NCBI GenBank assembly: GCA_038919385.1
Contig: JBCKZH010000004.1
Coordinates: 1,132-65,131 of the forward strand
Length of the DNA stretch: 64,000 nucleotides
Source: Vicinamibacterales bacterium
GTDB taxonomy: Bacteria > Acidobacteriota > Vicinamibacteria > Vicinamibacterales > UBA2999
Reading direction: 5' to 3'
Part shown: positions 1-64,000 of the stretch, piece after piece
Layout: every line of letters starts with the position of its first letter
Numbering within the stretch: the first letter of the stretch is position 1
Notes under the pieces: generated by a model
Databases searched by the model: none
What the model was told of the DNA's origin: nothing
The model's input: only the letters and a program-made list of their open reading frames with translations
Program-made: the position numbers and the translations under genes

Positions 1-45
1 CGTCATGAGGAGGCCGGTACAAGGGCCTGAATGAGTTTCTAGGCC

Positions 46-69
46 GCGCGGGTCATCACGACCCGCGCG
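46..69. terminator. GC-rich hairpin (possible terminator or REP)
   Basis: gcgcgggtc-atcac-gacccgcgc inverted repeat downstream of the minus-strand cassette ORF; no clear U-tract. Confidence 0.35.
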
Positions 70-183
70 CTTCGCCACGCGAAGTGAGAGCCTCAATAGG
101 TGTTGGGTCCGCCGGCCCTTGTGGCCGAAAGCCTGCGCTGGAAACGAAGACAGCACTGACGAGGGCATGCGGCACGTTCGACG

Positions 184-789
184 CTATTTCTTACGGCCGG
201 ATGTCTTCTTGACTCGACGACCGGACGGAGAAGATCTGCGCTCTTGACGGGTGGAGGGCTGATAGGTGTTAGGCATCGCGCCATCTCCACGTGGTTGTTC
301 GCGATCGTCGAATGTGCGCCTAAGGTAGTCCGAGATCTCAGGACAGCTGACGTTGCGTAGACTGGAGGCGAGCTCTCCGTAGATCATTGCCCCTGTCGAG
401 CCGCGTCTCGCATCGGCAGACAAGTGAACTACTGGCGTGCGCAGAACGTAGTCCACGACTTCCGGTGAATCGAGATAGGGGGCGATGCAATTCAAGTAGA
501 GATGGTTGTAGCAAGCGCCCCAAGTGCACTCGATGAAATGGTGGAGAATCTGTGGCATGTAGACTCGAACGCCGTTCACATGCTCCGGCAACAGAGGGCG
601 AATGACTCGTGAAATGTCTAGCTCGCCCGTCGGCACCGCATAGCCCTGGAAAGGAACGATTGATGACGATATCGGGACGCCTGTGTCAATCCGTTCAGAG
701 CATTTGGACTCGCACTGCCACGAATAATTGGCGCCGCTATTCGAGTGCAGCCCTAGTTGGCGAGAACAGTGTACGCAATCAGGCTTCAT
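184..789 (-). CDS. Hypothetical protein, integron cassette gene
   Basis: 201-aa ORF starting about 20 nt after the attC R' (GTTAGAG); lower GC than host genes; no recognisable motif. Confidence 0.5.
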   Translation of the reverse strand: MKPDCVHCSRQLGLHSNSGANYSWQCESKCSERIDTGVPISSSIVPFQGYAVPTGELDISRVIRPLLPEHVNGVRVYMPQILHHFIECTWGACYNHLYLNCIAPYLDSPEVVDYVLRTPVVHLSADARRGSTGAMIYGELASSLRNVSCPEISDYLRRTFDDREQPRGDGAMPNTYQPSTRQERRSSPSGRRVKKTSGRKK

Positions 790-810
790 AGTCGCGCGCC
801 TTGCGGATGC

Positions 811-908
811 CTCTAACGCCTGCGCCTCACTTGCGGCGGCCGCGAAGCGGCGGTTCGAATCGGAAAGATACCACCGCGGCGGCCCTCAAATGCAGCCGCT
901 TGTTGGGC
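811..908 (-). mobile_element. Integron attC site
   Basis: Minus strand reads GCCCAAC-AAGCG-GCTGCAT...GTGAGGC-GCAGGC-GTTAGAG with an imperfect internal palindrome; 98 bp; lies just after the Yip1 stop codon. Confidence 0.85.
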
Positions 909-916
909 CGCCGTTT

Positions 917-1840
917 CTAACCCAGAATTGCCAGTATCACGGCCACGACAAACAAGGGAACGAACATAGCCCCTACCACAACTAGCGCCGCGGACAGGCT
1001 GGCTCCAAGTGCTTTCCAAGCTGAGAACCGATGCACCTCCCCGAGACAGTGCAATCCAATTACGGTCCCCCATGTACCTACACCGAAACCGACGAGCATA
1101 AGTGTGGTCGGCAACGCGGGGTTCGCTGCTTCAATCGTGGGGATCGACTTGCTGAAGACCTCTCCCCCGTAGAGTGCCAGCTGCAACAGCAAGACGAGCA
1201 ATGACCATGTACTGACCGGCACCGTCGACCAGGCTATGGCGGCCTGAACGTGTTCGCGCGGCGCCACACCGCCCAATCTGGCTCCAGTCCGACGCAGTAG
1301 CATGGCAATGAAATAGAACAGTGGAATCGCCAGTGGCGAGGTCACAGCGGCCAGCAATAACGCACCGGCAGTCGTGAGATTATCGCCCCACCCTCTTGAG
1401 GCCGCCACGTTCACGGAACCGAGAAACCCCGATACCATTGCCAACCCGGCAACGTGCTTCGTCGGATCGGTCTCTACGATTCTCCGAATAGTGGCACGGG
1501 GGCTGCCCCAGATGGAAAAGAATGGCGCGGTGCCGAGCGGGGCTTTCGGGTTCTCGACTGGGGCCGTCGTCGGTGCGGTCGTCTCTGGCTTCTGCTGGAC
1601 CGGTGCGTAATGGTGACCGCACGTGCAGACCGGATTCCCGGGTCGGTTCAGCTGCTTGCAGGCTGGACACCGCCAAGTAGGGAGACTGGTGATCGCGCCG
1701 CTCTTGGGCTTGACGCCTGCTGACGAAGGAGCATCGTCCTCAAGAAGGCCCGCTGGAGCTGGTCCGAGCAACAGCGCACCGCAGGCTCCGCAGAATTTCG
1801 CCTGAACAGGGGCCTTAGCGCCACACGCCGTACAGAACAT
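917..1840 (-). CDS. Double Zn-ribbon plus Yip1-like membrane protein (cassette gene)
   Basis: MFCTACG..FCGACG and WRCPAC..CTCG Zn motifs, then a Yip1-like domain of about five TM helices (SPRATIRRI...VHRFSAWKA); start moved to ATG 1840. Confidence 0.75.
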   Translation of the reverse strand: MFCTACGAKAPVQAKFCGACGALLLGPAPAGLLEDDAPSSAGVKPKSGAITSLPTWRCPACKQLNRPGNPVCTCGHHYAPVQQKPETTAPTTAPVENPKAPLGTAPFFSIWGSPRATIRRIVETDPTKHVAGLAMVSGFLGSVNVAASRGWGDNLTTAGALLLAAVTSPLAIPLFYFIAMLLRRTGARLGGVAPREHVQAAIAWSTVPVSTWSLLVLLLQLALYGGEVFSKSIPTIEAANPALPTTLMLVGFGVGTWGTVIGLHCLGEVHRFSAWKALGASLSAALVVVGAMFVPLFVVAVILAILG

Positions 1841-1934
1841 TCTTACCCTTTCGACACGCCGGTGAACCCAAGTCCGGCCGCTCACACTTAGTCGAGGTTA
1901 AACCCGCTCCGAATCTGACCTTACCCCGCAGACA

Positions 1935-2534
1935 TCAGGTGCGCCGTTTCTTTCCTTGCGCGCGCTCCATGTGGGAGCGAATAAACTGGCGATACCCCTT
2001 CAGATCACTGAGATTGATCTTGTACGACGCGGAAAGAGCGGCCGCATTTCTCGCCTTGTGCAAAGAGTTCCGCCCACAGCCATCGTAGCCAACCTCCGAT
2101 TTGGCCCCATCGCCCAACGCGTGGCACCATGAGCGAAGGTCTTTCACAAACGCCTCGAGCGCGGGCCTTCCAAGGTCTTGACCGGTCAGTTGCCCGTGGA
2201 AGATCTTGTTTCGGTGCCCAGTGGCTTCATGGACGCGGCCTCGGAGTCGCAAGTAGTCTGCCCCAACGAGTTGTTCCACCGAGAGCGGATAAAGAGTGTC
2301 CCAACCCATCACTATTCCTTCGAAGTACACTTTATTGCTCTGCGCCAATGCGTCTACGATGGCCGACCTCGACGCCGGACCGCACCAGTCGTGCTGGTAT
2401 ACGAGGAAGGTGAATAACCGGCGAGCCTGCTTCTCGACCTTGATTAGCGAGAGCGCAAACGCATCCACGCAGCGGGTCTCGCTACTAGAATGCAATATGA
2501 GGTCGACCGTGGAGAACTCTTCCTGGACGCTCAT
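1935..2534 (-). CDS. HEPN-like domain protein (cassette gene)
   Basis: Helical protein with RNKIFH (Rx4H) motif; AGGAG RBS before ATG 2534; cassette start G/TTGGGCCG at 2553. Confidence 0.6.
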   Translation of the reverse strand: MSVQEEFSTVDLILHSSSETRCVDAFALSLIKVEKQARRLFTFLVYQHDWCGPASRSAIVDALAQSNKVYFEGIVMGWDTLYPLSVEQLVGADYLRLRGRVHEATGHRNKIFHGQLTGQDLGRPALEAFVKDLRSWCHALGDGAKSEVGYDGCGRNSLHKARNAAALSASYKINLSDLKGYRQFIRSHMERAQGKKRRT

Positions 2535-2574
2535 TTGCTCCTGTCGGCCCAACTAGTACTAGTATTCGACAGAA

Positions 2575-2750
2575 CTACATATTTCCCAGATCCCAACCAA
2601 CATCGAGTCCCGTTCGAGTATCGACCACGATTGGCTCGAACCATACCTCTAGTTCAGGCCCGATAGGCTGGTCGGCATATTTCAATATTCCGATCGGGCC
2701 TGGCAAACGCACGGCCAGCAGTGCCGAGCGATTGGACTTCAACGCCAAGA
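2575..2750 (-). pseudogene. 3' remnant of a low-GC accessory gene
   Basis: Frame ending ...WFEPIVVDTRTGLDVGWDLGNM* with no proper start; abuts the heptamer repeat. Confidence 0.35.
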
Positions 2751-2752
2751 TC

Positions 2753-2780
2753 GGATCCCGGATCCCGGATCCCGGTCCCC
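2753..2780. repeat. Heptamer tandem repeat (GGATCCC)n
   Basis: ggatccc x3 plus one variant at the host/accessory boundary. Confidence 0.85.
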
Positions 2781-2786
2781 GGCCAC

Positions 2787-4070
2787 TCACGCCGCCGGCA
2801 GGCCATTCTTGAGCAGATCTTCCATCGCCGCCGTGAACGTGTCGATCTCCTCAAGCGGCGTGTAGATGTTCGGCGTCACGCGGATGCCGTTGTACTCGGG
2901 CCTGGTGATCGGCGTGGTGATGATGCGGTACTTGTCCCACATGAACGCGTTGATGCGCGCGGCCGGGATGTCCTTGATCCCAACGCAGCAGACGCCGTAG
3001 ACCTGGTCGAGGTCGGTGTGGATCTGAATGCGCGGGTTGGCCTTGAGCTTGTTCGCCCATCGCAGCGTCAGATAGCGCAGGCGCGCGGCCACGCGGTCGG
3101 TGCCAATCGCCTGGTGGAACGCGAGCGCCTCGTTGATGGCGGCCTTGGTCGCCGCCGGCGAGGTACCGATCTCCTCGAACTTGCGAATGTCGTTCTCATT
3201 GCGCTCGGGCGCCGCTTGCATGGGCCAGGTCTTGGCAATGCGGTCTCGGCGGACATAGAGAAAGCCGGTGCCCGTCGGCGCCAGCAGCCACTTGTGCAGG
3301 CTGGTGCCGTAGTAATCCATCTCGAGGTCGCGCAGCTTGAACGGGAAGTGCGCCACGGCGTGGGCGCCATCGACGATGGTGATGATGCCGCGGGCGCGGG
3401 CCATGCGCGAGATGTTCTGCACCGGGAAGATCTGCCCCGTCAGGTTGGTGATGTGGCAGAAGTGCAGCACCTTGGTACGCGGCGTGATGGCGCCTTCCAG
3501 CATCGCGAACAGGCTTTCGCCCGTCGTCGGCACCGGGAAGTTCACCTTCTTGATCGTGATCTTGTCGCGGCGCGCGCGCTGATCCCAGGTCGTCAGCATG
3601 CGGCCGTAATCCTGCTCGGTGGTGAGCACTTCATCACCGGGCGCGAGGTCGAGGCCGTTCTGGGCAATCTGCAGCGACTCGCTCGAGTTGCGGGTGATGG
3701 CCATCTCTTCGGCATCACAGCCAAACTCGGCGGCCAGCCGGCGCCGCACCACTTCGATGTTCCGCTCGATCAGCCCGCGGTGATACACCGGCGCCTGATT
3801 GGAATAGTCGAGGTATCGCTTGTAGGCCTCGTGCACGACGGTGGGACTCGGGCAACTGTTGCCGTTGTTGAGGTTGATGAGCGAGCGGTCGAGGGTGAAC
3901 GCGTTCTGGATGTCGCGCCAATACCCTTCATCCGCCGCCACATCATCCGGCGTCCGACTACCGAGCGCGCGGGAGGCCTGCGCCACCAGTTCGATGCTGT
4001 TGCTGCCAAGGGCCAGGGCGCTGGCGGCGGCGCCGGAAATTCTCAGGAACGAGCGTCGGTTGGTCTTCAT
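2787..4070 (-). CDS. Tat-exported class V aminotransferase (isopenicillin-N-epimerase/SufS-like)
   Basis: NRRSFLR Tat motif; DGAH and SLHKW PLP-lysine motifs; TATAAT 7 nt upstream of ATG 4070. Confidence 0.9.
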   Translation of the reverse strand: MKTNRRSFLRISGAAASALALGSNSIELVAQASRALGSRTPDDVAADEGYWRDIQNAFTLDRSLINLNNGNSCPSPTVVHEAYKRYLDYSNQAPVYHRGLIERNIEVVRRRLAAEFGCDAEEMAITRNSSESLQIAQNGLDLAPGDEVLTTEQDYGRMLTTWDQRARRDKITIKKVNFPVPTTGESLFAMLEGAITPRTKVLHFCHITNLTGQIFPVQNISRMARARGIITIVDGAHAVAHFPFKLRDLEMDYYGTSLHKWLLAPTGTGFLYVRRDRIAKTWPMQAAPERNENDIRKFEEIGTSPAATKAAINEALAFHQAIGTDRVAARLRYLTLRWANKLKANPRIQIHTDLDQVYGVCCVGIKDIPAARINAFMWDKYRIITTPITRPEYNGIRVTPNIYTPLEEIDTFTAAMEDLLKNGLPAA

Positions 4071-4138
4071 GGCGGTGATTATAGCGGCTAGGGCGGGTAG
4101 GACGGGTGGGGACGGCCGCATGAGAGTAGAATCCGCCC

Positions 4139-5605
4139 ATGCGAACCATATCGTTAGGCGTTCTCGCCACCATGTTCCTCCTGACGATCGCCGGCGCCGC
4201 GCAAGACCGCACCGACTTCACCGTGATCGAGAAGATCAAAGCCGAGGGCATGGACCGGTCGCAGGTGCTCGAGACGTTCGACTACCTCACCACGGTGATC
4301 GGCCCGCGACTCACCAATTCGCCCGCGCACAAGCGCGCCGTGGCGTGGACACAAGAGACGCTGAAGGCCTGGGGCATGAGCGAGGTGCAGGCCGAGCCGT
4401 TCCAGTTCGGCCGCGGCTGGACACTCGATAAGGTGACGGTCGAGATGGTCGAGCCGCGCTACATGCCAATGATTGGCTATCCGAAGGGATGGTCGCCAGC
4501 GACCGCGGGCCGCATCGTCGCCGCGCCGGTTTGGCTGCCTGGGCTCGAAGCCGACGCACTCAAGGCGCAAGCGGGCAAGCTGAAGGGCGCCATCCTGATG
4601 ACGAGCCCTCTCCAGACATATGCGATTCGGGCGGATCGTCCCGCGGCGAGCGGCGACCTCAAACCGCCACAGCCTGCACCGTCACGTCCGCCCCAACTGA
4701 ACGCGGAACGGCTGGCGCTGCTCAAGACCGAGGGCGTAGCAGTAACGCTCGAGCCGAACATCGGCGAGCACGGCACCGTGTTCGTCACCCGCCGCGACAT
4801 GGGCGCCAACTCGGTGCCGTCGATCGTGCTCGCGTCCGAGCACTACAACCTGATTGCAAAGCTGCTGCAGCAGAAGGTGCCGGTCACACTGGCGGTCGAG
4901 ATCCAGGCCCGCTTCGACGAGCAAGACCCGAGAACGCACAACGTGATCGCCGAGATCCCAGGCACTGACAATGCGCTGAAGGATGAGATCGTCATGGTGG
5001 GCGCGCACCTCGACTCCTGGCACACGGGCACTGGCGCCACCGACAACGCCGACGGCGTGGCCACGACGATGGAAGCGATGCGCATTCTCAAGGCACTGGG
5101 CGTTCGCCCGCGCCGGACCATTCGGGCGGCGCTGTGGGCGGGCGAAGAACAGGGCCTGCTCGGCTCGAAGGCGTATGTGGCCGAACACCTCGCAGGCGAC
5201 AAGAACAAAGCCGCGCGCGACAAGTTCTCCGTCTACTTCAACCTCGACAACGGCTTCCCGCCGATCAGCGGGTTCTACATGGAAGGCAACGAGCCGGCGC
5301 GCGCGATCATGGCTGAATGGCTGAAGCCGGTAGCCAGCCTTGGCGCGATCATGCCGTCGCCGGGACACATCGGTGCCACCGATCACCTGTCGTTTCTCGA
5401 GGTCGGCGTATCGGGTTTCCAGGCGGTGCAGGACTACGTGACCTACGACGTTCGCACCCATCACACCAATGCAGACTTCGCGGAGCGCATCGACCCTGCT
5501 GCGCTCAAGCAGGCGTCGATCGTGATGGCGACGGTGCTTTATCAGGCCGCCATGCGCGAGGGCACGTTCCCGAAGCCGGCGCCACCCAAGCCTGCGGCGA
5601 AGTAG
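4139..5605 (+). CDS. Secreted M28 family metallopeptidase
   Basis: Signal peptide; GAHLDSW, GATDNADG, GEEQGLLGS, TDH and HHT motifs. Confidence 0.93.
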   Translation: MRTISLGVLATMFLLTIAGAAQDRTDFTVIEKIKAEGMDRSQVLETFDYLTTVIGPRLTNSPAHKRAVAWTQETLKAWGMSEVQAEPFQFGRGWTLDKVTVEMVEPRYMPMIGYPKGWSPATAGRIVAAPVWLPGLEADALKAQAGKLKGAILMTSPLQTYAIRADRPAASGDLKPPQPAPSRPPQLNAERLALLKTEGVAVTLEPNIGEHGTVFVTRRDMGANSVPSIVLASEHYNLIAKLLQQKVPVTLAVEIQARFDEQDPRTHNVIAEIPGTDNALKDEIVMVGAHLDSWHTGTGATDNADGVATTMEAMRILKALGVRPRRTIRAALWAGEEQGLLGSKAYVAEHLAGDKNKAARDKFSVYFNLDNGFPPISGFYMEGNEPARAIMAEWLKPVASLGAIMPSPGHIGATDHLSFLEVGVSGFQAVQDYVTYDVRTHHTNADFAERIDPAALKQASIVMATVLYQAAMREGTFPKPAPPKPAAK

Positions 5606-5614
5606 CTCACGCGG

Positions 5615-6517
5615 TCATCGTGGACCGCGGACGGCCCAGCGCAGCTTCGCGGATGAGGCACGCCGGTTGGCGAACGTTTCCTCCTTCGTCGACCGAATCA
5701 CCTCGTTCGCGATCGAGGAATAGACGCCAGCCCGGCGGCCTGCCACAAACGCCTTCTTGACCCGCCGATCCTCGCCGGAATGAAACGTCAGCATCACCAC
5801 CCGACCGCCGGGCACGAGACACTGCGGTAGCACGGCCAATAAGGCATCGAGGGCGGAGAACTCGTCGTTCACCGCAATTCGCAACGCCTGCAGCGTGCGG
5901 CGGACCGACATCTTCACATCGGCCTTGGGCAGATCCGGCAATGTCACGTTGAGGCCGACCCGCACCAGTCGCTCGAGGGCGTGTGTCGTGTCCGGAAGCT
6001 GGCGCTTCAGGATGCCGGCGACCACTGCCGCGTGCGGCTCGTCCGCATGCGCCCGCAGCATTTCCGTCAATGACGCTTCGCTGATGCTCGAGAGCAACTG
6101 CGACGCCGGCTCCCCGCGCGACGGATCCATCCGCATGTCGAGGGGCCCGACGCCCTTGGCGCTGAACCCCCGCTCGGGGTTGTCGTGCTGCATGGCTGAC
6201 ACGCCAAGGTCCGCCAGGATCAGGTCGACGGCGGTGCGTCCTTCCCGAGCGAGCACCTGCGGAAGGTCGGCGAAGTTGCCGTGGTGCGCGACAAACGCCT
6301 CGGGGCCGAAGCCGGCGGCGCGAAGACGGCCCTCGGTGCGTGGCAACTCAATCGGATCCACGTCGATCCCAATCAGGCGGCCACCGGGCTGCACCCGCTC
6401 CAGGATCGCTTGCGCGTGACCGCCGCCGCCGAGCGTGCAGTCGACGGCGACGTCGCCGGCTTGCGGTCGCAAGCAGCGCAAGACCTCCTCGACCATGATC
6501 GGCCGATGGCTGTGCAT
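5615..6517 (-). CDS. rsmH: 16S rRNA m4C1402 methyltransferase RsmH (stand-alone paralogue)
   Basis: HRPIM, DCTLGGGGH, DLGVS, LDMRM, QALRIAVNDE, FHSGEDRRVK and SAKLR motifs. Confidence 0.9.
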   Translation of the reverse strand: MHSHRPIMVEEVLRCLRPQAGDVAVDCTLGGGGHAQAILERVQPGGRLIGIDVDPIELPRTEGRLRAAGFGPEAFVAHHGNFADLPQVLAREGRTAVDLILADLGVSAMQHDNPERGFSAKGVGPLDMRMDPSRGEPASQLLSSISEASLTEMLRAHADEPHAAVVAGILKRQLPDTTHALERLVRVGLNVTLPDLPKADVKMSVRRTLQALRIAVNDEFSALDALLAVLPQCLVPGGRVVMLTFHSGEDRRVKKAFVAGRRAGVYSSIANEVIRSTKEETFANRRASSAKLRWAVRGPR

Positions 6518-6549
6518 AGGGCAGTGTAAGGGTATGAGACGATGGCCGC

Positions 6550-7869
6550 ATGAGCAACGAGGCGCGTGCGAGGCTGGCGGTGATCGCCCTGACCGTGGTC
6601 GCCGCCTCCGCCACCGCGCTGGTGGCGCAGGACTGGCCGCAGATCCTCGGGCCCGGCCGTAACGGCATCTACACCGGCCCGCCGATCATCGCGTCGTTCC
6701 CCCGCTCGGGACCCCCGCTCCTATGGCAGCGCGACATCGGCGCCGGCTTCGCCGGTCCCGCGGTGTCGGCGGGCAGGCTGGTGCTCTTTCATCGGGTCAA
6801 CAATCGCCCCTCGACTTCGCTCGGGGCGACCGTGAGCCTGTCGAACGGTCGCGAGACCGTCGAGGCGATGGACGCGGCGACGGGGAAGACGATCTGGGTG
6901 TTCGATTACCCCACCAGCTACCGCGACGACTTCGGCTTTGACGAAGGGCCGCGCGCCGTGCCCGTGATCGCCGGTGGCCGCGTATTCAGCCACGGTGCAG
7001 ACGGCATGCTGCACGGCATCGACTTCGCCACGGGCAAGGCGTTGTGGTCGGTGGACACCCGCAAGGTGTTCCAGGCGCCCAAGGGCTATTTCGGCGTCGC
7101 CACCGCTCCACTCGTCGATGGCGAACGCGTGATGGTCAACGTCGGCGGCAAGACCGGCCTTGGCGCGCCGAAGCCTGGCGAAGGCGGCGGCATTGTCGCC
7201 TTCGACGCGGCCAGCGGCAAGACGCTCTGGACATCAACCAGCGACGAAGCGAGCTATTCGGCGCCGGTGATGGCGGAGATCGAAGGTCAGCGCACGGCGG
7301 TGTTCTTCACACGCACGGGACTGGTGGCGCTCGATCCGGCGAATGGCACGGTGCGTTATCAGTATCGCTGGCGCGCGCGCATGGCGGCGTCGGTGAATGC
7401 CGCGTCACCGATCGTCGTAAAGGATCAGATCTTTCTCTCGGCCAGCTACGGCACCGGCGCGGTGCTGCTGCAGGTGGCCAACAACGCGGTGAAGCAGGTG
7501 TGGTCGGGCGACGAGTCGCTGTCGAACCACTACTCGACCAGCGTCTACAAGGATGGATACCTGTACGGTTTCGAAGGGCGGCAGGAGTTCGGGCAGAGCC
7601 TGCGATGCGTGGAATTTGCCACCGGCAAGGTGATGTGGAACGTCGATGGCTTCGGCGCCGGCTCGTTGCTGATTGCCGGCGAGTCACTGGTGATCATGCG
7701 CGAATCGGGTGAGCTGGCACTGGCCACTGCCTCACCGAAGGCGTTCCGCTTCACGGCCCGCGCCCAACTGCTGCCCGGCGTCGTCCGCGCCTTTCCCGCA
7801 CTCGCTGACGGCCGCTACTTCGTGCGCAACGACCGCCAACTGAGCGCGTTCGACCTGACCCGGCGTTAG
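6550..7869 (+). CDS. Secreted PQQ-like beta-propeller (BamB-like repeat) protein
   Basis: Signal peptide, DWPQILGP, repeated DAATGK..W units; carries two in-frame repeat insertions. Confidence 0.9.
   Translation: MSNEARARLAVIALTVVAASATALVAQDWPQILGPGRNGIYTGPPIIASFPRSGPPLLWQRDIGAGFAGPAVSAGRLVLFHRVNNRPSTSLGATVSLSNGRETVEAMDAATGKTIWVFDYPTSYRDDFGFDEGPRAVPVIAGGRVFSHGADGMLHGIDFATGKALWSVDTRKVFQAPKGYFGVATAPLVDGERVMVNVGGKTGLGAPKPGEGGGIVAFDAASGKTLWTSTSDEASYSAPVMAEIEGQRTAVFFTRTGLVALDPANGTVRYQYRWRARMAASVNAASPIVVKDQIFLSASYGTGAVLLQVANNAVKQVWSGDESLSNHYSTSVYKDGYLYGFEGRQEFGQSLRCVEFATGKVMWNVDGFGAGSLLIAGESLVIMRESGELALATASPKAFRFTARAQLLPGVVRAFPALADGRYFVRNDRQLSAFDLTRR
6804..6852 (+). repeat. In-frame 45-bp double-hairpin repeat insertion
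   Basis: tcgcccc..ggggcga and gaccgt..acggtc hairpins; TCGC duplicated at 6804 and 6849; adds RPSTSLGATVSLSNG. Confidence 0.75.
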
Positions 7870-7879
7870 CGGGCACCGA

Positions 7880-8460
7880 AGATTTCAAGGCCAGGGCCGG
7901 CGTGAGATCCGCGACGCGCACTGGCCGGCTGAACCGGCGCTGGAGGTCCTGGACGAGCTGCATAAATGGCGGGGATGGAAGCGCTGGCTCAAAGGCGAGT
8001 ACGACGCCCATCATCCCCGCACGCAGTTTCTCGTCACCGGCTCCGCGCGGCTCGACGTCTACCGCCGCGGCGGCGACTCGCTGCAGGGGCGCTACCATCA
8101 TTACCGGCTGCATCCGTTTTCGGCGGGTGAAGTGGCCCGAGATGGAACGGCCCGCTCGATTGCCCCTGGTGAGGAGATTGCCTTGGCGCGAGGGTCCGCC
8201 GACACGGTGCGGGCGCTGCTCGCCTACGGTGGTTACGACGTCGAGGTGTGGTACCTACGCGATCGCGTGGGACGCGAAGTCGACTTTCTGGTGACGCTGA
8301 AAGGCCGGCCGTGGCTGGCTGTGGAAGTGAAGGTCTCAGACACCGCCGTCGATCCGCCGCTGCTCTACTTCCGCGACCGGCTGCGGATTCCGCATGTCTA
8401 TCAGGTGGTGCTGGACGCGCGCCGCGATGTGGTCGACCGGGGCGTGCGCTGTTGGACGAC
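7880..8460 (+). pseudogene. AAA_14/DUF4143 ATPase remnant
   Basis: LDELHKW, LVTGSARLD and GDSLQGRY present; Walker A absent; jumps from LLAYGG to YDVEVWYLRD..EVDF..VEVK. Confidence 0.8.
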
Positions 8461-8739
8461 ATGCACCGCCCCTACTTTCTCTGGTGGACGCGGGCCACCG
8501 TTGCGGACGTGCGCGCGCACCTGGCCGACCCCGATCCTGAGGTTCGCGCCTATTGGATGGGGGCCTTGTTGCGCGAGGCCAACAGCCGGGACGTCTGGCT
8601 GTTTGTGACGCCGGAGATGATCCGGGGGCTATGGGATCGCCTGCAGAGGCACCTCGGCCGCTCCCGTCCGATGTGGACCTACCTGCTTGACCTGCCGGAT
8701 TCGCCTTGGCCCCCGGTCACGTTGCCGGAGACGGAGTAA
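8461..8739 (+). CDS. Small hypothetical protein, putative antitoxin partner of the AbiEii gene
   Basis: 92-aa ORF MHRPYFLWW...; ends 4 nt before the NTase gene. Confidence 0.65.
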   Translation: MHRPYFLWWTRATVADVRAHLADPDPEVRAYWMGALLREANSRDVWLFVTPEMIRGLWDRLQRHLGRSRPMWTYLLDLPDSPWPPVTLPETE

Positions 8740-8743
8740 CGCC

Positions 8744-9298
8744 GTGCCCGCCGGTTTCGATCCGCGCATCGTTGGACCCGGCGTGCTGTCGTTCCTGCAG
8801 GCCTGTCAGAAGGTTCAGACGTTTCATCTGGGCGGTGGCGCGGCGCTCGCTGGCGTACACCTGCGCCATCGCTTGTCGGCCGATGCCGATCTGTTTGTCC
8901 ACGACCGCGATGGCCACCGCGACCTCGTCCGGGTCCTGCCGACCGTGGGCGCCGGCAGCTTCGTCAGGTCACGCCGCCAGCTGTCGACGGCGTGATCGTG
9001 GAATCCTTCAGTGACCTACGCGCCAATAAGCTGACATGCATTCTGTCGCGCTCGGAGCCTCGCGACCTCGTCGATCTCTTATTTTCTCGATCGAGCGGGC
9101 TACCCGCCGGAACACGACCTGCCACTCGCGTTGCGAAAGAATGCCGGGGTTGACCCGGGTGTCCTCGCGTGGCTTCTCGGCCAGTTTTCAGTCGAGCCCC
9201 TGCCGGTGATGCTCGTGCCACTCGACGTGGCTGAGCTGATGAGGTTTCGCAATGAACTGCGCGAGCGGTTCCGCCGCGCCGCTCTACCGCGGGGCTGA
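8744..9298 (+). pseudogene. AbiEii/AbiGii-type nucleotidyltransferase, deleted and frameshifted
   Basis: LGGGAALA..HRLSADADLF in one frame; ANKL..RSEPRDLVDL in another. Confidence 0.8.
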
Positions 9299-9597
9299 AC
9301 CACATCCAACCCGCGATCGCTGACGGCCGTTCCGTCCTGAGGCCAATTGCTGAAGCGCGACGTCGCGATCGTAATCGCGGCGCAACAACACCTCCTGAAT
9401 CCATTCCTCAACCGCACGCGAGCTCGGTGTGGCATTCATCAGGACGGTCATCGGCGGCACCTTGCGTTTGCCGATTGTTGTCTTCACAGCGTCGTTGCCC
9501 GTTGAGGTGTTGATGAACTCCAGTTCGCCGCCTTGCCCGTGCGTGACCCGCGTGGGCGCGTGGTGCCACTCCTCGCGATCCACGAATTGACCTATTT

Positions 9598-10020
9598 GCC
9601 ATCGCTGACGATTTTCGAGCGGCGGCGCGCGTCATGATGGCGGCCGACGCGACCGAGAATGCGGTCAAGCTTGCGGCGGCCGATGGCTACTCGGTCGTGC
9701 ACCTGGCCACCCACGCACTGCTCGATTCGCGCATGCCGGGACGTTCGGCGGTCCTGCTCGGCAGGTCGAATGGCGACGACGGCCTGCTGCAGTCCCGCGA
9801 GATCTACGAGTTGCCCCTTAAGGGTGCGCTGATCGTGCTGAGTGGTTGCCGCACGGCCGATGGCCGCTTCAGCGCCGCGGAGGGGTTGCATAGCCTCTCG
9901 GCGCGTTCCTGCAGGCGGGCGGCCGCACGGTCGTGGGCTCACTCTGGGACCTGCCCGACGATTCGGCGGCCAGTATGATGATGCGTTTCTATACTGATGC
10001 GCGTAGCGAGCGGGCGCTCG
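9598..10020 (+). pseudogene. CHAT (caspase-like) domain fragment
   Basis: VVHLATH, DDGLL, VLSGC, EG, AFLQAG..VVGSLW; frameshift near 9900; no N-terminus. Confidence 0.8.
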
Positions 10021-10031
10021 GGCGCCGCGCG

Positions 10032-11033
10032 TCAGTGACAGATGTTCAAGCCGCGATCCAGGACCGAACCGTTGACGTCCTGGAACTCCCACTCGTAGAG
10101 CGCCGGTTCAAGCTTCAGCCGCAACAAGCCATGAGTGGAGAGCAGCAGCTCCGAGCGCCCGGCCGCGCGCGCCCGGGCATAGGGCGGCGCGCCGCCCGTT
10201 CCGGCAATAAAGAGGCGAATGCCGCGGGCGGGGTCCGATCGCCCGGACGCGTCCTGCGGGGCGTGCCGCTCGTACAGGTGGTCGTGTCCCGACACAACGA
10301 CATCGACGTTCAAGCCGTACAGCATGTCCCAGAAGTCGCGCTGGATGGGATTGGGACCGTTCGGCCCGGAGCTGTCGAAGGGGTGATGCCACACGGCCAT
10401 GGTGCAGCGTGAGGGATTCGCCACGATCTCCTGCCGCGCCCACTCGAACTGGGCCGAGTTCCTGACCATCGGAATGTTCGAGTTGAGCATCAGCACTTGC
10501 CACGTTGCGGAGCGCACGGAGTAGTAGCCACGCCGAACCGGACCAGCACGATCGCCAAAGTACGTGAAGTAGCCGTCGGCGCCGGCGGTCATGTAGTCAT
10601 GGTTGCCCGGCGCGGCCCAGATCCGCGATCGCAGCCGGCCGAAGTCGGGGTCGAAACAGCGCTGGAACTCACCGAGCGTACCGCTTGGATACGCCAGATC
10701 GCCCGCCATGAAGATGTCGCCGCCCAGGTTGGTCAACTGCCGGGCCAGCAAGGGCATGGCTGGCGCGCCGCACCAGCCGGTGTCGCCAAACACGTTGACC
10801 CAGTTTGATATCGGGGCTGTCGGAAGCGCCGGCGCCGTGGGCGCGACCGGGGACGCGTTGCCCGGTACCTCGATCGGCGTCGTGGGCGGGGCCACGCTCG
10901 TCGGCGTGGCCGCGGTTGGCGAGGGCGAACTGGGAGACCCGCCGCACCAGGCAGACACGACGGCGCACCCTAAGAGAAGGGGCAACCCGAGGGTCCGGAG
11001 CGTGGGAGGCCACATGATGCTGGTTGGCTCCAC
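10032..11033 (-). CDS. Exported calcineurin-like metallophosphoesterase
   Basis: GDTG, GDLAY, GNHD, HHP and GHDH motifs; signal peptide and Pro-rich linker. Confidence 0.9.
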   Translation of the reverse strand: MEPTSIMWPPTLRTLGLPLLLGCAVVSAWCGGSPSSPSPTAATPTSVAPPTTPIEVPGNASPVAPTAPALPTAPISNWVNVFGDTGWCGAPAMPLLARQLTNLGGDIFMAGDLAYPSGTLGEFQRCFDPDFGRLRSRIWAAPGNHDYMTAGADGYFTYFGDRAGPVRRGYYSVRSATWQVLMLNSNIPMVRNSAQFEWARQEIVANPSRCTMAVWHHPFDSSGPNGPNPIQRDFWDMLYGLNVDVVVSGHDHLYERHAPQDASGRSDPARGIRLFIAGTGGAPPYARARAAGRSELLLSTHGLLRLKLEPALYEWEFQDVNGSVLDRGLNICH

Positions 11034-11071
11034 CGCCGGATTAAACCCGGCGCTGAAATACCTCGTCTATA

Positions 11072-12319
11072 TTGTGTACCGTGGGTCAGCGCATCGCAAC
11101 ACTCGCCATCACCGCCGTGGCGGCCCTCTGGCTGGCGGCTGTGCCATCCCGTGCACAGACCGCCGGCGAGTTATTTGCTGGCCAAACCCTGCAGCGAGTC
11201 GATCTCTACATCCATTCGTCCGACTGGTCGAAGCTCCTGACTAACTTTCAGGAGAACACCTACTATCCGGCCGACCTGACCTGGAATGGCCAGACGGTGC
11301 GCAACGCCGGCATCCGCTCGCGCGGCCGCGGGTCACGCAGCGGCACCAAACCCGGACTGCGCGTCGACTTCGATCGCTACGCCACCGGCCAGACGTTCCT
11401 GGGCTTGAAGTCGTTCGTGCTCGACAACCTCACGCAGGATCCGTCGGGCATCCACGAAACCGTGGCCACCGCTTTCTATGCGCGACTGGGCATTCCCGCA
11501 TCGCGCGAGATCCACACGCGCCTCTACGTGAATAACGAGTACGCCGGCCTCTACGTCATCGTCGAAGCCGTCGACAAGGATCTGCTGGCGCGCGTGTTCG
11601 GCGCCATCGGCACCGACGTCCAGAACGACGGCTACTTGTTCGAGTTCAAGTACCAGGACGACTGGCGCTTTGCGAATCTGGGCAGCAGTCTGAATCCGTA
11701 CAAGCTCCGCTTCGAGGCCACGACGCACGAAACCAAGAGCGATGAAGACAAATACCGGCCGATCGAAACGCTGGTCCGGCTGGCCAACGACACGCCGGCG
11801 GATCGCATCGGCTCGGCGATCGGCGAGATTCTCGACATTCCGGCGTTCATCCGCTACCTGGCGGCCCAGACTTTTCTCGGCGAGACCGATGGCTTCCTGG
11901 GGAACTGGGGCATCAACAACTTCTACTTGTATCGCCTCGAGAATCGGAACCTGCACACCCTGATCGCGTGGGACGCGGACAACACGTTCTGGGGCGCGGA
12001 GTTTCCGATCGACGTGCTGTGGGCCCGCAACGTGCTCGTCGACAAGCTGATGGCGGTGCCGGAGTACCAGGCGCTCTACGCGACCGAGATGACGCGCGCG
12101 GTGGAACTGGCCGAAGCCGACGGATGGCTCGATACCGAGATCATCCGGCAGGTGCAGCGCATAAGAACCGCGATGAAGGAAGATCCGGCCCTGGTCTATT
12201 CCCAATCGACCTACGAGGGCTCAACGGGGGTGATGCTGGGGTTTGCCCGGGCCCGCATCGCGTTTGTGAAGTGCGAACTCGCCAACGGCTCCGGCAACGC
12301 CATCTGCCGTACGCAGTAA
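11072..12319 (+). CDS. Secreted CotH-family kinase
   Basis: IRSRGRGSR, K..LRVDF, GLY..VE, NNFYLY and WDAD motifs; signal peptide. Confidence 0.88.
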   Translation: MCTVGQRIATLAITAVAALWLAAVPSRAQTAGELFAGQTLQRVDLYIHSSDWSKLLTNFQENTYYPADLTWNGQTVRNAGIRSRGRGSRSGTKPGLRVDFDRYATGQTFLGLKSFVLDNLTQDPSGIHETVATAFYARLGIPASREIHTRLYVNNEYAGLYVIVEAVDKDLLARVFGAIGTDVQNDGYLFEFKYQDDWRFANLGSSLNPYKLRFEATTHETKSDEDKYRPIETLVRLANDTPADRIGSAIGEILDIPAFIRYLAAQTFLGETDGFLGNWGINNFYLYRLENRNLHTLIAWDADNTFWGAEFPIDVLWARNVLVDKLMAVPEYQALYATEMTRAVELAEADGWLDTEIIRQVQRIRTAMKEDPALVYSQSTYEGSTGVMLGFARARIAFVKCELANGSGNAICRTQ

Positions 12320-12343
12320 TGCGGAGGGGTCAGCCCCTCCGCA
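12320..12343. terminator. Hairpin between convergent genes
   Basis: tgcggagggg-tcag-cccctccgca perfect 10-bp stem. Confidence 0.6.
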
Positions 12344-12364
12344 CTCCCTGGTTGGGTTCAGACC

Positions 12365-13411
12365 CTACTTGGTGACGGTGACGACGATGTCTTTGGTCGT
12401 GTTGAGGGCGCCGTCGGACGCCAGGCAGCGAATCGTATAGGTGCCGGGATCCTGAAAATTCGCAGCTACCGTGTACCTGCTGTCGGGCGGAATGGCCGGC
12501 GCCATCCAGCGCGGCGCCCACGGCGCGTTGGCGCCCGCGCGCGTGTCTTCCCACACCTTGGCCTGTGTCGGCGTGAAGCTGACGCGTCCCGCGCCTCGGT
12601 ACACGAAGCATGAGTGACGCAGGCCGGTCTGGCTGCCGACCGTGATCGCCGAGGGCGGACGCTGCGTCGCGGGATCGAACGCCAGCGTGCCGCGCGCCGG
12701 CAGGGGCGCCGGCGGCGCCGTGGCAGGTGTGGCGTTGCCGGGCGCCGGGGTACCGAACGCGCCCAGGATGCGACCCACCGCATTGGCGCGAGCCTGGGCA
12801 ATGAGGCGCCCCTCGCGCGAATCCGGGCCGAAACGCGGCGCCGGCACGCCATCGTCCTTGGCGAACGCAATCAACGTCAACGGTTGTCCAATCTGCGCGC
12901 GGCGATCGCCGCCATCAAGTGTGAGCGTGGGTGCGACGTTGGCGCGAATCGCCGGACTGCTCATGCCGGCGCCGATGGCACCCTGCTCGGACGCCTGGAC
13001 AAGGTTATCCACCACCGAGTCTTCACGCAGCGTGCCGTACGCACGTTCCGTCTTGCCCTTGGTCGTCAGCGTCCACACCAGTTCTTTCTTACCCCAATCC
13101 TGCGGCACGCGCACCTTGAACACGAAGCGGTTACGGCGCGGCAGGAAGTGCGTCGGCTGGCCCTGATCCGGATCGAGGGGCGAGAAGCTGTTCTCCGGAC
13201 CGAGCGGAACATTCACTTCCTCTTCCCAGTTCCGGTTCATGTAGCCGAACATCATGTTGAACGACCCATCGTCGTTCTTCTCCCAGCCTTCGAAGGCTGG
13301 AGACACCGTCTGTCCGCTGGTGTACGACAGCATCTGGGTACTGGCTGTTTGACATGTGAGAACTACCGTAGCCGCGCCCAGTAACAGGCGCGCGCGTCCT
13401 GATCGAATCAT
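12365..13411 (-). CDS. Secreted conserved hypothetical protein with C-terminal Ig/PKD-like domain
   Basis: Signal peptide; GQTVSPAFEGW..FGYMNRN..GQPTHFLPRR; C-terminal F.DPGTY.IRCLASDG. Confidence 0.8.
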   Translation of the reverse strand: MIRSGRARLLLGAATVVLTCQTASTQMLSYTSGQTVSPAFEGWEKNDDGSFNMMFGYMNRNWEEEVNVPLGPENSFSPLDPDQGQPTHFLPRRNRFVFKVRVPQDWGKKELVWTLTTKGKTERAYGTLREDSVVDNLVQASEQGAIGAGMSSPAIRANVAPTLTLDGGDRRAQIGQPLTLIAFAKDDGVPAPRFGPDSREGRLIAQARANAVGRILGAFGTPAPGNATPATAPPAPLPARGTLAFDPATQRPPSAITVGSQTGLRHSCFVYRGAGRVSFTPTQAKVWEDTRAGANAPWAPRWMAPAIPPDSRYTVAANFQDPGTYTIRCLASDGALNTTKDIVVTVTK

Positions 13412-13430
13412 TGCAGAGTCCCCTGGAAGG

Positions 13431-13466
13431 AAAAAGGGTCCGGCCTGCGCCGGACCCCGTCTTTTT
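13431..13466 (-). terminator. Intrinsic terminator
   Basis: Minus strand GGGTCCGGC-GCAG-GCCGGACCC-TTTTT immediately after the stop at 13468. Confidence 0.75.
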
Positions 13467-13467
13467 G

Positions 13468-14922
13468 TTACTGCTGCTGCGCCGTCGGTTTGGCCGGCGG
13501 CGGAATCACGTTGCAGAGCGGACAGCCAATGATTACGTCCGGCCGGTTGGCTCCGAGCTTGCGTCGTCGTTCCGCCATCTCCTGCTGGAACTGGTCATCG
13601 GTCAGCGGCACCGACTGGCCGAGGTCAATGAACATGTTGGCGATCGAGCGGTTACCCGAGCCTTGCCAGTTGCGCGGGTCGGGGATGTTCTTGTTGTTCG
13701 ACGTGTTGTCCATGTAGCCGATGATGTGCAGGATGGTGCCGCGTGGCAGTATCGGCGCGTGGTCATCGTCATATTCGTACTGGCGCACCCAGTTGTGATC
13801 GTAGCCGGCGCAGGTCAGCGTCTGGATGTTGATGCCCCAGATGGCCTCGAGGCACATGCGCTGGCCGGGCGCGTGCAGGTGCGGTTCGAAAGTGGCGATC
13901 TTGGTCGGCTGCTGCAGCACCATGTAGGCGTGCAACTGCTGGTTGGCTTCGTTCGGCTTGATATCGATGTCGAGGCCGTTGCCGAGACTGCGCAGCGTAC
14001 TGCGGCGCGCGGGCTTGTAGCCTTTGGGGTGGAAGCGGAAGCCGAACAGCAGCTTCGACTTCACGTCGGCACCGCCGGCATGCAGGTGGGCGGACTGATA
14101 AATGATGCTGGAGTTGGCTTTCAGCAGGCGGCCTGCGTTGGGCTCGAACACGTCTGCGTTGCGGCCCACTTCGTGAACCGGCCAGCCGACCGCGCCTTCG
14201 GTGAGTGAGGCGTCAATCGCGTCGCCGGCGCCGCTAAATTCCGCGGTCGCCCAAATCAGGTGGTGCCACACGTAGCGCTGTCCCACCGTCTGACGGCCCG
14301 ACGCGTCCTTGGCGAACTCGTTGACCTCGCGGATTTCCACCGAGGCTACGTAGCGGTCTTCGGTCAGCGGGACCTTGGTCGGTTCGAACTCGCCCCACCA
14401 GTCGGGCGTGTTGGCCTTCACCGTGATCTCGGGGCTCTCGACAATCAGGTCGGGCTGGCCGGCGTGCCACGACGCGCCGTCGGGGAAGGTGCGGGCCGTC
14501 GGCAGGTCGGCCACGTTACCGCGCGGAGCGCCGGTGTCGGCCCACTTGGCGATCTTGGCGACCTCTTCATCGCTGAGCGACGGATCGTTCTTGTAGTGCT
14601 GAATGCCGATGTTCTTCTCGATGTACCAGGGCGGCATCACGCCGGCCTTGTCGCGCAGGCCGGTGCGCTGCTTCATGGCACGCGCCCACGGACGCGCGTC
14701 CTCGTAGGTCAGCAGCGACATGGGCGCCACCTGTCCGGGCCGGTGACAGTTCTGGCAACTGCGCTGCAGGATGGGGGCAATGTCCCGGGTGAACGTCACC
14801 TCGGGCGCGGGGGCCGCTTGTTCGGCCTTCACCGCAAGCGGCGCGACCACACCGGCGATCGTCGCACCAAACAGCACGGTTCCGAGGGTCAGGCCCCAGC
14901 CAAAATGCTTACCAACCGCCAT
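13468..14922 (-). CDS. Secreted c-type cytochrome fused to a PHM/DBH-like copper monooxygenase domain
   Basis: Signal peptide; CQNCH haem motif and MPPW; WHH, HLH, PHLHAPG, YDHNW and NMF positions resemble CuH/CuM ligands. Confidence 0.75.
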   Translation of the reverse strand: MAVGKHFGWGLTLGTVLFGATIAGVVAPLAVKAEQAAPAPEVTFTRDIAPILQRSCQNCHRPGQVAPMSLLTYEDARPWARAMKQRTGLRDKAGVMPPWYIEKNIGIQHYKNDPSLSDEEVAKIAKWADTGAPRGNVADLPTARTFPDGASWHAGQPDLIVESPEITVKANTPDWWGEFEPTKVPLTEDRYVASVEIREVNEFAKDASGRQTVGQRYVWHHLIWATAEFSGAGDAIDASLTEGAVGWPVHEVGRNADVFEPNAGRLLKANSSIIYQSAHLHAGGADVKSKLLFGFRFHPKGYKPARRSTLRSLGNGLDIDIKPNEANQQLHAYMVLQQPTKIATFEPHLHAPGQRMCLEAIWGINIQTLTCAGYDHNWVRQYEYDDDHAPILPRGTILHIIGYMDNTSNNKNIPDPRNWQGSGNRSIANMFIDLGQSVPLTDDQFQQEMAERRRKLGANRPDVIIGCPLCNVIPPPAKPTAQQQ

Positions 14923-14990
14923 TACACACTCTCCTTCAAAGGGTCCGGGCGACGCGTTCCACCGTCACCAATTGTATCAGAGTCCTTGTC

Positions 14991-15004
14991 GGGGTCAGAC
15001 CCCT
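14991..15004. repeat. Short palindrome GGGGTCAGACCCC
   Basis: REP-like; related copies near 12326 and 12354. Confidence 0.5.
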
Positions 15005-15150
15005 CAGCAGCGCCGTGCCGTTTTCGCTTGGGGACCCTGTACCTACTGGTATACGAGCAATTTACCTCAAAGTTGCGGTAATTCTAGCGCCGTTTGTCAT
15101 GCTTCGGATACGATTGGCCTTTTCCAAGGCGAACTCTTCAAGGCGGACAC

Positions 15151-16191
15151 GTGCATCCTGACCTCCAAGACGCGATTACCTTCCACGATGCCATCCTTGC
15201 GGAAGGCAGCAAGGCCCTCGTCGGCTACACCCAGCCCAAGATCCTGGCGAACATCGTCTTGTTGTCGGAGATTCCGACGACCTACGACAAGAAGGAGCAG
15301 CGCCAGGTCAACTCGGGCAACCTTCTCTTGCGAGGCGTGCCGGGCGTCGGCAAAACGTTCTTTGGCGTAATTCTGGCGGCGATCAGCAACGCTAAATTCG
15401 CCCGCATCCAGGGCCGCGCCGACCTGCAGCCGACCGAAGTGGTCGGCTTCCAGATGATCAATCCGGCGACCGGCGTGCTGACCACCGAGATGGGCCCGCT
15501 GGCCGAAGCCGAAGTCATCCTGCTGGACGAGATCAACCGCATCCCCCTGAAGTCGCAGAGCGCCTTCCTCGAAGGCCTGCAGGACCGCACCGTCACGGTG
15601 GGCAAGACCACCTACAAGCTGCCGGCCTTCAACTTCGCGATTGCGACCATGAACCCGGTGGAACTTGGCCAGGGCACGTTTCCGCTCTCGGAAGCCGCCA
15701 TGGACCGCTTTGCCATCATGGTGAACATCGGCTACCTGCCGCCCGAGGAAGAGCGCAAGCTGGTGCACTTCGACTTCAAGCAGGTGCGCCTGAATCCGCT
15801 GATGCGCAAGGAGCGCATCATCGAGCTGCGCGCCGCGATCACCGAGCACGTGTATCTGCACGAACGACTCGGCGACTACATCCAGCGCCTGGTCGCGAAC
15901 ACGCGTCCCTACAACCCCGACACAGATTGGCTGCGCCACTCGCCGTCGGAGCTGGTCGAAACCGGCGTCGACCTGGGCGCCTCGCCGCGCGCGATTATCG
16001 TGTGGGGCCGCCTTGCCAAGGTCTGGGCACTGCTCGTCCGTCGCCGGGACGAGGTGTATCCGGAAGACATCCAGGACCTCGCCACCTACGTGCTGGGACA
16101 TCGCCTCTGGCTGGGCCCGCACGCGGCGAGCCACGGCCTCACCACCGACGCCGTGATCAAGGACGTCATCGAGCGCACGCCGATTCCATGA
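15151..16191 (+). CDS. moxR: MoxR-family AAA+ ATPase (MxaR-like)
   Basis: GVPGVGKT, RIQG.ADLQP, LLDEINR, ATMNPVE..GTFPLSEAAMDRF, GASPRA; start set to GTG 15151. Confidence 0.93.
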   Translation: MHPDLQDAITFHDAILAEGSKALVGYTQPKILANIVLLSEIPTTYDKKEQRQVNSGNLLLRGVPGVGKTFFGVILAAISNAKFARIQGRADLQPTEVVGFQMINPATGVLTTEMGPLAEAEVILLDEINRIPLKSQSAFLEGLQDRTVTVGKTTYKLPAFNFAIATMNPVELGQGTFPLSEAAMDRFAIMVNIGYLPPEEERKLVHFDFKQVRLNPLMRKERIIELRAAITEHVYLHERLGDYIQRLVANTRPYNPDTDWLRHSPSELVETGVDLGASPRAIIVWGRLAKVWALLVRRRDEVYPEDIQDLATYVLGHRLWLGPHAASHGLTTDAVIKDVIERTPIP

Positions 16192-17135
16192 GGACGCGGG
16201 AGCAGGAGGTCGAGCCGCTCATCAACCTGTCGGAGATCACCGAGGTCGAGCTGCTCATCCTCAAGCGGATGCGCGAGTTCACCATCGGCGAGCACTCCAG
16301 CATGTTCCATGGCACGGGGTTCGACTTCGTCGGCCTGCGCGACTGGCAGGCCGGCGATCGCTTCGAGGCGATCGACTGGGCGCAGTCGTCGCTGACCAAC
16401 TTCAGCCCGCTGATCGTCCGCGAATTCGAGCAGCCCACCACCTCGGGCGTGATCCTGGTCGCCGATCGATCCGCGTCGACGCGCTGCGGCGCCGACCCCT
16501 CAGCCAAGGCGGATCGCCGCGGCCTGCAGATCGCCACGCTGATCGCGCGCTCAATCGCCACCATTGGCATGTCGGCGGTGTTCTTCCAGGACTCGATTGG
16601 CCTGGTCACCTTCGACGAGGGCTTTCACACGCTCGGGGCGGTGCGCCCGCGCATTGGCAAGGGCCAGGTGATTCATTGCCTCGAGGCCTACCAGGATGGC
16701 CACGGCCTGCAGGAGCTCAAGAACTCGGGCAGCCTGAGCGCGACGCTCACCGGTTTTTCGCGCAAGACGTCGATGATGCCGGTGATCTCCGACTTCCTGT
16801 TTGACGATGCCCCGGCGTTTCTGACAGAGCTGTCGCAAGTCGACAACGTGCACGACGTGTTCATCATGATGGTCGACGCCGCGTTCGCCTTCGAGCTGCC
16901 GCGCGTGTCGGCCGGCTGGGTCGAGGTCTACGATGTGGAAACCGGCAACACGCGCATGATGTCGCGCCGCGAGCTGAGCCGCCAAAGTGAACGCATTCGG
17001 GCGTGGCAAGACGATGTGACCCGGCAGGCGAAGGCACTGGACCTCGATGTACTTCGCTTGGGGATCGACCAGGTCAAGTTTGATGTCGCACTGATTGAAT
17101 GGGTGGCGGAACGCCGCCTGCGGCGGCGGAAGTGA
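16188..17135 (+). CDS. DUF58 domain protein (MxaS-like)
   Basis: G.GFDF.GLRDWQAGD..IDW, VREFE, DRSAS and ISDF motifs; ATGA overlap with moxR. Confidence 0.9.
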   Translation: MRTREQEVEPLINLSEITEVELLILKRMREFTIGEHSSMFHGTGFDFVGLRDWQAGDRFEAIDWAQSSLTNFSPLIVREFEQPTTSGVILVADRSASTRCGADPSAKADRRGLQIATLIARSIATIGMSAVFFQDSIGLVTFDEGFHTLGAVRPRIGKGQVIHCLEAYQDGHGLQELKNSGSLSATLTGFSRKTSMMPVISDFLFDDAPAFLTELSQVDNVHDVFIMMVDAAFAFELPRVSAGWVEVYDVETGNTRMMSRRELSRQSERIRAWQDDVTRQAKALDLDVLRLGIDQVKFDVALIEWVAERRLRRRK

Positions 17136-17157
17136 GAAGTGAGAAGTGAGAAGTGAG
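17130..17157. repeat. Heptamer repeat (AAGTGAG)x4
   Basis: Spans the DUF58 stop up to the next ATG. Confidence 0.85.
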
Positions 17158-18300
17158 ATGAACACACACATGCTTCGCGTTGCACTGCTGGCGGGCCTCG
17201 TCACGGCCGCGCCCGCCTTCGCCCAGACCGGCACCGACCTCGTCGAGGTCGAGCCCATCAAGTGCTGGTGGCGAACCTCCACCAGCGCCGTGCGCACCGG
17301 CGAAGCGTTCGACATGCGGCTGACTTGCGCCGTCGTCGAAACCGAAGCCACCAAGGTCGTGCCCGACTTGTCGAAGCTCGACCCGACGGTGGTGCAGCTA
17401 CCGCCCTTCGAGGTCACCGGCGGCACGCACGCCGGCGACCTGGTGACCGTCGGCAAGCGCTTCTTCCAGTACGACTACCGCATGCGGCTGATCGCCGAAG
17501 ACGCCTTTGGCGCCGACGTCGCGGTACCGCCGCTCGAGGTCACCTACCGCGTCGAGAGCAAGGTGACCGGCGGCGATTCCGTGCAGGGCCGAGAGTTGAG
17601 TTACGCGTTGCCGCGCGCCTCGGTGAAGCTGATCTCGGTGGTGCCGGATGACACCTCCGACATTCGCGAGGCACCGGCCGCGGCGTTCTCGGCCATCGAG
17701 GACCGCGATTCCCGCGCCGCCTTGTATCGAACCGTTGCCACCGTTCTGTTCGCGCTGGCCGGGGTGATGGTCGCGGTGACTCTGATCGGCAGGTTGCGCG
17801 GCAAGACCAGGACGACGGCGGCGGCGCGCGCGCACCTGGGACCGCGCGCGATTCTGCGGCACGCGGCCAGCGAACTGAACCATGTGCAGCGAGCCGGACG
17901 CGGCGGGTGGACGCCGGAACTGACCGGCCGTGCCCTGTCGGCGGCGCGCATTGCCGGCAGCTACGCATCGGGGCGCAGCGTGGGCCAGCGGCCCGTGGGG
18001 GTGAACGATCCGCTGGTTGACGGCGCGCTGCTGGTCGGCCGCGGCATGGGCCGCGCGCAGATGTACGTGTCCGGGTCGGTCACGGCGGAATCGGCGACCG
18101 ACCCCACGCTGGCCGCGGCCCTGAAGACGCTGACCGTCGTGCGCTACGGTCGCGACGGCAAGTTCACGGATGCAGATGATGCGGTCGCCACCGCCATCCG
18201 TATCACCAAGCAGCAGCAGTCGGCCCATTCGGTTGTCTCGGAATGGTCGAGGGCGTTGGTGCGCTCGCTGGTCGATATGCGGAAGAAAGTGTGGGCTTGA
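17158..18300 (+). CDS. MxaA/BatD-like exported single-TM protein
   Basis: Signal peptide, beta-rich domain, one TM helix; third position in an mxaRSACKL-like order. Confidence 0.6.
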   Translation: MNTHMLRVALLAGLVTAAPAFAQTGTDLVEVEPIKCWWRTSTSAVRTGEAFDMRLTCAVVETEATKVVPDLSKLDPTVVQLPPFEVTGGTHAGDLVTVGKRFFQYDYRMRLIAEDAFGADVAVPPLEVTYRVESKVTGGDSVQGRELSYALPRASVKLISVVPDDTSDIREAPAAAFSAIEDRDSRAALYRTVATVLFALAGVMVAVTLIGRLRGKTRTTAAARAHLGPRAILRHAASELNHVQRAGRGGWTPELTGRALSAARIAGSYASGRSVGQRPVGVNDPLVDGALLVGRGMGRAQMYVSGSVTAESATDPTLAAALKTLTVVRYGRDGKFTDADDAVATAIRITKQQQSAHSVVSEWSRALVRSLVDMRKKVWA

Positions 18301-18320
18301 GGCTTGGGGCTTGAAGACTG

Positions 18321-19424
18321 ATGCAGGCGTATCGGGACATTAGCGCGCTCGTCATGGCCACGTGGGCCGAGTGGGGAGAGCTGCGTCTCGAGCGTTTGAT
18401 CTTTTCTGAAAGCAGCACGGCGCGACAGGTGGTGATGGCCCTGATCGGCCTCGCCGCGATCTTCATGGTGATCCGATCGTTCGGCAGCCGCAATCCCGGG
18501 CACCGCCGCGTGGCGCTGCCCGCCATTGTCACCAGCTCAGGCTGGTCGCGGGCCTCGCTGTCCCGGCACGGGGCGCTGATCCTCGCGCTGGCCGGCCTGC
18601 CGTTCTTCATTCTGGCGCTCGCGGATCCGCGCACGTCGCTGACGCGATCCGAAACCACCTACCCAGGCCGCCGCATCAGCCTGCTGATCGACGCCTCGTC
18701 CAGCATGCTGTCGGCGCTGCCGTCGAGCACGCTGGCCAAGGGCGCGCCCAACAACGCCGCCTTCTTCACCACGGTGGGCGCCGCGCGCTACTTCATCGAA
18801 CGCCGCATGGCGGGCAAGTACCGCGACCTGATGGCGCTGATCGAGTTTGGCGACGATGCCTACGTCATCACGCCGTTCACGACGGACTACGAGAACATCC
18901 TGCTGAGTACCGCGCTGATCGGCGACTGGAACGAATTCATGGCCTTCCCGGACCAGGGCACCGTGGTGGCCCGCGCCGTCGAACAGAGCGTGGGCCTGTT
19001 CCAGGCCTTCGATTTTCTCGACGCCGCGGGCAACCTGATGGTGGTCTTCACCGACGGCGCCGACGCCGACGTGCTCGAGAACGGCAAGACGGTGGACGAC
19101 GTGCTCGCCGATGCGATGAAGGCGAAGATCCCCGTCTACCTGATCAAGATTGGCGGCAATATCCAGAACAAGCGGAGTGTCGCCGACGAGCTGTGGATCA
19201 ATGCCGTGAAGAAGACCGGCGGCCAGTTCTTCTCTGGCGTCGACGAGGCGACCATTATCCAGTCCATCCAGGCGATCGATCGGCTGTCGGCCGGCACCAT
19301 CGAGATGAAGCAGTACAGCACCGAGCGTCCACGGTATGCGCCCTTCGCGCTGACCGCGGTGGCGCTGTGGTGCGCCGCGTTGCTGTTGCGGTTCACGATT
19401 CCGACGTTTCAAACGTTTCCGTAG
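18321..19424 (+). CDS. VWA domain membrane protein (MxaC/BatA-like)
   Basis: N-terminal TMs, ALADP, MIDAS DASSS, GT and FTDG, C-terminal TM. Confidence 0.88.
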   Translation: MQAYRDISALVMATWAEWGELRLERLIFSESSTARQVVMALIGLAAIFMVIRSFGSRNPGHRRVALPAIVTSSGWSRASLSRHGALILALAGLPFFILALADPRTSLTRSETTYPGRRISLLIDASSSMLSALPSSTLAKGAPNNAAFFTTVGAARYFIERRMAGKYRDLMALIEFGDDAYVITPFTTDYENILLSTALIGDWNEFMAFPDQGTVVARAVEQSVGLFQAFDFLDAAGNLMVVFTDGADADVLENGKTVDDVLADAMKAKIPVYLIKIGGNIQNKRSVADELWINAVKKTGGQFFSGVDEATIIQSIQAIDRLSAGTIEMKQYSTERPRYAPFALTAVALWCAALLLRFTIPTFQTFP

Positions 19425-19433
19425 GAGAAGAGC

Positions 19434-20084
19434 ATGAGATCGTCTTCGTGGTTCGGGCAGGCACCGATCGTCGTGGTCCTTCTGGCCGGCGGCGCCATCC
19501 TGTGGCGCACGTCGGAATCGGAGCATCGCCTCGCCGCCGCTGAACGTGACCTGGTGACGCTGCGCTACGCGGAAGCCGGCGCCCAGGCCCAGGGACCGGG
19601 ACGCATTGCCCGCCTGCTGCCCGGCAACGACCGCCTGACGGCCGACGCCCAGGCGCTCAACGCCACGGCGGCCTACTGGCAGGGCGACTACAACACCGTG
19701 GCGGCCAATACCGACGCCAAGCTGCTGGCCGCGAATGCGGCCTATCGCACGCTGCGCAAAGAGGGCGGCACCTGGCAGTCGGTGGTGGGCAAGCTGGACT
19801 CGGTGGTGAAAAGCTACGCGGAGATCCTGCGCGAGCAGCCCGCCAACGCCGAGGCGGGATTCAACTACGAGTACACGGTCCGCCTGCGCGCGGTGCTGGC
19901 GGCTCGCAAGCAACCGGTGGCGCCGTTCGATGCCTCGGCCACGCTGACGCTGCACGGCTTCGAGGGCGCGCCGCCAGAAGGATCGGACATGAAGAAGTTC
20001 AAGATGATTGTGCCGATGCGCCCGGACGAACGGCTGGAAGCTGAAAAGGCCGGCAAGGGAACGACCAAAGTGAGGAAGGGATAG
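19434..20084 (+). CDS. MxaK/BatC-like protein
   Basis: N-terminal TM; ANAAYR; Y.EILR..P.NAEAGFNYE TPR-like motif. Confidence 0.6.
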   Translation: MRSSSWFGQAPIVVVLLAGGAILWRTSESEHRLAAAERDLVTLRYAEAGAQAQGPGRIARLLPGNDRLTADAQALNATAAYWQGDYNTVAANTDAKLLAANAAYRTLRKEGGTWQSVVGKLDSVVKSYAEILREQPANAEAGFNYEYTVRLRAVLAARKQPVAPFDASATLTLHGFEGAPPEGSDMKKFKMIVPMRPDERLEAEKAGKGTTKVRKG

Positions 20085-20089
20085 GCACG

Positions 20090-21178
20090 TTGAAGTTTGG
20101 CGCTCCCGGATTCCTGCCGCTGCTGGCTGTCCCGGCTATCCTGCTGCTGCTGTGGGTGTGGCAGGTGTGGCGCCGGCGCACGGACGTGCGCGCGTTCATG
20201 AACCAGCGGCAGGTGCCGGTCCACGAGCACGTGCCCTTTTTTGGCGAGTTGCTGTTCTGGTTCTGCCTCGTGCTGGCGGCGGCGGCAGGAATCACGGCCA
20301 TCGCCAGGCCACAGGCCGTCACCTCGCTGGTGCGCACCGCCGGCATTGACCTCGTCATCCTCCAGGATGGCTCGGCCTCCATGCACGTGCAGGATGTGCG
20401 TGGCAACCGGTGGCAGCGCTCCATGCGCTTTCTCCGCACGCTCGGCGAATCACTGCGGTGGGACAACGACCGCATTGCGATGGCGCTGTTCGCCCACATG
20501 GCCACGCCGCAGATTCGCCTCACCAAGGATCCCAATACCTACTTCTTCTTCCTCGATCACCTCGAAGACAAGTCGCCGTTCCGCCTGGAAGACGACGGCA
20601 CGTGGGACACCAATATCGAGCGGGGCATCTACTGGGGGCTGCGGCTGATCGAGAAGGACGAGGAGATTCGCCGCGCCTCGGGCCTCGACGAGAAGCTTGG
20701 CGCGAACAGCAACGCCAAGGCGTTCCTGCTGATCTCCGACGGACAGTCGTGGAGCGGCGAGGTCGCCAAGTCACTCGCTCTCGCCCAGGAGCGCGGCGTG
20801 CCGCTGAACGTCGTCGGCATCGGGACGACGGCGGGTGGCCTCATTCCAGACCCGAAGCGACTGCCGGGTCAGCCCTTGCTTCGCTCTGTGCTCAACCGGG
20901 CGGAGCTGACGCGTATTGCCACCGCTGGCGGCGGCCGCTACTTCGAGATCGATCGCGACAGCGATCGCGACATCGCCAATCAGGTGATCGAACAGACGCG
21001 CCGCCGGGCCGGCACGACGGGCGTCCAGGAAGGCGTGCAGGAGCTGTACTGGAACTTCCTGCTGGCGGCAGGCGTGCTGATCGTTTTGGGCGTGTTGTTC
21101 CTGCGCGACCGCGTGGCGCTGGCACTGCAGTTGTCGGCGGCGGCCGCCGTGTTGGTGTTTGTGCAGTCGGTGTTTTGA
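20090..21178 (+). CDS. VWA domain membrane protein (MxaL/BatB-like)
   Basis: BatA-like N-terminus, ARP, MIDAS DGSAS, TN, ISDG, VGIGTTAGG. Confidence 0.88.
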   Translation: MKFGAPGFLPLLAVPAILLLLWVWQVWRRRTDVRAFMNQRQVPVHEHVPFFGELLFWFCLVLAAAAGITAIARPQAVTSLVRTAGIDLVILQDGSASMHVQDVRGNRWQRSMRFLRTLGESLRWDNDRIAMALFAHMATPQIRLTKDPNTYFFFLDHLEDKSPFRLEDDGTWDTNIERGIYWGLRLIEKDEEIRRASGLDEKLGANSNAKAFLLISDGQSWSGEVAKSLALAQERGVPLNVVGIGTTAGGLIPDPKRLPGQPLLRSVLNRAELTRIATAGGGRYFEIDRDSDRDIANQVIEQTRRRAGTTGVQEGVQELYWNFLLAAGVLIVLGVLFLRDRVALALQLSAAAAVLVFVQSVF

Positions 21179-21181
21179 AGG

Positions 21182-21245
21182 GCTTGAGGCTTGAGGCTTG
21201 GGACTGAGAGTCTCGTCGCAAGTCGCAAGCCGCAAGCCGCAAGCC
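21182..21245. repeat. Two heptamer arrays, (GGCTTGA)n and (CGCAAGC)n
   Basis: Partly complementary arrays filling the gap between convergent genes. Confidence 0.8.
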
Positions 21246-21246
21246 G

Positions 21247-21645
21247 TCAAAGATGCGGGAACTTCGGGTTCCACGCCACCTCCCACAGAAATCCATCCGG
21301 ATCCGAGAAGTAGCCGGCGTAGCCGCCCCAGTCAGTGTGATGGCCGGGCTTCACCAGCGTGCCGCCACCAGCTGCGGCATGCGCCAGCAGCGCGTCGACT
21401 TGCTCGATCGAGCGCACGTTATGCGCGAGGGCGAAGCCCGGGAAGCCTGAACCGGCCGCCGGCACTCCAGCGTCGGCCGCCAGGTCCGCGCGCGGATAGA
21501 GCGACAGCCACGTCTTCCCCATCTCGAAAAACGCCACTGTCGGCGGAGTTGGCTTCTGCGGCAGGCCCAGGACATCGCGATAGAACCGCGTGGCGCGGTC
21601 GAGGTCGGCGACGCCGAGGGTGATGAAGGAGACGCGTGGTTCCAT
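21247..21645 (-). CDS. VOC/glyoxalase family protein
   Basis: MEPRVSFITLGVADL...WGGYAGYFSDPDGFLWEVAWNP. Confidence 0.93.
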   Translation of the reverse strand: MEPRVSFITLGVADLDRATRFYRDVLGLPQKPTPPTVAFFEMGKTWLSLYPRADLAADAGVPAAGSGFPGFALAHNVRSIEQVDALLAHAAAGGGTLVKPGHHTDWGGYAGYFSDPDGFLWEVAWNPKFPHL

Positions 21646-21723
21646 GCTTCCAAGCCTAACCGCAGTCGAAGCCGGATGCGGAGCGTCACCGACGGAGCCT
21701 GAGCCAGGAAGCGCTGGCGTGCC

Positions 21724-21854
21724 TTGAGCAGGTGGTGGCCGCCGAGCCCGTCGACGCGGACGCGCTGTTGACGAAGGCGCCGGCGCTGCGCGCCCACGTG
21801 AAGCCTGTCCGGCTGCGCGATCTCGACAACTGGGTGCAACAGGGACGGCCGTGA
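21724..21854 (+). pseudogene. Antitoxin (VapB-like) 3' remnant
   Basis: Ends ...LDNWVQQGRP* overlapping the PIN-gene start (GTGA). Confidence 0.55.
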
Positions 21855-22248
21855 TCGTCGTCGATACCAACGCGTCGCCTACCTGTGGTTGCCTGGCGAT
21901 CTGACGCCGGCGTCCGAGCGCCTCCTGTCAACCGACGCCGAATGGGCGGCGCCGCTGCTCTGGCGTTCCGAGTTCCGCAGCGTCCTGGCTGGCGCCGTGA
22001 AACGAAAGTCCTTCAAGATTGAGCGCGCCATCGCAGTGGCACAAGCGGCCGAAGATCAGTTCAAGGGACGCGAGTTTGCCGTCGAATCCGCCGAGGTCCT
22101 GTCCCTCGCCGCGGAGTCTGGCTGCTCCGCCTACGATTGCGAATTCGTGGCGTTAGCCAGGAATCTTGGCGTCTCGTTGGTCACTAGCGATCGGGAGGTG
22201 CTCAAGGCGTTTCCCGCCATCGCCGTTCCGCTGGAACGTTACTCCTGA
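21851..22248 (+). pseudogene. vapC: VapC/PIN toxin with a frameshift
   Basis: MIVVDTN, then a 1-nt shift into VAYLWLPG..WRSEFRSVL..SAYDCEFVALA..LVTSD. Confidence 0.8.
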
Positions 22249-22279
22249 CGCTCGCGCGCTGCCGCGATGCGAACCGGCG

Positions 22280-22398
22280 TGGGGTACAACTACGCGGTGG
22301 CACCCGACGGGCGTTTCCTGATCAACACCGTGAAGCCTGGCACCGAACCGGCGGCGCTGCGCGTGATCCTTAACTGGAAGACGCCGCTCGATCAGTAG
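22280..22398 (+). pseudogene. C-terminal remnant of a Ser/Thr kinase-TolB-like protein
   Basis: YAVAPDGRFLINT...LRVILNW, the typical tail of such proteins. Confidence 0.6.
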
Positions 22399-22474
22399 CC
22401 ACTGCCTCCATGAGCTGCTGGCCACGGGTGCTCCACGGTAGGCGGCGCCTGCAAGGCCGTGTCACAATCTCCCC

Positions 22475-23005
22475 GTGAACTTCGCGGGAGTGCTGGACCG
22501 CGTCGGCGGCATGCTGGAATCGAACGGCTGGCGGTATGCCGTCGCCGGGGGCATCGCCATGGCGGCCTACGGCCATCCGCGTCTCACGCTCGACCTCGAC
22601 CTCGTGGCCGAACGAGATGCCCAGGCGTCCCTGATGACGTTTCTCGAGGATGCCGGTTACCAGACGCTCCACCGTTCTCCCGGCTTCTCGAACCATCGTC
22701 ATGCGGATCGCGAATGGGGCCGGCTCGATTTCATCTACGTGGACGCCGCGACTGCCGACCGGCTGTTCGCGAATCTTCAAGAACGGCCCGGGCCTGGCGG
22801 GAGAACAATCATGGTGCCGCGACCGGAGCACCTCATTGCGATGAAGGTGCAGGCGATGAAGAACGCTCCCGAGCGAACATGGCAGGATATGGCTGACATC
22901 GCCTTCCTGCTGTCGCTTGACGGCGTGGATCGCGCGGAAGCGAAGGGCTATTTCGAGAAGGCCGAATTGCTGGAGCGATGGCATGACCTCGAAGCTTCGC
23001 GCTGA
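22475..23005 (+). CDS. Nucleotidyltransferase (AbiEii/DUF6036-like)
   Basis: YAVAGG.A..AYGHPRLTLDLDL; EHLIAMK...QDMADI. Confidence 0.85.
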   Translation: MNFAGVLDRVGGMLESNGWRYAVAGGIAMAAYGHPRLTLDLDLVAERDAQASLMTFLEDAGYQTLHRSPGFSNHRHADREWGRLDFIYVDAATADRLFANLQERPGPGGRTIMVPRPEHLIAMKVQAMKNAPERTWQDMADIAFLLSLDGVDRAEAKGYFEKAELLERWHDLEASR

Positions 23006-23195
23006 CCAACACCTGGATCTCGATCGCGGTCTTCCAGTGACGCAGGAGGACATCGCAGTGCAGCGGCGCCTGCGCCTGGAATCGCCGTCGTGGCTTGAGC
23101 TGGACTGGCGCGAGCTCGACGCGATGCTCCCGCCCGATGCCCTGGACCGCCGGCCCGTGGCGCGCGACTCGTGGGCGCCGTTCTCACTGGACTGA
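22983..23195 (+). CDS. Small hypothetical protein coupled to the NTase
   Basis: 70-aa ORF overlapping the NTase 3' end. Confidence 0.6.
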   Translation: MTSKLRADQHLDLDRGLPVTQEDIAVQRRLRLESPSWLELDWRELDAMLPPDALDRRPVARDSWAPFSLD

Positions 23196-23199
23196 CGAC

Positions 23200-24097
23200 C
23201 GGACATTTCCCACCCCCACATCGCGCAGGTCCACGGCTTCGAGATGATCTCCACCGACGCCGGCAGTACCGGCCGCGCGTTGGTGATGGAGTTGGTGGAA
23301 GGCGGCGACCTCTCGCAGATCCTCGCGCGCGGACCGCTGCCGCTCGACGAAGCACTCCCCATCGCGCGGCAGATTGCCGAGGCGCTCGAGGCCGCGCACG
23401 CACAGGGCGTCGTGCATCGCGACCTGAAGCCCGCCAACATCAAGGTGCGGCCCGACGGGTCGGTGAAGGTGCTCGACTTTGGGCTGGCCAAGGCGGTGGA
23501 TGGGGCGGGTGGGACAGGTGGGGCCGCGGTCGCCAAGAGCGAGCCGGACTGGCAACGGCTGCCGCCGAACACTCCGGTGATCGTGCAGCGGCTGTTGCGC
23601 CGGACGCTGCAGAAGGATCGCACCAAGCGGCTGCAGCACATCGGCGACGCGCGGCTCGATCTGGACGAGGCGCTAAGCGCACCCGAGCCGGTCGCGGCAC
23701 CAGCCGGGACCGTACGGGCGGCTACGAATTGGTGGCGGATGGGGCTGATCCACGCCGCGGTCGCGGCGGCCGGTGCAGCGGTGGCGGTTGCGGCGCTGGG
23801 CCTGATTCGCGGCATGCCCCCAACCGCAGATCGTGCCGTGCAGTTCGACTTGCCCACCGGCACCCTGGCTCGCGTGTCTTGGTCCCTTTCTCCGGACGGC
23901 CGATATCTCACCTACCAGCAACCAGGAGCATCCGGTCGAATGGACTTGTGGCTGCGCGATCTGGCCAAACCGGTAGCTGAACGCCTGGGTGCCAGCGAGT
24001 CGAGGTCCAATCTGGTGTGGTCGCCTGACAGCCTGCTGCTCCTCGTCTCAGAGCGGGCGGGGCTGCGCCGCTTCGACCTTCGCACGCGGACGAGCTC
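23200..24097 (+). pseudogene. Hanks-type Ser/Thr kinase with TolB-like repeats, collapsed
   Basis: [23 protein letters not shown] and DFGLAK present; N-lobe and subdomains VIII-X missing; SPDG repeats truncated. Confidence 0.85.
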
Positions 24098-24098
24098 A

Positions 24099-24252
24099 CA
24101 CATGTTCCGGGACACGTTCGCGTGGAACTGCTCAAGCGCGGCGTACCGATCGAAACCGTATCGATGCTGCTCGGCCACGCGTCGATCAAGGTCACGGAGA
24201 AGCACTACAAGCCGTGGGTAAAGACGCCGCAGGACAAGCTTGAGGCCGATAC
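24099..24252 (+). pseudogene. Tyrosine recombinase C-terminal remnant
   Basis: [35 protein letters not shown] with a 1-nt frameshift. Confidence 0.8.
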
Positions 24253-24478
24253 TTATGAAGGGATGGCCAAAAGCACCTGGGCAACGGCCTGCCGAGCGGC
24301 GCTCGCGCAAACCTTGACCTGGCGACGTCCTGAGCGTCGAAGGCTGACTGATTCCCTAAGGGTCGCCCGTCGGAATAAAAGCGAGAACGACTACTTGTTG
24401 TACAGCCACGCTTCAGCCTTTGTCATGGCGTCAGCGGCTGTGTACGCTTTGCCGAGGTACGACCATCCTGACGGAGGC

Positions 24479-25117
24479 GAATGGTTGGACTCATTTTTCG
24501 CGCGCGACAGCCAGCGTCTCTTCGGTTTCCGTGACATCAATCGCTTCAACGCGCTGTTTGAATACCTGCTGCGCCAGAGTGGCGGGCAGTTCGAGGTCAC
24601 GAAAACCGCCACCGCGCTCGGCATTACACGGCCCACGGTAGAGAGTCACCTCCGCGCGCTGGAGATCACCCACGCGGTCGCGCTCCTGCGGCCCTTCCAC
24701 GGCAGCGGACGGCAGGAACTGGTGAAGCAGCCCAAGGTCTATGCCTTCGACACGGGGTTCGTGAGCTTCGCGCGAGGATGGGATCCGCTGCGAACGGAGG
24801 ACTTGGGTCTGCTATGGGAACACTTGGTCCTGGAGCATTTGCAAGGATATTTTCCTGACACACCGGTACGGTACTGGCGAGACAAGCAGGGCCACGAAGT
24901 GGATTTCGTCCTGGCCTCTCGTCGCGACGAGGTCGATGCCATCGAATGTAAGTGGAACGCCGACGCGTTCGACAGTGCGGGACTTGCGCTGTTTCGCAGC
25001 TACTACCCGAAGGGTCGCAACTATCTGGTGACGCCCTCCGGTGCGCCAGGTTACCCGAAGGGCTTTGGCGCGCTGGAGGTGCAGGTGTGTACGCCGACGG
25101 ACCTCCGCCTCCAGTAG
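24479..25117 (+). pseudogene. DUF4143 half of an AAA_14/DUF4143 ATPase-nuclease (ATPase half missing)
   Basis: WLDSFFARD, PKVYAFDTG, LWEHLV, YWRDKQGHEVDF and IECK motifs. Confidence 0.8.
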
Positions 25118-25129
25118 AATGTAGTACCC

Positions 25130-25348
25130 ATGACAGAGCTGGCCGGCGACGCGTCCCGCGAGGAATGGATCGAAGAGTTCGAGGCGGCCGCCAGGCGGAC
25201 GCTCGAGACACGGTTCCGCTACGCCTTCATCCACACCTATAAGCCTGTGCTCGACGACGCGAGCTATCGCGCGTTCGATTCGTTGAAGGCGTATCGCGAG
25301 TGGTGCGAATCGAATCTGCCGGCGTGGCTCGGCTATGGCCGCGTTTGA
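25130..25348 (+). CDS. Small hypothetical protein, putative antitoxin
   Basis: 72-aa ORF overlapping the NTase start. Confidence 0.65.
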   Translation: MTELAGDASREEWIEEFEAAARRTLETRFRYAFIHTYKPVLDDASYRAFDSLKAYREWCESNLPAWLGYGRV

Positions 25349-25823
25349 GTATCGGCAAGCACAGGAAATCCGCGACACGCTGCAGCGCTACAGCGTGCGC
25401 TACCTCTTTATTGGCAAATCGGGGGCGATTCTGCTCGGATTCCCTGACACCACGCAGGATGCGGACCTGTTTGTGGACCGGACGCCGGCCAACGGACGTG
25501 CCTTGGCCACTGCGCTCACCGACCTGGGCTTCTCTCTCACAAGTGAACAGGCGCAGGACATCGAACGGGGACGCGACTTTGTCCAACTGAAGAACGGTCC
25601 GTTCGATCTCGATTTGGTCTTCGCACCCGACGGCATCGAACGGTTCGAGGACGCCTGGGAGCGGCGGGTGGACGTCGAGGGCTTTCCGGTTTGCCACCCC
25701 GATGACATCATTGCCAGCAAGGTCGCGGCGAATCGGGTCAAGGACCGCGAGAGCCTGCCGCGGCTGCGTGCGTTCCGTGACTACTGGATGGCGCGCCAGG
25801 CCTCGCTTGACCGCGACCGCTAA
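25335..25823 (+). CDS. Nucleotidyltransferase (DUF6036/AbiEii-like)
   Basis: YLFIGKSGAILLG.PDTTQDADL; IIASKVAANRVKD. Confidence 0.85.
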   Translation: MAAFEYRQAQEIRDTLQRYSVRYLFIGKSGAILLGFPDTTQDADLFVDRTPANGRALATALTDLGFSLTSEQAQDIERGRDFVQLKNGPFDLDLVFAPDGIERFEDAWERRVDVEGFPVCHPDDIIASKVAANRVKDRESLPRLRAFRDYWMARQASLDRDR

Positions 25824-25919
25824 ACGTTGAACTTGAACAGCAGCACATCGCCGTCCTTGACGGTGTAACAAGGTGGACTTGCCCACGTTGGGCAGACCGA
25901 CGATTCCGGCTCTTAACAT
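25820..25919 (-). pseudogene. ychF: ychF reduced to 100 bp (first 17 and last 16 codons)
   Basis: MLRAGIVGLPNVGKSTL, 1 nt, then YTVKDGDVLLFKFNV*. Confidence 0.9.
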
Positions 25920-26028
25920 GATGGCGAAGGGCTCCGTGGCTTTCCCGAGGGGGATGACAGCCCTTCAGGATACCTCACGAGGCGCGGATCTCGTGATTTG
26001 GCCCGAGAGCAGGGTTATAGTTGGCTGT

Positions 26029-26646
26029 ATGAGACGGGCAATTCGAGTGATGGCGGTGGTCGCGGCGATGGCCATGACCCTGGCGTGTTCCGGCGAACCC
26101 GAAGACTATCCGTCGCAGATCGCCGCGCAGCGGGCAGCCAAGGACGAAGCGTTCAAGGCGCAACCCGGCAACCCGGTGCCGGCGGACAAGATGGCGTCGC
26201 TCGTGCCGCTCACCTACTTCCCCATCGACGAGCTGTATGCGGTCCCTGCGGCGCTGGAACCAGCGGCGGAGCGGACACGCCTGCAAGTGCCAACCTCCAC
26301 GGGCAAGATTCGCGACATCGAGCGGATCGGCACGCTGAAGTTCACGGTCAAGGGCCAGACCATGCGGCTGACCGCCTTCCACGAGTTGGATCAGCCGCAA
26401 ATCACGCGCCTCTTCGTGCCGTTCTCGGATCTCACCAACGGGACTGAGACCTACTCGGCTGGCCGCTACATGGAGCTCGACCCGACACCGACCGGCATCT
26501 ACGTGGTGGACTTCAACGTCGCCTACCACCCGTTCTGCTACTACAACTCGGAGTTCGACTGCCCGTATCCGCCGAAAGAGAATCGTCTCGAGATGCCGAT
26601 TCGCGCGGGCGAGCGGCTTCGCAAGGGCGAGTCAAGCATTCCATGA
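26029..26646 (+). CDS. DUF1684 lipoprotein
   Basis: LAC lipobox; PFSDLTNG.ETYSAGRY; DFN.AY.PFC.Y...CP.PP.EN; IRAGE. Confidence 0.9.
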   Translation: MRRAIRVMAVVAAMAMTLACSGEPEDYPSQIAAQRAAKDEAFKAQPGNPVPADKMASLVPLTYFPIDELYAVPAALEPAAERTRLQVPTSTGKIRDIERIGTLKFTVKGQTMRLTAFHELDQPQITRLFVPFSDLTNGTETYSAGRYMELDPTPTGIYVVDFNVAYHPFCYYNSEFDCPYPPKENRLEMPIRAGERLRKGESSIP

Positions 26647-27377
26647 CCAGTGAACCTGACGGGATCCGGGATCCGGGGTCCGGGATCCGAAACGGGCTGC
26701 AGGCAATTGTCTTTGACTTCGACGGCGTGATCGCCGACAGCGAGCGCCTGCACCTCAAGTCGTATCAGGACATTCTCGCGCCCGAGGGCATCACCATTTC
26801 GAACGAGGACTACTACGCCAAGTACCTGGGCTACGACGATGTGGGTGTGTTCAAGGCGCTGGGGAAGGATCGGGGTGTGCCGATGGATGACGACCGCGTG
26901 CGGACACTGATCGAGCGCAAGGGCGAGCGCTACGAATCCCTTGCTGCCGCCGGCGAGATGTTGTTTCCAGGCGCTGCCGACTTCATCCGCTCCGCCGCCG
27001 CCGTCGTCCCCATCGCCGTGGCGTCGGGAGCGCTGACGCACGAGATCGATCATGTGCTCGAACGCGCCGGCTTGCGGTCGCTGTTCTCAGTGGTGGTGGG
27101 TGCCGATCAGACCGAGCGCAGCAAGCCGGACCCGGAGCCGTACCGCACCGCGTTTGCGCAGCTTCGCCAACGATCGGGTCTGGATCTTGTCCCGTGGCGA
27201 TCGGTGGCCATTGAGGATTCGAAGTGGGGCTTGGTGTCCGCCCGAGGCGCCGACCTGCGCTGTGTCGCCGTCACCAACACCTATTCAGCAGCCCAGTTGC
27301 GTGGCAACGCCGAGCTTGTGGTGCCCGGCCTGCACGCGCTCACCATTGCCGACCTGGATGCCCTCTGTGCGGATTGA
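26643..27377 (+). CDS. HAD-family phosphatase
   Basis: FDFDGVIADSE, KPDPEPY and IEDS motifs; N-terminus contains a (GGGATCC)n repeat. Confidence 0.9.
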   Translation: MTSEPDGIRDPGSGIRNGLQAIVFDFDGVIADSERLHLKSYQDILAPEGITISNEDYYAKYLGYDDVGVFKALGKDRGVPMDDDRVRTLIERKGERYESLAAAGEMLFPGAADFIRSAAAVVPIAVASGALTHEIDHVLERAGLRSLFSVVVGADQTERSKPDPEPYRTAFAQLRQRSGLDLVPWRSVAIEDSKWGLVSARGADLRCVAVTNTYSAAQLRGNAELVVPGLHALTIADLDALCAD

Positions 27378-28257
27378 GCCCCACGCATCTCTCGCCGATC
27401 TGATCGCCGAGGCGGCCGATCGCCCGGGTCACGACCTGGCGGCGCCGGCCTTTCTTGTCGCCCGCATCGAGTACCCAAAACTAGACGCTGCCCCGTACCT
27501 GGACCGGCTGGATCTGATGGGCGACGCGGCGTTTCACTTCGTCGCCAAGGACCCCGGGCATGACGCACCGATCGCGGCCCGCATCGATGCCGTCAACCGC
27601 TACCTGTTCGGCGAGCTGGGGTTCTCCGGCAACCGCGAGCACTACGACGACCCGCGCAACAGCTGCCTGAATGAAGTGATGGATCGGAAAAAAGGTATTC
27701 CGATCACGATGGCGCTGATCTACATCGAGGTGGCGCGGCGCGCCGGCCTCCGCGCCGACGGCGTGAACTTCCCTGGCCATTTTCTGGTGCGCGTGCTGCA
27801 GGACCCGCACAGCGGTGATGTCCGGGAAGGGCCGATCGTCGATCCGTTCCACGGCGGCGCGATCCTGAACGAGACCGATTGCCGGCATCTGCTCAGCCGC
27901 GTCGGCGAGGGCTCGGCGTTCGAACCAGCACTGCTGGCACGCGCGACCCGCCGTCAGGTTTTGGTGCGGATGCTGCACAACCTGAAGCGGCTGTATGTGA
28001 AGATGCACTCGTTCCCGCAGGCGCGGGCCACCACCGACGTGTTGCTCGCCCTGCAGCCTTCGTCTTTGGCCGACCTCAAAGACCGCGGCCTGTTCGCCTA
28101 CCACATGAACGACTTCTCGCACGCCTTACGAGACTTCGAGGAGTACCTCAAGCTGGCGCGCCTGAGCGAGCAGGACGAAGACGACGACCGCAAGGAAACC
28201 GAGCAGGTGTGGGAGCACGTGAAGACGCTCCGCCGCCGCGTGGCGCAGCTCAATTAG
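27367..28257 (+). CDS. SirB1/transglutaminase-like TPR protein
   Basis: GFSGN..YDDPRNS.LN.V..KGIPITMA..NFPGHFLV; RMLHNLK; DRG. Confidence 0.88.
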   Translation: MRIEPHASLADLIAEAADRPGHDLAAPAFLVARIEYPKLDAAPYLDRLDLMGDAAFHFVAKDPGHDAPIAARIDAVNRYLFGELGFSGNREHYDDPRNSCLNEVMDRKKGIPITMALIYIEVARRAGLRADGVNFPGHFLVRVLQDPHSGDVREGPIVDPFHGGAILNETDCRHLLSRVGEGSAFEPALLARATRRQVLVRMLHNLKRLYVKMHSFPQARATTDVLLALQPSSLADLKDRGLFAYHMNDFSHALRDFEEYLKLARLSEQDEDDDRKETEQVWEHVKTLRRRVAQLN

Positions 28258-29627
28258 AGCTTCAGCGCGCCGATTTCCTGATAGAGATACGCCGAGGCGA
28301 TTACGCCGTTGTGGAAGTTCCCCAGGTCGAGCTTCTCGTCGGGGGCGTGGGCGTTCTCGTCGGGCAGACCAATTCCGAACAACACGCACGGCACGCCAAG
28401 TTCTTCCTGGAAGGTTGAGACCACCGGGATCGAGCCGCCTTCGCGAGTGAAGACGGGGCGCTGGCCGAAGCCTTGTTCGATGGCGCGGCCGGCAGCCTGC
28501 ACGAACGGGTTGTCGAACGCGGTCAGCCACGGCTTGCCGCCGTGCATGCGGGTAATCTTCAGCTCCACCGTCTTCGGTGCGACTTTCTTCACGTACTCCT
28601 CGAAGAGGTCGCCGATCTTCTTCGGGTCCTGGTTTGGCACCAGGCGCATGCTGACCTTGGCCATCGCGATGGCCGGCAGCACGGTCTTGGCGCCTTCGCC
28701 GGTGAAGCCCGAGCGCAGGCCGTTCACTTCGAAGGTGGGCCGCGCCCATGTCCGCTCGAGTGTGGTGTAGCCGGTTTCGCCAAACAGCTTCGGCGCGCCC
28801 AGTTCCTGCTTGTACTTCTTCTCGTTGAACGGCAGCCGCGCCCACTCGGCGCGCTCCTCATCCCGCAGCGCAACCACATCGTCGTAGAAGCCGTCGATCT
28901 TGACGCGCCCGCCCTTGTCTTTCATCTGCGCGAGCATCTGCGCCAGCACCATGGCGGGGTTGGCGACGGCGCCACCGAACGATCCCGAGTGGAGATCCGA
29001 CTTGCTGCCGCGCAGGTCGATCTGGAAGTAAGTCAGGCCGCGCAGGCCGTAGCAGATCGACGGAATGCCGCGGTCGAACATCGGCGAGTCGGAGATGACG
29101 ACGACGTCGGCCTTGAGCAGATCCTTGTGAGCGCGGATGAAGTTGTCGAGGTTGGCGCTGCCGATCTCCTCCTCGCCTTCGATCAGGAACTTCATGTTCA
29201 CCGGCAGGCTGCCGTGCTGCTTCAAGTGCGCCTCGACGGCCTTGAAGTGCATGAAGACCTGGCCCTTGTCGTCGGCAGAGCCGCGGGCGTAGATCTCGCC
29301 GTCGCGAATGGTCGCCTCGAAGGGCGGCGAGGTCCACAGGTTGACCGGATCCACCGGCTGCACGTCGTAGTGGCCGTAGAACAGGATGGTCGGCGCGCCC
29401 GGGGCGCCGAGCCACTCGCCGTAGACGCAAGGGTGTCCGGGCGTCTCTTCGAGCCGCACGTTGTGCAGGCCGATTCGGCGCATTTCGTCAGCGGTCCACT
29501 CGGCGCAGGCGCGCACGTCGCCCTTGTGTTCGGGAAGCGCGCTGATGCTGGGGATGGCGAGGTAGCGCTTCATCTCGTCGATGTAGCGGTCGCGGTTCAC
29601 GTTGATGAAGTCGACAATCTTGTCCAT
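28254..29627 (-). CDS. M20 family dipeptidase
   Basis: YGHYDVQP, RGSADDKGQ, EGEEEIGS, DLHSG, GGSIP and HAPDE motifs. Confidence 0.95.
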   Translation of the reverse strand: MDKIVDFINVNRDRYIDEMKRYLAIPSISALPEHKGDVRACAEWTADEMRRIGLHNVRLEETPGHPCVYGEWLGAPGAPTILFYGHYDVQPVDPVNLWTSPPFEATIRDGEIYARGSADDKGQVFMHFKAVEAHLKQHGSLPVNMKFLIEGEEEIGSANLDNFIRAHKDLLKADVVVISDSPMFDRGIPSICYGLRGLTYFQIDLRGSKSDLHSGSFGGAVANPAMVLAQMLAQMKDKGGRVKIDGFYDDVVALRDEERAEWARLPFNEKKYKQELGAPKLFGETGYTTLERTWARPTFEVNGLRSGFTGEGAKTVLPAIAMAKVSMRLVPNQDPKKIGDLFEEYVKKVAPKTVELKITRMHGGKPWLTAFDNPFVQAAGRAIEQGFGQRPVFTREGGSIPVVSTFQEELGVPCVLFGIGLPDENAHAPDEKLDLGNFHNGVIASAYLYQEIGALKL

Positions 29628-29639
29628 GGCGGGTCTTCC

Positions 29640-31880
29640 CTATCCGATCGTATCCGGAGGACGCGTGCCGGTCAGCAGGTCAACGGCGGCGGTGAGGCGA
29701 TCGAGGTTGAAGGGCTTCATGAAATAGCTGCAGCACGACCGATCGAGGAACTCGCGCGTGTCTTCGCCGTCGATGTCGCCGGTGATGAAGATGAAGCGGC
29801 GCGCCATCTCGGGCCGGATCTGGCAGACCCGGCCGTAGAGTTCCTGGCCGCTGAGCTCGGGCATCTTGACGTCGCAGATCACGACGTCATACGCCGTTCG
29901 CTCGATCATCACCAGCGCCCGACGCGACAGCGTGGTGCTTTCCGCGTCGTAGCCGGCACCGGCGAGGACGCGCCTCACCAGCGCCGCGTTCGATTCTTCG
30001 TCGTCCACCACCAGGGCCTTGCGGCGGCGGGGGCTGCGTTCCACCTCGCCTTCGGGCGGGGGCACCATGGCAAAGGACGGTGCCGGCACGACCGGGCGCC
30101 GATCGACGCCCGAGGGCGTGGGCGTCACCGCGGCGGCGGTCGCCGACGCAAGCGATTCGGCCATCACCGGCAGTTCGATGGTGAACACGGCGCCGCCAAC
30201 TTCGGCGTTGCGAGCGGTAATCTGGCCGCCGTGCTCGCGCACGATGCCGTAGCACACCGACAGGCCCAGCCCCGTGCCCTGGCCCACCTCGCGGGTGGTG
30301 AAGAACGGATCGAACACGCGCGGCAGGTCTTCGTCGCGCAGCCCGCTGCCGTTGTCGGTCACCTCGACCAGGAGGCGATCGGGATCGCCCTGCCAGCGTG
30401 TAGCGATCACGATCTCGCCGCGAACACGTTGTGGCACGCTGGCCCGCGTCTTGCCCTCTCGCCGCGAGGCGATGGCGGCTTCGGCGTTCTGGATCAGATT
30501 CACCAGCACGTCTTCGAGACGCGCGTGGTCGACATAGACGAGCGGCAGGCGATCGGCCACGTCGAGCCGCAGATCGATGCCAGCCGTCTGCAGGTGCGGC
30601 TCACGAACCGCCACGGCATCCCGCACCACGCGGTTGATCTGCTGCCACCCGCGCGCCGACGTGGTGCGGCCAGCGAACGTCATCAGGTTGCGGACAATGC
30701 TGGCGGCGCGATTGGCGTTGTCGCGAATCGCGCGCAGCTCCTCGGTCTCGGCCGCGGACGGACGCCCCGCCAGCATCAGCTCGGCATAGCCGAGCACGCC
30801 CTGCAGCGGGTTGTTCAGCTCGTGAGCCACGCCCGAGACGAGCTGCCCGACGGCGGCCAGCTTCTCTTTCTGCACCAGTTGCTCGCGCGTCGAGACCAGC
30901 TCCTGGCCGGCCCGCAACAGAGCGCGCCGAGATAGGAACTCGCGGACCACGACGACCACGCCGAAGGGGATCATCATCGCCAGCGCGAGTCGTGTGCGCA
31001 GGGACCTGGTGGCCTCCGACACGTCCAGCAGGCGGCGGGCAATCTCGTCGATCGCGGGAATGGCGACGAACAGCGCGATGGCAATCAGCGACACCACGGG
31101 CAAACGGGCCAGCGCCGGTGCTTCTTCGGCCGGTTCGAACAGCTTCTCGTCATACGCCACGGCCGCGGCCAGGCCCATCACGACGTAGGGCAGCATCCAC
31201 GACAGGTCCCACAGCGCGCCCGGCACGTAGATACCGTTCTGGTCGACGATGTCGTAGACAATCCCGCCGGCGAACGTGAGCGACAAACCGATCGCGTAGA
31301 CGCCGAGCATGCGGCGCCACGCCGGCGAAGGCGCCGTGCGCCACACCCAGATCGCCCATACCGCGAGGACGAGGTTACGCGCGTTGAGCAACTGCGTGAG
31401 GTTGGTGTGGTAAAGCTGTTGGTTGCCGTCGGTGATGGCAATGGAGACGACGAAGTAGACGTAGACGAACGCCGAGAACAGCGCGATCAGCACCAGGTCG
31501 AGCAGGACGATGTCGAACAGCCAGCGGGGGCGATCGCGTTCAGGCCTCCCATACAGGGCAGCGGCCAGCGGGATGCTGGACACGAAGAACAGCGGGTCGG
31601 TTGGCGAGATCACCGGCACGCCGCCGCGCGCGAGGTCGTAGTAGGTCCAGACCGCCTGGCCGATGGCCCAGGTCACGCCGTGGATGGCGTTGAGGTTCCA
31701 GAAGGTGCGGACCTGCCCACGGCAACGGCGCGCGAGCGTAAACGTGAACGCGGCGTACGCGAGGGGCGGGACGAGCTGGGCCAGGTCGCCGAGCGCGACG
31801 ACCCGCTGACCGGTCAGGACCGACAGGACGGCGTAGAGGAGGATATAGCCCGCCCCGACGTAGCCCACCGTGCGAATCAT
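29640..31880 (-). CDS. Multi-TM hybrid sensor histidine kinase
   Basis: About nine TMs; EKLAAVG..AHELNNPL; DNGSG; FDPFFTT; GTGLGL; C-terminal receiver domain. Confidence 0.93.
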   Translation of the reverse strand: MIRTVGYVGAGYILLYAVLSVLTGQRVVALGDLAQLVPPLAYAAFTFTLARRCRGQVRTFWNLNAIHGVTWAIGQAVWTYYDLARGGVPVISPTDPLFFVSSIPLAAALYGRPERDRPRWLFDIVLLDLVLIALFSAFVYVYFVVSIAITDGNQQLYHTNLTQLLNARNLVLAVWAIWVWRTAPSPAWRRMLGVYAIGLSLTFAGGIVYDIVDQNGIYVPGALWDLSWMLPYVVMGLAAAVAYDEKLFEPAEEAPALARLPVVSLIAIALFVAIPAIDEIARRLLDVSEATRSLRTRLALAMMIPFGVVVVVREFLSRRALLRAGQELVSTREQLVQKEKLAAVGQLVSGVAHELNNPLQGVLGYAELMLAGRPSAAETEELRAIRDNANRAASIVRNLMTFAGRTTSARGWQQINRVVRDAVAVREPHLQTAGIDLRLDVADRLPLVYVDHARLEDVLVNLIQNAEAAIASRREGKTRASVPQRVRGEIVIATRWQGDPDRLLVEVTDNGSGLRDEDLPRVFDPFFTTREVGQGTGLGLSVCYGIVREHGGQITARNAEVGGAVFTIELPVMAESLASATAAAVTPTPSGVDRRPVVPAPSFAMVPPPEGEVERSPRRRKALVVDDEESNAALVRRVLAGAGYDAESTTLSRRALVMIERTAYDVVICDVKMPELSGQELYGRVCQIRPEMARRFIFITGDIDGEDTREFLDRSCCSYFMKPFNLDRLTAAVDLLTGTRPPDTIG

Positions 31881-31919
31881 TGGGGGAACAGTATATCGTC
31901 CGGCTTCACCTCTCAGACA

Positions 31920-32411
31920 TCACCGTTCGATGGCCCGGCGCTGGCGCAGCACCTCGTAAACGGCGATCGCCACACTCGACGACAGGTTCAGCGACCGCAC
32001 CCGTGGCGACAGGATCGGCATGGCGACGAACCGAGCCTGATACCGCTCGTGCAGGCCGGCCGGCAGCCCGCCGGTTTCGCGCCCGAAGATCAGCACGACA
32101 CCCCCGGGCGCCGCGAGAGGCGCGTCCCAGAGCGAGCGGGTCGCCTTGGTCGAGAAGAAGTAGGGCTCGCCCAGTGCCGGCAGTTGCGCCTCAAACGCCT
32201 TCCAATTTGGCCACACGCGCAGGTCGACGTGCTCCCAATAGTCGAGCCCGGCGCGCTTGACGCGACTGTCGTCGAGCGAGAAGCCCAGTGGCTCGATCAG
32301 GTGCAGCGTCGCGCCGGCGGCCAGACAGGTGCGCCCGGCGTTGCCGGTGTTCCAGTGGATGTCGGGATGAACGAGGACGACGTGAATGGCCACAGGTTGC
32401 GCCGGGATCAC
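31920..32411 (-). CDS. trmL: tRNA (cytidine34-2'-O)-methyltransferase
   Basis: NTGNAGRTC, IEPLGF, KRAGLDYW, FGRET and RSLNLS motifs. Confidence 0.93.
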   Translation of the reverse strand: MIPAQPVAIHVVLVHPDIHWNTGNAGRTCLAAGATLHLIEPLGFSLDDSRVKRAGLDYWEHVDLRVWPNWKAFEAQLPALGEPYFFSTKATRSLWDAPLAAPGGVVLIFGRETGGLPAGLHERYQARFVAMPILSPRVRSLNLSSSVAIAVYEVLRQRRAIER

Positions 32412-32455
32412 TTTTTCCGTTCAGGGGTAATGGTCTCCTTGCTCGCGCTGCGAAT

Positions 32456-32462
32456 GTTAGAC
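32456..32462 (-). mobile_element. Residual attC R'' box (GTCTAAC) of the GNAT cassette
   Basis: Contains the GNAT stop codon and is complementary to the cassette start GT(C)TAGAC; rest of the attC is absent. Confidence 0.55.
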
Positions 32463-33086
32463 GGCGGTGTGGCGAGAGGAGTCACGACGAAACGTCCACA
32501 GTTGGAGGCCGCTGGTGGGCTCCCGGATCTCAATCACGCGACGGAAGCCTAGATGTTCGTAGAAGTGAATATTCTTCGGCTGGGCTGTCTCCAAATAGCA
32601 CGGCTGGCCAGCCGCGTCCGCACGGTCGATGATGGGCTGTAAGAGTGCGCGCCCGAGGCCACTCCCCTGTGCACCTGGCGAGACGCCCACGACCATGACG
32701 TACCAATGCCCTGCCGGCACATCCCGCTTATGGTAGGGCTCGATAGTTGCTAGTGCGGAGAAGAAACGCTCCGCCGCGGCTTCGCCCATGACCGTCGGCA
32801 ACGTATCCAGTCCTGCCGCGGCGGCCCGCTCGGGGGTCACGTCCCACGCATCTGGACCGAGCCACACGGCGGCGCCCGCTGGATGGTCCGCAGTGGTCAG
32901 AACCTCGCCGAACTGCAACCCATATTGGAGCAGCGGCGCGAAATGTGCGGGTGAGCGCGAGGCTCGCTCGAGCGGATCCGGAAAGACGTAAGTCTGGAGG
33001 GGATCGTCCTGAAACGCCTCGGCGAGTGCACGGGCCGCAGCTGGAACATCAGCCGTTCGGAGCGGAACAATCGTGTGGGTGCCCAT
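32457..33086 (-). CDS. GNAT acetyltransferase (cassette gene)
   Basis: AFQDDP, HWY..VGV.P.AQG.GLG, CYLET and FYEHLGF motifs. Confidence 0.9.
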   Translation of the reverse strand: MGTHTIVPLRTADVPAAARALAEAFQDDPLQTYVFPDPLERASRSPAHFAPLLQYGLQFGEVLTTADHPAGAAVWLGPDAWDVTPERAAAAGLDTLPTVMGEAAAERFFSALATIEPYHKRDVPAGHWYVMVVGVSPGAQGSGLGRALLQPIIDRADAAGQPCYLETAQPKNIHFYEHLGFRRVIEIREPTSGLQLWTFRRDSSRHTAV

Positions 33087-33137
33087 CGATTCGAATTCTC
33101 CATCCGGTTATCGTGATCTTCAGAACCTTGGGTGTAC

Positions 33138-33248
33138 GTCTAGACGGTCCGGCTCACCCGCGCCGCGCGGAGTCACGACACACCGGAGCGCGGGCACACG
33201 GGGCGCGCGTGAGCGAGCCCCGTGCGTCGGGTGCAGCCGGTGTTATAC
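33138..33248 (-). mobile_element. Integron attC site
   Basis: Minus strand GTATAAC-ACCG-GCTGCACCCG...GCGGGTGAGC-CGGACC-GTCTAGAC (R' has one extra C); 111 bp. Confidence 0.8.
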
Positions 33249-33502
33249 GGCCTCGCCTGTGTCGGCCTTGCCCGGACAGTTTCATTTTGAGCAACGGCAG
33301 CAGTAACTTCCGCCAGTTCTCAACCGAACCCATGACGCCGTTGATTTCGAGGCTGTCTTCGCCGTAGTACACCTCAAGCTCACGGTCGCAGCAGCCGCAC
33401 TTGAACAGAAACCTCGGATCCTTACTTCCCTTTGCGGTTGCGGTGAAACGTTCGAATGGCGAAATAGCCGTCCGGGCGAGTCAGGGCAAGTAGTCGATTC
33501 AT
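33154..33502 (-). pseudogene. Frameshifted Cys-containing cassette gene
   Basis: MNRLLAL..RKGK, a +1 shift, then KDPRFLFKCGCCDRELEVYY..EINGV.GSVENWR. Confidence 0.55.
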
Positions 33503-33513
33503 ACAGGATTGGC

Positions 33514-33759
33514 CTACAGAATGGGGTCGCCTGGGCGGCCGCCTTGGCATTTTGGGCAGAGACGGCCAGTGCCAGCACCGGCGCCGTCGATGTCGGGTCC
33601 GTTCGCGCCATACCGGTGCCCACACGTCTTCCCGTCGGAACCCACGCGTAAGCACTCCAGTTCGTAAGTGTACTGTCCGGCTAAAGACGGGCTCGGCCCG
33701 ACTCGTCGGACCACTCGTTGATTCTGAGGATTGATATGGCCGACGTCAGTACTTGCCAC
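33514..33759 (-). CDS. Small Zn-ribbon protein (first cassette)
   Basis: YELEC..CGHRYGANG.DI...CPKCQGGRPG. Confidence 0.7.
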   Translation of the reverse strand: MASTDVGHINPQNQRVVRRVGPSPSLAGQYTYELECLRVGSDGKTCGHRYGANGPDIDGAGAGTGRLCPKCQGGRPGDPIL

Positions 33760-33782
33760 GAACGCCTCTTTCTGTTCTGCCC

Positions 33783-33801
33783 GTATAACCTGTGTTTAGC
33801 T
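33783..33801 (-). mobile_element. attI-like site
   Basis: AGCTAAA-CACAG-GTTATAC matches attI1 L-5bp-R geometry; GTTATACGG is complementary to CCGTATAAC at the next attC. Confidence 0.7.
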
Positions 33802-33906
33802 TGTCCGGGACCCACCGCCCGGAACCTTCCTTCGCCGCGAACGCTCGCAGCTAAGGACCAGGGGGTCGGAAACCCCCGCCTGACCCGCAACTCGTTGATC
33901 GCGCGT

Positions 33907-33933
33907 ATCCTAGCATGGCGTGGGGCGAGTCAA
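33907..33933 (-). promoter_or_regulatory. Candidate cassette promoter (Pc)
   Basis: TTGACT-15 nt-TAGGAT with an extended TG, pointing toward attI; the spacer is short. Confidence 0.4.
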
Positions 33934-33972
33934 AGCGGCGGGTCCTTAGCTGCAAATGCTCGTCAGCCTAAA

Positions 33973-34347
33973 CTAAACCGGCCGACCCCGACGGGGCGCG
34001 GCCCGCTTGATGCCCAACTTCACCGGCAGCCGATCCGCCGGACTCCGCACTCCCAACGGCCCTCGATTTAACACATGGGTGTCATCATCGTCGTGCTGAC
34101 ATCCTTGTGACCCAGCAGTTCCTGCACCGTCCGGATGTCAGCCCCGCTCTCCAGCAGATGCGTCGCGAAGCCGTGGCGGAAAACATGACACGAGACGCGC
34201 TTCTCAAGGCCCGCCAGGTCGCGCTGATGCAACCGCTTCACATCCTGCAGAACGCCTGGTTCTGCCCTCGACGCCGACACATGCAGGTGCTCAGCAAGGT
34301 CACTCAAGAACGCCACCTCCGGCGCGCCGATGTCCCTGGGATGCCGC
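33973..34347 (-). pseudogene. intI: Integron integrase remnant
   Basis: [25 protein letters not shown] / VKRLHQRDL / [53 protein letters not shown]. Confidence 0.9.
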
Positions 34348-35116
34348 TACGCCGTGCCCTACCTTCTCCCTCCAACTTCACCAGATGCGCCAGCACGCTC
34401 TCGCGCGCCATCGGCGTCAGCACCGGCGTGAGGGTCGCATAGATGCGTGTGGTGATCGCGTCGACGGTGTCGATCCCCTCGGCGAGCGCGGCCAGCACCT
34501 GCTCCTCACGCCGACGACGATGCTCGATGTAGTGATCGATCAGATCGACGGGATCTTCGATCACCGGCCCATGCGCCGGCCAGGCGCGGACCGGCGATAA
34601 CTGCCGCAGGCGTTCGAGCGACCTCAAGTAGTCGGCGAGGTTGCCGCCACTCGAAGCAGGAATGAACACCGTGCTGCCCAGCACCAGCAGATCGCCAACA
34701 AACAGCGTCCGCGAGTCGGCGTGCCACAACGCGATGTGATCCGGTGAATGCCCCGGAGTGTGCAGGATCTCAAGCGGGCCGTCGCTGGTCGGCACCGTGT
34801 CACCATCCGCGAGCGGCTGCCACGACACACCACCCGTCACGTCGGTATCGCGCTCGGGCCACGGCCACTTCAGGAAGCGCGCATCAGCCCAGCGCGCGCG
34901 GATCGCCGGCGCCCCGGATGCGTGATCGCTGTGCGCATGCGTGACCACCACGTCCGCCGGACCAGTCGGCACTGCCGCCGCGATCGCATCCAGATGATCC
35001 GCGTTGCCGACGCCGGCGTCGATCAACACCGGTCGCTCGCCCGGAAGCAGATACGTCCAGTTGCCCTTGCCGGTGAACGGGCCGGGATTACCCGCGTGCA
35101 GGAGCGTGGGTTTCAT
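34304..35116 (-). CDS. MBL-fold hydrolase (LACTB2-like)
   Basis: [25 protein letters not shown] and PAHG motifs; C-terminus runs into the intI remnant. Confidence 0.9.
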
Positions 35117-36263
35117 GGCGCAAACGCGACAGCCCGACGAACGACACCGCGAACGCGACCAGCATCAGCCCCGATGCGCTCACGTAGGGCGTGGTCATGC
35201 CGTAGGAGTCATACAGGAATCCGCCCGTCACCGGACCGACGACGCGGCCGAGGCTGGCGAGTGACGAGGCCAGGCCGAGAATGCCGCCCTGGTCGTCGGG
35301 ATCCGACAGCCGCGACACCATCGACGACAGCGACGGGTTGTTGAAGCCCATGCCAATCGCCAGTACGAACAGCGCGACCAGCAAGGTCGGCACGCTCCAG
35401 GTGAATGGCACCAGGCCAACGCCCAGAGCAATGCAGAAGATGGCGGCCGGCACCAGCCGCGCCTCGCCCACACGCTTCACCACCCTGTGGACCAGCACGC
35501 CCTGGACCACGGCGAGCACGAGCCCGATGAACGCGAACAGGAAGCCGATCGAGGTGGACGTAAAGCCGTAGCGCGCTTTGCTGAACAGCGCGAACGTGGC
35601 CTCGAAGCTCGAGAATGCCGCGGTCACAATGAAGTAGAGCGCCAGCAGCAACACCAGCACCGGCTTGGTCAGCGCGTGCCTGAACGCCTCCATCCGGCCC
35701 AGTGTCTTGGTCTGGGCCGACACCCGGCGCGATTCAGGCAGCAGGAACCACGCCGCGATGAAGTTGCCCAGGCACAGCACGGACGCGAACCACATCGGTG
35801 CTTCTGGGCCGATGCGGCTCAACAAGCCGCCAATCGCCGGGCCGAAGATGAACCCCAGCCCGAACGCCGCGCCCACCATGCCCATGCCCTTCGCCCGATT
35901 CTCGGGCGTCGTCACATCCGCGATGTAGGCCTGCGCGGTGGGGATGTTGGCGCCGGCAATGCCGCCGATAATGCGCGCCACGAACAGCAGTGTCAGCGAG
36001 GTGGCCAGCGCCATCGCGAGGTACGACAGGCACGACCCCATCAGGCCGAGCAGGATGATCGGCTTGCGCCCAATCTTGTCGGACCAGCGGCCCCAGATCG
36101 GCGAGAACAGGAACTGCATCAACGAGAAGCTAGTGCTGAGCAGGCCGATGGTGAAGGCCGAGGCGCCAAACGACTCCGCATAGAACGGCAGCAGCGGGAT
36201 GATGATCCCGAACCCCAGCAGGTCGATGAACACGGTGATGAAGATGATGACGAGCGGCGACAC
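35088..36263 (-). CDS. MFS transporter, TetA/DHA1-like
   Basis: DLLGFGIIIP, GRWSDKIGRKP and GFIFGPAIGG motifs; 12 TMs. Confidence 0.93.
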   Translation of the reverse strand: MSPLVIIFITVFIDLLGFGIIIPLLPFYAESFGASAFTIGLLSTSFSLMQFLFSPIWGRWSDKIGRKPIILLGLMGSCLSYLAMALATSLTLLFVARIIGGIAGANIPTAQAYIADVTTPENRAKGMGMVGAAFGLGFIFGPAIGGLLSRIGPEAPMWFASVLCLGNFIAAWFLLPESRRVSAQTKTLGRMEAFRHALTKPVLVLLLALYFIVTAAFSSFEATFALFSKARYGFTSTSIGFLFAFIGLVLAVVQGVLVHRVVKRVGEARLVPAAIFCIALGVGLVPFTWSVPTLLVALFVLAIGMGFNNPSLSSMVSRLSDPDDQGGILGLASSLASLGRVVGPVTGGFLYDSYGMTTPYVSASGLMLVAFAVSFVGLSRLRHETHAPARG

Positions 36264-36266
36264 ACA

Positions 36267-36947
36267 CTACCTCTTCACGTGCAACCACAACGACAGCACG
36301 ACGTAGTACACCGGAAACACCAGCGACAACGCCAGCCAAGGACCATCGGTCGCCGGCAGGCGCCAGATCAGCCACGTGAACAGCACCGCCCACAGCGTAC
36401 CAAGCACCAGTGTCGGCACCTTCAACGCCTGCGTGCGCGACGGGTAGACATACCGGATCGGCACGAACACCAGCAACGCCAGCACCAGCAGCACCGCCGC
36501 GTTGACCATCGGCGCCAGCTTCGCCATGTAGAGATAGATGACGACGATGTTCCAGTACGACGGGAAGCCGGTGAAGAAACGATCGCCGGTGTTGACCTTG
36601 GCGTTGGCCTGGCCAAAGCCGTACGCGCTGGCGATCAACATGGCGGCGCACACCGGGAACGCGACGGGCACGAGCTCGGCCTGCCAGACGATCAGCACCG
36701 GCACGAACACATACGTGAGGTAGTCAACAATGTCGTCGAGGCGGGCGCCGTCGAAGTGTGGCAAGCGCTCTTTGACCTTCAAGGCACGCGCAAGCACGCC
36801 GTCGGTGGCGTCGACCAACGTGGCCGCAACCAGGTAGATGAAGGCGGCGCGAAAGTTGTGGGCGAAGGTGATGCCGGTGGCGAGCAGCGCGATCACGGCG
36901 CCAGTGGCCGTATAAAGATGCGCGGCCCAGGGAAGGATCGGCCCCAC
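36267..36947 (-). CDS. pcs: Phosphatidylcholine synthase (CDP-alcohol phosphotransferase)
   Basis: DG-x2-AR-x12-G-x3-D-x3-D Pcs-type spacing; H.YTATG and FTGFPSYWN. Confidence 0.8.
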   Translation of the reverse strand: MGPILPWAAHLYTATGAVIALLATGITFAHNFRAAFIYLVAATLVDATDGVLARALKVKERLPHFDGARLDDIVDYLTYVFVPVLIVWQAELVPVAFPVCAAMLIASAYGFGQANAKVNTGDRFFTGFPSYWNIVVIYLYMAKLAPMVNAAVLLVLALLVFVPIRYVYPSRTQALKVPTLVLGTLWAVLFTWLIWRLPATDGPWLALSLVFPVYYVVLSLWLHVKR

Positions 36948-36948
36948 G

Positions 36949-38496
36949 TCAGAGGCGTCGTTCGACGTTCGGGAAGGAATTCCACACCGGCACGCCGCAG
37001 AAGTGCGAGCCTTCGGTGCAGCGGGGCGACACGATCTTGTTGCGCAGCACGCACGGCGGGCCGAGGTAGCGCCCCAGTTGCGGATGGATCGCCTTGACCT
37101 GGGTGATCTCGTCCATCGACGCCAGGTAGATCTCTTCCTGCGCGTTGAAGCAGGTGCGCAGCGTCCACTTGTGCTGCAGGGCGATGAACGATCCCGACTC
37201 GACCAGTCGCAGCGCCTTGGCGTTGGGCACGACGTAGAGCGCGTACTCGAGCGGTACGCCAAGCGCGAGCAGCTTGTTCTTGGCCGCCCACGCGACGGCC
37301 ATGGCCTGCTCGTAGACCACCAGGGCCTGGGCGTTCTGGCGAATCAGGCGCGGCGTGATGTAGTCGGGCGCCGTCGTGTCGGCCAGCGTCATCATCGGCC
37401 GCGACGCCGGCACCATGCGGTGGCGCTGGTCCTGCGAGTCGGCGGTGTGGCTCAGCTTCTTCTCGAACACGTAGCTGGCGTGGTTGAGCGTGCGCATCAT
37501 CGGCGAGTGATACGCGACGTCGAGCATGTCGGCGCGATACGGATTGCGCGCCGGGTTCATCACCCGGTCGATCGCCTCCTCGTCTCCCATTTCGACGGTG
37601 GTGATGCCGAAGGTGGCGCGCACGGCGTCGGCCACCACGCGCTCGGCGCCCGCCGACCAGTCGCGCAGGCGCGAGACGCGGCCCTGCAGGCGGCGGTCGA
37701 ACTCGGCGGCAAAGGCGTCGCCCGACGCGCGGGTGTTCGGGAACTGCAGCTCGGGCATCGCCTCGCGGGCGAAGGTATCGAGACCGATCTTCTCGAAGAA
37801 CATCGGGTCGACTTCCTTGACGAGGTCGACCATGGCGCCAATCACCATGGCGGCTTCGTACGGCACGTCGCCCGCATTGAGCATGCGGTGCAGACGATGC
37901 AAGACGATGCCAGACACGGTGTGCACCATCGACGTGAAAGCGCCGATCGGAATCACGTAACGCGCGGTTTCGATCGCCTTCTTCTCGGCCTCGCGTTCCA
38001 CGGTCTTGAGGCGCGCCTGCGAATTGGTCGGCCGGACGTACCGCAGCTCTTTCAGGATCGCCCACGCATCGTCTTTGAGAAGGGCGGAGAGCTTTCCGTA
38101 GGAGTCCCAGGCCTTGAGCACGGCCTGCTCGTAGACGTCCAGTGCCTCGCCGGTGATCGGCGGCACGAACGCGCGCGGCTCGTTCAGCTTGACGTAGCGC
38201 TGGCTCGACTGTTCCGAGTTGTAGAACGGATGCGAGTGCAGGACACTCCACACCAGCTGGCGCGAGATGTTCTCCAGCCCGAACTCGAAGTGTGCGTGCT
38301 GGAAGACGGTGTGGTGGCCGCCTTCAAACGTGAGGGGGCCAATCGAGTCTCGTTGCTTGTCGGTGATCTCGCTGCGCTCGATCACTCGCGGCGAATAGCA
38401 CGTGCGGGCCGCCGCAATGGCGCCGTCGTACGGCACGGCCGGCGATGACAGCAGGGTGACTTTGGGCGGCGCAGTGTCGAGAGCAACGGCTGGCAT
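36949..38496 (-). CDS. thyX: Tandem two-domain flavin-dependent thymidylate synthase
   Basis: AARTCYS, GH.TVFQH and SQRYV in the N-half; QRHR and LRTC.NAQEEI in the C-half; start set to ATG 38496. Confidence 0.8.
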   Translation of the reverse strand: MPAVALDTAPPKVTLLSSPAVPYDGAIAAARTCYSPRVIERSEITDKQRDSIGPLTFEGGHHTVFQHAHFEFGLENISRQLVWSVLHSHPFYNSEQSSQRYVKLNEPRAFVPPITGEALDVYEQAVLKAWDSYGKLSALLKDDAWAILKELRYVRPTNSQARLKTVEREAEKKAIETARYVIPIGAFTSMVHTVSGIVLHRLHRMLNAGDVPYEAAMVIGAMVDLVKEVDPMFFEKIGLDTFAREAMPELQFPNTRASGDAFAAEFDRRLQGRVSRLRDWSAGAERVVADAVRATFGITTVEMGDEEAIDRVMNPARNPYRADMLDVAYHSPMMRTLNHASYVFEKKLSHTADSQDQRHRMVPASRPMMTLADTTAPDYITPRLIRQNAQALVVYEQAMAVAWAAKNKLLALGVPLEYALYVVPNAKALRLVESGSFIALQHKWTLRTCFNAQEEIYLASMDEITQVKAIHPQLGRYLGPPCVLRNKIVSPRCTEGSHFCGVPVWNSFPNVERRL

Positions 38497-38651
38497 TTTG
38501 AAAAAGAGCCTGTCCGCCGTAGCGCAAAGCGCGAAGGCGGGATGCATGTGATTATACGCGCTCACCCGCTGTTTCCCGCGGTCGAGCTCAGTGCTAATAT
38601 CCGCGAGGATCCCCCGGGATACTCCCGGGGGACACAATAAGGATTGTCACC

Positions 38652-39047
38652 ATGGCACACCTGATCGGAACACTCGCGTTGGCGCTCGTGCTCTCACCAC
38701 TCGTGGTTTCGGCCCAGCTCGCGCCGGCGGACGCCGGCAGCTTCATCGGCAACTGGACGCTCTCGCTCGACGGCCCCCAGGGCGCGTTCGAGCAGTCACT
38801 CGCCTTGAAGGACGAGTCCGGCAAAGTGGTTGGCGAGATGACCAACCAGATGCAGCCGGAGGTCCAGAAGGTGACCGACGTCTCGAAGGACAAGGACAGC
38901 CTGGTGCTGAAGTTCGCTGGCAACTTCCAGGGCAACCCGTTTGATGCGGTGGTCACCTTGACCCCGGACGGCACCGACAAGGTGAAAGTGCTGTTCGACA
39001 TCAACGGCGGGCAGTTCTCGATGAGCGGAACCGGAACCAAGAAGTAG
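38652..39047 (+). CDS. Secreted hypothetical beta-rich protein
   Basis: Signal peptide; FIGNWTL; host-like codon usage. Confidence 0.8.
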   Translation: MAHLIGTLALALVLSPLVVSAQLAPADAGSFIGNWTLSLDGPQGAFEQSLALKDESGKVVGEMTNQMQPEVQKVTDVSKDKDSLVLKFAGNFQGNPFDAVVTLTPDGTDKVKVLFDINGGQFSMSGTGTKK

Positions 39048-39052
39048 GTCAG

Positions 39053-39104
39053 CTCCCGACGGGAAGGCACTCCTTGTCGGGAGGGCACTTCTCGTCGGGA
39101 GGGG
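39053..39104. repeat. 18-bp tandem repeat GTCGGGAGGGCACT-N4
   Basis: About 2.5 units plus an inverted CTCCCGAC; the same unit occurs inside hpnC. Confidence 0.8.
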
Positions 39105-39142
39105 CGCACGAGACTACGCGCGACTCGGACTGACGCCCGCAC

Positions 39143-39859
39143 CTAGAACATCCATTGCGGGACGCATCTCCAAGCCTTCCTTAGAGATTGATCAAGCAGC
39201 TTGAACCCTGGCTCATATGACGCCAGCAATCTCCAAAAGTCGCCGGAATGGTTCATGTGGACGGTGTGGCAGAGTTCGTGGACGAGGACATAGCGCAAGA
39301 GTTCGGGAGGAAGAAATAGCAGCTTTGTGTTGAGAGAGAGATTCCGCTGTGCCGAGCAACTGGCCCAGCGGGTGCGCTGGCTCTTCACGAGCAGACCGCC
39401 GAGTTTCAGGCGGTGTTTGGTGGCGATGTTCTCGGCGAGCGGAAACAAGCCCTCACGCACTCGGAGACGCAGCCAGTCTTTGAGCTTGCGAATCACGGAT
39501 TCTCGCTCCAGCACTGCGCCGCTGATGACCAACTTCCCCTTCTCAGCTCGCAGCCAGAGGCCCGAGCGCGCTGCATCTTCCTTGTAAACGACAGTCCAGG
39601 TCTCACCGAGGGCGGTTAGCTTTACGCTTTCTGGCAGATGCGTCACCGGCTTGGGTTCAAGGAAGCGCTTGGCCTCGTTCACGCGTTTTATGGCATCAGC
39701 GATCCACACCTTCTTTCGCTTCAGGATGCCGGGAATCTTCTTCTCATCGAAGCTCGACGGCACTACCACGCAGAGGCCGTCCTCCCGCGTCACTTTGAGA
39801 CGCAGGCTCTTCGAGCGCGGACTGCGCCGGACTTGGTAATCAGGGAGCGCTGTCTTCAT
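39143..39859 (-). CDS. YgjP/SprT-like (M48, DUF45) metallopeptidase
   Basis: RTRWASCS, YVLVHELCH..HMNHS..FW; typical neighbour of hsdR. Confidence 0.9.
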   Translation of the reverse strand: MKTALPDYQVRRSPRSKSLRLKVTREDGLCVVVPSSFDEKKIPGILKRKKVWIADAIKRVNEAKRFLEPKPVTHLPESVKLTALGETWTVVYKEDAARSGLWLRAEKGKLVISGAVLERESVIRKLKDWLRLRVREGLFPLAENIATKHRLKLGGLLVKSQRTRWASCSAQRNLSLNTKLLFLPPELLRYVLVHELCHTVHMNHSGDFWRLLASYEPGFKLLDQSLRKAWRCVPQWMF

Positions 39860-42857
39860 CGATCTGTCCCACGAAGCGGGTCTTCTCCAGCAGGCGCATG
39901 GCACGATCGGTGAAGCCGGTCGCGGGCATGTGGAGGTTGGCGTCCTTGAACTGCTGCACCAGCACCCTGGTGATTCCCAGGAAGAGGTCGCTCTTCACGT
40001 CGCTCTTCAGATGCCAGTTCGTGAAGCAAATCGTGCGGGCCTCCCCGATGATCGCTACCGCAATCGCCGCCGCCTGCTCCTCGGTGAGCGCCGGGTTTAT
40101 CTCCCGCGCCGCATGAGCGATGGACTGCTCGACGGGCTTCTTGCTTTCGTTCACGAGGTCCACAACCTCTGCCGCCAGTCCTTCGAGTGCGGATATGAGC
40201 GCGATGCCCGCCAGAGCGCCGTTTCGCTTTTGGTCAATGATGCGTTTGAGCTTCTCGCTCAGAGGTTCGGCCTGCGGGTCTTCGTCCACGCGAATCTTCA
40301 GTTCCGCAGCCAGCATCGCCTCGATGTCGAGGGCCTTGGAGTCAGGATCGATATCCTTGAGCTTGGTGAGGTAATTCTCATCGAGCACGTATGTCGGGAA
40401 CTCGTCTTTGATCTGACCCACGTCGATGTGCTCGCGAATCAGTTCACGCGTCTTGGCTCCGTCCGCCGCTGAGGTCTCGAACTTCTCCAGCGGATAAAAC
40501 TTCTTCCGGTACACCAGGTAGAGCTTGCTCAGCCACACGAAGTCGGCCCGGTGCGGCATCAGGAAGTCATCAGGCTCCAGTAGTTCGTAGAGTTGGCGAA
40601 TCTTCACGTAGCCATTTTCGAACTTGTCGCGGGCGGGCTCGTTCTTGTTGAAGAAGGCCAGGATGCGCATGAGCGACGAATGCGAGCCGGCCTTCTCGAA
40701 TCCTTTGAGCAGGTCCAGAACCGTCTCCAAGTGAAGCTTGAACTCCTCCCGCACCACGCGCAGCGGGAAGGCCACGTCGCCCAGCTCCGATTTGTCGTAG
40801 CGCAGCGCTTCGTTGAGGTGGCTGAAGACGCCCCAGAAGTCGCGGATGACACCTTCCTTCTTGAGTTCGTTGTAGGGGCGGTTCACCCGCGCGATGGCCT
40901 GCAGTAGAGTGTGATTCTTCAGGCCCTTGTCGAGATACATCGTCTGCACGATGGGCGCGTCGAAACCAGTCAGGAGCATGTCGCAAACGATGATGATCTC
41001 CGCTTTCCGCCAGCGTTGCTCTTCCTTGCCCTGATCCTCCGGCTTGTCGGAGGGCAGCTTGCGGAACTCCCGAATGGCCTTGGCCCGCGTCTCCTTGCCG
41101 AGGTCGAGGTTCTTCACCATCTGCGGAATTTTTTCGTCCCGTTGGTTCACATCGGAGAAGATCGCGACGCTGACCTCAGCACCAAGCAGCGTGTCCAGCG
41201 CCGCCTTGTAGAGCGCGACGGTCTCCTTGTTGTAGCAGACCAGCATGGCCTTGAACTTGTTCGGTCGAACGTGCTTCACGAAATGATCGGCCACCTCGCC
41301 AGCGATGTCCGCGATGCGCTGCGGCAGCTTCACCATCACATCAATGACGGCGTTCTCCTTCTTGAGTTGTTCGCGCTCGCCTTCGGGCAGGTGGGCAAAG
41401 GCGGCATCGAACTTCGCGTCCAGTTCCTTGCCCCACAGCTCCCAGTCACGCGGACTGGGCTCCCACAAGAGGCGCAGAGTGGCACCGTCGCGGATGGAGT
41501 CGGCAATGGAGTAGCGCGGCTCGATGTAGCGTTCGAACTTCGTGATGCCGGTGTCATCGGTGGACAGCTCCCTACCAAAGGCGCGGGGCGTGTTGTGGTC
41601 GTCAATCTCGATGGGCGTGCCGGTGAAGCCGAAGAGCGAGGCTTCCTTGAGCACGAAGCGCATGGCCGTGCCGAGGTCGCCTTCCTGCGTGCGATGGGCC
41701 TCGTCCACCAGCACGATCACGTTGGGTCGGTCTACTTGGAAGTCGCCCGGTTCAAACTTGTGCATGATCGTTACGATGATGCCCCGGTAGCCGTCGCGCA
41801 GCTTCGCCAGCAAGTCTTCGCGGCTGCTGGCGACGTGGCAGTTCTCGGTGTTCGTGCGGAAGAACTGGCCGCTGATTTGATCTTCCAGTTGGTCGCGGTC
41901 CACCACCACGATGATCGTCGGCATCTGCAGTTGGGGGTCGAACCACATCTTCCTTGCCGCGAAGAGCATGGTCAGGCTCTTGCCGGAGCCTTGGGTGTGC
42001 CATACGAGGCCGCGACGCCAGCCGCGCGATCTCTCGACCTCCCGCGCACGCTTCACCAGTTCATTGGCAGCGCCGAACTGCTGCCAGCGGGCCACCTTCT
42101 TGATGCGCTGGCCCTGCTCATTGTCGAAGACCACGAAGTTCCGCAGCAGGTCGAGCAGGTTGGCGCGGTTACACAGACCGTGGATGCCGCTTTCCAGTTC
42201 GTTCTCGCCATCGCCCGGCGAGCGCCAAGTCTGCCAGTAGTGGAACTTTACGCCCGGCACGCCGTAGCGCAATGTGACCTCGTTCACGGCCACGCAGAAA
42301 ACGTTGGAGTGATAAAGCCGCGGCGCTTCACGGAGGTAGCGCCCGCATTGTTTCGCGCCTTCCGTCCAGTCGTTGTGCCAATCACGGGCCGTGGTCTTCT
42401 CCTCAATGTTCATCAGCGGGATGCCGTTGACGAAGAGCAGCACGTCCGTGCGGATGCGGTGATCGCCACCATCCACCCAGAATTGACTCGTGGCGAGAAA
42501 ATCGTTGCTCTCCAGGGCCTCGTAGTCCATCAGCCGTATCGCCTGCGCATTCTCGTTCACGCTGAACTTGTAGGTCTTCTCGTTGCGCAGCCATGAAATC
42601 CATTCCGCGTTGTCGCGGACACCGCGCAACTGAGTCACGATCGCCTCGGCGCGGAGATCATCGGTGATCACGTCAGGGTTCAGGTCCTTGAGCTTCTGGC
42701 GCAGGATGGGCAGTAGGAGCACCTCCACCTCGTCCGAGCGATAGAGCCTGCTGACAGCGGCTTGATCCTTGAAGCGCCACCCCAGCTTTGGCGACACCAG
42801 CCATTCGATGATGGGATGCTCGACGGTGTTCTCTTCGTTCCATTTCTTCGTGGGCAT
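39840..42857 (-). CDS. hsdR: Type I restriction enzyme R subunit
   Basis: D..LFVNGIPL..IEEK, WHTQGSGKS, DEAHR, FTGTP, MLLTGFDAP and QAIARVNR motifs. Confidence 0.95.
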   Translation of the reverse strand: MPTKKWNEENTVEHPIIEWLVSPKLGWRFKDQAAVSRLYRSDEVEVLLLPILRQKLKDLNPDVITDDLRAEAIVTQLRGVRDNAEWISWLRNEKTYKFSVNENAQAIRLMDYEALESNDFLATSQFWVDGGDHRIRTDVLLFVNGIPLMNIEEKTTARDWHNDWTEGAKQCGRYLREAPRLYHSNVFCVAVNEVTLRYGVPGVKFHYWQTWRSPGDGENELESGIHGLCNRANLLDLLRNFVVFDNEQGQRIKKVARWQQFGAANELVKRAREVERSRGWRRGLVWHTQGSGKSLTMLFAARKMWFDPQLQMPTIIVVVDRDQLEDQISGQFFRTNTENCHVASSREDLLAKLRDGYRGIIVTIMHKFEPGDFQVDRPNVIVLVDEAHRTQEGDLGTAMRFVLKEASLFGFTGTPIEIDDHNTPRAFGRELSTDDTGITKFERYIEPRYSIADSIRDGATLRLLWEPSPRDWELWGKELDAKFDAAFAHLPEGEREQLKKENAVIDVMVKLPQRIADIAGEVADHFVKHVRPNKFKAMLVCYNKETVALYKAALDTLLGAEVSVAIFSDVNQRDEKIPQMVKNLDLGKETRAKAIREFRKLPSDKPEDQGKEEQRWRKAEIIIVCDMLLTGFDAPIVQTMYLDKGLKNHTLLQAIARVNRPYNELKKEGVIRDFWGVFSHLNEALRYDKSELGDVAFPLRVVREEFKLHLETVLDLLKGFEKAGSHSSLMRILAFFNKNEPARDKFENGYVKIRQLYELLEPDDFLMPHRADFVWLSKLYLVYRKKFYPLEKFETSAADGAKTRELIREHIDVGQIKDEFPTYVLDENYLTKLKDIDPDSKALDIEAMLAAELKIRVDEDPQAEPLSEKLKRIIDQKRNGALAGIALISALEGLAAEVVDLVNESKKPVEQSIAHAAREINPALTEEQAAAIAVAIIGEARTICFTNWHLKSDVKSDLFLGITRVLVQQFKDANLHMPATGFTDRAMRLLEKTRFVGQIDEDSAP

Positions 42858-42862
42858 AGTGG

Positions 42863-43900
42863 TCAGGGCTTCTTGGGTGTCTTGCGGGTGCGCTTGCTCT
42901 TCTCCAAATGCTTCACCTGCTGGATGGCTTCAATGAAATGCTGCTCCACCAGAGACGGCTTTGCTGCCTCGAGGGTGCGGAACTTTTCAAACTCCATCTC
43001 CGCTTTCGCCAGCGCCGTCTCGTGAGTTACGCGGCCTGCATGAGTAAGAATCTCCCGCTCACTGATGCACATGAAATCATCCAGCTTGGCGATCCAGTCG
43101 CGCATCGTCATCACGCGGCGGCTGCGCGCCTGAAGTTCGGCGAAGTCGAGGTAGAGCGAGACAATGAGGTTCAAGTCTTCGAGTTCCGTCTGGTTCAGGT
43201 AGTTCTTGGCCACCGCCACATCCGTCTTGCGCGGGCGGGTGCCGGGCCAGATCCTCAGGCCCATGTTGGGCTTTGCGGCGTCGGCGCGGGCGGCGATGAC
43301 CTCCGCTGCCGTCTGCCCGTGAGCGGCCCAGTGCATCTTGTTCTGCACCGTGGCGAAGAATAACTGCGACGCCTCCGCGCGCGGCTCGTAGTCCGCACTG
43401 GTGGCGTAAATGTCCAGCACCTTGCGCCAGAACACTTTTTCCGATGACCGGATGTCGCGAATGCGCTCCAGCAACTCATCGAAGTAGGCGCCGCCGCCCG
43501 TCTGCTTCAGCCGCTCATCGTCCATCGTGAAGCCCTTCACGATGTAGTCCCGCAGCCGCTGCGTGGCCCAGATGCGGAACTGCGTGCCGCGCAACGACTT
43601 CACCCGGTAACCCACCGAAATGATCACATCCAGGTTGTAGTGCTGCGTGGCGTAGCTCTTGCCGTCGGTGGCAGTGGTTAAGAATTCCTTAACCACTGAA
43701 CCCGCCGGTAGCTCGCCCTCGGCAAAGACGTTGCGAATGTGCATGCTCACATTCGGAACCGACGTCTGGAACAACTCCGCCATCAGTTTCTGCGTGAGCC
43801 AGACCGTTTCATCCTCCAACCGCACCTGCACGCGCGTCTGCCCGTCCTCCGTCTGGTAGAGGATCAGGCTGGACTGCGGCGCTGGCTCGGGCGTGCTCAT
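42863..43900 (-). CDS. rhuM: RhuM-family protein
   Basis: VWLTQ..MAELF, YNLDVIISVGYRVKS..FRIWA and RIRDIRSSEK motifs. Confidence 0.92.
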   Translation of the reverse strand: MSTPEPAPQSSLILYQTEDGQTRVQVRLEDETVWLTQKLMAELFQTSVPNVSMHIRNVFAEGELPAGSVVKEFLTTATDGKSYATQHYNLDVIISVGYRVKSLRGTQFRIWATQRLRDYIVKGFTMDDERLKQTGGGAYFDELLERIRDIRSSEKVFWRKVLDIYATSADYEPRAEASQLFFATVQNKMHWAAHGQTAAEVIAARADAAKPNMGLRIWPGTRPRKTDVAVAKNYLNQTELEDLNLIVSLYLDFAELQARSRRVMTMRDWIAKLDDFMCISEREILTHAGRVTHETALAKAEMEFEKFRTLEAAKPSLVEQHFIEAIQQVKHLEKSKRTRKTPKKP

Positions 43901-45156
43901 GGCTTCAGGCGCAGCTTGCCCGTGAGGAGGTTTTGCAGGAGCGACTGCTTCACGCGGCAGGCGGCGGTGAGTTGTTTTTGAAGCTCAATAACAAGGTCAT
44001 CTGCAGCATTGATCGCCTCGATGATCTCATCCTGCTCTTCTGGTTGGGGCAGCGGAATCAAGAACTTGCTGAGTGAGCGCGCACCCAAATTGAAATTTCC
44101 AGCCGAAGTATTCGCAAGGCAGTTGGCCTGAATGCGCCCGGTTCTTCCCAGAAGCACATAATTCAAAAATGCGCCCCGAAGCCGCCGCTCATCCACCCGA
44201 ATGCGAATGAGGTAGGACGCGAAGATCGTAAGCTCACTCAGAACACCGTCGGGAATCACGGTGGAGCGCCCGATGTAACTTGGATTGCCATTCGTCCGCA
44301 CCGCGAGCACGTCATGCGGTTTCAAAGCGAGAGCCTCCTTTTCCTGCTCAGACACCTCCGCGTATGGGAGTTCCCCAAGCACAAACCGCGAACAAAGCAC
44401 TTGTGGAATCGCGATTACGGGAACACCTCCCTGATAATCGTTGGATGACTGGTTAGTGCCGTAGTCAATCTGGGGCTTGAGCACCTTCAGCTCTACCTGA
44501 TCCCACTGGCTGTTTACGGTGAAGTGATAACCGTAACGCTTCGCCGTCTTTGTGTTCGTGCGCGTGTGCAGTCCTGTTGTCGTTCCCTGCTCAACGAGCC
44601 CCTTCTTCACCCGCTCGGCCTTGCGGATTTGCTCTTCGATGGCGCGGATGTGGTCGTCCGCCGCCTTCAGCGTCTCGGCGATGCGGGTTTGTTCGGCGAG
44701 GTCGTTTGGAACGAGGCATTTGAGCTGTGAAAAGTGCCGAGCCGTTACAGCGTCGAAAGTCGATCCCTGAGCTGCACGAGCCAAAGGCCTCCGCCAGCGG
44801 TGCATAGCATGAAAGAAAAAGTCGGAATCTAAACTGATGGGTCGCATGGCCGCGACTCCACGGCCCAAAGCGTATTGGCGATCTGCCCTACATAATTCCC
44901 CGACAGGTGCGCGGACACTAATAAGGGTGTCATTCGCTTCACATGTCTTTCCGGCTTGGCGGGTGCAGACTTTGGTTTGCGGGAATGTATCCGTGAAATC
45001 GGCATTGCCTTGAAGGAACGGCATGCCCTCACCAATCTCATTGTAGTGTTCGGAATCGGGTGATTGGCCGAAGACGAACAACACTTCTCCGCTTAAAGGC
45101 GACAAGCGCCAACCTGCGGGCTTGTCCTTGAATTCAGGCAGATCAGTCCAACGCAT
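43897..45156 (-). CDS. hsdS: Type I RM specificity subunit
   Basis: Two TRDs, each followed by P...EQ..I helical spacers; ends LLTGK; lower GC. Confidence 0.92.
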   Translation of the reverse strand: MRWTDLPEFKDKPAGWRLSPLSGEVLFVFGQSPDSEHYNEIGEGMPFLQGNADFTDTFPQTKVCTRQAGKTCEANDTLISVRAPVGELCRADRQYALGRGVAAMRPISLDSDFFFHAMHRWRRPLARAAQGSTFDAVTARHFSQLKCLVPNDLAEQTRIAETLKAADDHIRAIEEQIRKAERVKKGLVEQGTTTGLHTRTNTKTAKRYGYHFTVNSQWDQVELKVLKPQIDYGTNQSSNDYQGGVPVIAIPQVLCSRFVLGELPYAEVSEQEKEALALKPHDVLAVRTNGNPSYIGRSTVIPDGVLSELTIFASYLIRIRVDERRLRGAFLNYVLLGRTGRIQANCLANTSAGNFNLGARSLSKFLIPLPQPEEQDEIIEAINAADDLVIELQKQLTAACRVKQSLLQNLLTGKLRLKP

Positions 45157-45157
45157 A

Positions 45158-46522
45158 TCAGGCTTTCAAAATGGTTTGAAGTTTCTTGCCCGCTTCCGAC
45201 GCGGTTTGACTCGCACGACCGAGTTCCTCCAACGCCGGCCCCAGCTTAATCTCCTCCTCCGGCTCGAAGGTGTCCACGTAGCGAGGGAGGTTGAGGCTGT
45301 ATTCGTTTTCCTCGATTTCGGCTTTGTCTGCGATGACGAAGTAGCGGCGGGCCTCCTCGGGATCGGAACAGATTCGGCGGAGGTCGGTGACGGCTTCGTT
45401 CACCTCGGCGGTTTCGCGGCCGGCGCGGCGGTTGATCTCGGTGATGCGTTCGTCGCGCTCTTTCTCCAGCTTCTCCAGCGCCTTGATCTGGGCTTTGGCG
45501 ATCTTAAGGCGGGTCTTGGCTTCCTCCTTGGCATCCTTGGTGGCGAGCTTGATCGCGGCTTTGTCCAGCTTGTCATTCGCCAGCTTGCCCCAGATGGGAT
45601 GAGCGGCATCGGGCTTGGCCTGCCAGGCTTTGAAGCCGTCGGCGGTGAGGCTTTCCGTCTCCTCCTTCAGCACGGGCAGCGCCGCGAGCACCAGATCGTA
45701 GGCATCGCTGATCTGTTGGAGGTCCTGGGCGCGGTCGTGGGCAATTTCGTCGAGGATGGCCTGACCTTCGGCGGGGAGGATCTCCAGGGCTTTCGCGAGG
45801 TCGCCAAAGGCCCGCCACGGCAGCAAGGTGCGCAGGCAGTCGGCGCGGCGCATGATGCACTGGGGATTGGCATGCTGATAGTGGCGGCTGGCCCAGATCA
45901 TCAGCACGCGGCCCTTTCGCTCGGCCGACTTCTTTTTGTTCAGGATCGCGAGGCACGCGGGGACGTTGTTGCCGTAGAAGATGCCGGAGGGCAGGACAAC
46001 GACGGCCTCGATGAGGTCGTCCTTCAGGAAGCCGGAGCGGATGAGGTATTCGTCATCGGCCTTCTTGTTCCGCCCGTCCTCCTCCTCAGTGAGCTTGGGC
46101 TGGCCGCGAAAGAGGATGCCCTGGGACATGACGACGATGGCCTTGCCGTCTGGCTTGAGTGACTTGGCGATGTGCTGCATCCATGCGTAGTCGCCGTTGT
46201 CATTGGGCGGCGAGCCGTAGGTGAAGCGGTCGAAGGGGTCGCCATCGGTGACGCTGTCCGCGCCCCAGTCCTTGAGCGAGAACGGGGGATTCATGACGAT
46301 GCGGTCGAACTGCTGCAGCTTGCCGTCGGTGGTCTGGTGCTGGGGATCGCGCAAGCTGTCGCCGTGCTTCGGCTGCCAGGAGTTGATCCCGTGGAGGATC
46401 ATGTTGATGCGGGAGATGTTATACGTGGCGAGGTTGCTTTCTTGAGCAAAGAGGAAAAGGCGGGTTTGCGCCTGGGTCATGCGGCGGAGGGGGATGGAGA
46501 TGGTGGGTGTCTCGTCGGGCAT
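45158..46522 (-). pseudogene. hsdM: Type I RM methyltransferase with a large in-frame N-terminal deletion
   Basis: QE.N...NM.LHG, GDSL, NPPF and YSLNLPRY present; HsdM_N domain and motif I (DPxxGxG) absent. Confidence 0.8.
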
Positions 46523-46564
46523 TAGCTATAGTAGTCGTTACTCCTGTGTGCTCCAGCGGGCCAA

Positions 46565-47113
46565 CTAAACGTCTTCGTCCTCGTCGTCCTTGTCCCGTCG
46601 CGCGTGGTAGCGCGAGTACTCTTCGAGATAGGTGAGCGAAGCAAGCGACTCCATGCGGTCGAAGAACAGCACACCATCGAGGTGATCGGTTTCGTGCTGC
46701 ACGACCCGGGCGGGAAAATCCTTGAGGTCCAGTTCGAAGCGCTTGGCGTGGCGATCGAGCGCGGTAACCTTGATGTGCTGGTCGCGCGGCACGCGGCCGC
46801 GCACGTCGGGAATGCTCAGGCAACCCTCCCAGCCTTCCACGGTCTGGTCGCCGATGACGGTGATCTCGGGATTGATAAAGATGACGGCGTCGCCTTCGCC
46901 CTGGTCGTCGGCATCGAGCATGGCGACGAACACGCGCAGGCTCTCGTGCACCTGCGGCGCCGCCAGCCCGATGCCGGAATACTCGAACATGGTGTCGACC
47001 AGGCTGTCGATGAAGTCCTGCACGGACTGGGTCTTGAGTTCGAGCTTGTCGACGGTCCGGGCCTTGGCGCGAAGGACGGGATGCCCCATCCGGGCGACTT
47101 TAAGAATCGACAT
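46565..47113 (-). CDS. def: Peptide deformylase
   Basis: GIGLAAPQ, EGCLS and QHETDHLDG motifs. Confidence 0.96.
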   Translation of the reverse strand: MSILKVARMGHPVLRAKARTVDKLELKTQSVQDFIDSLVDTMFEYSGIGLAAPQVHESLRVFVAMLDADDQGEGDAVIFINPEITVIGDQTVEGWEGCLSIPDVRGRVPRDQHIKVTALDRHAKRFELDLKDFPARVVQHETDHLDGVLFFDRMESLASLTYLEEYSRYHARRDKDDEDEDV

Positions 47114-47134
47114 GATCAAATTCTATACTGGGGG

Positions 47135-47170
47135 GCTTGCGGCCTGCGGCTTGCGGCTTGAGACTTGAGG
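47135..47170. repeat. Heptamer repeat (GCTTGCG/GCTTGAG)n
   Basis: Five imperfect units in the divergent intergenic region. Confidence 0.75.
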
Positions 47171-47176
47171 GGGCAG

Positions 47177-47722
47177 ATGCATTCGCACGACATGAACCCG
47201 CCCTACAAGTTCTGCCCGGTGTGCGGCAGCCCGCTCGAGCCTCGTGTCTTGAAGGTGACCGAGCCGAAGCGGCTGGTCTGCACCAGCGCGGCGTGCGGGT
47301 TCGTGTTCTACCTGGATCCCAAGATCGCGGTCGGCACCATCATCCGCGTCAACGACGGGCGGCAGATTGTGCTGGTGAAGCGGGCCATTGAACCCGGCTA
47401 CGGCAAGTGGGTGTTTCCTGGTGGCTATGTCGACCGCGGCGAGGAGATCACGCTCGCGGCCATTCGCGAGGCCCGTGAAGAGGTGGGACTTGACGTCCGG
47501 CTCGACCACCTGATCGACATCTACTCGTACGCCGGCCGCGCGCCGGTGATCATCGTCTATGCCGCGACGAAGATCGCGGGCGAGCTCGTAGTAGATGACG
47601 AAGGGCTGGAGGCGAGGGAGTTCGACCTGGATGCGATCCCGTGGGACGAACTGGCGTTTCGCAGCACGAGCGAAGCCCTGCGCGATTACCTCGACACGAA
47701 AGGGCCGGGCCCGCGCGCCTAG
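47177..47722 (+). CDS. Zn-ribbon Nudix hydrolase
   Basis: FCPVCG, C..CGFVFY and Nudix box PGG...GE....AAIREAREE.G. Confidence 0.92.
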   Translation: MHSHDMNPPYKFCPVCGSPLEPRVLKVTEPKRLVCTSAACGFVFYLDPKIAVGTIIRVNDGRQIVLVKRAIEPGYGKWVFPGGYVDRGEEITLAAIREAREEVGLDVRLDHLIDIYSYAGRAPVIIVYAATKIAGELVVDDEGLEAREFDLDAIPWDELAFRSTSEALRDYLDTKGPGPRA

Positions 47723-48891
47723 TCTTCGGGCGCGCCCGGCAGCAGCGGTTCGAGCTCCAGCGCCTGCGCGCCGTTCTCGGTGCACACCGCGAACTTGGTC
47801 TCACCGGCGCGATACATGGCCACGCCGGCATAGTCCCCCTGCTTGTTCAGCGCGAAGAACCGGATGTTGAAGTTCGGGTTGCCCTTCGAGTTCAGCAACC
47901 GTGACTCGATGGTATTGGCCTTGATGCGCTTCAGCGCCTCCATGCCGGCGTCCTTGGGCGACATGCCGCGCCGCATCGACTCGACGATCAGAAATGACGA
48001 CAGATTATAGAGGTTGGCCTCGCCACGGCCGGTCGAACCCGCCGCGCCGACTTCGTTGTCGACATAGAGGCCGGCGCCGAGGATGGGCGAATCGCCGGTG
48101 CGGCCGGGAATCTTCCACGCCAGGCCGCTGGTGGTCGTGACGCCGCAGATGTCGCCGTTCGGGCCCAGGCCGTCGCAGTTGATGGTGCCCCAGAAGCTGC
48201 CTTCGGGAATCAGGCCATCGCGCACCATCGACTGGCCGGCGGCCATGGCCCGCGCCTGCCACGCCGCTTCGTCGCCTGGATCCTTCTCGTGCTTCGGCTT
48301 CGGCTTGCGCTCGTTGCCGTTGGGATCCAGCCAGTGCTCGGGGTCGACGCGGCGCTTCCACTCGCGCCACAGGCGACGCGACGTCTCGGTGTTGAGATCG
48401 TCTTCGACCGTGAAGCCCATGTTGCGCGCGAACTGCTGCGCGCCGGCGCCGACCAGCAGGTGATGATCGGTGTAGTCCATCACCGCCTTGGCCACCAGCG
48501 AGGGCGTGCGCACGCCTTCGAGGCATGCCACGGCGCCCGCGCGCTTCTTCGGCCCGTGCATGCACGAGGCGTCGAGTTCGATCACGCCATTCGCGTTGGG
48601 CAAGGCACCGTAGCCAATGCCGGTCTCCAGTGGATCAAGCTCGGGAATGTTCACGCCGGCGATCAGCGCGTCGAGGACATCCTGACCCTCGGTGATCAGG
48701 CGGAAGGCGCGCTGCACGGCGTTCTCGGCGCCGCCATTCTTGAATTGCCAACCCGAGTAATCGGAAATCACGACGGGCCGGACGGTGCGCAGCACGGCCG
48801 GCGCCCGCTGGGGGGCCGGCACCTGGGCCAACGACAGCGGCGCGGCGGCGGCCAGGGAGGCAGTCTTCACGAAGTCGCGGCGGGTAATCAT
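47719..48891 (-). CDS. Tat-exported glycosylasparaginase / asparaginase-2 (Ntn hydrolase)
   Basis: TRRDFVK Tat motif; ELDASCM, GTIN (nucleophile Thr), GRTGDSPI.GAG and TGRGE. Confidence 0.9.
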   Translation of the reverse strand: MITRRDFVKTASLAAAAPLSLAQVPAPQRAPAVLRTVRPVVISDYSGWQFKNGGAENAVQRAFRLITEGQDVLDALIAGVNIPELDPLETGIGYGALPNANGVIELDASCMHGPKKRAGAVACLEGVRTPSLVAKAVMDYTDHHLLVGAGAQQFARNMGFTVEDDLNTETSRRLWREWKRRVDPEHWLDPNGNERKPKPKHEKDPGDEAAWQARAMAAGQSMVRDGLIPEGSFWGTINCDGLGPNGDICGVTTTSGLAWKIPGRTGDSPILGAGLYVDNEVGAAGSTGRGEANLYNLSSFLIVESMRRGMSPKDAGMEALKRIKANTIESRLLNSKGNPNFNIRFFALNKQGDYAGVAMYRAGETKFAVCTENGAQALELEPLLPGAPED

Positions 48892-48955
48892 GCCGAAAGA
48901 ATACTCGGCTGGCCACCGCATGACCACCTTTACGTAGGGGCAGGGGCCGACTCAG

Positions 48956-49444
48956 CTACCAGAACTTGGCCGGGCCCTTGATCCGTCCCGAGAGGATTGC
49001 GGTTCGAACATCGTCGATGGTCGCCAGCCCCCCGGGGGCCGTGCCACCCCACTCGAATTGCGTCGCGGCCGGCGTCCAGTGAAACAGCGCCACATGCCAG
49101 GTGGGATCGTTCCCGCGGCGCTGGTAATAGACGAGACAGCGATCGATCGAGCACCCCGCCGCGACCAGCCGACGAGTCGGCACGAGTGAACTGACGATGA
49201 CGCCGGTCATCTGAAAGTCGGCTCCGGGTTCAGCAATGTCGAGCGTCTGGCTGCCGAATAGCGCCTGCAAGCCGTCGCGGACGCCGAGCGGCAGTCCCCT
49301 GATTGAGGTGACAATCCCGAACCGCTCGTTCTGCACGTGGGCCCGCAGTGCGGCGGGAATTCCGGCGTCCGGCGCCTGACCAGTGGCCGCCATCACCGAC
49401 CACAGGCTCAGGCAGATTGTGCAGAGCAGTTGTGTCCGAGGCAT
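48956..49444 (-). CDS. Secreted hypothetical protein
   Basis: Signal peptide; AEPGADFQ.T..P.RRLVAAGC. Confidence 0.7.
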   Translation of the reverse strand: MPRTQLLCTICLSLWSVMAATGQAPDAGIPAALRAHVQNERFGIVTSIRGLPLGVRDGLQALFGSQTLDIAEPGADFQMTGVIVSSLVPTRRLVAAGCSIDRCLVYYQRRGNDPTWHVALFHWTPAATQFEWGGTAPGGLATIDDVRTAILSGRIKGPAKFW

Positions 49445-49458
49445 AAGTCCCCGCGACT

Positions 49459-51189
49459 CTACCGCAACCAGGCGTTTCTTTCCTGCGGCGAGATTTGGAG
49501 CACGCGGCCCTGCGGTGTTTCGAGTAGCGGGGTCACCTGCAACCCGTCGAGCTCGATGGCACGCGGGAGCCACGGCGCGGAGTGGCCAATCGGAAAGTCC
49601 TTGAACACATCGACGACCAGCACCCGATCAGGCAGCGTGCCGTCGGGGTTGGGCGCGAACAACTCGCCCGGGCGGAACACTGCAGGCGCGCCCGTGTAAA
49701 CGCCAGCCATCGTTCCGTTCGGCAGCTTCACGAGAAACCGCTCGCGAACGAAGTCGTCGAGCGCCAGCCAGCGATCGATGCGGCCAACCAGCAGCAGGCA
49801 GGCCAGTTCGTCGGTGCAGGCCACGCGATCGGTGGGCTGCAGACCCGCCCGAACTTCGTCCATGCCGGCGATGGCAATCGTCGGCCGCGCCACCTCGAGG
49901 CGGTCCTGCAGTGATCCAGTCCCTCGCCACTGATCCAGGCCAGTCGCGATGGCTATCAGGGCAATGACGGCAACTGCCAGCCGACCAGCGAGGGGCGATC
50001 CTGATGGCAACCAGCGGGAAGCGATCGCATCGGTATCGATCGCGATGGCGATAAGCATCAGCGTGACCGGCAGCAGCAGGTAGTTGGTCGTGATGCCGGA
50101 ATCGATGACGCCGAACCACAGCACCCAGAACATCCACAACAGGTGAGCGGCGCGCTCGTGCGGCCGCCACTCCCCGCCCGCACCGGCCAGCCGCGCGACG
50201 AGGCCGGCCAGCGCCACGGCGGTGGCGACCGGATGTGCCATCGCGATGTGCCGGAACATGTCGAGCGGATACCTCGCTCCGTCGGACAACACAGCCGTCA
50301 CGACCGAAAGGTCCACTGGGCCAACGTTGCTGGCGCGCGCCAGGGAGAAGGCGATCGGCATGACGGCGCCACACAGTGCGAGCACCGCGGCAAAGGCCGC
50401 CCGCGTGGGCGCGACCAGCCAGGTCAAGACCATCAGCGCCAGCACGATGCCGTACTGCCGATCGGCGGGCACCTCGAACAGGTTCAGCACTTGCCAGAGA
50501 AAGAACCGGCGGACCATCGTCTCGCCGCCGCCCGGCTGAAGGTAGTGCAGGACAAACAGCGTGGCCTGTGCCGCCGCGAGTCCGCACACGATGGCCGCGG
50601 TCGCGAACAACCACTTGCGCCGATCGATGCGCGGCCCTAACACCGCACAGAGGAACGGAATGCCCGCCACGGTGAATTCGAGTTCGTGCAACCAGCGACC
50701 GATCGCGGCCGTGGCCAACAGCGCGAGGCAAAGCCGGCGCGTGATGCCATGCGAGTGAACCACGCTTAACAGGTAGAGACCGAGCAGATACGCAGCCAGG
50801 AACGGCGCGTAGAAACGGCCCGCTGTGGCGGTCGCCCAGAACGGAAGCGACACTGACACCAGTGTCGCCGCCAGCAGCGCGGCGCGCTCGGTGGCAAGGC
50901 GGCGAACGATCGCGAACGTGAGCAGCACCGAGGCCAGTGCGCAGATCAGGCTCAGCGCGCGGTACCCCGGAAGTTCCGTACCGGAGATGCCGCCCGCGAT
51001 CCAACTGGCGTAGGAATAGGCCAGGCCGCGATCGTAAAGCAGGCCCGACGGCAGGAGCGGGAGGTGTGCAGACTGGATGCCGCGAACGGCGAAGATCGTG
51101 AACTCTTCGTCAACCGAATAGCCGGGGCGCGAGAGCTGGAAGGCGCCGGCGAGCAGGATCAGGGCGGCAAGGACGACAGGCCGCGTCAC
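49459..51189 (-). CDS. GT-C (ArnT/PMT, family 39-like) membrane glycosyltransferase
   Basis: DE in the first loop, YSY, RALS and GRFYA; many TMs. Confidence 0.8.
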
Positions 51190-52235
51190 GCGATGGTGAT
51201 GTCCTTGCTGAGGTACACGTCCTGGATCGCGTTGAGCAAGCCGACGCCGTCATTCATGGAACGCTGGAACGCCTTACGGCCAGAGAGCAGGCCCATGCCG
51301 CCGGCGCGCTTGTTGATCACCGACGTCTTCACCGCCTCCTTGAGGTCGCTCTCACCCGCCGACGCGCCGCCGGAGTTAATCAAGCCAACCCGGCCCATGT
51401 AGCAGTTAACCAGTTGGTAGCGCGTGAGGTCGATCGGATGATCGCTGCTCAGTTCGGCATAGACCTTCTTATCGGTCTTACCGAAGTTGAAGGCGTTGTA
51501 GCCGCCGTTACAGTCGGGCAGCTTCTGCTTGATGATGTCGGCCTCGATGGTCACGCCGAGGTGATTGGCCTGGCCGGTGAGATCCGCTGCCAGGTTGTAG
51601 TCCACATCCTCGGTCTTGAAGGCGGAGTTGCGCAGGTAACACCACAGTACCGTGAACATGCCCAGCTCGTGCGCGTGCTGGAACATCTCGGTCACTTCCT
51701 GGATCTGCCGCTTCGACTCTTCCGACCCGAAGTAGATCGTGGCGCCGACACCGGCCGCGCCCATGTCGAAGCCCTGCTTCACGCTGGCGAAGCGGATCTG
51801 ATCGTAGGCATTCGGATACGAGAGGAACTCGTTGTGATTGAGCTTCAGGATGAACGGGATCTGGTGCGCGTACTTCCTCGCGACCATGCCCAGCACGCCC
51901 AGCGTTGAGGCCACGCCGTTGCAGCCGCCTTCGATGGCGAGCTTCACGATGTTCTCGGGATCGAAGTACTGCGGGTTGGGCGCGAACGCGGCGCCGGCCG
52001 AATGCTCAATGCCATGATCGACCGGCAGGATCGAGACGTAGCCCGTGCCACGCAATCGCCCGTGATCGAGCAGCGACTGCAGGCGGCCCAGGACCGGCAC
52101 CGGCCGATTCGACGACAAGTGGATGCGCTCCACGAAGTCGGGGCCGGGCAAGTGCAGGGTCTCTTTCGGGATCTTGCACTGGTGCTTCAGGAGGGTGGTG
52201 GCCTCGGCTCCGAGAATTTCTTCGACGTTAGGCAT
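51186..52235 (-). CDS. fbaB: Class I fructose-bisphosphate aldolase
   Basis: [23 protein letters not shown] and GRKAFQ motifs. Confidence 0.95.
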
Positions 52236-52241
52236 GGCGTT

Positions 52242-53414
52242 CTACTTTACCACCGGATAGGTCAGGTGCTCCACGACGACCTCGCTGGCCGCTGCCTTGA
52301 CCATGTCGGCCACCAGCAGGGTCGCTTCCACCTCGTCGATCTGATGGCGCCGGGCATGCGTTTCCGGGTGCCGGGGTGTGAACAGGGTGCAGGTGTCCTG
52401 GTCGGGCACGATCGAGATCTCGAAGGTGCCAAGCTGCCGGGCCTGACCGATGATCTCTTCCTTGTCCATGCCGACCAGCGGCCGAAAAATCGGCAGGCGC
52501 GTCGCGCTGTCGGCGGCGGCGATGTTGTCGAGTGTCTGCGACGCCACCTGGCCGATCACGTCGCCGGTGACCAGCGCGCGGGCGCGCACGTCCCGGGCAA
52601 TGCGTTCGGCAATCCGCAGCATGAACCGCCGGTAGATGATCACGCGCAAATCACCGGGCACGCTCAGCGTGACCTGCCGTTGCAGCTCGCCGAACGGCAC
52701 CAGGAACAACCGCGTGCGCAACTGGTAGCGCGTCAGCACTTCGGCCAGCCGCCGCGCCTTCTGCTGCGAGGTGTTGTCCAGGAATGGCGCGCTGTGAAAA
52801 TGCACGAGCGTGACGTGACAGCCGCGCTTCATCATGCGCCACGCCGCCACCGGCGAATCGATCCCGCCAGACAAGAGCGCGGTGACGCGGCCGGCCGTGC
52901 CCGTCGGCAACCCGCCAGGGCCCGCTTCCTTCCGCATGTAGAGATAGGCGTGACCCGGAACGATCTCTACGGTGATCACCAGGTCGGCGTGATCCAGATC
53001 GACCCTCCAACCACGGGCGTGCCACACCTTCGAACCCAGGTCGCGCGCCAGATCGGGCGAGGGCACGGCAAAGTGCCGATCGGCGCGGCGCACGTACACG
53101 CGAAAGCTGGTCACGCTCTCTTTCGGAGGCAGCCGCGACACGATCGCCTCGGCCATCCCGTCGAAGTCAAGCGGCACGCGAGTGGCCACCGAGTAGTTGG
53201 CGATACCGAACACGCGGGCCAGGCGCTCGCGAATCTCGTCGGCCGTGGCCTCGCGGCCGAGCACGATCTCGATGCGCCCCATCGGCGTGCGAATCTCGCG
53301 CACGCTCAGGCCGGCCAGCGCCATGTGCAGGTGGCGCACCAGCCGCCCGATGAACCACGGCCGGTTCTTTCCCTTGAGGGCGATCTCCGAGTAGTGGGCG
53401 AGGATTGATGTCAT
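52242..53414 (-). CDS. thiI: tRNA 4-thiouridine synthase (THUMP plus PP-loop, no rhodanese domain)
   Basis: EIALKGKNR, LSGGIDSPVA, GQVASQT and DTC motifs. Confidence 0.95.
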   Translation of the reverse strand: MTSILAHYSEIALKGKNRPWFIGRLVRHLHMALAGLSVREIRTPMGRIEIVLGREATADEIRERLARVFGIANYSVATRVPLDFDGMAEAIVSRLPPKESVTSFRVYVRRADRHFAVPSPDLARDLGSKVWHARGWRVDLDHADLVITVEIVPGHAYLYMRKEAGPGGLPTGTAGRVTALLSGGIDSPVAAWRMMKRGCHVTLVHFHSAPFLDNTSQQKARRLAEVLTRYQLRTRLFLVPFGELQRQVTLSVPGDLRVIIYRRFMLRIAERIARDVRARALVTGDVIGQVASQTLDNIAAADSATRLPIFRPLVGMDKEEIIGQARQLGTFEISIVPDQDTCTLFTPRHPETHARRHQIDEVEATLLVADMVKAAASEVVVEHLTYPVVK

Positions 53415-54766
53415 TGGAATGCAACCAGGAAGGCTGCCGCGCGGTGGCCCGATACCGCCGCCGACTCGATGGTCGCCGGCAGCCCGGTGTCGACCCAGTC
53501 GCCGGCCAGCAGGAAGCCGCTAATGGCCGTTTCGGTTTGCGGCCGCGGCGGTGCGCCGGGGGCCAACGAGAAGGTCGAACGCTTTTCGCGAACCGCCAGG
53601 CCTTTGCGGACGGTGGCGGCGCGCGCTGCCGGTAAAGCGGACCGCACATCCGCGAGCGCGGTGGCGATCAACGCCTCGTTGGTCATCGCCACAATCGCTT
53701 CAGCGCCGCTCGAGATCAACGACAGGTGCGACCCGGCACCGCCGACGATGGCTCGGCGATCGAAAACCCACTGAAACGCGCGCGCCGGCAGGCCGATCAA
53801 GGGCTCGTGCATCACCGGCCGATCGAACCACAGGTTGACGGTGACGATGGGGAGACTGCCGAGCGCCGACGCATTCGCGATGGTGTTCGCCAGGGCGGCC
53901 GGCGCGTCATCGAACAACCCGCCAAGCGCGTGCCACGGCACCGTGGAGATCACCGCGGGTGCCGCGATGTGCTCGCCGCGCACGCGGACACCGGTGACAC
54001 GGCCATCGGCAACCTCCACCTTTGCCGGCGCGTTCGTCCGCACTTCGTGCCCGCGTGCCTCGAGCCACGCTCTCGCCGGCTCGGCATACAGTTCATCGAG
54101 CGGCACCGCGGGCATCACGAGCGACGCCGCTGCCGGGTCGGGCCCGAACATCTGCTCGAGCACGCGCACAAAATAAGACGCGGCGGCCTGATCGATCGAT
54201 TGGTTCAGGGCCGCCAGCGCCAGCGGCTCCCAGAACAACTCGCACAGGCGCGGCGCCTGGCCGTGCCGCGCGAGCCATTCGCGGACCGTTTCGCGATTGA
54301 TAATCCGTTCGGCGGAACTAAAGTTCCGCCCTTCTGACCTCGACCCCTTGGTCGGACCAAGGGCCGCTCCGACACGGATGATCGACAGCCGTTCGTGCCA
54401 ACTGAGCGCGTCCCATGCCAGCACGCCGCCCAGCAGATGCAGCGGCGACGGCAAGGGCGGCAGCTTCAACACCGACTCGTGGCCCAACTGGTCGATCATC
54501 GTCAGCGCCAACCCGGCCTGCCACCGCACCAGGTCCGACGCACCAATCCGATCGAGCAGCTTCAGCGTGTCGGCGTAGCACCCCATCAGGATGTGCTGGC
54601 CGTTGTCGACGCGCTCGCCGGTCTCTGGATCGGTGAAGGCCGTGGCCCGGCCACCGAGCCCGGGGCGGGCCTCAAGCACCAGCACGCGCGCGCCGGCCTC
54701 GGCCAGCGCGGTCGCGGCGCTGAATCCGGCCACGCCGCCGCCGATGACAATGACGTCGGCGCTCAC
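53411..54766 (-). CDS. hpnE: Hydroxysqualene dehydroxylase
   Basis: GGGVAG, GGRA, DNGQH and AGDW..TGLPATIESA motifs; start GTG 54766. Confidence 0.92.
   Translation of the reverse strand: MSADVIVIGGGVAGFSAATALAEAGARVLVLEARPGLGGRATAFTDPETGERVDNGQHILMGCYADTLKLLDRIGASDLVRWQAGLALTMIDQLGHESVLKLPPLPSPLHLLGGVLAWDALSWHERLSIIRVGAALGPTKGSRSEGRNFSSAERIINRETVREWLARHGQAPRLCELFWEPLALAALNQSIDQAAASYFVRVLEQMFGPDPAAASLVMPAVPLDELYAEPARAWLEARGHEVRTNAPAKVEVADGRVTGVRVRGEHIAAPAVISTVPWHALGGLFDDAPAALANTIANASALGSLPIVTVNLWFDRPVMHEPLIGLPARAFQWVFDRRAIVGGAGSHLSLISSGAEAIVAMTNEALIATALADVRSALPAARAATVRKGLAVREKRSTFSLAPGAPPRPQTETAISGFLLAGDWVDTGLPATIESAAVSGHRAAAFLVAFQ
54311..54336. repeat. REP-like palindrome in frame inside hpnE
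   Basis: GGCGGAACT-AA-AGTTCCGCC-CTTCTG; covarying copy at 57031. Confidence 0.75.
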
Positions 54767-55605
54767 GCCCGTGAGAACAGGCGGTAGCCGAGCGCCGACA
54801 GTTGGCCACGCGCCCAGATGGTGAGAGCAATCCTGGCGCGGACCGCCTTGGGTACGCGAATCACGTCTGTAAACACATCGAAGCCGCGGCGCTCGATGCG
54901 CTGGAGGATCTCGAAGTAGATGCCGCCCATGATCTCCGCGGCGACGAGGCAGTGCGCGTCGGCGTGCGGCATCGCTTGCGCGGCGGCGGTGTAGAACTGT
55001 CTGGCGCGCTGGCATTGATGGGCCAGCAGGCGGCGAATCGGATCGGTGACGATGCCCGCGCGGAGGCCGGCTTCGGTCACGCCAAACCGCGAGAGATCCT
55101 CTTGTGGCAGGTAGACGCGCCCATTCTTCAGATCGACCGCGACGTCGCGAATGATGTTGGTGAGCTGCAGGGCCAGGCCCAGATTGAACGCATAGTCCCT
55201 GGAGCGCGAATCGCGGGCGCCAAAGATCTCGATGCAGATCAGACCCACGGCCGAGGCGACGCGGCGGCAATAGCCGGTCAGTTCGTCGAAGGTCTGGTAG
55301 CGAGACTGGCGCAGGTCCATCGCCACACCATCGACCAGGTCGTCGAACGGCGGCCGCGACAGTGAGAAGGCCGCCACCACGGACGCGAGTTGCCGTCCCT
55401 GCGGGGTGACCGGCGCGCCACCGCCAAACAGGCGATCCACCTCGGCGCGCCACTTCGCAATCTCGATCGCCGCCGTCGACTCATCCGGCGCCTCATCGAC
55501 CGCGTCGTCCACCGCGCGACAGAAGTCCCACACCAGGCCAATGGCACGGCGCTGCGCGTCGGGCAGGACTAGGAACGAATAGGAGAAGGAGGTGTCGCGC
55601 GCCAC
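54763..55605 (-). CDS. hpnD: Presqualene diphosphate synthase
   Basis: TSFSYSF, FCRAVDDAVD, YC.RVA, LQLTNIIRD and GRVYLP motifs. Confidence 0.92.
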   Translation of the reverse strand: MARDTSFSYSFLVLPDAQRRAIGLVWDFCRAVDDAVDEAPDESTAAIEIAKWRAEVDRLFGGGAPVTPQGRQLASVVAAFSLSRPPFDDLVDGVAMDLRQSRYQTFDELTGYCRRVASAVGLICIEIFGARDSRSRDYAFNLGLALQLTNIIRDVAVDLKNGRVYLPQEDLSRFGVTEAGLRAGIVTDPIRRLLAHQCQRARQFYTAAAQAMPHADAHCLVAAEIMGGIYFEILQRIERRGFDVFTDVIRVPKAVRARIALTIWARGQLSALGYRLFSRA

Positions 55606-56471
55606 AGCAGCGTTTTAGAAGCTATCACTATTGCGTCCGGGGTGCCGAGCCTGGGTCGGGCGCTGAACACGTCGTAGTCCGCGGCCTCGAGGCGGTCGAG
55701 GATGCGCGAGCCGCCAAGCCAGGTCGCGCGAAGTTCGTAGCGCAGGCGGCCCGTCACGCCGTCGCACACCGGCCGGCCCTCGTCGAACAGTTGGCGCGTG
55801 CGCTGACCGCAGGCGCGCATGGTGGCGGTCCACTCCGGCGTCATCCGCCGGCGGTCGAGTGCCGCCGGATCGGCGCCCGCCGCCCGCCATTCCTCTTCCG
55901 GCACATACAGCCGGCCCCGCGGCCAGTCGATAGCCAGGTCCTGCCAGAAGTTTGTCAACTGCAGAGCCGTGCACACAGCATCGGACGCGCGATCGAGGGC
56001 GTCGTCACGATAGCCGCTCAGCCGCAACACCAGCCGGCCGACCGGATTCGCCGACCGCCGGCAATAGTCGAGCACCGCCTCCCACGACGCGTAGCGCGGC
56101 GTCACCACGTCCTGCCTGAATGCGCTCAGGAGGTCATGAAAGGGCCCTGCCGGGAGGTCGAAGTGTGCGCGCGTGTCAGCGAGCGCGCGGAAGATCGTGT
56201 CGGGAGGGCACTGCTTGTCGGGAGGGCAATCCTTGTCGGGAAAGTGCTCGCCATCAAGCCGGCGTCCCCACTCATCCAGCAAGCGCAGGCGCTCTTCGGG
56301 CTCACGGCCCGGCTCGTCCGCAAAGTCGTCGGCGGTCCGGGCAAACGCATAGATCGCCGCGACATGCGGCCGCAGCCGGGCCGGCATCAGCCGTGAGGCA
56401 ACCGGAAAGTTCTCGTAGTGTGATTCGGCGAGCGCCTGACAAGCCGCGTAGGCTTGTTGGAGGTCTACCAC
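55569..56471 (-). CDS. hpnC: Hydroxysqualene synthase
   Basis: HYENFPVAS, FARTADDFADE, SANPVGRL and LQLTNFWQD motifs. Confidence 0.93.
   Translation of the reverse strand: MVDLQQAYAACQALAESHYENFPVASRLMPARLRPHVAAIYAFARTADDFADEPGREPEERLRLLDEWGRRLDGEHFPDKDCPPDKQCPPDTIFRALADTRAHFDLPAGPFHDLLSAFRQDVVTPRYASWEAVLDYCRRSANPVGRLVLRLSGYRDDALDRASDAVCTALQLTNFWQDLAIDWPRGRLYVPEEEWRAAGADPAALDRRRMTPEWTATMRACGQRTRQLFDEGRPVCDGVTGRLRYELRATWLGGSRILDRLEAADYDVFSARPRLGTPDAIVIASKTLLWRATPPSPIRS
56199..56249. repeat. 18-bp tandem repeat in frame inside hpnC
   Basis: gtcgggagggcactgctt / gtcgggagggcaatcctt / gtcgggaaagtgctc, encoding FPDKDCPPDKQCPPD. Confidence 0.8.
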
Positions 56472-57004
56472 TTGGTTTCAGGAACGCCGGCGCGGTGATT
56501 GGCAGCTCGGGCCATGGTGAATAGCAGATCCGACAGCCGGTTGAGATAGACGATCACCACCGGCTCGACGGCCTCGGCGCCCAGCAGCAGCACCGACCGC
56601 TCGGCGCGGCGGCACACCGTGCGCGCGTAGTGTAGCGCGGCGCCGGCCGGGCAGCCATCCGACAGGATGAAGTGGCGCAGCGGCGCGATTTCCTCATCGA
56701 GCTTGTCGATCCACCCTTCGAGCCGGGCGATGCTGTCGTCGTCGATCGCGATCTTCTCGACCCGCTTGGCGATCTTGTGCGACGGGTCGGCCAGCCGCGC
56801 GCCCAGCGCGAACAGGTCGCGCTGCAGCGTCACGCACATCTGGTCGAGATCCTGTGGCAGTCCGGCGGCCCGGACCATGCCGAGGCACGCCTGTATCTCG
56901 TCCACATCGCCGTAGGCACTCACTCGCGGGTGGGTCTTCGAGACGCGGGTGCCGTCGAACAGGCTGGTGTCGCCGCTGTCGCCGGTTTTTGTGTAGATGG
57001 ACAC
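56465..57004 (-). CDS. pduO: Cob(I)alamin adenosyltransferase, PduO type
   Basis: IYTKTGD.G.TSL, YG.VDE, ARTVCRRAER and YLNRLSD motifs. Confidence 0.93.
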   Translation of the reverse strand: MSIYTKTGDSGDTSLFDGTRVSKTHPRVSAYGDVDEIQACLGMVRAAGLPQDLDQMCVTLQRDLFALGARLADPSHKIAKRVEKIAIDDDSIARLEGWIDKLDEEIAPLRHFILSDGCPAGAALHYARTVCRRAERSVLLLGAEAVEPVVIVYLNRLSDLLFTMARAANHRAGVPETKW

Positions 57005-57030
57005 TGGTAGGATTATAGGCGGCCAAGGCG

Positions 57031-57056
57031 GCCGGGACTAAAGTCCCGGCCTTCTG
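57031..57056. repeat. Intergenic REP-like palindrome
   Basis: GCCGGGACT-AA-AGTCCCGGC-CTTCTG. Confidence 0.75.
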
Positions 57057-57081
57057 GCATAACGCTAACGCGTCCACCACC

Positions 57082-57777
57082 TTGCCCCATACCAGACGCT
57101 CGCATCCACTGCCCACTCCTGCCCTGCGACAGCGCTTCCGGCGTAACCTGCTGGCCTGGTATCGCAAGAACGGGCGCGACCTGCCCTGGCGCAATACCAG
57201 CGACCCGTACCACATCCTGGTCTCGGAGATCATGCTGCAGCAGACGCAAGTCGATCGCGTGCTGCCGAAGTATCACGAGTGGCTCGGCAAGTATCCCAGC
57301 TTCGCCGTGCTGGCCGAAGCTCCGGCGGCGGAGGTGACGAAGACCTGGTACCCGCTCGGCTACAACATCCGGCCGAAGCGGCTGCAGCTAATTGCGCAAC
57401 AGGCGGTCGAGAAGTACGACGGCCAGTTGCCGTCCGATCGCGAGACGCTGCTGTCGTTCAAAGGGATCGGCGAGTACACCGCCGGCGCGGTCCGCAGCTT
57501 CGCCTTCCGCCAGCGCGCCGCCATTCTCGACACCAACGTCGCACGCGTGCTGTTCCGCATCTTCATCGGCAAGGGCGACCCCAAGAGCCACGCCATGAAG
57601 AAACGGCTGTGGGCGCACAGCGAAGCCGTGCTGCCCCACAAGCACGTCTTCGACTTCAACCAGGCGCTGATGGATTTCGGCGCCACGCACTGCAGCGCAC
57701 GGAAGCCGAAATGTCCGGTGTGCCCGATGAAGGGATTCTGCAAGTCAGGCGGAGTCGGGCGGGTCAGGCTGGTCTGA
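57082..57777 (+). CDS. mutY: A/G-specific adenine glycosylase, catalytic domain only
   Basis: RDLPWR, VSEIMLQQTQV, GIGEYTA, DTNV, NQALMDFG and a 4Fe-4S Cys motif; no C-terminal Nudix-like domain. Confidence 0.9.
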   Translation: MPHTRRSHPLPTPALRQRFRRNLLAWYRKNGRDLPWRNTSDPYHILVSEIMLQQTQVDRVLPKYHEWLGKYPSFAVLAEAPAAEVTKTWYPLGYNIRPKRLQLIAQQAVEKYDGQLPSDRETLLSFKGIGEYTAGAVRSFAFRQRAAILDTNVARVLFRIFIGKGDPKSHAMKKRLWAHSEAVLPHKHVFDFNQALMDFGATHCSARKPKCPVCPMKGFCKSGGVGRVRLV

Positions 57778-58179
57778 AGACCCGTCGCTAAATACGAGCA
57801 GCGCGATAAGTGCACGATCGGCTTCGGGGAACGGCAGGCCGGCCAGCTCGTCTCGTCGCACCCAGCGCATGCCCTGGCCCATCATCGGCTTCAGTTCGCC
57901 AACGAACTCACAGCGATAGAAGAACAACTCGACGGTCTTCTCCGGGTACGCGTGCGTTACGGTGTGAACGAGATCGCCGACCGTCGCGACGATGTCGAGT
58001 TCTTCGAACAGCTCGCGGCGCAGCGCTTCAGCGTGCGTCTCGCTGTCGTGAACCTTGCCGCCTGGGAACTCCCAATGGTCCGCCAGGTGCGTACCCGCCG
58101 GCCGCAGCGTCAACAAGAACGCGTCGTCACGCTCGATGACCGCCGCGACCACAACAATCGGATTCCCAGTGGATGACAA
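57745..58179 (-). CDS. mutT: MutT-like Nudix pyrophosphohydrolase
   Basis: WEFPGGK...ET..EALRRELFEEL and FPEAD motifs. Confidence 0.8.
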   Translation of the reverse strand: MSSTGNPIVVVAAVIERDDAFLLTLRPAGTHLADHWEFPGGKVHDSETHAEALRRELFEELDIVATVGDLVHTVTHAYPEKTVELFFYRCEFVGELKPMMGQGMRWVRRDELAGLPFPEADRALIALLVFSDGSSDQPDPPDSA

Positions 58180-58242
58180 GACTGTGAGCTTCTTGAATCG
58201 GTGACTAATCCGTGTCTAATCGGTGGCTGTCGAATCGGTGGC

Positions 58243-59277
58243 TCATTTCGGCCCGGAAGCGCCCACCGGGACTGGCTGAATCCACGCGATCTTGCCGTTG
58301 GATTCGATCACCTTCGCGCGCACGTAGCCCTCGTCGCCCTTGAAGCTGTAGCTCGCCGTCGGCGTCGTCACCTCACTCAGCACGCGGCCCTGACGGCCAA
58401 TGAACTGGATGCGGTACTTGCTGGAAGCTTCGGCCTTCACCGCCAGCGACAGAGATGACGCGTTCGCGTCCACCGACAGCATCTGCACACCAGTCGACGA
58501 ATAGAAGTCGCCGCGTTCGAGCGCCTCGACCAGCGCGCGTGCTTCGAGCCGGGGAGAACGTATGTAGACCCAGCCCTTCCCGGGACGCGGCGCTGCCGGA
58601 TCTTCAGGCCGCTTGAAATAGTGCGCGTCGTCCACGGCTATGCCGTATAGCAGCTTGCCGCTCGACAGAATGCGATCCCATGTCTCTTCGAGACTGGGTA
58701 CGCCGCCACCGCCGAGATTATTCACGGTGGGGTGACCGTTGAAGACTTCAAAAAGGCGCGTCCGCTGGATCTGTCCGAGTTCATCCGGGGTGATCGCCCA
58801 GCCGAAGTTGGGGTGGTTGATGCTCGGCACCCCGCGCGCGTCGCGAATGGCGTCGACCATCCGCTGTGCGACCTCGAGCACCGAGTTGCCGGACGGCGCC
58901 GGGACGAGACGATCCAAGTCGAGCCCGTTGACATGAATCGGCTTGTCGCCGTACCGGCCCGTGACTTCTTCGCCCTTCACGACCAGAAACTTGTCGGCGG
59001 CGCCGTGTACCGCGTTCAGGCCGTCCACGCTCGTGAGGTAGTTGTGATCGGTGAGCACCAGGAACTGGTAGTCCCTCTCCCGATACCACCGCACTACATC
59101 GTCCGGCGTCGAATCGCCGTCGCTGTTCACCGTGTGGGTGTGGAGGTTGCCTTTGAACCACTTTGGGGCGGGTGGGGCGGGTGGGGCAGTTTGGGCGGGT
59201 AGGGACAGCGCCGCAAGTGTAGAAACAACCGCAACGCAGGCCGGCACAAAAAGGAAGAGTCGCGGCCTCGACATCAT
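58243..59277 (-). CDS. Secreted PHP-domain (CehA/McbA-like) metallohydrolase
   Basis: GNLHTHT..SDG, TDHN, GEE, NHP and DDAH motifs. Confidence 0.88.
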   Translation of the reverse strand: MMSRPRLFLFVPACVAVVSTLAALSLPAQTAPPAPPAPKWFKGNLHTHTVNSDGDSTPDDVVRWYRERDYQFLVLTDHNYLTSVDGLNAVHGAADKFLVVKGEEVTGRYGDKPIHVNGLDLDRLVPAPSGNSVLEVAQRMVDAIRDARGVPSINHPNFGWAITPDELGQIQRTRLFEVFNGHPTVNNLGGGGVPSLEETWDRILSSGKLLYGIAVDDAHYFKRPEDPAAPRPGKGWVYIRSPRLEARALVEALERGDFYSSTGVQMLSVDANASSLSLAVKAEASSKYRIQFIGRQGRVLSEVTTPTASYSFKGDEGYVRAKVIESNGKIAWIQPVPVGASGPK

Positions 59278-60113
59278 TCTACGGTCACCTTCACAGGCGC
59301 ATCATTCCATACGACTGTAACTTCCGTGCCGGGTGTCACAAAATCGCGGTGGACGTAGCCCAGGCCCACGATCGCTTCCCTGCCTGGCGAAAACGCGGCG
59401 CTGGTGACGCGGCCGATGTCGCGGCTTGCGGCGAAGATTCGCGCGCCTGCCGGCGGCACGACGGCGGCCGACGGATCGGCCTTCCAGCGCACCAGCTTCT
59501 TCGCCACCCGCCCGCCACCGCGATGCGTCACGCGAACGATCACTTCCTGGCCGACGTAGCAGCCCTTCGTGAACGAGATCGCGCGGTCTTCGATGCCGGC
59601 CTCGAGCGGAATGGTGTCGGTGTCCATGTCGATGAGAAACCGCGGGATGCCGCGTTCAATGCGGACGACTTCGAAGGTATCGAGATCGATCTCCGGATAC
59701 GCCAAGCCGTGCGGCTCGCCAGCGCTGACGATCACATTGATGAAGGCGGTGTCTTCGGGGGGGATCGCGGTCCACACCTCAAGCGCCCCGGTCTGATCGA
59801 GCACCTGGGCATCCTCCGTGAAGATCAACCCGTCCAGCCTCTCTCGAAGCGAGGCAGCGAGCGAGGCCGGCACACCGAGCAGCAGCCGATCCGCGCGGGC
59901 AATGACGTCCATGTCCGTAATCATCCGGCCCTGCGGCGTGAGGTACGCCGCATAACGGGCCTCGCCCGGGGTCAGCGACGCCACATCATTGGTGACCAGG
60001 CCCTGGAGCCAGGCGCCGCGATCGGCCCCGGTAATGGCCAAAACACCGCGGTCGGTCCGCCTGACCACACCGCCGTCCGTCCGGAGGGCCCGGTAGCCGT
60101 CGAGGGAAAACAT
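59274..60113 (-). CDS. ygfZ: YgfZ/GcvT-like folate-binding protein
   Basis: LQGLVTND, KGCYVGQE and G.VTS motifs. Confidence 0.9.
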   Translation of the reverse strand: MFSLDGYRALRTDGGVVRRTDRGVLAITGADRGAWLQGLVTNDVASLTPGEARYAAYLTPQGRMITDMDVIARADRLLLGVPASLAASLRERLDGLIFTEDAQVLDQTGALEVWTAIPPEDTAFINVIVSAGEPHGLAYPEIDLDTFEVVRIERGIPRFLIDMDTDTIPLEAGIEDRAISFTKGCYVGQEVIVRVTHRGGGRVAKKLVRWKADPSAAVVPPAGARIFAASRDIGRVTSAAFSPGREAIVGLGYVHRDFVTPGTEVTVVWNDAPVKVTVE

Positions 60114-60128
60114 GCTTTAAGCTGTTGT

Positions 60129-61805
60129 GTGACCCTCTTCCATCTTACCGGCGTTGTGCTCGCCTTACTACTGACGGCCACCGGCGCGGCCGGTCAAGTG
60201 GCGTTGCCGCCACCGCCCAGTCAAGACGCAGGCACCTCGTTCCTGGTGTTCTTCCGCTCCCAACCCATTGGGCGTGAGGAAGTGACCGTGATCCGCCAGG
60301 CCGATGCGTGGATTGTTCGCGGCTCGAGCCGGCTGGGCCCGCCCATCGACATCACGTCGCGAACCGCCGAAGTGATTTATGACCCGCAGTGGCGGCCCAA
60401 GTCGTTGCTGATCGACGGCGTGGTGCGGGGACAAGACGTCACGCTGAAGACCACGTTCGACGGCAGCAAGGCGGCCACTGTGATGTCCGTGCAGGGCGCG
60501 CCGCAATCGAAAGCCGACGCGGTCAGCGCGGATCCCGTGGTGCTCGCCAACTCGTTCCTGGGTTCCTACGCGGCGCTGGCCATGCGTCTCCAGGGGCTCA
60601 CGCCCGGCGCGGAGTTGAAGGCATACGTGGCGCCGCAGGCCGAGATCACGGTGAAGCTGGTCAGCGTCGCGCCCCAGCGCATCGACACCCCGCGCGCCGC
60701 CATCAACGCGACGTTGTTCTCGCTGGTGTTCGTGAATCCTCCGCCGGCCGGTGAGCTGTCGGTGCAACTGTGGGTCGACCCGAACGGCAACCTGCTGCGC
60801 CTGAGCATTCCGTCACAAACGCTGGAGATGGCGCGCGAAGACATCGCATCGGCGGCATCGCGAACCGCCGCATTCTCGCTGCCGGGCGATGAGGCGGTCG
60901 CCATCCCCGGTATCGGCTTCAACCTTGCTGGCACGATCACCAAGCCCGCCAACGCGACGACGCCACTGCCGGCACTGATCCTGATCGGCGGCTCCGGGCC
61001 AACCGACCGGGACGAAACCGTCGCCGGCATTCCCGTGTTCGGCCAGCTCGCTCGCGATCTCGTCGCCGCCGGCTTCATCGTCGTGCGCTACGACAAGCGC
61101 GGCGTGGGACAGAGCGGCGGCCGCGCCGAGTCGGTGACGATCGCCGACTACGCGGAAGACGCGCGCTCGGTGCTGGTGTGGCTCGAGAAGCGCAAGGACG
61201 TCGACAAGGAACGCATTGGCCTGGTGGGCCACAGCGAAGGCGCGGCGATGGCCATGCTCACGGCCGGTCGCGAACGCGGCAAGGTGGGTGCAATCGCCCT
61301 GCTCGCGGGGCCGTCCACCAACGGCGCAACCATCGTGCTCGAACAGCAGAAGCATCTGCTGGATCAGATGAAAATTGACGATGGGCAGCGGGCGGAGAAA
61401 GTGGCGCTGCAGGAGAAGATCAACGCGGCCGTGATCTCCGGACGCGGCTGGCAGGACCTGCCCGAGGCGGTGCGCAAGGTCGCCGACACGCCGTGGTTCT
61501 ACAGCTTTCTGACGTTCGATCCGGAGCGCGCGATGCGCGACACACGGCAGCCCGTACTGATCGTACAGGGGGAACTGGACACGCAGGTGAAGCCGTACCA
61601 CGCCGACCAGCTGGCGGAGTTCGCCAGGGCGAGAAAGACCCAGAGCCCAACGGAGGTGGTGAAGGTGCCCGGCATGAACCACCTGTTGGTCGCCGCGAAA
61701 ACCGGCGAGGTGGCCGAGTATCCGTCGCTCGGGTCCGACGCGAAGGTGGCGCCGCAGGTCGCCGCTGCGATCGCCGCGTTCATGGCCAAGGCGCTGCGGG
61801 ATTGA
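60129..61805 (+). CDS. Secreted alpha/beta hydrolase with N-terminal beta-rich domain
   Basis: GSGPTDRD, RYDKRGVG, GHSEG, GELD.QV and NHL motifs; start GTG 60129. Confidence 0.9.
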   Translation: MTLFHLTGVVLALLLTATGAAGQVALPPPPSQDAGTSFLVFFRSQPIGREEVTVIRQADAWIVRGSSRLGPPIDITSRTAEVIYDPQWRPKSLLIDGVVRGQDVTLKTTFDGSKAATVMSVQGAPQSKADAVSADPVVLANSFLGSYAALAMRLQGLTPGAELKAYVAPQAEITVKLVSVAPQRIDTPRAAINATLFSLVFVNPPPAGELSVQLWVDPNGNLLRLSIPSQTLEMAREDIASAASRTAAFSLPGDEAVAIPGIGFNLAGTITKPANATTPLPALILIGGSGPTDRDETVAGIPVFGQLARDLVAAGFIVVRYDKRGVGQSGGRAESVTIADYAEDARSVLVWLEKRKDVDKERIGLVGHSEGAAMAMLTAGRERGKVGAIALLAGPSTNGATIVLEQQKHLLDQMKIDDGQRAEKVALQEKINAAVISGRGWQDLPEAVRKVADTPWFYSFLTFDPERAMRDTRQPVLIVQGELDTQVKPYHADQLAEFARARKTQSPTEVVKVPGMNHLLVAAKTGEVAEYPSLGSDAKVAPQVAAAIAAFMAKALRD

Positions 61806-61808
61806 ACG

Positions 61809-62665
61809 CGCCCTCACCGCCATCCTCGCGCAGTACGACGTGCGCGTGCTCGACATTGGCCAGGCCGTCATTCACGATGGCCTGGCGTTCGGCATCCTTG
61901 GGTGAATGCGCAGGCGCGGCGGCGGTTTATCATCACGCTGCTCGGCCCGGCCATTGGCGCTTCGCACATCGCGCAGGTGTCCGGGGTGCTGGCCCGGGCC
62001 GGACTCAACATCGATCGCATCGACCGGCTGTCATCGCGCGTGCCGCTGGCGATTGATGATGCGCGGCCACGCTTCTGCGTCGAGTTCACCGCCACGGCGC
62101 AAAGTGCGGCCACGCCCGTGGACGAAGACGAGGTCCGCACCGGTTTGACGACGCTCGCTGATGCGGGCGATGTGGATGTGGCGTTCCAGCACGACTCCAT
62201 CTTCCGTCGCAATCGGCGCCTGGTCGCGTTCGACATGGACTCCACGCTGATCCAAGGCGAAGTGATCGACGAGCTGGCGGCGCTGGCCGGCGTTGGCGAC
62301 CAGATTCGCGCGATCACCGAAGCGGCCATGCGCGGCGAGCTCGACTTTCAGCAATCCTTCCGGCGGCTTCACGTTCTTCGGGAGCGTGTTGCAGCAGCGA
62401 CTCGGCATCGATCACCTGCATGCCAATACGCTGGAGATTCGCGATGGCGTGGTCACCGGTGACGTCGTGCTGCCGATCGTCGATGGTGCGCGCAAGGCGG
62501 AGATGCCGCAGGTGATTGCCGCCAGTGAGGGCTTGAGCCTGGAGCAGTGCATTGCCGTGGGGGACGGCGCGAACGATCTGCCGATGCTGCGGTTGGCCGG
62601 ATTGGGGATTGCGTTCCGCGCCAAGCCGCTGGTGCGCTCGAGCGCGCGCCAGTCGATCTCGTCAA
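61809..62665 (+). pseudogene. serB: ACT-domain phosphoserine phosphatase with several deletions
   Basis: LDIGQAVIH fragment, NIDRIDRLS, FDMDSTLI, a jump from SFRR to SGGF, then GDGANDL; both ends truncated. Confidence 0.88.
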
Positions 62666-63200
62666 GAGGCACATCATCCTCTGGGGCGACCTCTTCAAAT
62701 TCGGCGTCATCATCATCGAACATCTCTCCGACCATGGCGTGGGGATTCCTCTGGTTGTACAGCTCGCGAAGATCAAGAAAGTAGTCTTCTTCAGACACCT
62801 CGCTCATCATTCCGGCTTTGTAGAGACGAACCCACACGTCACCAGGCGATGCCGAATCGCTCAGCGGACGATGCAACATCAGTGTCACATCCTCGAATTT
62901 TTCGGCCGGGTCGCCATACGCAACCCGTCCGCTGATCGTGCCGTAGAGTTTGGCGGCCCTTTCGAAGGTGGATGACTTCATCTGGTCGCCTTTGTCCTGC
63001 ATGGATCGCTCTGGCATGACGTATAGACAGGCGACGACCGCGAATGGAAATCGCAGATGAAGAGTAATCGACTCGGTGGTCAGATCGCCGAACCGGTTCT
63101 TGATGTTCTTCGAGAATTGGCCCTTCTTCGAAAAATCGAATTCCGGAGGATTGCTGCCCTTGATTCGAGGAAAGCTCGGGAAGTTCAGCGTCTTGATCGT
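62655..63200 (-). pseudogene. Probable type II restriction endonuclease remnant
   Basis: Frame TIKTLNF...FSKNIKNRFGDL..ESITLHLRFPFAV directly after the MTase stop; lacks a start and its own stop. Confidence 0.5.
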
Positions 63201-63201
63201 A

Positions 63202-64000
63202 CTATTTTCCTGTCCGACGATTGCGCAGGAACACGGCCGCTTCTCTGAGGCGACGCAGATCCTTCAACGGCACACCGAGGGCCCGACTGGTCATCCGATC
63301 AACACGCGACTCAACCTCTTGGGCATCACCGCGCCGAGACAAAGAGTCCAATTCATTGACTGCGTCATCCGTGTTTGAGAGGACAGGAAAGAGAATCTTG
63401 GCGGCTTCGCGCGGCTCAAGCTTCAGCATCCCGCCACCCATTCCATGCCCTTCAATCTCGCAACTGAGTGCAGATAGCGAAGACGCCCAAGCCGCGGCTA
63501 GTTGGTCGGGAGAGACCGGCGCCGTTGCACGAACCCGCACAACGTGAAGGGTATTCGGCGCTACCGCTTTCGCATGGTTCAGAAACAACTTGGGCCTCAG
63601 CCCGCTCATATAGCTCAGGAACGCATCGCCAACATACACATGCGGAACGGAGTACCAAGGCGTGCGATTGCGGCACTTGTAACCCTTGGAGACGCCGGAC
63701 CTGACGCCACTCCTAAGGTAGGCGCCCACGTGCTGGTTGGGCTCTAGGTCCGCAGTCTTAACGGAGAGCAGAAAGTTGCGGTCGCCTCTCAGGCTAAGCG
63801 CCTTCCAATCGGCGCTATTGAATGACAATCCGCCCACATCGCGCGCATTCCTTAAGGACTTCGCGAGATATCGCTTCGGAATCTGCCATTTGGCCACATC
63901 CTCGACCGACAGATGGAAGAAGTCGTTGTTCCCAGTGACGTACCCAATACCAACATCCGCCACCTCTCCGAGACCGATCACTTGACTGTGCGAAGCCAGT
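63202..64000 (-). CDS. N6-adenine DNA methyltransferase (Eco57I/PaeR7I-like), C-terminal part; continues past the window edge
   Basis: IGYVTGNNDFF, YKCRNRTPWY and GGGMLKLEPRE motifs; frame open to the edge; lower GC. Confidence 0.8.
   Translation of the reverse strand, partial: LASHSQVIGLGEVADVGIGYVTGNNDFFHLSVEDVAKWQIPKRYLAKSLRNARDVGGLSFNSADWKALSLRGDRNFLLSVKTADLEPNQHVGAYLRSGVRSGVSKGYKCRNRTPWYSVPHVYVGDAFLSYMSGLRPKLFLNHAKAVAPNTLHVVRVRATAPVSPDQLAAAWASSLSALSCEIEGHGMGGGMLKLEPREAAKILFPVLSNTDDAVNELDSLSRRGDAQEVESRVDRMTSRALGVPLKDLRRLREAAVFLRNRRTGK

Follow-up and report, generated by a model that had tools for sequence, protein, structure and literature searches.

A putative cytochrome c-fused PHM/DBH-fold oxygenase pair beside an apparently autonomous Bat/Mxa-class MoxR–VWA cluster in a Vicinamibacterales bacterium

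PHM and DBH are familiar from textbooks as the ascorbate-dependent enzymes with which animals make amidated hormones and noradrenaline, respectively. Cytochrome domains serve other extracytoplasmic oxidoreductases: cellobiose dehydrogenase reduces LPMOs, and quinohaemoprotein dehydrogenases carry fused cytochrome c domains. Among clusters that combine a MoxR ATPase with VWA proteins, the Bat operons of Bacteroidota and spirochaetes follow the order MoxR–DUF58–hypothetical–BatA–BatB–BatC–BatD. In the mxaRSACKL cluster, all six products are needed for Ca2+ incorporation into methanol dehydrogenase, according to an excerpt of PMC12276312 that agrees with the background given in an earlier, sequence-only reading of the locus described here.

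That locus lies in a 64,000-nt window, by which we mean the whole stretch of DNA that was analysed, from a Vicinamibacterales bacterium (UBA2999; assembly GCA_038919385.1, contig JBCKZH010000004.1, positions 1,132 to 65,131 of the forward strand). The ORF list and domain searches place eight genes in two divergent groups within positions 12365–21178 of the window. The sequence-only reading had described six packed genes divergent from a secreted CxxCH protein and its secreted partner, and all eight were found at the positions that it gave:

12365–13411, minus strand: partner348, a secreted 348-aa β-sandwich protein and predicted second subunit (from synteny and model)
13435–13458, minus strand: GC-rich hairpin followed by a T-run, terminator- or attenuator-like, between cyt484 and partner348 (consensus scan)
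13468–14922, minus strand: cyt484, a secreted 484-aa protein, predicted fusion of a haem c domain and a PHM/DBH-fold two-copper monooxygenase core (ORF and model)
13588–14460, minus strand: PHM/DBH-like catalytic core of cyt484, residues 155–445, which align in the model to PHM 55–328
14503–14817, minus strand: putative haem c domain of cyt484, residues about 36–140, with C56xxC59H60 and an invariant M96-P-P in which M96 is the candidate axial Met
14971–14998, minus strand: sigma-70-like promoter match 49 nt upstream of the cyt484 start (consensus scan, 9/12 with TG)
15094–16191, plus strand: MoxR-class AAA+ ATPase (AAA_3, E 3e-35; AAA_lid_2, E 6.5e-15)
16200–17135, plus strand: DUF58 protein (DUF58, E 2.6e-16; the ORF opens at 15927)
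17146–18300, plus strand: TM384, in which a signal-like N-terminus and an exported domain are followed by a single TM helix (residues 197–215) and a C-terminal domain; its place in the order corresponds to MxaA or the Bat 'hypothetical' protein
18321–19424, plus strand: VWA367, a membrane-anchored VWA protein in the BatA/MxaC position (VWA, E 6.3e-5, 23.7 bits against a cut-off of 23.8)
19434–20084, plus strand: p216, a small, possibly TPR-like protein with an N-terminal TM helix, in the MxaK/BatC position (hydropathy)
20090–21178, plus strand: VWA362, a membrane-anchored VWA protein with four hydrophobic helices, in the BatB/MxaL position (VWA, E 6.8e-11)

The reading that we favour, with somewhat better than even confidence, is that these genes form two separate units, a predicted haem-fed PHM-type oxygenase pair and an autonomous Bat/Mxa-class cluster. 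The last five genes of the cluster are separated by gaps of 5–20 bp, and the DUF58 gene likely starts near 16188–16200, overlapping the MoxR stop, with tblastn matches of orthologues beginning within the first residues of the 16200 start. The gap between cyt484 and MoxR measures 171 bp from the TTG at 15094 and about 230 bp from a more internal GTG, the latter being the distance first reported. On the other side, partner348 begins 56 bp beyond cyt484 on the same strand. The promoter match upstream of cyt484 is weak, because the scan found two such sites with 1.2 expected by chance; the hairpin between cyt484 and partner348 has a 10-pair stem with 8 GC pairs and is one of 11 such sites in the scan, against 5.9 expected.

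The Pfam and hydropathy results bear out the composition first proposed for the cluster, namely MoxR, DUF58, a protein with a signal and a TM helix, a VWA protein, a small TM/TPR-like protein and a second VWA protein, which is also the domain order of mxaRSACKL. With roles assigned as in the excerpt of PMC12276312, the protein types run R-S-A-C-K-L in identical order, and the likeness to MxaRSACKL is one of gene order. The flanks of the cluster vary between genomes. Unlike a methanol dehydrogenase locus, the window has no mxaF/xoxF, mxaI, mxaJ or mxaG beside the cluster. It also holds no PQQ dehydrogenase, as the sequence-only reading had stated, its sole propeller being a BamB-like PQQ_2 protein at 6550–7869.

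The Bat operons provide a homologous set of genes. Compared with the operon of Prevotella nigrescens, the MoxR protein of the cluster is 35% identical, the DUF58 protein 27% and the VWA proteins 26–29% (26% between VWA367 and the VWA protein in the BatA position); orthologues of the MoxR gene at 15094–16191 are 79–98% identical. The two systems share MoxR, DUF58, two membrane VWA proteins and a TPR-type protein within one operon, the TPR character of p216 being an Atlas lead only (no Pfam family was found for p216, and the lead is a cluster in which 36% of members have TPR_2, score 0.91). NCBIfam matches of the two VWA proteins were to BatA and BatB models only, and all fell far below the cut-offs: VWA367, which has three hydrophobic helices, matched BatA_Lepto (E 6.1e-10, 38.6 bits against 380), and VWA362 matched BatA (6.1e-7) and BatB (1.2e-6), with 28.8 bits against 350 as the second BatA/BatB score. 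The Pfam model for the BatA N-terminal domain (PF07584) was not detected in VWA367 or VWA362 but was detected in the other cluster of the same genome, on C33. The order also differs, with the small protein standing between the two VWA proteins here and the TPR protein following both in Bat operons, and the cluster has no large BatD gene. BatD appeared only among the Atlas leads for TM384, for which no Pfam or NCBIfam family was found and whose nearest named clusters, leads only at 0.92 each, carry BatD on 11% and DUF4381 on 24% of their members.

The divergent gene, cyt484, encodes a protein with a single N-terminal hydrophobic segment (residues 13–31) that hydropathy marks as a signal peptide. 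Together with this export signal, the CxxCH motif and the candidate axial ligand give cyt484 the sequence hallmarks of a c-type cytochrome, and both are strongly conserved, CxxCH in 110 and M96 in all 111 of the 111 family sequences. The Pfam model Cytochrome_CBB3 matched the haem domain below its cut-off (E 0.002, 18.8 bits against 27). When the profile of the family alignment (A1) was searched against PDB sequences, matches were confined to haem-motif stretches (5c2v, E 0.02; 4rlr, E 0.052), and neither PHM nor DBH was found.

Structure prediction of 13468–14922, which the sequence-only reading had proposed as a check, recovered the PHM/DBH fold by both Foldseek and VIA-align. With the predicted model (pLDDT 77, pTM 0.74), Foldseek returned DBH (4zel, E 1.3e-9) and about 25 PHM entries (E 1e-7 to 1e-5). 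VIA-align matched 4zel_A with a Z of 20.0 over 302 aligned residues (rmsd 3.7) and 25 PHM entries with Z of 15.0–19.9, the best being 6ala_C at 19.9, with 229–253 of about 305 residues aligned. The match spans both domains of the two-domain β-sandwich core, and the next-best fold was PNGase F with a Z of 7.9. The earlier guess of a PHM-type copper oxygenase thus holds for the fold, at a Z of 15–20 against 7.9. At the sequence level the kinship is distant. cyt484 shares only 11–13% identity with these enzymes and gave no match to the Pfam copper-monooxygenase models even at E up to 10, and the N-domain model Cu2_monooxygen (PF01082) matched no family member. The C-domain model Cu2_monoox_C (PF03712; cut-off 23) picked out paralogues from the same genome in a six-frame search (C95, 24.3 bits; C134, 21.8; C88, 20.3), with 21.3 bits for C95 and 19.5 for C134 as called proteins, and one row of alignment A1 (P0192) reached 20.4 bits.

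The core of cyt484 contains the motifs H220-H221, H279-L-H281 and H348-L-H350. A putative CuH site would comprise H220, H221 and H279, each conserved in 111/111 sequences, and a putative CuM site H348 (110/111), H350 (109/111) and M430 (109/111). The His motifs listed in the sequence-only reading are therefore present; its Met, just after the second HxH, is not the conserved one, which is M430. In PHM the copper ligands are H107, H108 and H172 and H242, H244 and M314 (PMC12164859), so that the ligand spacing is 58/69/80 residues in cyt484 and 64/70/70 in PHM. The HH pair falls on a single predicted β-strand (E219–228). The complete His3 and His2Met pattern is retained across paralogues as low as 35% identical, which would otherwise be hard to explain and suggests that both copper sites are in use.

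cyt484 thus resembles PHM (the PAM core), DBH and tyramine β-monooxygenase in its two-domain β-sandwich fold, its HH..H / HxH..M pattern and the near-equal spacing of the candidate ligands. It differs from them in being bacterial and exported by a signal peptide, and in belonging to a multi-copy family, with 12 genes in this 74%-complete genome. It also carries an N-terminal c-type haem domain, as judged from its motifs, in place of the ascorbate used by the animal enzymes; a DOMON domain stands at this position in DBH. The use of an extracytoplasmic cytochrome domain to exchange single electrons with a catalytic domain would parallel cellobiose dehydrogenase with LPMOs and the quinohaemoprotein dehydrogenases, as a functional analogy only, for the catalytic folds and metals differ. 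A further difference from PHM and DBH would be a separate, conserved β-sandwich subunit, which structure prediction places over the cleft of the active site.

In 76 of 80 related loci the cyt gene is followed immediately by the gene for this second protein, partner348; the other four loci end at the cyt gene. The genome encodes five intact cyt–partner pairs. A Pfam search assigned no family to partner348, and its model (pLDDT 77) gave only generic Ig/PKD-like matches, with Z at most 6.7, for residues about 156–348. Co-folding of 13468–14922 with 12365–13411, a further check put forward with the sequence-only reading, gave an ipSAE of 0.84 against 0.00 for the best control (0.85, 0.83 and 0.84 in the three runs); 58 of 80 solved complexes scored at or above the mark used, as did 2 of 110 mismatched pairs, a calibration that applies only roughly to a score built, as here, on our own alignments. 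The runs shared at least 87% of their contacts, with a partner pLDDT of at least 81. The predicted interface on cyt484 includes residues 276–284, which contain H279, and 414–432, which contain M430. In these predicted complexes, partner348 sits over the putative copper cleft between the two domains of cyt484.

From these features we propose that the unit at 12365–14922 would be a secreted two-subunit oxygenase made of cyt484 and partner348. The fused haem c would take electrons from a periplasmic carrier and pass them to CuH, replacing the job of ascorbate in the animal enzymes, and CuM would bind O2 and hydroxylate a C–H bond of a periplasmic substrate. The conserved N-terminal part of partner348 would clamp the cleft between the copper domains and might shape or gate the substrate site. 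On a broader view, to which we give slightly less than even weight, cyt484 and partner348 would represent an undescribed class of bacterial periplasmic two-subunit dicopper monooxygenases that draw on the respiratory electron pool by way of a fused cytochrome c and not on ascorbate, have expanded to at least twelve genes per genome in Vicinamibacterales, related Acidobacteriota and Gemmatimonadota, and hydroxylate varied organic substrates, the Bat/Mxa-class MoxR–VWA machine perhaps having been recruited as a loader in one young lineage.

We consider it unlikely, at perhaps one chance in a handful, that cyt484 has the PHM fold and yet is no C–H hydroxylase, acting instead in electron transfer or as an oxidase, in copper handling or in other O2 or N-oxide chemistry, with partner348 merely a co-transcribed adhesin-like protein. 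Its scores below the Pfam cut-offs would fit such a role, as would the generic Ig/PKD-like character of the recognisable part of partner348, the hairpin between the two genes, which could uncouple their expression, and four divergent paralogues of cyt484 in the same genome that have no partner. Against this, the full ligand pattern persists in paralogues only 35% identical, the pair is kept in nearly all related loci, and the predicted interface, at 0.00 for controls, covers the very cleft that holds H279 and M430.

If the proposed oxygenase is real, this copper chemistry would be powered in a new way, by a cytochrome c built into a bacterial PHM/DBH relative that also has an additional subunit over its active-site cleft. 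With a threshold of E 0.001 the family takes in 11,846 clusters at 50% identity, and with one of 1e-30 it takes in 714, which makes it a large one. In Acidobacteriota that are abundant in soil and freshwater it is present in multiple copies and strongly conserved. Given this size, conservation and copy number, the family could be a way of turning over carbon oxidatively that has gone unrecognised, and it could supply new hydroxylation catalysts.

The sequence-only reading had gone further and suggested that the cluster matures cyt484. Under that explanation the cluster would be a dedicated metallochaperone that inserts copper into the neighbouring haem-copper oxygenase, or helps it to fold or load, much as MxaRSACKL acts with Ca2+. 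The divergent arrangement across 171–230 bp speaks for it, as does a gene order equal to that of mxaRSACKL, whose six products the excerpt of PMC12276312 describes as needed for Ca2+ incorporation. Within the clade of cyt484 orthologues, moreover, all 26 loci for which flank is present retain the linkage, among them loci from which the CotH and phosphoesterase neighbours have disappeared. The family is also present in 42 of 46 genomes with the cluster and 33 of 105 without it, a co-occurrence figure that is confounded by relatedness; PQQ alcohol dehydrogenases accompany the cluster equally well (41 of 46 genomes against 52 of 105 others).

The distribution of the linkage argues against a dedicated partnership. 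Every one of the 25 rows with an adjacent MoxR belongs to a single clade of 27 rows (SH-aLRT 99), the other two having no upstream flank, so the linkage arose once. Asked whether it is conserved in relatives, the neighbourhood analysis answers largely in the negative: none of 52 loci at 73% identity or less has MoxR within the flank (42 of them with at least 3 kb of upstream flank). Seen from the cluster, which keeps its gene order in all 20 loci compared across Vicinamibacterales, the enzyme adjoins in only 1 of 20, and in none of the 14 informative loci with at least 3.5 kb of flank. Only the copy at 13468–14922 lies near a MoxR gene among the 12 family genes of this genome, in which AAA_3 genes occur at just three strong places; the other 11 copies have no MoxR neighbour. 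Across genomes, 42 hold both cluster and family, adjacent in 4 of the 42; 33 have the family but no cluster, and 4 have the cluster but neither the family nor a PQQ dehydrogenase. Many orthologous loci have a 460-aa haem/propeller gene, or some other gene, lying between the two units, which leaves no conserved control region for the two to share. The proposal that the cluster matures cyt484 is therefore not borne out, and we regard a dedicated metallochaperone as improbable.

These patterns suggest instead that the cluster and the cyt484 pair are neighbours by descent and not a dedicated team, in keeping with the favoured reading of two separate units. Their proximity would reflect one ancestral arrangement kept in a young clade. 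The unit at 15094–21178 would be a Bat/MxaRSACKL-class cluster inherited self-contained across the order, probably remodelling or loading some envelope protein or proteins, an autonomous unit that appears not to be tied to cyt484 as its client. As a caution of wider reach, the neighbour of a MoxR/VWA cluster should not be read as its client where the adjacency arose once.

A true Mxa-like system that serves a PQQ alcohol dehydrogenase encoded elsewhere, with cyt484 a mere neighbour, would fit the co-occurrence just given, the three PQQ alcohol dehydrogenases above the TIGR03075 cut-off in this genome and one orthologous cluster that is divergent from genes for a dihaem cytochrome c and a PQQ dehydrogenase (genome G089, locus L145), but we judge it very improbable, since such a dehydrogenase adjoins the cluster in only 1 of 14 informative loci, five cluster genomes that are 90–100% complete have no PQQ alcohol dehydrogenase at a threshold of E 1e-120, 30 of the 34 genomes of families f8, f12 and f18 have one but none has the cluster, and the three genes here lie on contigs C18, C1 and C5, none of them the contig of the cluster. 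A PQQ alcohol dehydrogenase with a fused cytochrome c domain is encoded in this genome.

The locus is laid out as the sequence-only reading had described it: six plus-strand genes (the cluster) lie divergent from the gene for a secreted CxxCH protein, cyt484, and that for its secreted partner, partner348.

Genes of the locus
15094-16191, plus strand: MoxR (AAA_3, E 3e-35)
ORF 15927-17135, likely start near 16200, plus strand: DUF58 (E 2.6e-16)
17146-18300, plus strand: TM384, 384 aa, signal-like N-terminus and one strong TM helix
18321-19424, plus strand: VWA367, a VWA protein
19434-20084, plus strand: p216, 216 aa, single N-terminal helix
20090-21178, plus strand: VWA362, the second VWA protein (E 6.8e-11)
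13468-14922, minus strand: cyt484, 484 aa, signal peptide and one CxxCH
12365-13411, minus strand: partner348, 56 bp after cyt484

Gaps of 5-20 bp separate the last five plus-strand genes, and 171 bp lie between the MoxR ORF and the minus-strand pair. Between cyt484 and partner348, the 56-bp gap contains a 10-pair GC-rich hairpin with a T-run (13435-13458, minus strand), which could reduce read-through into the partner348 gene. A search for sequencing data sets sharing words with 12365-21178 listed 22, none of them RNA, each with at most 0.11 of the sampled words. Downstream of the cluster, the patchy region 22475-25117 (plus strand) carries an AbiEii-like nucleotidyltransferase fragment, a partial Ser/Thr kinase ORF and a DUF4143 protein, and is missing from the relatives' synteny past the glyoxalase gene. 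A type I restriction-modification locus (HsdR and N6 methylase, 39840-46522, minus strand) has a RhuM-family gene (E 9e-112) between its subunit genes. The assembly comprises 3.97 Mb and is 74% complete; the nearest relatives in public collections carry Vicinamibacterales or Acidobacteriota labels, and one of the related loci, L059, has the label Luteitalea.

Searched against Pfam at E values up to 10, cyt484 gave a sub-threshold cytochrome c match and otherwise no family. The structure predicted by AlphaFold2 from 27 homologues (pLDDT 77, pTM 0.74) matched human dopamine beta-hydroxylase (DBH; 4zel, E 1.3e-9) and about 25 entries of rat peptidylglycine alpha-hydroxylating monooxygenase (PHM) in Foldseek. 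VIA-align superposed 302 residues of the model on 4zel_A (Z 20.0, rmsd 3.7) and gave Z 15.0-19.9 for the PHM entries, with model residues 155-445 spanning PHM residues 55-328; among unrelated folds the top match was PNGase F, at Z 7.9. The PHM copper ligands are reported as H107, H108 and H172 at the H site and H242, H244 and M314 at the M site (PMC12164859). Their counterparts in cyt484 are H220, H221, H279, H348, H350 and M430, spaced nearly as in PHM. We aligned the window's protein with those of 75 related loci, 9 paralogues from its own genome and 26 representatives, 111 sequences in total, with identity to cyt484 falling to about 35% in some. The six residues are kept in 109-111 of them, the CxxCH motif in 110 and M96 in every one; two sequences deviate, P0158, which looks garbled, and P0133. 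Fold and residue conservation support the earlier proposal that cyt484 is a PHM-type copper enzyme, and we infer the geometry of its two putative copper sites, which in PHM lie about 11 A apart, and the position of its haem.

The relationship to PHM and DBH was recovered by fold searches, not by sequence searches: neither the profile built from cyt484 homologues (hereafter the family) nor a paralogue on contig C95 found PHM or DBH among PDB sequences. The Pfam model Cu2_monoox_C scored 24.3 bits on the C95 paralogue in six-frame translation (cut-off 23) and 21.8 and 20.3 bits on others, and 19.5-21.3 bits on the same paralogues as called proteins, under the same cut-off; the N-domain model PF01082 matched none of the own-genome paralogues. 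At most a thin sequence bridge would connect the family to the Pfam copper-monooxygenase family.

Of 80 related loci, 76 have a partner gene directly after the cytochrome gene and on its strand; the other four loci stop at the cytochrome gene. Profile searches of the window's own genome found 12 family ORFs and 8 partner ORFs.

Family and partner genes in the window's own genome
Intact head-to-tail pairs: 5 (contigs C4, which holds the window, C58, C56, C80 and C8)
Degenerate pair: 1 (C16)
Family genes at contig ends: 2 (C104 and C229)
Divergent family genes without a partner: 4 (C88, C95, C134 and a TPR-fused one on C56)

The predicted structure of partner348 has beta-sandwich domains (pLDDT 77). 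In Foldseek and wide VIA-align searches, residues of about 156-348 gave generic Ig/PKD-like matches only (Z at most 6.7); for the N-terminal part (about residues 34-150), where conservation is highest, there was no fold match, which is not evidence of a new fold. Co-folding of cyt484 with partner348 yielded ipSAE values of 0.85, 0.83 and 0.84, compared to 0.00 for the best control; 58 of 80 solved complexes came up to the ipSAE mark, as did 2 of 110 mismatched pairs, a calibration that holds only roughly because our own alignments served as input. The runs share at least 87% of contacts, with a partner348 pLDDT of at least 81. The confidently predicted interface includes cyt484 residues 276-284, which hold H279, and 414-432, which hold M430, and on the partner side the conserved N-terminal residues 37-40, 58-60 and 122-152. 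Co-folding supports, but does not show, binding of partner348 at the inter-domain cleft of cyt484.

Beyond the fold and the conserved ligands, we infer a mechanism in which the fused haem c would be the electron entry point, passing electrons to CuH and then to CuM; O2 would be activated at CuM and a C-H bond of a periplasmic substrate hydroxylated, with partner348 perhaps forming part of the substrate cleft. The cyt484/partner348 pair is worth experimental work.

The sequence-only reading had also suggested that the cluster matures cyt484. Adjacency is indeed kept in every orthologous locus with a flank, even where the neighbouring CotH and phosphoesterase genes are lost. It is nevertheless confined to orthologues: the MoxR gene and cluster adjoin the cytochrome gene in 26 of 80 related loci, each of these 26 at least 77% identical (L031 and L049, also orthologous, lack upstream flank), whereas the 52 loci with identities of 73% or below, 42 of them with an upstream stretch of 3 kb or more, have no MoxR match. 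Nor does a MoxR gene lie near any of the 11 further family genes in the own genome. In a quick IQ-TREE phylogeny of 76 sequences (a length/stop filter dropped L042, L050, L077, L089 and L099), a single clade of 27 (SH-aLRT 99) takes in all 25 adjacent rows, and its seven-member sister clade is not adjacent; adjacency therefore arose once. Even within the clade of 27 the stretch separating the two units is not conserved, with a gene for a 460-aa haem c and YNCE-like propeller protein inserted in nine loci (L023, L025, L027, L028, L034, L036, L045, L046 and L047) and a different gene in L030.

Genome distribution points the same way. We surveyed 151 genomes of the order: 46 have the cluster (VWA367, E 1e-20 or better) and 75 the family (profile, E 1e-40 or better), with both in 42, the cluster alone in 4 and the family alone in 33. 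The family is commoner in genomes with the cluster (42 of 46, compared to 33 of the 105 others), an excess confounded by relatedness. PQQ alcohol dehydrogenase (PQQ-ADH) shows the same pattern (41 of 46 compared to 52 of 105), and four genomes that are 90-100% complete (G132, G028, G057 and G094) have the cluster with neither candidate client at the thresholds used. Counting close homologues (E 1e-150 or better, up to 10 scored candidates per genome), the two units adjoin in at least four genomes: the window's own, G087, G143 and G075. At 20 orthologous cluster loci (tblastn, E 1e-4 or better, matches of at least 80 aa shown; 5 loci uninformative), a family or partner gene is adjacent in one, and in none of the 14 whose sequence extends 3.5 kb or more past MoxR. 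The flanks of these 14 are diverse (kinase, acylphosphatase, FAA hydrolase, CcmH, PilZ, aldehyde dehydrogenase and others), one of them, in G089, having PQQ dehydrogenase and dihaem cytochrome c genes. Paralogues, related loci, tree, insertions and genome distribution together fail to support the chaperone-client proposal, and we consider it improbable that the cluster is a dedicated maturation system for cyt484.

The inserted gene of about 460 aa, which does not occur in the window, is situated on the cyt484 strand, between that gene and MoxR (for example L023:8507-9901, plus strand). Its product has a CxxCH motif and a YNCE-like or cytochrome-D1-like beta-propeller, and may serve cyt484 as an electron partner, or the gene may be just an insertion.

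The cluster itself belongs to the Bat/Mxa class and is ordinary within it. All 20 orthologous cluster loci preserve the gene order as far as the contigs extend, with VWA362 replaced in two loci of family f9. VWA367 and VWA362 matched no NCBIfam model except BatA and BatB, far under the cut-offs, and tblastn of VWA367 against a plasmid collection found matches at 24-28% identity only, including an Ensifer record without annotation. The best annotated match, a Bat operon of Prevotella nigrescens, encodes an AAA ATPase, DUF58, a hypothetical protein, two VWA proteins, a TPR protein and BatD, at 26-35% identity to the cluster proteins. The window has the order VWA, small protein, VWA, which is that of MxaC-K-L and not of BatA-B-C, so that the likeness to mxaRSACKL noted earlier is fair at the level of architecture. 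The six Mxa proteins are described as needed for Ca2+ incorporation into methanol dehydrogenase (PMC12276312). By analogy with what is thought of other MoxR/VWA systems, the cluster most likely remodels or loads envelope proteins.

Two further MoxR loci are present in the own genome, on contig C33 and at the end of C1. The C33 cluster (L120:611-13112) is of the BatA/DUF4159/DUF4175 type, with MoxR, DUF58, a 712-aa BatA-N and VWA protein, DUF4175, three DUF4159 proteins and a GATase1-like protein. On C1 (L119), a quinohaemoprotein-type PQQ-ADH (PQQ propeller and cytochrome c domain; C1:95572-97707) lies 5.3 kb from the MoxR gene (C1:103066-104106), with four unrelated genes between them (subtilase, aminotransferase, STAS protein and M19 dipeptidase); the contig ends ahead of any partner genes downstream. 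In G089 (contig C22, L145, 11727-14282), an orthologous cluster is divergent from dihaem cytochrome c and PQQ dehydrogenase genes, a Mxa-like setting.

The cyt484 family is large. In a 90%-identity collection, 7,912 of 8,000 scored candidates match at E 0.001 or better, the names among the matches listed being 'cytochrome c', 'mono/diheme cytochrome c family protein' and 'hypothetical'. Of the representatives in a 50%-identity library, 11,846 match at E 0.001 or better, 6,206 at 1e-10 and 714 at 1e-30, and many of the weak matches may share the haem domain only. We found no publication on a bacterial haem-fused PHM-like family in literature whose coverage was incomplete, most subscription journals lying outside it. 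One member (P0209, 1251 aa) is fused to AhpC-TSA/redoxin, thioredoxin and a second haem-binding domain; others (P0193, 1064 aa, and the own-genome copy at C56:12561-14378) carry EF-hands or C-terminal TPR repeats, and a thioredoxin-like gene adjoins the TPR-fused C56 copy.

TonB-dependent-receptor-like genes (CarboxypepD_reg and OMP_b-brl_4) directly adjoin three own-genome paralogues (C56:15015-18143, C104:7834-10737 and C16:21239-23401) and lie 5 kb from a fourth (C8:8045-10816), where an ECF-type sigma factor gene stands between receptor and family gene. We rejected such a receptor as a general third partner, its occurrence within the flank in 7 of 80 related loci being about the background (27 places in 3.97 Mb). 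Many family matches in other genomes (for example G106:C1:2607308-2608588 and G083:C1:1266540-1267811) were flagged with exactly one in-frame TAG or TGA; because each flagged match has an open frame of roughly its own length, the profile probably overruns by a few residues past a stop that precedes the true start.
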